NCBI RefSeq assembly: GCF_006345805.1
Contig: NC_043019.1
Location: 26,907,360-26,971,359 of the forward strand
DNA from: Octopus sinensis
Lineage: Eukaryota
Direction of reading: 5' to 3'
Length of the DNA: 64,000 bases
Part shown: one piece after another, positions 1 through 64,000 of the stretch
How the letters are laid out: each line of letters starts with the position of its first letter
Numbering within the stretch: the stretch's first letter is position 1
Made by a program: the position numbers and the translations under genes
The notes under the pieces: generated by a model
The model's database searches: none
What the model was told of the DNA's origin: nothing
Seen by the model: the letters and a program-made list of their open reading frames with translations, nothing else

Positions 1-25794: not shown

Positions 25795-26039
25795 TGTGTG
25801 TGTGTGTATATTCTTTTATTTGTTTCAGTCATTTTTACTGTGGCCATGCTGGAGCACTGCCTTAAAGGGTTTCAGTTGAAGAACTCGACCCCCCAGGACT
25901 TACTCTTTGTAAGCCTAGTATTTATTCTATCGGCCTATTTTGCTGAACCGCTAAGTTATGGGATATAAACACATCATCATTGGTTGTCAATCAGTCGGGG
26001 GACAAACACAGAAACACAGACACATACACACACAGATAT

Positions 26040-26086
<47 letters not shown>

Positions 26087-26657
26087 ATACACAACAGCCT
26101 TCTTTCAATTTCCGTCTACCAAATTCACTCACAAAGCTTTGATTGGCCCAAGGCTATAGTAGAAGACACTTCCCCATGGTGCCTTGCAGTGGGACTGAAC
26201 CCAGAACCATATATAAAATAACAAAGGCAGCTATAGACAATATGAAACTGAAAAGGAAAAATTCAATTGTCACTAACTACTTAAGGAATTCCACAGTGTT
26301 AATTGAGATAATAATTATGGATTAAGTAAATGGTAGACAGATTTGGTATTAATCTTTATTTTGTACAGTGATCATTTCAACCCATCTTGTTAACTTGAGT
26401 GGTCAAATAACAACAAGACCATTCCCTAATTCTAGTGGTCAAGGAACAACATGGCTGCCCAAACTCAAGCTCTTTAGCAAGACACCACTTTGTGTAAGAA
26501 TGTATCTGATGTGGCCCAGGATGCAAAAATGAATGCGACACAACGTGATGCATAGAATCCCACCCCTAAGGGACAGAAAGAAGATTGGTTGAAACGATCG
26601 TCGAACAAAATAAAGATTAATACCAAATCCATATTTTTTTTTTTACTTAATCAGTGA

Positions 26658-26706
<49 letters not shown>

Positions 26707-26863
26707 TTAGAGACAAAACCACTATTATGCAAATCAAACAAAGAAAGACTTAATCCAATACATAAAAAATTTTATATAAATTAAATATAATTAAGATATC
26801 CACTACGATCATTTCTTGTCACTTTATATCTTAAAAATATTGATTATATTTTAGGTCTTGAAA

Positions 26864-26909
26864 CCACCTGATGAATGTCCATTGAAGTGACAAGAAACGA
26901 TCGTAGTGG
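26864..26909 (+). ncRNA. Minimal type I hammerhead ribozyme motif
   Basis: ccac-CTGATGA-a tgtc..gaca a-GAAAC-gatc-GTA-gtgg; palindromic stem III ACGATCGT, typical of Penelope-associated hammerheads. Confidence 0.65.
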
Positions 26910-28194
26910 ATATCTTAATTATATTTAATTTATATAAAATTTTTTATGTATTGGATTAAGTCTTTCTTTGTTTGATTTGCATAATAGTGGTTTTGTCTCT
27001 AATTAATATTATATTATATTTTACTATAAAATTGGATTCAATCCTTAATCTGATTTTTCCCTGTAAATTTGGATTTATTCCCTAATATTTATTATTATTA
27101 TATATATATATATATATATATATATCCATGAGTAACAAAGAGTGGACATCTTCACTCAGCTGGGTCCTATTATTATCTGTATAAACTGCAAGAAAATCAT
27201 GTGGCCAGTACTTATGCAAGTCTGATATTTACTGAATATTGTTGAGGATACATGTAACTCAGACCTTGCAAGGTGCCTCAATTCAAGTACCTAACTCAAC
27301 TGAACCCTAATTGTATATATACATATATATATATATATACATATATATATACATATTTATGTCGTCATTTCATTAATATATATCATTCTCATTTTCCCTA
27401 TTTTTTCCTATTTGTCTCTGCTGACGGAATATCCCATACTCGGCTGTAAGACTTCAAATTTTTTCCAATAATAATATTGTATATAATTTGAGATGTTTGC
27501 CTTGCCTTAATGTTTGTTGTCCTCTTTTATAATTCTACATCCGCTGCATCAGAAATCTGCAATGGTTCCATAATTGCAGTCTCGGCTATAACCTTGGAGC
27601 CCCAGTAATCCATTACAGCACTTACCTGGCGTACCTAATCGTTTAGATCACCTGTTAATTAAACTTCCATTCTTTGTATATATATTTATATAAAGACAAC
27701 CTTCAAGCGTGGTCGTTGCCAGTGCCGCTGGACTGGCCCTCGTGCTGATGGCATGTAAAAGCACCCACTACACCCTCAGAGTGGTTGGTATTATGAAGGG
27801 AGGTGAGCTGGTAGAAACGTTAGCTTAGCGGTATTTCGTCTGCTGTTACATTGTGAGTTCAAGTTCTGCCGAGGTCGACTTTGCCTTTCATCCTTTCGGG
27901 GTCGATAAATTAAGTACCAGTTACACCGACTGGGGTCGATGTAATCGACTTAATACCTATGTCTGTCCTTGTTTGTCTCCTCTGTGTTTGGCCCCTTGTG
28001 GGTAATAAAGAAATAGGTATTAGGAAGGGCATCCAGCTGTACAAACTTTGCCAGATCAGATTAGAGCCTGGTCCAGCCTTCTGGCTCATCTGTCCTCAGT
28101 CAAACTGTTACCTTTACAGCAGCGAATCAGCCTCCCCATTTCTTTCAAATTTAAGAACTATAATAGTTCCCTTTAGTAACGCAACTAAGTGTCT

Positions 28195-28251
<57 letters not shown>

Positions 28252-30039
28252 GTCTTGCCAGTGGGTGGCATCATTAGGAAGTACTTGTGATCAGCAATGT
28301 ATAACAACATCTTATAGTCTGGTCGATGATGTGATATATATAATATATGTGTTGTGTGTGTATGTAAATATATATATATATAGTATATATATAATATATA
28401 TATATCTATATATAAAGTTCAGCAAAAATTTAGATTCAAATGAATATGGTACTTAATTCAGATGCACCAGAATTTTGTATGGTGTTATCCATAAAAATCC
28501 GTGGGGTGATTATAATCAAAATAAGCAACAAGAATGACTCCGGTAATTTGGTACGATCGTTTCGTACTACATCATTTCATTAGATGTTGTAAGTAATACT
28601 TTACAACATTTAATAAAATAATGTAGTACGAACGATCGTACCAAATTACCGGAGTCATTCTTGTTGCTTATTTTGAGTATATATATATATATATATATAT
28701 ATGTTTATGCATGCATAAATGCATGTGTTTATGCACGCGTATATATAACCCATGCTAGCATGGAAAACGGACGTTAAACGATGATGATGATGATATCTGC
28801 ATGTTTACATGCTTATATGTATATATGTATGTCTCTAGTGTATGCGTATATCTATTGTTTTTATGTACCTGCATGTATTTTTAACAAAACACATTTTTAA
28901 AAATTTATTTATTTTGTATCACAGTTTGAGAATGTTAACAGCATTAATTACTGGTATTTAATGTGCCAATTACAAGTTCACCGTTTTTCTGATGGCAAGA
29001 ATCGCATGGGAGCGTCTGCAGCTTGGAATGACGTCGGCAATGCACACACACAAACAATGGGCTTCCATGCAGTTTACCTCTGCTACATTTAAATTACAAG
29101 GTATTGGTCAGTTCGAGACTGCCATCTAAGACACTCACCCAAAGTGCCATCCAATGGCATTGAAACCAAAACCATGGGGCTACGAAGCAATCTTCATAAT
29201 GTAACCACACAACCATGCCTGCGCCTATATTTATATATTTGTGTGTGTGTGTGTACGTATGTATGTACATATATGTATGTGTATGTATGTGTGTGTATAT
29301 ATGTATGTGTGTATATATGTATGTGTGTATATATGTATGTGTATGTATGTTTGTATATATGTATGTGTATGTATGTGTGTATATATGTATGTGTGTATGT
29401 GTATGTATGTATGTACATATATATATGTGTGTATATATGTATGTGTATGTATGTGTGTGTATGTGTATGTATGTGTATGTATGTGTGTATATATGTATGT
29501 ATATGCATGTGTAGATATGTGTGTGTATATGCATACATATTACCATATGTGTGTGTGTATGTCTGTTTATATGTATGTCACACTCACTTTCTATCTGTAT
29601 GTCTGTCTCTGTCCCACTGTATATATATTTGTGTATGTGTGTACATATATGTATGTGTGTGTGTATATATTTGTTGTGTATATAGTGTGTGTGTATGTAT
29701 ATGTCTGCATATATATTTGTATATATACTTATGTATTTTTGGAATGTATCTCTCTCTTTCTCTCTTGATATATATATATATATATTTATATATACACATA
29801 TGTATATATGTATGTATATACATAGATACTTTTAAAGAACGGTGAGTCTTGAAGTAAATAAAGCTATAAGTAACAGTGTGTAAATTTGGGTTTAAAATGG
29901 CAGCCTTCAACTTTTTCTATTCAAACGGGTTTTTCGACCCAATATTTACATGTTATTATTTATAGCATTATGTGCCTCAAGGTCCACTTCTTCAAAAAAC
30001 AATTACACACACACACACACATATATATATACATACATA

Positions 30040-30272
30040 CAGCATTGGTCAAAAGTCACCTGGCAGTAAATCAAAACTGTTTAATTCCAAGATTTATTTA
30101 TGTTTAACAAGTTAACAAGACTTCGCTAATAAATAGACAAATGTTGAAGAAAATGGTGATTTTAATTACCAGCATTCAATTAAACATTCATAATTGGAAT
30201 GAATAAATGAAATTGAATTTTAAGTATTTATGGAATTTTGATTTACTGTTGGGTGACTTTTGGCCAACCCTG
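30040..30272. mobile_element. Tc1/mariner-type MITE
   Basis: TIRs cagcattggtcaaaagtcacc / ggtgacttttggccaaccctg, flanked by TA. Confidence 0.65.
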
Positions 30273-30657
30273 TATATGTATATATATATATATATATTTA
30301 ACCGTCCAGCCCGTGCTAGCACAGAAAACGGACGTTAAACGATGATGATGATGATATATATATATATATATATATATCTCCTTAAATCCTTAAAAATGTT
30401 TTAGCCCGAAGGCCACGGCCATGCTGGGGCACCACCGCTGTATATGAATGTATATATGTATATGAATGGTTGTTTTTATGTTTGGTTATACTAAAAACAA
30501 TTTTACATTAATCAATTAATTTGATGGGTTACTCTATCCTTTATTATTCTTATACGAGAATTTTATTGGCAGTGACTCCAAAGTTTCGATCAGCTAAGCC
30601 TTTGTCGGACTGCAGTGAGACTGGCTTAGCTGGGCAACTATCAATAAGATTCTTGTT

Positions 30658-30690
<33 letters not shown>

Positions 30691-30699
30691 TCCTGATCA

Positions 30700-30995
30700 G
30701 GAATAGGAACTGGAGTGAAGGACATTGTCGCAGAATACCACCGCACAGAGATGTGATTGGCCTGTCACGTCGCAAGGTTCACAGACAGACGGTGAATCAA
30801 TCCGTGCAGTTGCCGAGTGGTACCAGCGCAAATGGAAGAAATCACTCGAAGATCTCCTATCAGTGAGGACGATGACTTAAGAAAGGTGTTTGGAACAAGA
30901 TGGAGGAGAAATGGTGAGAGACTGAACACAATGGAGCAAATGCTGTGGCCAGCAGATCTGACTTGGCACCGGACAGCCTGGCCGACCCAGGCAAT
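30700..30995 (+). mobile_element. RTE-like LINE 3' coding remnant
   Basis: ...DDDLRKVFGTRW... preceded by a degenerate W.GHV.R / RxxGR.. context. Confidence 0.45.
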
Positions 30996-31198
30996 GTATA
31001 TATACATACACATATATATATATATATATACATATATATACCGGAGTAAACACATAAATGTGAAACAAGGTGGAAAAAAGAGTACTCAAATACCAGTGGT
31101 AGAGTAATATACTTTATTTAAAGCAGCAGAAAATTGAACAAAACTTGTTACTCTGAGTTTCGCGTTCCCGTTTGTCGGACAGTTTTTGCTAGAAAAAA

Positions 31199-31236
31199 CT
31201 GTCTGACGAATGGGAACGTGAAACTCCGAGTAACAA
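31199..31236 (+). ncRNA. Minimal hammerhead ribozyme motif
   Basis: ctgt-CTGACGA-atgggaacgt-GAAAC-tccga-GTA-aca. Confidence 0.5.
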
Positions 31237-32523
31237 GTTTTGTTGAATTTTCTGCTGCTTTAAATAAAGTATATATATACATATATATATATCTATAATA
31301 TATATATATATATATATATAAATTTATAAATAAGGATAATATCGATATTAAATATCGATATTATCAAGTGGCCAGCATGGGAATAAATACCATACAAAGG
31401 TAATAATTTTTTACAACTATAAATAAGGGTGTCTGAGAGACACCACCATGCCGAAATAGCAGTCAAACCCTGACTTTAAAAACCACCTAAAAAGTTCATA
31501 TCGCACCATGAGATAAGACAGAGAGACAAAATATACTAGCAAAAAGATATTACTGGATAACTTTTTAGGTGGTTTTTAGAGTCAGGGTTTGACTGCTATT
31601 TCGGCATAGTGGTGCCTCTCAGATACATATATATATATATATAATATATATTATTGACTATATATATTATATATTATAGTTATATATGTATTATTGACTA
31701 TATATATATATATATATATACATATCTGTAAATTAATATGTTACCATTATTCAATAGCCAAGATAAAACTCTGAGTTTCGGATGCCGAAGTGGAAATCCA
31801 CAACACCATGGCCAGATAACCAAGGAGATGGTGTTGTGGATTTCCACCTCGGCATCCGAAACTCAGAGTTTTATCTTGGCTATTGAATAATGGTAACATA
31901 TTAATTTACAGATAAATTTCCTCTATTTACATAATATTGAGGTCGCTTTCTTTCTTTTGTTATCTTACCGTTTTTACCAATATATATATATATATATACA
32001 TATATATAAAAAGAGAGAGAGAGAGTGAGGAACGTGTGTAGTGTTTGTTTAATAATTTATTGTTCTTTTTACAGTCTATGGCGTTTCCATGGTGACAATT
32101 TGTTGACATTCTATTATTTCATTTTTTGACATTTTATAACATTCATAAAGACCCTATGAGCTTTACATTACATTCTACACCATTCTTTGAGGCGTTCTAT
32201 TACATTCTATGATATTCTGTGATATATCTTTCTATTACACCCTATGCTATTATATTACATTCTATGACAATCTATGGCGTTCTGTTATGTTCAATCATGC
32301 TTTTACTATGTTCTCTTTTACGCTTTTACTTGTTTCAGTCATTTGACTGCGGCCATGCTGGAGCACCGCCTTTAGTCGAGCAAATCGACCTCAGGACTTA
32401 TTCTTTGTAAGCCTAGTACTTATTCTATCGGTGTCTTTTGCCGAACTGCTAAGTTACGGGGACGTAAACACACCAGCATCAAGCGAGGATTGGGGGACAA
32501 ATACAGACACAGATACACACATG

Positions 32524-32557
<34 letters not shown>

Positions 32558-32875
32558 TATATATAATTATATATATATATATATGAGAACAAAGTGTACG
32601 TACGCCGTTTGCATTCTTGTCCCATTTTGTATTTTATATATATATATATATATAACGGGAAGGTTTACGAAAATAAACAAAAGACGAAGGCAGGTGGAGT
32701 ACAAACAAACAAATGTATTAGTATGGCGCTCAGGAATAGAAATAGAACAAGTCTTTTATGTTTCGAGCCTATGCTCTTCGACAGAAAGATACACAGAAAA
32801 GAAACAAGGAGAGAAAAATTGTGTGTAGGAGCTAATGGTCTATCATGGCGTTATATATATATATATATACACATA

Positions 32876-32906
<31 letters not shown>

Positions 32907-33723
32907 GATGGGCTTCTTTCAGTTTCCGTCTACCAAATCCACTCACAAGGCTTTGGTTGGCCCAAGGCTATAGTAGAAGACACTTGCCCAAGGTGCCATG
33001 CAGTGGGACTGAACCTAGAATCATGTGGTTGTTAAGCAAGCTACTTACCACACAGCCACTACAATGCCTCGTAATTAACTGTACAGAAAGGAGCAGCTCA
33101 GTTGGTAAGGGGCCAAAATCTTTGTTATTTCCAGTTGACATTGCAGGAAAGAAACGTGCTTCCTTTCAGTCCAACCGGAATGTGAAATTGCGATTCGTGC
33201 TCACACGCACACACAAAAGAGATATATTTTCATACTAGTAGGAATATAAGAAAGTTGATTAATGAGCTGAAAGTGCAGCTAACTCTTAAAATAAATGGTA
33301 GTTTTCTTTTTAAATACTTTTTTTAAAAGTTCATTTGAACTAAAACACCAGTTTGAAACCTGTCTTATAATTTAAGGAAAAAATTCAAAAATTTCAAAAA
33401 CTTCAAATAAAACTCAGCTTCATTTAGAGACCCAGGTGTCTTTCCAGCCCTTGAATCAATTCTCTTACATATATATATATATCACCGTGACCGACCAGGC
33501 TATCAGATGTCGCTACACATCGCTGGTCACAATGCGCTTCGCATTGTTTTAGCCTTCAAAAGACACCACCCCGCTGGCTAAGCATGCAGGCCAAGAGAAG
33601 AAAGAGTAAGAGAAAGTTGTGGTGAAAGAGTACAGCAGGGGTCGCCGCCACCCCTGCCGGAGCCTCGTGGAGCTTTAGGTGCTTTCGCTCAATAAACATT
33701 CACAACACCTGGTCTGGGAATTG

Positions 33724-33763
<40 letters not shown>

Positions 33764-33769
33764 AAATCA

Positions 33770-34210
33770 CAGTCAAATGGAAATTGTAGTTTCGGTCCCA
33801 GAGCTGGTGGCATGTAAAAAGCACCATCCAAATGTGGCTGATGCCAGCCCCCCTACCTTGATTGGCTTCTGTGCCAGTGGCACGTAGAAAGCACCGTCAG
33901 AATGTGGCTGATGCCAGCACCGCCTTGACTGGCTTCCCTGCTGGTGGCACGTAGAAAGCTCCATCCGATTGTGGTCGATGCCTGGCCCCTCTGCTGGTGG
34001 CACGTAAAAGCACCCACTACACTCCTGGAGTTGTTCGCATTAGGAAGGGCATCCAGCTGTAGAAACTCTGCCAAATCAGATTGGTGCAGCTGTAGAAACC
34101 TTGCCAAATCAGATTGGGGCCTGGTGCAGCCTCCTGGCTTTCCAGACCCCAGTCGAACCGTCTAACCCATGCAGCATGGAAAACGGACATTAAACAATGA
34201 TGATGATGAT
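33770..34210 (+). mobile_element. RTE-associated 3' UTR with short tandem units and (GAT)n tail
   Basis: Repeated gtggcacgta(g/a)aaagcacc units, same as 21000-21200. Confidence 0.65.
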
Positions 34211-34711
34211 ACAACAAGAAATAATATTTGTCTCTTTTTACAGAAACAAAAAGGGTTTATAGGACTGCAAAAGAAAGGCTCAAATATAGATGAGACGAAG
34301 ATAAGGAAGCATTGTTTATAGAACAAACATTAAATTTGGGTCAACGACTTTACATAGAACCACCACCCCTCAAACATTTAATGATATATAAAAATCACCA
34401 TGGTTCCCATACACATAAATCAATGTATATGTATTATATTAATGTGTTTGGGAACCATGGTGATTTTTATATATGATTAAATGTTGTTCTATGTGAAGTT
34501 GTTGACCCAAATTTAATGTTTGTTCTATAACAAATGCTTCCTTATATATATGTATATACTGGAGTAAACACATAAATGTGAAACAAGGTGGAAAAAAGAG
34601 TACTCAAATACCAGTGGTAGAGTAATATGCTTTATTTAAAGCAGCAGAAAATTCACAAAACCTGTTAATCTGAGTTTCCCGTTGCCGTTCATCGGACAGT
34701 TTTTGAAAAAA

Positions 34712-34748
34712 CTGTCCGATGAACGGCAACGGAAACTCAGAGTAACAG
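34712..34748 (+). ncRNA. Minimal hammerhead motif (CCGATGA core variant)
   Basis: ctgt-CCGATGA-acggcaacg-GAAAC-tcaga-GTA-acag; a reverse-complement copy lies in the opposite arm. Confidence 0.45.
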
Positions 34749-35734
34749 GTTTTGTTTAATTTTCCTGCTGTTTAAATAAAGTATATATATATAGATATAT
34801 ATATATATAGTATATATATATAATATAATGTGTGTGTGTGTGTGTGTCTCTATGTGTGTGTGTGTTTGAATGATCAAGTATAATACTGACAGGGTTGTTG
34901 TATGTCTTAGGGTACCTAAAGGTTGTGGTTTTAAATTTTCCCTCCATGAACCCTGTGTAGCAATTTGGTCTCTGTTCAGCCAGTGCCATAGTTTGCTGTT
35001 ACATGTGCCTCATAAACAAAGGAGGATATATTATGCTGTTGGGGACATTTAGATTTATCTTTGCATGTGTATCCATGGCTGTTTTTTTTTAATGCGACGT
35101 CACCGGTGCCGAGCTGTATCAGCCCCTTTGCCTTTCCCTTGGATAACATCAGTGGTGTGGAGAGGGGGAGGCTGGTATGTATGAGCGACTGCTGGTCTTC
35201 CATAAGCAATATTACCCAGACATGTGCCTTGGAAGGGAACTTTCTAGGTGTAATCCCCTTGGTCATTCATGACCGAAGGGGGTCTTTACCCTTTTGCCTT
35301 TTTGATAAGGGTACACCAGGCACATGCATCACAACCATATGTGCACGACATGGTGATCTCATATCAAGATAAACAGCACATGACCTTGCAGGTGGGGGCC
35401 CAGTTAGAATTTTCTTCAGTTTGAGTAACCCATCTCGCTCAAAAGGTCCCTGAATAAGGGTTGTTTAAGGATGTTGAACGAAACACCCATGTTTCCAGAG
35501 GTGAATTATTCAAACCCCAAAGAATCCCTCTCAACACATGGCTATGATGCTCCCCAACTACTTCGGCTCGTGATCAGAGATGCACATATCGTCAGCCACT
35601 AAGGGCCATTCTCAACTGGTTAAAAAAAAGAACACACACGCGCACACAGAGACGCAGTAAAGGAACAGTAGATTGGGGGCATTAGCTTTGCTCTCAGGTA
35701 AAATGGAAGAAGTATTCTACGTGAGGAAAGAGGG

Positions 35735-36147
35735 ATATTTTCGGTTTGAACGGCAGTTTTTCCTAGCGGTGTCATATGAAATTGTCACCCATAATTATGA
35801 CCCTAGTATCAATCAATTGCATTTCAATTTGTTTTAGGGTTAGGGCTAGGGGTGGGGGAAAAGGGTATATTTTTTTCTTCAGAAATGTAAATAAACCCAA
35901 TCTGTTTCTTAAACGAGGGACATATTCATACGGCACAGAATGTTTTCACCTCAATAGACGTCATTGATTGGTTGAAATTGCAGAAACTGAAGAAAAAAAA
36001 CAACAAATATCTTACAAACTATAGAATTTTCTCAATAAAGCCAAGAGAAAAATATGTTTTATAAACACATTCTACCAGTATACGAAGTAGAAAATTTTTT
36101 AGTTACGGGGAAATTATTTTTAAAAACTGCCGCTCAAACCGAAAAGT
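35735..36147. mobile_element. MITE-like element
   Basis: Terminal inverted repeats ttttcggtttgaacggcagttt / aaactgccgctcaaaccgaaaa. Confidence 0.5.
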
Positions 36148-36469
36148 AACTGCTTTCCATATATAACAGTTATTATTATTTTTATGATTAAAGGCCAGTT
36201 ATTTCAGACTTACGATTTGTAGGTTAAATCAATTGTAGTACTCGACTAGTACTGCTAAGATGACCTGGCTGTGATTTGAACTCAGAATGTAAAAACTTGA
36301 ACAAATACCATAAGGTATTTACTTTTTCTTACTCTCTTCCAAAAATATATAAAAATGTTCAGATCGTTTTAAAATACGTTTCTGGGTTTTAAAAGAGTGG
36401 TCTCCCCTGGCACTGAGTTATCTCCCTTGTCCTTGTTTTAGTATTCTTCTCTGTTCTAGGCATAAGGAC

Positions 36470-37235
36470 CGAAATTTTTGAGAAGGCGTCCAGTCGATTA
36501 GATCGACCTCACTTCGCTACTGGTACTTAATTATCGATCCTGAAAGGATGAAAGGCAAAGTCGACATCGGCGGAATTTGAACTCAGAACGTAAAGACAGA
36601 CGAAATACTGCTAAGCATTTCGCCCGGCGTGCTAACGTTTCTTATTTCTTTATTGCCCACAAGGGGCTAAACACAGAGAGGACAAACAAGGACAGACAAA
36701 CGGATTAAGTCGATTATATTGACTCTCGTGCGTAACTGGTACTTATTTAATCGACCCCGAAAGGATGAAAGACAAAGTCGACCTCGGCGGAATTTGAACT
36801 CAGAACGCAACGGCAGAGGAAATACCTATTTCTTTACTACCCACAAGGGGCTAAACACAGAGAGGACAAACAGGGACAGACAAACAGATTAAGTCGATTA
36901 TATCGACTCCAGTGTGTAACTGGTACTCATTCAATCGATCCCGAAAGGATGAAAGGCAAAGTCAACCTCGGCGGAATTTGAACTCAGAACGTAACGGCAG
37001 ACGAAATACCGCTAAACATTTCGCCCAGCGTGCTAATGTTTCTTATTTCTTTATAATCCACAAAAGCAATAAATTCCATCGACCCCAGTGCGTAACTGGT
37101 ACTTAATTTATCGACCACGAAAGGATGAAAGGCAAAGTCGATCTCGGCGGAATTTGAACTCAGAACGTAACGGCAGACGAAATACCACTCAGCATTTCGC
37201 CCAGCGTGCTAACGTTTCTGCCAACTCGCCGCCTT
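36470..37235 (-). mobile_element. Head-to-tail cluster of ~4 SINE B copies
   Basis: aaggatgaaag(g/a)caaagtc(g/a)a..tcggcggaatttgaactcagaacg repeated at ~36545, 36765, 36945, 37125. Confidence 0.8.
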
Positions 37236-37551
37236 TATTTGTTTATATATTGAAGTTCTAATTTCAAATTCTGCTGGAGTTACCTTCGCATTCCATTCTT
37301 TCAGTAACGTCCAACTCAATACCAGTCATGTTCTGAGGTCCATGCAATAGACTCTCGTTCCCCTCTGATTAAAATTATTATTATTATTTTATTATATAAT
37401 TGTGTGTTATTGTTTTATGTATATATGAGTCGGGGTTAACCACAGTAAATAAGGTACTCAATACATAGCAGAGTAAATTAATTTATTATATAGAAGGAGC
37501 TTCTACAGGACTAGAACTGTTTCATTCAAAAGAAATCATCAGGAAGCATCA

Positions 37552-37604
37552 GAGCTTCCTGATGATTTCTTTTGAATGAAACAGTTCTAGTCCTGTAGAA
37601 GCTC
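37552..37604 (+). ncRNA. Type I hammerhead ribozyme motif
   Basis: gagcttc-CTGATGA-t ttc tttt gaa t-GAA-ACAG ttctagtc CTGT-A-gaagctc: 7-bp stem I, 4-bp stem III, GUA triplet. Confidence 0.65.
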
Positions 37605-37614
37605 CTTCTATATA

Positions 37615-37741
<127 letters not shown>

Positions 37742-38629
37742 GTGTGTGTGTGTGTGTGGTGTGTGTGTGTTCTTTTATTCTTTCTCTTGTTTCAGTCATT
37801 TGACTGCGGCCACGCTGGAGCACCGCCTTTAGTCGAACAAATCGACCCCAGGACTTATTCTTTGTAAGCCTACTACTTATTCTATCGGTCTATTTTGCCG
37901 AACCGCTATATTACAGAGACGTAAACACACCAGCATCGGTTGTCAAGCGATGGTTGGAGGACAAACACAGACATACAAATACATACAAAGATATATACGA
38001 CGGGCTTCTTTCATTCCGCCTACACAATCCACTCCCAAGGATTTGGTCGGCCCGAGGCTATAGCAGAAGACACTTGCCCAAGGTGCCATACAGTGGGACT
38101 GAACCCAGGACCATGTGGTTGGTAAGCAAGCTACTTACCACACAGCCACTTCTGCACCCATACGTTCTTTTTCCTCTTTTTAAGTTTAGAATAAACTTTG
38201 AACAACCACCTATTTGGTAGCGAAGCTGCGAAGGAAAATATCTTGTTTGAACCATCACCCTTTAAAGCCTTGCAGATTTTTATAGTTCCAGATATCGTGA
38301 TCATTTGTAGCATTAAGGATCTGCGTTCTCTCCCCAAGATCCCAAGTTTAGCCATACTTTGCTCCAGAGGGGGTTGGTGTGTATCCTGTTGCTCCAGGAT
38401 ACATACAAATCCTGTATGAAGGTGTATCTTGGGTATTGGACTTGCAAACTCATTAGCAATGGTCCATTATGTATGTATGTATGTATGTATTATGTATGTA
38501 TGTATGTATGTATGTACGTCATTAAGATTGCTAGCCAATAGCGAAAGAGCCGGTTTCTAACCTAGATCCAAGACTCCATTAGAATATCAAAAACATCAAC
38601 AGGGTATGTTGTATGTATGTATGTATGTA

Positions 38630-38661
<32 letters not shown>

Positions 38662-39719
38662 GTGTGTATGTATGTATGTATGTGGGCAGATTTGTTTGTG
38701 CTATTTTATGTATGTCTCTTCATGCATATTATTGCATATCTAGACATGCTCATATATACTTTAATGATAAACAGATTTTTACAGTTCCACTGATGGATTG
38801 GATCTGTAGTCTTCGAATCAGCTTTCTCCTATCTGGTTTTGCGGAGTCTAGTTTCTCAAGATTGGTGTGTGTGTGTGTGTGTGTGTACATATAAATGGGT
38901 GCAAGCATTGAAATCATTGTATATATAAATCTTATTACATGGTAAACTTCGTTAATGTTTTATATGTTTTGACAATTCATATCTGTAATTTTCTCATTAC
39001 CGTATTTCCCGGCCTGTATTTTCAATGTAGCGTATAGTGCAAAAATTTTCCCAAACCCTGCAGCATTTCACATGGAAGTTTTGGCCCTCTATGTCTTGGT
39101 GTATAAGTCAACCTACCTTGTTTAGCTGTAAATTTTGCTTTGAAAAATTCGATTTGTTTTCCAGAAAATACGGTAGGCGTTTTCTTTCTGGTATTGTGAA
39201 TCCCAACTTCTTACGCTTCATACTAATGTCGTTAATCACGTAATTAAATGTCCCACTAATTAATGGTAGAAATCTAAGTTCATATTCAGGATGGAGTAAT
39301 CTTCATGTTTTGTGTTTGCAATAATCGAGGCTGAATTTAATAAACTTGGTAAACAGCTGAACAATATTCTGATTTCATCAGCAGTGTAGGGAGCTTTACT
39401 GTAGACTGACTGTTAATAATATATAATTCTTTTTTCTTTATACTATTGGCACAAAGACTGAAATTTTGGATGTAGGGGCTTTCCGATTACATCGACCCCA
39501 GTGCTCGTCCGGTATTATTTTATCGATCACAAAAAAAAAAAATGGAAGTCACAATCGATCCTGGCGGAATTTGAACTCAGAACGTGCAGTCGAAAAGAAA
39601 TGCCACCAAACACTTTGTCCTGCATACTAGCGATTCTACCTGCTCGCCACCTTCCCCAGGAAAATAATAACCTTTTTCCATTATAGTTACAGGCCTGAGA
39701 TTTCGCGGGAGGGAGCTAG

Positions 39720-40590
39720 TCAATTTTATCTCCTGTATTCTAACACTTTCTCTAAATGCCAGAACTCTCCCCTCTTATAAATCTCAGTCACAGACTTCCA
39801 ACAGATGTCATTTCATCTCTCCAAAGTCCTGCCGTCCTTCATCCCGAATATCTCAGTTCTCTACTGTTTGCAGCACAAAACCTTTTCAGATTTGTACCAA
39901 TTATATTAACAACGCTAATTTTTTGAGATTGTATCGATGGACTCCCTTTGTTTAGAAAAGTAGAAAGGTTTCATAGTCTTTCAATACAGGTCACCAGTTG
40001 TCGAATGTTATTATTAACACAGAGACAGGCATAAAGAAAGCTTTTGAAAGGAATCAATGAAGAATATCTCTTAACATTACAGGAATTAAAAAGTTTATGA
40101 TAATTAAGGTCAGGAAGCTCCTGGCTATATTAACAACACCGTCTAGGTTAAAGGGAGGATTATACCAGATTGCTTTTCTTTTGAATATTCTCTTGGGGTT
40201 TGAGGACGCAGGTTGGGAGGGTTCTTATCACTAAAGCCACTTCCAGCTCGAGCCTTGTTATATTGCAGATAGGTTGAAGATACTTCTATGATATCTGAGA
40301 CTAGGTTTCTGATTACAGCTGGAGGGCGGTTGGAATGTTTATGAACGTAAAATTTCTAGGGGCAGTACTTGTTTGTCTCGAGATCTAGAGTTACATCTAA
40401 GAAGTTAATCTATGTTAAGTTGGCGGTGACCGTTAGATAAGCCAAATTCATTTAGGATGTTAATAAAGATCCTAAATTTATCTATGGCGTGACCGGTCAT
40501 ATGGCTTGAGATGGCCAGGCTATCGTCCTTGTGTTGGGTCGAACAGTGGGGGGTGCATTCATGGAGTCTAGAATAACATCTAGGTAGCTG
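39720..40590 (-). mobile_element. Penelope-like element RT C-terminal remnant
   Basis: Minus frames give DDSLAISS...NFLDVTLDL...HSN.PP...IWYNPPFNL; disrupted. Confidence 0.7.
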
Positions 40591-40605
40591 ACCTATATAA
40601 TATAT

Positions 40606-40660
<55 letters not shown>

Positions 40661-40916
40661 TGTGTGTGTATATATATATAATATATAATATATATATATA
40701 CTCTTTCACTTGTTTCAGTCATTTGACTGCAGCCATGCTGGAGCACCGCCTTTTTAGTCGAGGAAATCGACCCCAGGACTTATTCTTTGTAAGCCTAGTA
40801 CTTTTTCTATTGATCTCTTTTGCCGAACCGCTAAGTTACGGGGACGCAAACACACCAGCATCGGTTGTCAAGCGATGTTGTGTGTGTGTGTGTGTGGGGC
40901 ACACACAGACACACAA

Positions 40917-40955
<39 letters not shown>

Positions 40956-41118
40956 CGTATATACGACGGGCTTCTTTCAGTTTCCGTCTACCAAATCCAC
41001 TCACAAGGCTTTGGTCGGCCCGAGGCTATAGTAGAAGACATTTGCCCAAGGTGACACGCAGTGGGAATGAACCCGGAACCATGTGGTTGGTAAGCAAGCT
41101 ACTTACCACACAGCCACT

Positions 41119-41163
<45 letters not shown>

Positions 41164-41250
41164 GTGTGTGTGTGTGTTTACATACATATGTACATACATA
41201 CATACATATAGTATGTGTAAGCATATATGTGCTTATCTATGTATGTGTGT

Positions 41251-41291
<41 letters not shown>

Positions 41292-41581
41292 TACATACAT
41301 AGATATTCACATATATGCTTCCATATACGTACACAAACGCACCCATAATACATACATAAATACATACATACATAGAGTCCCCACTACACACACATGCATG
41401 CACTTATATATGTATTTACGCGCATACACGTAAATATTAACAGGGATGAAAACAGACGTTAAAAACAGACACACAGACAGACAGAGAGGCAAGCGTTAAT
41501 GATTTTTTTGTGTTTTTTTTTTGCCACATAAATCGAAAGGTAAAAGTAAAACAACGATTTCAGAATCTTGTTGAAACTAAT

Positions 41582-42044
41582 TTAAAGCAGATTGCAACCT
41601 TTTTGTGAATTTTCTGAAGAATTATCTGATTCATCATTGATATTTTGTGATAAGCCCGAAGACGTAGCTGGTATGTGCATAGTCTTTTGTGATTTGCGCA
41701 AAGGATGTCCCAATTTGTGTTCGATCCAATGTTTTCGGCGATTGTCACAGCAATGCGTCGTTCTCTCTTTGACTTTTAATTCCTTCATCCAAGAATCATC
41801 GTACACCGTGCCTTCATTCACAAGACAAAACAACATGGTGCGTTTGTTCTTTATTTCTTCAGCCAAATGAGTGAAAAGTGCTTCTTGGTCGCCGATTTTA
41901 ATGACGTAGGGCAAAAGAGAATCGATCTTGTAGAAAGCGCGGCGAATTAAGGTAATGGCAAGCCAGTGGCCTCCTCTTCCACCCCTGCTGCAGGTGTGAA
42001 TTACGAAACCTTTGATCTCCCTCATAGCCAAGCTTCTAATGTCT
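41582..42044 (-). CDS. Terminal exon of a second, divergent Josephin-domain paralogue (upstream exons not found in window)
   Basis: Phase-2 acceptor accatcag|A at the position homologous to exon 3 of the + gene. Encodes DIRSLAMREIKGFVIH...GGHWLAITLIRRAFYKIDS...IGDQEALFTHL...LFCLV...DDSW, then a tail ending SENSQKGCNLL*. Catalytic His and Asp are retained and the frame is open for 154 codons. Confidence 0.85.
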
Positions 42045-42171
42045 CTGATGGTAGTGGCGGTCACGGTAGGAAGTAAGAAGAAGAAGAATAAAAAAAAAAC
42101 AACAAAGTATACAAGTCACACTTGAGGTTTCAATCTTACAATAAGAAGTGTTTGGGGATTCGGGCCAAGAA

Positions 42172-42205
<34 letters not shown>

Positions 42206-42416
42206 ACGACCACACACAACAGACACACATACAGACACCACACACACAGACACACACCAGACACACCCACACGACACACACCAACATACACACACACACA
42301 CAGACCACATAACACAGATACAACACACAGATACACACAGACAACACACAGACACACACAGACACACACACACACAGACCACACACTCATACAAGCATAC
42401 ACATACACATACATTT

Positions 42417-42466
<50 letters not shown>

Positions 42467-42495
42467 CATGTATACATACATACATATATACATGC

Positions 42496-42553
<58 letters not shown>

Positions 42554-42801
42554 CGGTATATATATACATACATGCATATATATATATACACATATACATA
42601 TACACATACATAGTAATTAACATACATATATACACATGCATACATGCGTACATTTATTCGAATCTATCTATCTATCTATCTATCTATCTATATATGTGTA
42701 TGTATATATTGTATATATATGTGTATATATATATATGTTTGTATATATATGTATGTATATATAGTATGTATATATACGTATGTATAGATATATGTATATA
42801 T

Positions 42802-42853
<52 letters not shown>

Positions 42854-44539
42854 ATATATATATATGTATATACACATTAGCATATAGTAGTCGGTGATTT
42901 CAAACAACTGACGCCTTTTCCCACACCTCTCTGACTTGTCCGAAACCTATTCATTGAAGTGAGACAGACGGACTGAGTAGAAACGCAAGACAGATGGAGT
43001 GCATGTTTTGTTTTTTTTTTGGTTTTTTCTTTGATGAGGGACGGTAGCCCTTTTTTTCTGTTTCCCAGTTTAACACCCCGCCCATCTTGCCTTTGGGTAC
43101 CTTTTTCAGAACGCACTCTGTTGCAAGCATTCCAAATAAACCGGTAACCCGAGGGACCTCAAGTCTCATGCAATTTGACGCGTTGGTGTGTTGCTCTCCT
43201 TCTCATGTAGCAACTCACGTGATGTAGTTTCTTCTTCCCTTCAAAACCATCGAGGTTGCTGCTGTCTTTGATTGAACATTCAAAGACAGACGTCTGTTTG
43301 GTGAATTAGATCGGTGATGTGCCACGAGAAGATGCTAGGTGTGCCGCAGTGTTCCCCTAGTTATGTATTTATTTCACGTCTGCCGCTGAAGTTTGAAAAG
43401 AATACAAGTGTACCGCGACTGAAGAAAGGTTGTGGAGCATTGAATTAGATAAAAAAACAAAAACTAAATCTCTTTAAGACACTGTAAATGAATTTACTAA
43501 AACCGACAATAATTATTAATCACCAAGATTTTCATTTAAAAATATTTTTTATAAATTTATTTTATTTATCTCAGCATTTGCAGACACCACAAAATATAGC
43601 ACGTGCATTAAGCGGTGGACATATTTTTTCTCAAAGCATTGAATGTCAAGTTAGTTTGGTTGTAGTTAATATAAAAAATGATAAATAAACATAAAAAATA
43701 AATGACAAAAAAAACAAAACCCAAAAAACAACCTGGAATAATTTTGCAGCCAGGAGAAAATCAATATTAGTCAACGTTATTTGTATTTGTTGAACACTTA
43801 TCAGAGAAAACTGCCGGCGTGTTTCAGTTTTATTCTGATCTCATCAACGAAGTAGTCATCACTATGTTTGTCAAAGTAGAGATGAATCACCCAATAAATG
43901 TAGGAAATTGTAAAAGAGAACGATTAAACAAAAGGGCAAAAATAAGCAGAAAAAAATAACAAAAAACAAACAAAAACAATAGTGACAAAGTTAATGAATG
44001 TCGCTGAGAAGAGTACGAGAAATCGACGTTTCGGATACTTTTCTTTTGTCAGGTATACCGGTTGAAAAAAGACAAAATAATGTAAGAAGATTATAAAAAA
44101 TGCGTGTTATGATTCTCTATGTACGTACATACATACATACATACATACATACATACATGCAAATACATGCTCATATGATACATATATACATATGCATGCA
44201 TATATTATAGCATATATATATATATATACAATATATATATAGCATACATACATAGTATATATGCTATATATACGCATATATAGTATAGTATATGCATATC
44301 TAGTATATATAATATATATCTATATATACAACATGTATGCAATAATCGATATATATTATAATTTCATATCATGACATACATACATACATACATATATATA
44401 TAATATCTCACAGGGTATATATATGTAATATCAGTATATATATATATAATAATATATATATGATAATATATATATATATATATATATAATATATATAATA
44501 TATATTATATATTTGATATTTCTATATGATATATATATG

Positions 44540-44612
<73 letters not shown>

Positions 44613-44640
44613 GTATATATAGTATATATATGCATATATG

Positions 44641-45175
44641 CAGTTGGCCATAAAGTCACGCACCATCTGAAAATATGTGAAATTGCTAACATTCTCTGTT
44701 TTTTTTGTCTCTTTTCACAAGTGCCGATATTACTCCCAAACCAATCCTCATTGGATGGCGGCACATAATGAAAAAGGAGGGGGTCAAGGTAATGGTGTGG
44801 TGTGGGATTTGGCACGATCAAGTAATTGGACCATTTTATTTTCAGGGCTCTCTGACAGGTGATTCGTATCTGGACAAACTTGGCAACAAAATGATGCGTC
44901 ACGTGCATTTACTTGGAACGGGAAATCCTTCGATTCACTTTGCGGGGGGAAATCCTGAAGGACGGGGATCTGCCCCATTATACATTACAGGTTTGGGATT
45001 TTCTGAATGAACATTTTCCAGAGAGATGGCTCGGGTTCATCGGAATTTCAAATTCCGCATGAACACTTGTTTTAAGCTACATGGCCAACACTTTGAACAT
45101 TTTTTATGGATTACCATTCTTGTTTAGTAAAGCTACTTGATATCTCCCATGGTACGTGACTTTGTGGCCACCTTG
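44641..45175 (+). mobile_element. Internally deleted IS630-Tc1-mariner transposon
   Basis: TIRs cagttggccataaagtcacgcaccat / atggtacgtgactttgtggccaccttg; remnants KVMVWCGIW..VIGPFYF and DGDLPHY...FLNEHFPERW. Confidence 0.75.
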
Positions 45176-45249
45176 TGTGTATATATATATATATATATAT
45201 TATAATATATATATATATATTATATATATATAATGTATATAATGTATAT

Positions 45250-45692
45250 ATATGAAAAAACAAGTCAAATAGAAAATGTTAAAATAATTTTATAAAGAAC
45301 ATTTCAGTACCGGTTTCGGTCATTTTGAGACCTTTTCAACGTAACGATTAAATAATTAAATTTAGAAAAATTAGAAGAAAAGTTTTTTTAAAGGAATATT
45401 TGTATAGTGTTCAAATGTAAGTGGCATTCTGCCTTTTCTCTTCTCCCTTGTTTGCACTTGTGTGTTCGAGGTGTTGCACACAGTGCAAAAAGGGAGACAG
45501 AGAAAGGCAGAATGCCACTTACATTTGAACACTATACAAATATTCCTTTAAAAAAATTTTCTTCTAATTTTTCTAAATTTAATTATTTAATCGTTACAGT
45601 TGAAAAGGTCTCAAAATGACCGAAACCGGTACTGAAATGTTCTTTATAAAATTATTTTAGCATTTTCTATTTTGACTTGTTTTTTCATATAT
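45250..45692. repeat. Inverted repeat, ~190-bp arms
   Basis: 45250-45440 is the reverse complement of ~45500-45692; flanked by (TA)n. Confidence 0.85.
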
Positions 45693-46635
45693 ATCAACTC
45701 GTGTGTTCCTTTTCACCCTTATACATATGTATATATATATATATATACATGTATGTATATGTATATATATATATGTATGTATATGTATATATATGTATAT
45801 ATATATGTATATGTATGTATATGTATGTATATGTATATATATGGTATACTTATACAATTATTTGTATATATATCTATGTATATATATATGTATATATAAA
45901 TCTATCTCTCTCCTCTCCTCTCTCTATATCTCTATATATATAATATATAATATATATATATATTCGTACATACGTATATACATTCGTTCATTCACACACA
46001 CACTCGCGCAAACAAACACACACACACATACACACACACATACTCACATATATACGCTCCAACTTCTTTGAAACCCTATTTCTTTGCAAGACAAGCATTC
46101 ACTCTCCGGCCATTATATGAATGAATAGACACTATCACTTTTTGAAAGATTTATTTCTAGAAACAAAATTATGTCAATGGATGCATTTAAATTCTTAATC
46201 ATGACAAAGTTGTCCCAGGAGGAATTTGAACTCCAGATATAATATGTGATTGCAAATGCTGTTCCAGATATTCCCTTTCTCGATCAAGTGTGACCTTGTA
46301 TCTGCGCCTGTATGCGCAGGCTTGTGCAAGGATGAGTTATATAAGATCGTCAGTGGCTCGAGCGTACGGTTTTCCTATTCCTGGTTGGTCATCAACGATG
46401 TTGTCTAATGGAAGGGTGACGTTAATAAAGTGTAGCATCAATGTCATCGCAAGAGATGTGCTCAGAATGCGCAGAGTTAGAACGGGTAACGGTAAGGCAT
46501 CACATTCCACCGATAGTTCGGTGCTTTATTTTATCTTTTTATTCAACTCCAAACGGATGATTGCTAAAGTTCACCTAAGTAAAATTTATACACACACATA
46601 CACACGCAATATACATACATACATACATACATACA

Positions 46636-46669
<34 letters not shown>

Positions 46670-46973
46670 ATAACAATTTAATAAATAAAACATATGCATA
46701 CATATATACATATATGTACATACATACATCTATATGTATATAATACATGCATATATGAGTACAGGACCCACACATAAACGTAGAACACAACGAGAAACGA
46801 AACTACAAACCAAACAAGGAAACGGACTTTTTTTAACAACGAAAAAACAGAGTACAAGACAAACAATACAAGGAATATTCCCCTTCATCAGCTGCCCCTG
46901 TTTCGACTCAATGCGCGTTTCGAAGGTAAGGGCACCTTCGAAACACACACACACACACACACACCACACACAC

Positions 46974-47004
<31 letters not shown>

Positions 47005-47429
47005 GATACATACATTCATATATCATCGTTAGTCTTAACCCACGGCAACTGGGGGGAGAGTCACTGATGAGGAATCATCAAATTTGAAATCATAGACGAT
47101 ATGGCTCAGTCACGCTTGCGGTAGGAAGGTTGTCTCCCTTGTTAGTCATAAATAAAGTGCTTCCCGTAGCTGAGAGTTGTTCTGAAGACTTATTTCTAAC
47201 AATGTTGGTGCTGACTAGACCTTAGTGACGTCTACACACATGCAAACGCACAGATATGGTTACAATGGAGCAGGCCCTTTGGGGAATGGCTGACGGTTTG
47301 GTCTGAATCTTTGCAACAGAGTGAACTCGTTCCGTTAAAGGTACCGAATGGCTTGTCCGTTGAGCTAACTGGTTGGCACATTAGGGCTACCATTCAAGTT
47401 TCTATGTGCACATGTACTTAAATAAGGAT

Positions 47430-47650
47430 ACAAGGAGGTGCAGAAAAGTTCTTGGCTTTGGGTGAAAAAAAAGACAGGAAGATCAGTCAATTATGATTTT
47501 ATGCAATAGATTCCCCTCTCAGGTTCACTCACTTAATGCAGCGGTCCTCCAGTTTTTCTAAGCTCTGTAAAAGAACTTGGATGGTTGTTCCTCCAACCAG
47601 ACCTTTCGCACTACTCTTAAAGCCAGGAACCTTTTAGCACAGCCTCGGGC
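47430..47650 (-). mobile_element. Mariner 3' end remnant
   Basis: TIR-like caaggaggtgcagaaaagttcttggcttt plus minus-strand WLEEQPSKFF.. C-terminal transposase motif. Confidence 0.6.
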
Positions 47651-47696
47651 ATGTATGTATGTATGTATGCATGCACATCCCTTCCCTCTCTGTATA

Positions 47697-47796
47697 NNNN
47701 NNNNNNNNNNNNNNNNNNNNNNNNNNNNNNNNNNNNNNNNNNNNNNNNNNNNNNNNNNNNNNNNNNNNNNNNNNNNNNNNNNNNNNNNNNNNNNNN
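47697..47796. other. Assembly gap (100 N)
   Basis: Run of exactly 100 N; true size unknown. Confidence 1.
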
Positions 47797-48016
47797 TTGC
47801 AGGCGTGGAAGGTGTTTATAAGCCATTTAAGAACGCAACAAAGTTTAAATGTTCAAGTGAATCTAACGGTTTTTGTGTGTTTGTTAAATGGCTTATAAAC
47901 ACCTTCCACACTGCAATTGTTTTCGTTCCAGCACACGATCTCGAGATCAATCTTCACTCGCTATGGCAAGTACATCTCCGTAGTTATATACACACACACA
48001 CACACACAATATATAT

Positions 48017-48047
<31 letters not shown>

Positions 48048-48294
48048 CTATATATATATATATTATATAATATATATATATATATATATATATTTATACA
48101 CATATATATATATATATGTGTGTGTGTATATCTATATCTATATCTCTCTATCTCTCTCTATATATATATATAATATAAAGAAAATATTTTAGTGGGGGAA
48201 ACACACGCGGGATTTGAGCTCAGAACCTCAGAGACGGAAAAAATGCTTACCACCGTTTTGTCTGTCATGCAAACGGTTTTGGCATCTTATCATC

Positions 48295-48360
<66 letters not shown>

Positions 48361-49458
48361 GTAATAATAATAATCCTTTCTACATAAGGCACAAGGCCTG
48401 AAATCTGTGGGGAAGTGGACTATTCTGTTACATCGACCTCTGTGTCCTCCCCACCCCAAAATTTCAGGCCTTGTTCCTATAGTAGAAAGGATTAATTATA
48501 TCGGGAGGTCTTGTGAGTGGATTTGGTAGGTGGAAATTGATACAATTTGGTAGGTGGAATTGACCAGGTATATGTATGTGTGTGTGTGTGTGTGTATGTG
48601 TGTGTGTGTGTTTGTGTGTGTGTTCATGTGTGTGTTCATGTGTGTGTCCATGTGTTGTACACAACTGCTTGACAACCGGTGTTGGTTTGTTTTCGTTGCC
48701 GTAACTTAGCTGTTCGGCAAAGACACCGTCATGATAAAGTACCACGCTTTAGAAAACTAAATACAGGGATCGAGGTGGTGCCCCAGTATGGCCGCAGTTC
48801 AATGACTAAAACATGTCAAAAATAAAAAATAAAAGTATAAAAGAACAAAAAAAACAGGCAAAAATTATTTGGATGGGGTTGTATAATCGATATTATCTCG
48901 ACACCAATATATGACTGGTACTGACGTTACGGATACCTGAAGGTTCAACAGCAATTTATAGCTAGGGTCCTGTCGAACAGTCAGGGCGAAGAACTTTAAT
49001 GAAAGCAGGTTGCTTCCGAGGGGATGACTGTTTTAGAGACTGTGACATCGAGGCTATTTTACCAAAATCACAGCCCCTCCTCTCGGGGCAAAAGTATATG
49101 CGTGTCTGTGTATGAGTGTGAGTATGTGCGTATACATATATACATACATACATACATACATACATACATACATACATACATACATACATACATACATACA
49201 TACATACATACATACATACGTCCGCTTTCTTCCGGTCATTTCATCATGTTCAACCGTTAAACTCCACACAGTTTTTCTCTTCCTTTTTTTACTCTTCTGA
49301 TTCCTTTCTGTTGAAGAGCATAGGCTCGAAACATCAAAAGCTTTCCCTTTCTTCCCGAGCGTCAAACCAATAGCCCTGCTTGTTGTTCCCTCATCTGTCT
49401 TTGTCTTTTGTTCCCTGTACATTTGAACTGTACATACATACATACATACATACATACA

Positions 49459-49492
<34 letters not shown>

Positions 49493-50560
49493 AATATTAT
49501 AATGGAATAGTTTCTATGAAGCATTGTGTAGAGTGTAGGTAAGGCCAGAACAATGCGAAGTAAATGCCAGGCAGATCGCAAGAAAACAAATACATTAATT
49601 AATGTAGAAATACCTTGCATTTAATATTTCGGGGTTATGACAACCGGTGTTGGTTTGTGACACATATTCGGATACTCCACACACACGCACATCTGCAACA
49701 TTCGTTAATTTCTTGAAGATAGGGTCATAACGTCAAATTATTGAATGCAAGGTAAGTCTACATTAATTCATATATTTGTTTTCTTGTGATTTACCTGGCC
49801 TTTACTTCGCATCGTTCTGTTCTTACTCTCAACCCAAGATAACAAAAGAATGAAAGTGACCTCGATATTATGTAAATAGAGGAATTTATCTGTAATCGCT
49901 GTTGAAACAAATACGTATATTAAAAATATAAAAATGGCATAAATATTTTTAAAAAATGATATAGACGTATTTCCAACATGAGAGATCGAGTCAGATCGAT
50001 GATCTGATAGTTATCGACTGAGAAATAAGCTTTAAAATAATTCGACATCTGGTGTTTATTAAGGTAGTCGAATACGAGTGGGAATGGTAAGTCTGGATAA
50101 ATGGTAAATATGGCACTTGTCCATTGTTTACATCTTATCATGTATATAAATAAATATACAACAATACCTTGTCTATCGCTGGTGTTACGTTCCAAAAAAA
50201 AAAAATACCCCGCGATAGGTGAAAATCCGCGATATAGAAACAGTACTGTATATTTTTTATTATTATCTTTATATATTTAAGCTTTTATAAACTCTCTCCG
50301 CATTCTTAGGGATACCCGTGTCTTCTGTATTTTTTTTTTCGGGTGAGGAACAAAGCGATGGGCAGCTACTGGCGCTATCTTTTCTTCGGTGTAAGGAAGA
50401 AAGGCTTAGAAGGGCGACATCGTAGGGCTTGGTATAAATTCACAATTGTACACACAAATACAAAACAACATCATGCACTCGTCTTCCGAGTCGTTTTCCA
50501 TACAGTATATGCGATTCTTTGTTTACCAATCTACAGTACACTACGTATTTTCTGTTAATA

Positions 50561-51306
50561 TTGGGCCGTCCGGAAAGTTCGTGCCGATTTTTAAAAGAAA
50601 GAAAAAGGTCAATAAATACTTGCCATTAATTTTTTTTTTTCTTAGTGGATCGTGTCGTTCGCGAGAAGAGACTCAATAGATCGCAGTGTGGTAGCTGCTC
50701 TACTAAGCACGTCACTCCGAACGGCAAGTCGGGTCGTATGCAAGCGATCCCTTTCCTCTCGATCTCTTCGAACTTGTCGGGGTGGGACGAGCAGACGATG
50801 ACGGCGCGGACGCCGCCGCCGCCGCCGCGTCCCCAAATGGCAATTCCGCCGTCTCCATTTTTCCTTTAACTTGAAAATACCCACTTCCCTGAATTGAGGT
50901 GGTTTCATGGCAAAGAATTCATCAAGGTATCTTTTTACGTCATCCAAGGAATTGAAAATTTTTACCATTAAGCCTATTCTACAGAGACCTGAATAAGTGG
51001 AAATCCGAAGGAGCAATATCTGGTGAATATGGAGGGTGGGGTAACACATCCCAGCCGAGCTGCAGCAATTTTTGTCTGGTTCCCAAAGCTTCAAGTGCCG
51101 AAAATGAACTTTCTTATCTTCCATTTGAAAGGGTTACAAAATTAACACGGGTTATAGGAACATAAACCTTCTTGCACGAAAAGATAGCTTAAACTGTGCT
51201 CTAAATGGAGGTATAGTCAAATCCTATTTTATGGACTCAACCATATTCTAAAATATGTCGAAAGGTAAGCTGCTATAAATCGGCACGAACTTTCCGGACA
51301 ACCCAA
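50561..51306 (-). mobile_element. Deleted mariner element with 30-bp TIRs, TA duplication and a GC-rich insert
   Basis: TIRs ttggg(cc/tt)gtccggaaagttcgtgccgattt (28/30 identical), TA on both sides; MEDKKVHFRHL N-terminus and FNSLDDVKRYLDEFF..KP..F..GIFKL..KW C-terminus. Confidence 0.85.
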
Positions 51307-52719
51307 TATATTTTAATTAATGTTATACAGAGCAGTTCTGTACTCTATTTTTATAAATTAATTAATTAATTTTTAGGCATGAAAATAGTTATTGTACCAC
51401 AGAAATAATTAAAATCTAAAAAAATATAAATACCTATCGGCCGCAGAAACCCACGATATGCTGAGGAGTACGCGATATAAATTATATATATATATATATA
51501 TATATACACTTATACATATACACGTGCGTGTATGTATATATCTATACTCACACTCATACACATACATGTACATATATATGCGTCTATGTATATATATATA
51601 AATATATATATGTGTGCGTAAATGTGTTTGAATATATGTGTGTATGTATGTATATATATATATTGGCCTGCTCGCTTAGCCAGCGGGGTGGCGTCATTCG
51701 AAGGCTAAAACAATGCGAAGCATTGTGACCAGCGATGTGTAACTACATCTGATAAAATGGTCGGTCATGTGATGACGTGACGTGATATATATATATATAT
51801 ATATAGACATATATACACTAACACATGTATATATATGCCTGTATGTATTTATTTGTGTATGCGTATTACGTGTTTAGTTTTGGAACACTATGCGCACATA
51901 ATGTCGGCCATTTTGGTTGTGGTTAATATTCTTGTTTTATACCTCATTGCATTATAAAGAACATAAATATTCAAATATGAAAACTGACTGGTTAAATCCA
52001 AATCTTTCAACGAGGGATTACACATCCGCCATGTTTAAGTCTCTCCCTCTTCCATTTGCGAGCGTATGTATTGTGCAATGTCTGCCATGAAACAACAACA
52101 GCAACAAATACATTCGTTTTCCTCATCTTAAACATCCTGTTACCTATCTTTGTTGTTGTTGCTGCTACCTGTTGTTGTCATTGTGGGTGTTGTTGCTGCT
52201 ATTTATGTTGTTGTTGTTGTGCTCAACCAAATGGTATGCTGGTCTTTTGCATAATTTCATTACATCATATCTACATCAACTAAAACGCTGTTCTGTTTGT
52301 TGTTTAACCCCAGGTGGCTCTCCTGATCGAATAGACCTATAATCAAACGATTTCGAGCTGTTATTGCTGTTACTGCTGCTAGTGAAGGCGCGTGGCTTTG
52401 TGGTTAGGATATTCGGCTGACGATCGTAAGGTCGTGGCTTCGATTCCTAGCGGCGCGTTGTGTCCAAGAGCAAGGCTCTTTATTTCATGTTGCTCCAGTC
52501 CATTCAAATGACAAAACTGAGTTGTGCCTGTAATCCAAAGAATGGGGGTAGAGGTCAGCTTCATCGCATTCACTGTCACTCTGAATCTCCCCGAGAACCA
52601 CGTTAAGGGTACACGTGCCTGTGGAGTGCTCAACCACTTGCACATTAATTTCACGAGCAAGCTGTTCCGTTGATCAGATCAACTGGAATCCTCGTCGTCG
52701 TAATCGACGGAGACTCAGT

Positions 52720-52975
52720 TAGCTCCACATCTTGAATACTCCACTTTCGAGGTCTTTGTACTTTGACAATTTCCCCACTTCTTTTGGGACAACATTTTGG
52801 TCAGAAGTGACTCCAATGTCTATCACTAAGCAGGTGTTTTTGTATTTATTTTTTTCCAATCCTTGATTACTTTGTCTGGGCAATTAGCTTTTATTTCTTT
52901 GTCGGTTTGAAGAGGTATATGCCAGAGGATTGTGGCCTGGTCGTTGTCTTGTAGCTTGTTTTGCACGTGTTTAAA
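52720..52975 (-). mobile_element. RLE-type (R4/Dong-like) non-LTR retrotransposon endonuclease remnant
   Basis: TILW.IPLQTDKEIKANCPDKVIKD / CLVIDIGVTSDQNVVPKEVGKLSKYKDL matches the restriction-like endonuclease PD..(D/E)xK region. Confidence 0.7.
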
Positions 52976-53009
52976 CCAGTTGATATTATTATTATTATTA
53001 TTATTATTC

Positions 53010-53397
53010 TCTCTTTACTCTTTTACTTGTTTCAGTCATTTGACTGCGGCCATGCTGGAGCACCGCCTTTAGTCGAGCAACTCAACCCCGGGACTTATTC
53101 TTTGTAAGCTTAGTACTTATTCTATCGGTCTCTTTTGCCGAACCGCTAAGTGACGGGGACGTAAACACACCAGCATCGGTTGTCAAGCAATGCTAGGGGG
53201 ACAAACACACACACATACACATATATACATATATATACATATATACGACAGGCTTCTTTCAGTTTCCGTCTACCAAATCTACTCACAAGGCCTTGGTCGG
53301 CCCGGGGGCTATAGCAGAAGACACCTGCCCAAGATGCCACGCAGTGGGACTGAACCCGGAACCATGTGATTGGTTAGCAAGCTACTTACCACACAGC

Positions 53398-53400
<3 letters not shown>
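53010..53400 (-). mobile_element. SINE family A, full length
   Basis: Very similar to 4730-5115; further copies at ~25810-26210, 32320-33060, 37775-38160, 40700-41120, 53845-54120. Confidence 0.85.
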
Positions 53401-53484
<84 letters not shown>

Positions 53485-53746
53485 TAAATTCTGACTTCAT
53501 ATGACGAGCAAAATCTACGAGGTAAAAAAATTAACGAGATATTGGTTTAGTGAAATGGAATTTCACTTTGTGACGATTCAGAGCGTTTGATGTAACTGTT
53601 TAGTTTAATAATATAAAATATTATCCTACACTTGTTTTATTAACTCCCTTGAGATGCTTCGTAACGTTTTACTGGCAAACAATATGTCAGTAGCGACCTC
53701 GTCAACTTTTTTAAAGGCGACATATATATATATGTGTTGTGTGTGC

Positions 53747-53780
<34 letters not shown>

Positions 53781-53791
53781 ATATATATGTA

Positions 53792-53838
<47 letters not shown>

Positions 53839-54215
53839 TCTCTTTTACTCTTTTACTTGCTTCAGTCATTTGACTGTGGCCATGCTGGAGCATCGCCTTT
53901 AGTCGAGCAAATCGACCCCAGGACTTATTCTTTGTAAGCTTAGTACTTATTCTATCGGTTTCTTTTGCCGAACCGCTGAGTTACAGGGACGTAAACACAC
54001 AGGCATCGGTTGTCAAGCGATGTTGGGGGGACAAACACAGACACAGAAACATATATATATATATATATCTACGACGGGCTTCTTACAGTTTCCGTCTACC
54101 AAATCCACTCACAAGGCTTATATATACTTGATATACTGTCTTGGGTGTTTTTATAGGCTATACTACTGTTTGAACAACAAACAAAAAGGACTACTACTAC
54201 TACTGCTGCTGCTGC

Positions 54216-54252
<37 letters not shown>

Positions 54253-55591
54253 CCCTTCTGCTATAGGTATATGGTCTGACATGTGTCGATTACATCGACC
54301 CCAGTGCTCAAATGGTACTTATTTTGTCGACCCTGGAAAGAATAAAATGCGAAGTCGAGCTCGACTGAATTTGAACTCAAAACACGAAGGCGGACGAAAT
54401 GCCACTAAGCATTTCGCCCGACGTGCTACCGGTTCTGCCAACTCGCCGCCTTCACTACGAAAGCATCGTCTCTCTTGCCCACCACTAAATCTCTATAGAA
54501 TGCCATGAAGGAACATTCACTGCATTGCCTGACTGACAGGAGGCTTTGAGCGCCTGACGGCAATCTAGCTGTCAGGCGCTCTGCCTCAGTCTACACTCGA
54601 TCCGGGATTGCAGCTGTGTCAATGAGATGAGCTGCGGAAAAGCGCGTCTTCCAAAGGGTGATCACACCTGCTCACCGCTAAAGAAAGGTTCGTAACAGCG
54701 TAGCCACAGCGCATGTCTGCGTATCATCATCAGTCGCAACGTGCTCCTCGAATGTTCTCCACTCACCGGATATTGCCAGCGAATGAAACCCATTCTTCAG
54801 AGTAAGCTGAAGAGGAAGCAAACATTTTTTCTATTCTAGGCACAAGGCCCGAAATTTTTGAGAAGGGGGCCAGTCGATTAGATCGATCCCAGTACGTAAC
54901 TGGTACTTAGTTTATCGACCTCGAAAGGATAGAGGAAGCACAAATCAAATAAGCAATGAAAGGACACAGACCAAATGAATAGTTCAGTCTGGTGAGTTTA
55001 AAATGTTGTTGTTGTTATGCTCAACGGACATTAGCATGACTGTGTTATTGAGCAATTCACATTGTAACAGGTATACGGTTCGATTCCGCTGCAGGGCGCA
55101 GTCACGTGAGTGTGATCTGATAGAGTGGAAACTGTATGGAAGCCTTTTCTGTGAGTGTTCGTATGTTATAGAACAAGTACAGATAAAGGGTACGCCTTCG
55201 ATGAGATCATGGATTGCTAAGAGAGGAATGTGACGAACCAATTAATCGCTGGATCAGTTAATTGGTTTAGTTGAATAAGAATAATGAAAAGAAGTGAAAT
55301 GCATTCAGTGCGTGTGCGTTTCTTGACAAACTGATCCTCTCAAACTATAATACTGGTTTCAACATACAATTTTATAACCCCATATATTGCGAAATAAATG
55401 CAAAACCTCTCCCAGCTCTTTCTCTCTCGGAGGTTTCTATTGGCAAAGGTTCAACAAGAACACAAACGGCTCCAATCTCAATTACCTAGGAAGGGCCTCA
55501 AAGGTCACGGGTATTGCTCCCCTACCAGACCCAGTAAGAGAAACTTTAAGCAATGCATTTGTGACTTACACAGACACACACAGACACACAG

Positions 55592-55640
<49 letters not shown>

Positions 55641-56057
55641 CGCACCGCTCCCACGCACGCACGCACGCACCCTCCAGCATTGGCACAGGCGTGGTTGTGT
55701 GGAAAGAAGTTTGCTTCCCAACCCCATGGTTCCGTGTTCAATCCCATAGCGTTGCACCTTGGGTAAGCGTCTTCTACTACAGCCCTATCATTATACATTA
55801 TGTAAGTTTGCTCTGTTGATATATAAATATCCATACATTTATACAGGATTATTCATGGTCTGGAAATCCTCAGTCTTTGCTTTCTCTATTTACATGTGTT
55901 TGTATGTTTTGTATATCTCTCCTAAGCAGTTTTATTTGTTTATCCACATCATTATCTCTGTCTGTTCTCTGTCTCTGCCACTCACTCTCCCTCCCTCCCT
56001 CTCTCTCTGTATATATATATATAATATATATATAATATAATATATATATATATATAG

Positions 56058-56088
<31 letters not shown>

Positions 56089-56232
56089 TATTCATTAAGG
56101 CACACACTGTCGCCATCTGTGTACTGAACACCAGATATTATATAACTAAGAGTTTTAAACTCTTTCGATAGATTTAGCAATGTCTGAAGCATAATACATA
56201 GATACATACAAACACACACACACACACACACC

Positions 56233-56267
<35 letters not shown>

Positions 56268-57708
56268 CACACACATACATATATATGCGTATATGTGTGT
56301 ATCGACTTCTATACTCAATTATCAATGGAGTTTATACATCTACAAGTCTGGTGCAGCTATTGTAGCGTTATATATTATTAATAGCACCATTGCCATGGCT
56401 TTCCATTGTCTTTGTAACATAAGCCGGTATGTGGATCGGGATGTTGTCTGGTTTTTCGTTTGGGGAAAATACCTTTATCTGGTAGATATAATATACAAAT
56501 TCTTAACTGGTTGTGCTACATTGTGGCAATAGCTTATAGAATCTTATTTATAAAGTCTTTTTTGATAATTTACTGTTATGAAGCATGAATTTGGAAGATT
56601 GTATCAGCTTCACGTCTACCTAATACGTCGGATAGAAGCCGACCTTCTCTTTTCCTACAAGATACAAAAGGACTGGAATTTTGAGGGTTCATCACATTGA
56701 CCCCAGTACACAACTGGTGTTTATATCATCGGCCCCAAAAGGATGCAAGGCGAAGTTGACATCGGTAGAATTTGAACACAAAGACGGAACATAAAGACGG
56801 AACATATCCCGCTAAGCTTTTCGTCCGCTTTGCTAACTATTCTGCCGATTCTGCCAGATCACAGCTCACTAACAGATAATTAGAAGGTACTTGTACAGCA
56901 AAGCGGACGAAAAGTCTTAGGAGTTAAAATAATATATAGTATATAAATTTTCTTCATATGTAAATTATTTTGGAAATTATGACAAATTTTTCGTAAAGTC
57001 CCAAATGGGTATCACTGAAAAAAAACGAACATATTTATCTTTTTCTATTCAATTGCAATAATAAACATTTTAGTTTTTTTGAAACTATAATATCAAATGC
57101 AAATGCGTATCAAGGAATGATATAGATGGGAAATGCGAAAAGAAAAAAAAAAACGTTTTCAAAACAGTCAATATTTTTGTAGTTCAAAAATTGCGATTTA
57201 TGACATAAAATGTCCTCTAGAATTAGCCAGAGCTAATAATTACAAAATTTAACTACTGAATATTGTGAAAAACACCTCTGCTAATGCAATATATATAAGC
57301 AATTCACTTTAAATATAACGAACAACCAACAGTGAGACTGCTTTTGGCAGATCCCCAAATGGGGCTCATGGCAAGCAATGGGTTAAAACTACGAGTTCAA
57401 ATCATGCTGAGGTGGATATTAACTTTCATTCTTTCTCGGTCGATAGTATTTAATATCAATCAAGTACAGAGATCAATATAATCGAATATAGAGCATCTTT
57501 GTCACGAATAAAAACAGGGATCTTCAACCAAAGAGCCGTAATTAATTTGGTCCTGGGTCAAACAGAAAGAAGAAATTTAAAGTATTGCTTCTAGATTATT
57601 AACTATCACATTTGGGCGTTTTTGTATTATATATGTATATATACGTGGCATGTGTGTGTGTATGTATGTATGTATGTATGTATGTATGTATGTATGTATG
57701 TATGTATG

Positions 57709-57783
<75 letters not shown>

Positions 57784-57945
57784 TAAATCAAAATAAGCAC
57801 AAGAATATCTTCGGTAATTTGGTACGATCGTTCACGCTACATCTCTTTTTATAAACTTGTAAGTATTACAAAAGTTTTAAATGTTGAGCAATCAACATTT
57901 TAAAACACACACACAACACACACCACACACACACACACACACACA

Positions 57946-58043
<98 letters not shown>

Positions 58044-58523
58044 TAATCAAAGGACATACTAAGTATGTCTACCACCGCGCTGGAAATAACAGTCAAAACT
58101 CTTATCTAAATCGCCACAAATACACTGTTAATAACTACAGAAATCAACCGTCCGAAGGCAAACGGGCAAACACTTTTTTAAATTGCTACACTAGATAATA
58201 ACAGAGTCAATGGTATTTTCGCAAATTATTTTTTGGTGCATTATTTCTTTCACGTGAATTATTTGCTCCGTGTGTGTGTGTGATTTACTTGTTTCAGTTA
58301 TTAGACTGCGGCTATGCTGGAGCACGGCATTGAAGAATTTTACTCCAGCGAACTAAGCTCAGTGATTACTTTTCTTTTTAAGCCATGTACTTCTTCTGTC
58401 GGTTAGTTTTGCCGAACCGCTATGTTACGGGGTCGTAAACACACCAACACCGATTGTCAAGCTGTGGTGGGGAACAAACACAGACACAACACACACACAC
58501 ATAATATAAAAAAGAAGCTCGTC

Positions 58524-58557
<34 letters not shown>

Positions 58558-58740
58558 TATATATATAAAGGGAAAGTTTTACGAAAATAAACAAAAGACG
58601 AAGGCAGGTGGAGTACAAACAAACAAATGTATTTGTATAGCACTCAGGAAGATAATAGAAAAAGTCTTTTACGTTTCGAGCCTACGCTCTTCGACAGAAA
58701 GATACACAGAAAAAAAAAACAGGAGAGAAACAAGGAGGAA

Positions 58741-58785
<45 letters not shown>

Positions 58786-59330
58786 TCAATATAGGGTGGC
58801 AAAAAAAAAATTTTGTAGAATTTTTTGCCACCAGCGGCCTAGTGGGAAAAAATTAATAGTCATAGACCTTTTTAAGTTCAACATCACAATCAAGGAACGC
58901 CATAATAGCCATTCACCCACTGAAATAACAGCCAAAAGCTTCAACCGCAAAATAACATCATTCCGTAAACCAGGAGAAAATAAAAAAACATTTACCCTGT
59001 AATTTCGTTATCGATGCACCTTTTCATCTACTGTTTAATGGTAACTCTAACCTGATTAAATTAAATCAAGCCAATCTATATATATATAGGGAGAGTTTAC
59101 GAAAAAAAACAAAACAAAGACAAACAGTGGTGTACAAAACAAACGGATGTATTAGTATAACGCTCAGGAAAAGAAAAAGTATTTTACGTTTCGAGCCTAC
59201 GCTCTTCTACAGAAAGGGACACAGAAAAAAACAAGGAGAGATACAAGGAGAGAAAAAATGTGTGTAGTGGCTAACGCTCTATCATGGCGACTGAATATAT
59301 ATGTATATGTATATGTATATAATAATAATG

Positions 59331-59379
<49 letters not shown>

Positions 59380-59628
59380 TAATAATAATAAAACGAATGG
59401 CTTACACCTGGTAGCTTACTGGTAAAGTGCGGTCATTTTCATATATATAACATATGCGAAAGGCTTCTTTCAGTGATCGTCTACCAAATTCACTCATAAG
59501 GCTTTTGCCGACCCGAGGCTACAATAGAAGACACTTGCCGTAGAAAACACTTCTTACCAAACAGCCGCGCCAGCGCCATATATAATACACATACACATGA
59601 GTAACCAGATGTATTATTATATATGCAA

Positions 59629-60139
59629 CTAGCAGTATCGCCCGGCGTTGCTCGGGTTTGTAAGGGAAATAACTATATAAGCATTTTTAGAGAGTTACTT
59701 CCCTTATAGATGCCAATTCGGGCTTTCTTAGCCATTTCTGTTTTGGTGTCTTCAAGCATGAAGTCGTTGTTCTAAAAGAACGTGCTGGTCTCCTTGACAA
59801 CGCTTTACGACGTTGATTTCCTTACACTCCTCCCCACAGCTTCACGAGGGAGGGAAGAAGGGTAGAACAAACAGGTGCAGGTGTGACCATGGACGCCAAC
59901 TCCGCCGCCATCGACACACGAAAAATTATGCATTAAAATGGAATAAAAAATGATGTTTAAATTATTTTTAAAATCGTAGACTCATCGTAGACGCACGCTA
60001 ATACTCAGACGGGCTCGATATGAATCACGACTATAAGATACCCGAATTTGGTTAAACTGCACCGCAAAATGTGGGAGTAGTTAGGAATCTAAATCGAAGG
60101 GGACAGACACTCACACAACTACAGTTTTATATATATAGA
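59629..60139 (-). mobile_element. Non-autonomous Helitron-like element
   Basis: Minus strand starts A|TC and ends CTAG|T, with subterminal hairpin cccg-gcgttgct-cggg about 10 nt from the 3' end. Confidence 0.7.
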
Positions 60140-60503
60140 TAAACAAATTATATATCTTGCATTTTATTCTGTTTATATATCTTGCACGTTATTCATTATA
60201 TGCCTGATCTTCAGGTCCGTGGAAAAAATTGTCTTGCCTGAAAGCGACCCGTGGTGCAGGAATGGTCGTGGCCTCTGTATTCAAAAAACCAATAGAGAGA
60301 ACTATGGAATGGATCAACAAGCCTTTACTCAACAGCCCTTAATATCTGACTGACGCCTTTTTCTAAAATATAGGGATTTTCTATCAAACTGAGAGTTCGC
60401 GTTGTTATGCAATTCATATTTCGTTCCACCGCTCTTAAAATTACGATGTTTATACGCAGAGATAAGCGTCCGCCTTGTCTGCTTGTTCGACAGTCATATA
60501 CGG

Positions 60504-60536
<33 letters not shown>

Positions 60537-60643
60537 TTCTCTCACTTTTCTCTCTGTCTCTCCCCTTCTTTCTCACTCTCTCTCACGCGCACGCGCACAT
60601 GGATTGCCCGACTCTTATAATAAGCCTTTGTGTGAGAATATAA

Positions 60644-60693
<50 letters not shown>

Positions 60694-62546
60694 ATATATA
60701 TAATATATATATCTATATATAATATATATATATATATATGCGCATGTGTATATATATATGTGTGTGTGTATATATATGTATATCTATATGTATGTGTATA
60801 TATAATTATATATAATATATATATATATTCATATTAATATATACATAATATAATATATATTATATGTTATATATATATATATACTATATATATATATATA
60901 TATTATATATATATATAATATATATACATATATATATATTATAGTATACATATATATATATATATAATACATATATATTATATATATATATATATATTAT
61001 TATATTATACATAGATATATATAGACATATATATATATATAATAATGTATATATATTTAAAGCTAAACATGGCGTATGCATACACACACCTTCACATACG
61101 TCACACGCATGTACACATACAGGCGCACACAGACATACGCATACACATGCGCTTGCACACTCACGCGCATATACACATACGCACGCACATGCACATATAT
61201 ATGCATGCATGCACACGCGCACACACACACACAAAATATGCCGACACGGAGACTCTATGTAGTCACTTCTCCTGCTAGAAATAGCAACCAACTCCTCCAA
61301 ATAACATTCTATGGTTTTAGTAAAAAGAAAACGTGATACTGTGCAACTGGGTTCCTTGTAGACTACAGAAGGACAGGATGGTCATGGATGGAATAGCTTT
61401 TATCATAGACCTGACACAACAGGCTTCATCGGGACTAAACAGCAACCACAAATACAAACACACAACTTACATATAGCCACACATTCACATATGCACATAT
61501 ACACACACATGCACACACATGCACAGGCACAAACAACACACACACACACATAGCCATACATACGCATATACATACACACACGCATACATACACACACGCA
61601 TACATACACGTGTACACTCACAGACACACACACCTAGCCACACATAGGCACATACACACACATGCATACACACACATGCTTACACACATGCACACACACA
61701 TGCACATAGACATACACACACACACACACAGCAGAAACGGACACATATAACTATACATATATACACGCATGTACATACATGTGCCACTTACACATACACA
61801 CGCAAACACACGCACACATATACACATACACAAGTACACACACACTCATATCCACACATAGATGCATACACTCATATGCACACACATACATACATACATA
61901 GACATAACAAAACTAGCTCATACACACATACATACACACATATACGCACACACACATATACGCACACACACATATACGCACACACACATATACACATACA
62001 CAAGTACACACACACTCATATCCATACATAGATGCATACACACATATGCACACACATACATACATAGACAAGCTCATACACACATACATACACACATATA
62101 CGCTCACACACACACACGTAGACAAAACACAAACATATATTCACTCACACATATACATACAAAAACATACATACACATATACACACACATACATACACAA
62201 CAATACACACACATGCACACATACGCACTCACATAGCCAGGCATACATTTAAATACTTATTCACAAACGTAAATATACTCCAGAGCCTCTTTGTGGTCGT
62301 TCCTGCTGCTAAAAACAACAGCCAAATATTTATCGATTTTTTTCAGTGTGATCTTGCGAAAGGAAGGACTCACTGGATAATGTAATCCGAGGTATGCAAT
62401 GCCAAAGACAAGGACGAGACGACCACCACGTCTAGAACACCTTTGATCATAGGTCTGACAACTCAATCCTGGCAGGCCTAGGGTTAAGCAACAATAATTA
62501 CAACATACAAGTATCGATTACACAAGCTCTTTCTTTCTCTCTTTCT

Positions 62547-62581
<35 letters not shown>

Positions 62582-62834
62582 GCTCGCACGTGCACGCACA
62601 CACAGACACACACACACACTCGAAGGATAGACATAAACACACAGGTAAACACGTGTGTAGATCCTGTGTGCATCTTGCAATCACATTCATGAACACACGA
62701 ACACGCACACGTAGATACACGCGCATACACACAAACATATATACATGTATATGCATGACCATAACACATCGACAATGCACGCTCCCACACACACATATAT
62801 ACACACATACATACCTATATATAATACATAATAT

Positions 62835-63200
<366 letters not shown>

Positions 63201-63456
63201 TAATAAATATAGACAGATAGATAGTATACAATACTCAAATCACGCAAGCACACACGTACACATATACATACATATATACAGACAAAGGTGCGCGCATATG
63301 CGTACATGCATAAATACATACGCACACACACACACACACATGTATATATATATATATATATAAATATATGCATTCAGGCATATATACACACATAAATACA
63401 TATACACGTCTGTACGTAAATACATGTGCATAGGAATATATAGAGAATTGCACACA

Positions 63457-63492
<36 letters not shown>

Positions 63493-63822
63493 ACACACAC
63501 ACACACACACATGCACACACATGTACACAAAAGCGTATTGAAGTGCTTAAAAACACGCGCACGGACGTATAAACACACAAACAAACATTTAAATACATAT
63601 ACACACGGGAATATAATCACGCATACATACGTACTAAAACACACACACGCACGCACACGCACACACCTATATACACGCACGTGCCTACACACACAACAGG
63701 TAATCCGAATGTAAATAGAGCGAACGCGTGTATATAACATTCTGTATATGAGGAGTATGTGTGTGTGTATATATATAAATATATTTATGAATATGTATGT
63801 ATAGATACATATATATATTATA

Positions 63823-63902
<80 letters not shown>

Positions 63903-64000
63903 TATATATATACATACATATATATTATGTATGTATTATACACACACACACATATATATATATATACCGTAAAACACATACAATCTACATACATATGTGT

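What the first reader, a model, noticed from the sequence alone, without database searches (positions are those of the whole stretch)
41582..42044. Second, highly diverged Josephin paralogue facing the first tail-to-tail
Seen: an uninterrupted 154-codon exon on - with the same phase-2 intron position, catalytic His (GHW) and Asp (IDS). Identity to exon 3 of the + gene is roughly 30% by eye, and the loop before the His is ~5 aa shorter and Gly-rich (CSRGGRGGHW vs PCGNIIMKLISQGKHW). The tail has a CC pair (THCCD), a possible palmitoylation site. Nucleotide similarity even runs past the stop (ttaaactagttccaac vs ttaaattagtttcaac). I found no exon with the catalytic Cys or NYD motif between 42045 and 64000. 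Inference: an old inverted duplication kept under selection, possibly with altered ubiquitin-chain or substrate specificity. Its 5' exons lie beyond the window or in the gap at 47697, or it is spliced to unrelated exons.
Basis: partly seen in the sequence, partly recalled or inferred. Interest (0 to 1): 0.7.

Follow-up and report, generated by a model that had tools for sequence, protein, structure and literature searches.

The report
Last exon of second octopus Josephin
This is the real final exon of a second, fast-evolving copy of a Josephin ubiquitin-removing enzyme gene in an octopus genome; its first two exons are hidden by an assembly gap, and the gene is already annotated in a related octopus, so it is a fairly ordinary finding.

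Summary
Window 42044..41582 (- strand) is an open 153-codon terminal exon with a conserved acceptor. It shares its phase-2 intron position with exon 3 of the + strand Josephin gene (23681-24092). BLASTP between the two exons gives 27% identity, E 1e-19. A profile comparison assigns the exon to the Josephin family (97.6%, E 3e-12).

It is not an orphan. In Octopus bimaculoides the orthologue is a complete three-exon gene (XP_014776700.1, "josephin-1 isoform X1", 239 aa). That protein keeps the catalytic Gln, Cys, His and Asp and lies tail-to-tail with the other paralogue. O. vulgaris has an intact exon 2 about 8.6 kb upstream of exon 3.

The window stays collinear with O. vulgaris exactly up to the 100-N gap at 47697-47796. 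The missing 5' exons therefore lie at that gap.

The exon is under purifying selection, though weaker than in its neighbour:
- dN/dS is 0.39-0.46, against 0.08 for the neighbour.
- The window lineage has 0 substitutions where 7.3 are expected (P = 0.0006).

This copy has lost several family-invariant residues, including the Trp that human JOSD1 needs for ubiquitin-esterase activity. It also has a shorter loop before the catalytic His. Altered specificity is plausible but untested. Verdict: a new member of a known kind, of modest interest.

The parts
41582..42044 (-). Terminal (third) coding exon of the second Josephin paralogue ('B'), stop codon included. It encodes the C-terminal half of the Josephin domain (catalytic His in GGHW, Asp in KIDS) and a ~60-aa tail ending in CNLL.
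   Evidence: It is 97% identical to O. vulgaris CAI9739518.1 and 83% identical to O. bimaculoides XP_014776701.1.
42045..42110 (-). 3' splice site of intron 2 of paralogue B. It has a polypyrimidine tract, a CTTAC branch-point-like motif and CAG at 42047-42045.
   Evidence: nearly identical in the window, O. vulgaris and O. bimaculoides over the ~60 nt before the exon.
42045..47696 (-). The part of intron 2 of paralogue B that is present in the window. It is rich in microsatellites.
   Evidence: collinear with O. bimaculoides intron 2 (L001 11988-14988) and with O. vulgaris L002 4395-9979.
47697..47796 (.). 100-N assembly gap. Exons 1 and 2 of paralogue B are expected here.
   Evidence: The alignment to O. 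vulgaris stops at window 47696 = L002 4395. L002 1-4394, which holds an intact exon 2 at 1219-1332, has no counterpart after the gap.
41542..41633 (-). Island of ~90 nt conserved at nucleotide level, covering the last 17 codons, the stop and the first ~40 nt of the 3'UTR. It is shared with the + paralogue (24041-24132).
13630..13752 (+). Paralogue A, exon 1 segment with the catalytic Cys ([10 protein letters not shown]).
15507..15635 (+). Paralogue A, exon 2 (GNYD, LWF).
23681..24092 (+). Paralogue A, exon 3 (KHW, LDS, tail ending in CNLI, stop). This is the partner of the inverted duplication.
   Evidence: Exon 3 is identical to P0075 (O. vulgaris CAI9739517.1 = O. sinensis XP_029649915.1).

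Best explanation
The feature is exon 3, the last coding exon, of a second Josephin-domain deubiquitinase gene (paralogue B). B lies convergent (tail-to-tail) to the canonical josephin-1-like gene (paralogue A), 17.5 kb away.

Origin. B arose by an old inverted tandem duplication in the lineage leading to Octopus. It has evolved about six times faster in protein sequence than A but remains under purifying selection.

Gene structure. In this assembly, exons 1 and 2 fall in the 100-N gap at 47697-47796. Exon 1 carries the oxyanion Gln and catalytic Cys; exon 2 carries the NYE motif. The gene is therefore most likely intact in the animal.

Inferred mechanism. The product is a papain-like Cys/His/Asp ubiquitin hydrolase with a Josephin fold. 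Its substrate-side pocket is remodelled:
- the Trp equivalent to JOSD1 W100 is Gln;
- the NPH motif is deleted;
- NYD has become NYE;
- ILN has become VIH;
- the loop before the His is 8 aa shorter.
These changes would alter its preference for ubiquitin ester or isopeptide bonds, or for particular substrates.

Tail. The protein has a disordered, conserved C-terminal tail ending in the CaaX-like CNLL, which may be prenylated for membrane targeting.

Shown: exon anatomy, homology, synteny, selection, and the fold of the orthologue. Inferred: expression in this species, catalytic activity, changed specificity and prenylation.
For: - Homology: BLASTP to A exon 3 gives E 1e-19. hhalign of the exon alone against a 16-sequence Josephin alignment gives 97.6% probability, E 3.4e-12.
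- Full-length orthologue: O. bimaculoides XP_014776700.1 (P0003, 239 aa) scores 74.6 bits on Pfam Josephin, above the cut-off of 26. It keeps Q13, C18, H108 and D123.
- Fold: the AlphaFold model has pLDDT ~95 over the domain. Its best PDB match is human JOSD2, 6PGV_A, with target-normalised TM 0.87 and E 8.6e-13.
- Gene order in O. bimaculoides: B exons lie at L001 10001-10132, 11194-11307 and 14989-15465 (+). A exons lie at 26398-26276, 24312-24184 and 23602-23189 (-).
- O. vulgaris: exon 2 is intact with cag|G and AA|gtaagt splice sites at L002 1219-1332.
- Synteny: the window is collinear with O. vulgaris up to the gap edge and with O. bimaculoides intron 2.
- Selection between species: dN/dS is 0.39 and 0.46 for B and 0.083 for A. 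The binomial test against neutrality gives P = 0.0075.
- Selection in the window lineage: 0 substitutions in 434 exon sites against 7.3 expected from the flanks, P = 0.0006.
- Splice site: the acceptor region is conserved in three species.
- JOSD1 W100: this residue is needed for full esterase activity (PMC7848729). B has Gln at that column, where the other 22 aligned Josephins have Trp.
Against: - No transcript or spliced-read evidence could be consulted for any species.
- Exons 1 and 2 of this species were not seen. Their presence is inferred from two relatives.
- Exon 1 was verified only in O. bimaculoides. In O. vulgaris its expected position falls about 260 bp outside the fetched locus.
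- The O. vulgaris annotation models only a 147-aa product that starts at an internal Met.
- The exon alone scores below Pfam's gathering cut-off (19.5 against 26 bits). That is expected for one third of a domain.
- dN/dS of ~0.4 and the loss of six otherwise conserved residues are also compatible with a partly degenerate or non-catalytic protein.
- All four O. vulgaris-specific changes are nonsynonymous.
Confidence: 0.8

Rival explanations
1. Orphan pseudo-exon. In this species the 5' exons have been lost, and the exon is a not-yet-decayed relic of the duplicate.
For: No exon-1-like or exon-2-like sequence exists anywhere in the window. Sequence after the gap is not syntenic with the 10 kb upstream of the gene in O. 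bimaculoides or with L002 1-4394. No protein model for this gene from the window species is in the protein collection.
Against: The exon has had 0 substitutions in this lineage against 7.3 expected from the flanks (P = 0.0006). The frame and the acceptor are intact. The break in synteny coincides to the base with an N run, which points to an assembly artefact rather than a deletion. The closest relative keeps an intact exon 2.
Confidence: 0.07
2. The exon is expressed, but as part of a catalytically dead product that acts as a ubiquitin binder or regulator rather than an enzyme. The product could start at the internal Met (MREIKGF, as modelled in O. vulgaris), use a non-Josephin 5' exon, or be a full-length pseudo-deubiquitinase.
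For: The O. vulgaris model CAI9739518.1 is 147 aa and lacks the Cys-bearing exon. O. bimaculoides isoform X2 (P0002) replaces exon 1 with a short alternative N-terminus and lacks the catalytic Cys. B has lost the W100-equivalent Trp, the NPH motif, and the D of NYD. dN/dS is raised.
Against: All four catalytic residues (Gln, Cys, His, Asp) are retained in full-length isoform X1. A dead enzyme usually loses them. The model keeps the Josephin fold with high confidence. The 147-aa model is most simply an annotation that missed the unannotated but intact exon 2.
Confidence: 0.1
3. The resemblance is a chance or low-complexity match in an AT-rich, microsatellite-rich genome.
For: The surrounding sequence is full of (TG)n and (TATG)n runs that give many spurious ORFs. 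Pfam on the exon alone is below the cut-off.
Against: BLASTP E 1e-19; hhalign 97.6%; orthologues in two other species, one with a complete domain; the same intron phase and position as paralogue A.
Confidence: 0.01

Closest known systems
Octopus bimaculoides 'josephin-1 isoform X1' (XP_014776700.1, UniProt A0A0L8GZE9) and O. vulgaris 'josephin-1-like isoform X2' (CAI9739518.1)
   Same: They are orthologues of this exon, at 83% and 97% amino-acid identity. O. bimaculoides shows the same tail-to-tail arrangement with the other paralogue. They share the tail and the CNLL end.
   Different: The window holds only exon 3, because the 5' exons fall in the assembly gap. O. bimaculoides has a 4-aa insertion (HILT) in the tail. 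O. vulgaris carries four derived nonsynonymous changes, including THCCD to THFCD.
Paralogue A in the same window (josephin-1-like; P0075 = O. sinensis XP_029649915.1 / O. vulgaris CAI9739517.1)
   Same: It has the same three-exon structure and phase-2 intron 2. It has the same catalytic motifs, a shared acidic Ser-rich tail ending in GCNL[IL], and the shared ~90-nt island across the stop codon.
   Different: Exon 3 is 27% identical. A keeps every family-invariant residue and the full-length loop before the His. A evolves slowly (dN/dS 0.083, against 0.39-0.46 for B). B has a ~25-aa longer basic tail segment (RKHWIEHKLGHPLRKSQKTMHIP).
Human JOSD1 / JOSD2 (MJD family, MEROPS C86; structure 6PGV)
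   Same: It has the Josephin fold (TM 0.87 to 6PGV_A) and a catalytic Gln/Cys/His/Asp arrangement. It is a small protein that is little more than the domain. JOSD1 is reported to be preferentially located at the plasma membrane (PMC10050893, citing Seki et al. 2013).
   Different: The W100 equivalent is Gln. W100 is needed for full JOSD1 esterase activity (PMC7848729). The NPH motif is missing, the pre-His loop is 8 aa shorter, and the C-terminal tail is longer with a CaaX-like end that human JOSD1/2 lack (my recollection of the human sequences, consistent).
UCH-L1, a deubiquitinase with a C-terminal CaaX (CKAA)
   Same: It is a small cysteine deubiquitinase whose C-terminus carries a CaaX-type motif proposed to be lipidated (PMC5806207).
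   Different: It belongs to an unrelated family (UCH), and the role of its farnesylation is disputed (PMC4276877). It is a functional analogy only and nothing here tests it.

Membership tests
Josephin / MJD deubiquitinases (Pfam PF02099, MEROPS C86) | Significant match to the Josephin profile | tested here: met
   The exon alone scores 19.5 bits, E 9.6e-4, below the gathering score of 26; it covers only profile positions 98-150 of 157. hhalign of the exon against a Josephin family alignment gives 97.6%, E 3.4e-12. The full-length orthologue P0003 scores 74.6 bits.
Josephin / MJD deubiquitinases (Pfam PF02099, MEROPS C86) | Catalytic His and Asp/Asn in the C-terminal half (HW ... DS) | tested here: met
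   GGHW and KIDS in the window exon align to the invariant H/W and D/S columns.
Josephin / MJD deubiquitinases (Pfam PF02099, MEROPS C86) | Catalytic Cys and oxyanion Gln in the N-terminal helix (Q-x4-C) | tested here: inconclusive
   They are absent from the window, where the exon 1 region is hidden by the gap. They are present in the O. bimaculoides orthologue ([15 protein letters not shown]).
Josephin / MJD deubiquitinases (Pfam PF02099, MEROPS C86) | Josephin fold | tested here: met
   AlphaFold2 model of orthologue P0003: domain pLDDT ~95. Best Foldseek PDB hit is 6PGV_A (human Josephin-2), target-normalised TM 0.87, followed by ataxin-3 and ATXN3L Josephin domains.
Josephin / MJD deubiquitinases (Pfam PF02099, MEROPS C86) | Other family-invariant residues (NPH, NYD, INV, the W of WF/WW, ILN) | tested here: not met
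   In B the NPH motif is deleted, NYD is NYE, INV is ISV, W is Q and ILN is VIH. Only the ILN-to-VIH change lies in the window exon. These residues are not catalytic, so this marks divergence rather than exclusion from the family.
Josephin / MJD deubiquitinases (Pfam PF02099, MEROPS C86) | Ubiquitin isopeptidase or esterase activity | not testable with these tools
   This needs recombinant protein and Ub-substrate assays.
CaaX-box prenylated proteins | Cys at position -4, an aliphatic residue at -2, and a C-terminal residue that directs the prenyltransferase (L for GGTase-I) | tested here: met
   B ends in CNLL in all three species and A ends in CNLI. The motif rule is taken from general knowledge. 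No predictor was run.
CaaX-box prenylated proteins | Actual lipid modification and membrane association | not testable with these tools
   This needs metabolic labelling or localisation of Cys-to-Ser mutants.

The most novel reading that the evidence does not exclude
Paralogue B may be a neofunctionalised, membrane-anchored Josephin enzyme specific to octopuses or cephalopods. On this reading it is prenylated at CNLL, and its remodelled active-site rim (the W100-equivalent changed to Gln, a shortened pre-His loop) switches it away from the ubiquitin-esterase activity typical of JOSD1 towards a different bond or substrate.

In addition, the ~90-nt island kept at nucleotide level across both stop codons is an inverted repeat. 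In read-through convergent transcripts it could pair into dsRNA and couple the regulation, or the A-to-I editing, of the two paralogues. The O. bimaculoides isoform X3 model spans both genes, so such transcripts may exist.
Probability: 0.1. Interest if true: 0.6.

Novelty: new member of a known kind. Interest (0 to 1): 0.3.

Why it matters
Josephin-only deubiquitinases (JOSD1/2) are the least understood members of the MJD family, and they were recently shown to be ubiquitin esterases. This natural paralogue pair offers a comparison within one genome. One copy is conservative. The other keeps the catalytic residues but has replaced the Trp implicated in esterase selectivity and has shortened the loop next to the catalytic His. 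That makes it a ready-made system for asking which residues set bond and substrate specificity.

For genome annotation, the practical point is that the gene is split by a scaffold gap here and under-annotated in O. vulgaris. The 147-aa model there misses an intact exon 2.

Beyond that, this is an ordinary lineage-specific gene duplicate.

Tried and rejected
- tblastn of human JOSD1/2, of paralogue A exons 1-2 and of the O. bimaculoides B protein against the window, with E up to 100. No upstream B exon was found in 42045-64000.
- Search for B orthologues outside Octopus. The word-indexed searches and the exhaustive profile search of 1.84 billion representatives found only the Octopus B cluster, then paralogue A and generic Josephins. 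The duplication could not be dated against squid, cuttlefish or Nautilus, because the libraries seem to hold few cephalopod proteins.
- The top non-Josephin hit, P0006 (Tegillarca granosa, 5 repeats of GHWQ...SLLPSIVKIG), is a repeated segment of a transposon-like protein. I judged it a chance or repeat-inflated match.
- RNA structure in the conserved 3' island. RNAalifold gave -5.9 kcal/mol with essentially no covariation, so this is uninformative.
- Recent gene conversion as the cause of the 3' island. I rejected it because paralogue-specific differences are fixed in both O. bimaculoides and the window. An ancient conversion tract is not excluded.
- Rfam and tRNA scans of the whole window found nothing.
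- The alternative 3' exon of O. bimaculoides isoform X3 has no counterpart in the window or in O. vulgaris.
- A literature search for Josephin in octopus found nothing relevant.
- Palmitoylation at THCCD was downgraded because O. vulgaris has THFCD.
- O. vulgaris exon 1 could not be reached. By projection from O. bimaculoides it lies about 260 bp beyond the start of the fetched locus.

Full report
**What is there**

The window is AT-rich (36.6% GC) and microsatellite-rich. It is clearly eukaryotic and has one 100-N gap at 47697-47796.

On the - strand an open frame runs from 42115 to a TAA at 41584-41582. A long polypyrimidine tract and a CAG at 42047-42045 precede it. The exon is therefore 42044..41582. 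It consists of the last base of a split codon, 153 sense codons and the stop. Its translation contains GGHW and KIDS and ends in ...SQKGCNLL.

The + strand carries a canonical three-exon Josephin gene, paralogue A:
- exon 1 at about 13630-13752, with [10 protein letters not shown];
- exon 2 at about 15507-15635, with GNYD;
- exon 3 at 23681-24092.

The two third exons align at 27% identity with E 1e-19. They start at the same aligned codon in the same phase.

**Family assignment**

Pfam on the exon alone gives Josephin at 19.5 bits, below the gathering score of 26. The exon covers only the last third of the profile.

A profile-profile comparison used the exon from three species against 16 diverse Josephins. 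It gave 97.6% probability and E 3.4e-12 over the first 90 residues, with an 8-residue deletion just before the catalytic His.

**It is part of a complete gene in relatives**

A protein search found two orthologues:
- O. vulgaris CAI9739518.1: 147 aa, 97% identity, modelled from an internal Met;
- O. bimaculoides XP_014776701.1: 205 aa, 83% identity.

The cluster of the second also holds XP_014776700.1 (P0003, "josephin-1 isoform X1", 239 aa). P0003 has a full Josephin domain at 74.6 bits on Pfam. It retains the oxyanion Gln, the catalytic Cys ([15 protein letters not shown]), the His and the Asp.

In the O. bimaculoides chromosome the two genes are tail-to-tail, 7.7 kb apart:
- B exons at L001 10001-10132, 11194-11307 and 14989-15465;
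- A exons on the opposite strand at 26398-26276, 24312-24184 and 23602-23189.

The AlphaFold2 model of P0003 is confident over the domain (pLDDT about 95). The 70-aa tail is disordered. The best PDB match is human Josephin-2, 6PGV_A, with target-normalised TM 0.87, followed by ataxin-3 Josephin domains.

**Where the 5' exons of this copy are**

tblastn finds no exon-1-like or exon-2-like sequence on the - strand between 42045 and 64000.

DNA alignment shows that window 42045-47531 is collinear with O. bimaculoides intron 2. It also shows that window 38468-47696 is collinear with O. vulgaris L002 4395-13427. The O. vulgaris alignment ends at 47696, the last base before the N run.

O. vulgaris continues for at least 4.4 kb further. 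That stretch contains an intact exon 2 at L002 1219-1332, encoding LKQRGFLNSFHIGNYEISVLQIAVKSKGCQLIQFDKRK, with cag|G and AA|gtaagt splice sites. This exon is not in the O. vulgaris annotation.

Nothing after the gap in the window matches that stretch except dispersed repeats. The simplest reading is that exons 1 and 2 are in unassembled sequence at the gap.

The species is probably O. sinensis, which is an inference from two points. Exon 3 of the window's A gene is identical to the protein shared by O. vulgaris and O. sinensis. Clean non-coding bins are 96-98% identical to O. vulgaris.

**Selection**

Nei-Gojobori estimates on exon 3:

| Comparison | dS | dN | dN/dS | Differences |
|---|---|---|---|---|
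| B, window vs O. bimaculoides | 0.19 | 0.075 | 0.39 | 16 syn, 26 nonsyn |
| B, O. vulgaris vs O. bimaculoides | 0.19 | 0.087 | 0.46 | 16 syn, 30 nonsyn |
| A, window vs O. bimaculoides | 0.15 | 0.012 | 0.083 | 11 syn, 4 nonsyn |

For B, the binomial test against neutrality gives P = 0.0075 for the window comparison and P = 0.019 for the O. vulgaris comparison. B is therefore constrained, but several-fold less than A.

I then placed substitutions on lineages by parsimony in a three-species alignment. The window lineage has 0 changes in 434 well-aligned exon sites. The flanking non-coding rate predicts 7.3 (P = 0.0006). The O. vulgaris lineage has 4 changes, all nonsynonymous. The 60 nt upstream of the acceptor are almost invariant across the three species. 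The exon is not decaying in this genome.

**Age and origin**

dS between A and B is saturated (1.1-1.6) and dN is 0.70. The duplication is therefore several-fold older than the split between O. bimaculoides and the O. vulgaris group.

A neighbour-joining tree groups B with A at 77% bootstrap. Both are long branches, so attraction between them is possible.

Stronger evidence that A and B are sister paralogues is a shared derived tail, E-[ST]-[ED]-[DN]-S-S-...-Q-x-G-C-N-L-[IL]. Mytilus and the insect, mite, ciliate and plant Josephins that I fetched lack it.

No B-type protein outside Octopus was found, even by an exhaustive profile search. The libraries contain few cephalopods, so the duplication cannot be placed relative to decapodiforms.

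**How B differs, and the likely mechanism**

Twenty-two other Josephins were aligned with B. Against them, B keeps the catalytic tetrad but differs at several conserved positions:
- it lacks the NPH motif;
- it has NYE for NYD and ISV for INV;
- it has Gln where the others have the Trp of the WF/WW pair;
- it has VIH for ILN;
- its loop before the His is shortened and Gly/Arg-rich.

The Trp corresponds to JOSD1 W100. The W100F mutation lowers ubiquitin-threonine esterase activity about sevenfold, and C36 and H139 are essential (PMC7848729).

My inference is that B is still a Cys/His/Asp ubiquitin hydrolase but has a changed preference for bond type or substrate. A non-catalytic, ubiquitin-binding role is the main alternative.

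Both paralogues end in a CaaX-like box, CNLI in A and CNLL in B. CNLL is invariant in B across three species. Prenylation is a reasonable hypothesis for membrane targeting. Human JOSD1 is reported to be preferentially located at the plasma membrane (PMC10050893, citing Seki et al. 2013). UCH-L1 is a disputed precedent for a lipidated deubiquitinase. None of this is tested here.

**An unexplained detail**

The similarity past the stop codon is part of a ~90-nt island:
- The last 17 codons are 78% identical at nucleotide level.
- In those codons, 8 of 9 identical residues use the same codon. In the rest of the exon the figure is 11 of 30 (Fisher P = 0.008).
- The first 40 nt of the 3'UTR match at 30 of 40 positions. 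After that, similarity falls to background.

Paralogue-specific differences within the island are fixed in O. bimaculoides too. This is therefore old constraint, or an ancient conversion tract, and not recent gene conversion. RNAalifold gives no support for a conserved structure.

Because the genes are convergent, the two islands form an inverted repeat. The O. bimaculoides isoform X3 model reads from B exons 1-2 into an exon inside intron 1 of A, so read-through transcripts containing both islands may exist. That exon is not conserved in the window.

**Verdict**

The feature is the terminal exon of a real, selected, divergent Josephin paralogue. The paralogue is already annotated in O. bimaculoides, under-annotated in O. 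vulgaris, and broken by a scaffold gap here. It is a new member of a known kind and of modest interest. What interest it has lies mainly in the natural experiment on Josephin specificity and in the possible CaaX tail.

Noticed in passing
window 24041-24132 (+) and 41542-41633 (-): An island of ~90 nt across the stop codons of both Josephin paralogues is conserved at nucleotide level. Coding sequence is 78% identical, 8 of 9 identical residues use the same codon, and the first 40 nt of the 3'UTR match at 30/40. The rest of the exons is at saturation. The two islands form an inverted repeat 17.5 kb apart.
   Followed up: partly
window 24078-24089 (+) and 41585-41596 (-): Both paralogues end in a CaaX-like box (CNLI and CNLL). 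The motif is invariant in B across three Octopus species and absent from the Mytilus and arthropod Josephins fetched. It is a possible prenylation signal.
   Followed up: partly
L002 1219-1332 (O. vulgaris OX597836.1): An intact exon 2 of the second Josephin paralogue, with good splice sites, is not part of the O. vulgaris gene model CAI9739518.1. That model starts at an internal Met of exon 3.
   Followed up: yes
L001 25345-25503 (O. bimaculoides CM046623.1): The isoform X3 model of paralogue B (P0004) skips exon 3 and ends in an exon inside intron 1 of paralogue A on the opposite strand. This implies ~10 kb of convergent, overlapping transcription. The exon has no counterpart in the window or in the O. 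vulgaris locus.
   Followed up: partly
window 47697-47796 and 47797-64000: Sequence after the 100-N gap shares only dispersed repeats with the regions upstream of the gene in O. bimaculoides (10 kb) and O. vulgaris (4.4 kb). The gap may hide much more than 100 bases, or the scaffold join may be wrong.
   Followed up: partly
window 40699-41122, 5457-5862, 53005-53399, 37770-38153, 25809-26210, 4729-5121 and others: A dispersed ~400-bp SINE-like repeat occurs in many copies on both strands. It is also present in the O. vulgaris and O. bimaculoides loci. One copy sits about 460 bp downstream of the exon's stop codon.
   Followed up: no
window 6931-7719 (+): This open frame matches the Pfam zf-RVT domain (30.1 bits). 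It is a fragment of a non-LTR retrotransposon upstream of paralogue A.
   Followed up: partly
window 24093-41581: The intergenic spacer between the two convergent genes is 17.5 kb here but 7.7 kb in O. bimaculoides. The introns of paralogue A also differ in size: intron 2 is about 8 kb here and 0.6 kb in O. bimaculoides. Repeat insertions are the likely cause.
   Followed up: no
P0006 (Tegillarca granosa KAJ8305077.1): A repeated segment of a transposon-like bivalve protein (GHWQTIQQFKDHETFRTIVSLLPSIVKIG) resembles the His-to-Asp segment of paralogue B (GHWLAITLIRRAFYKIDSLLPYVIKIG). It outscored true Josephins in the profile search. This is probably chance inflated by five repeats.
   Followed up: no
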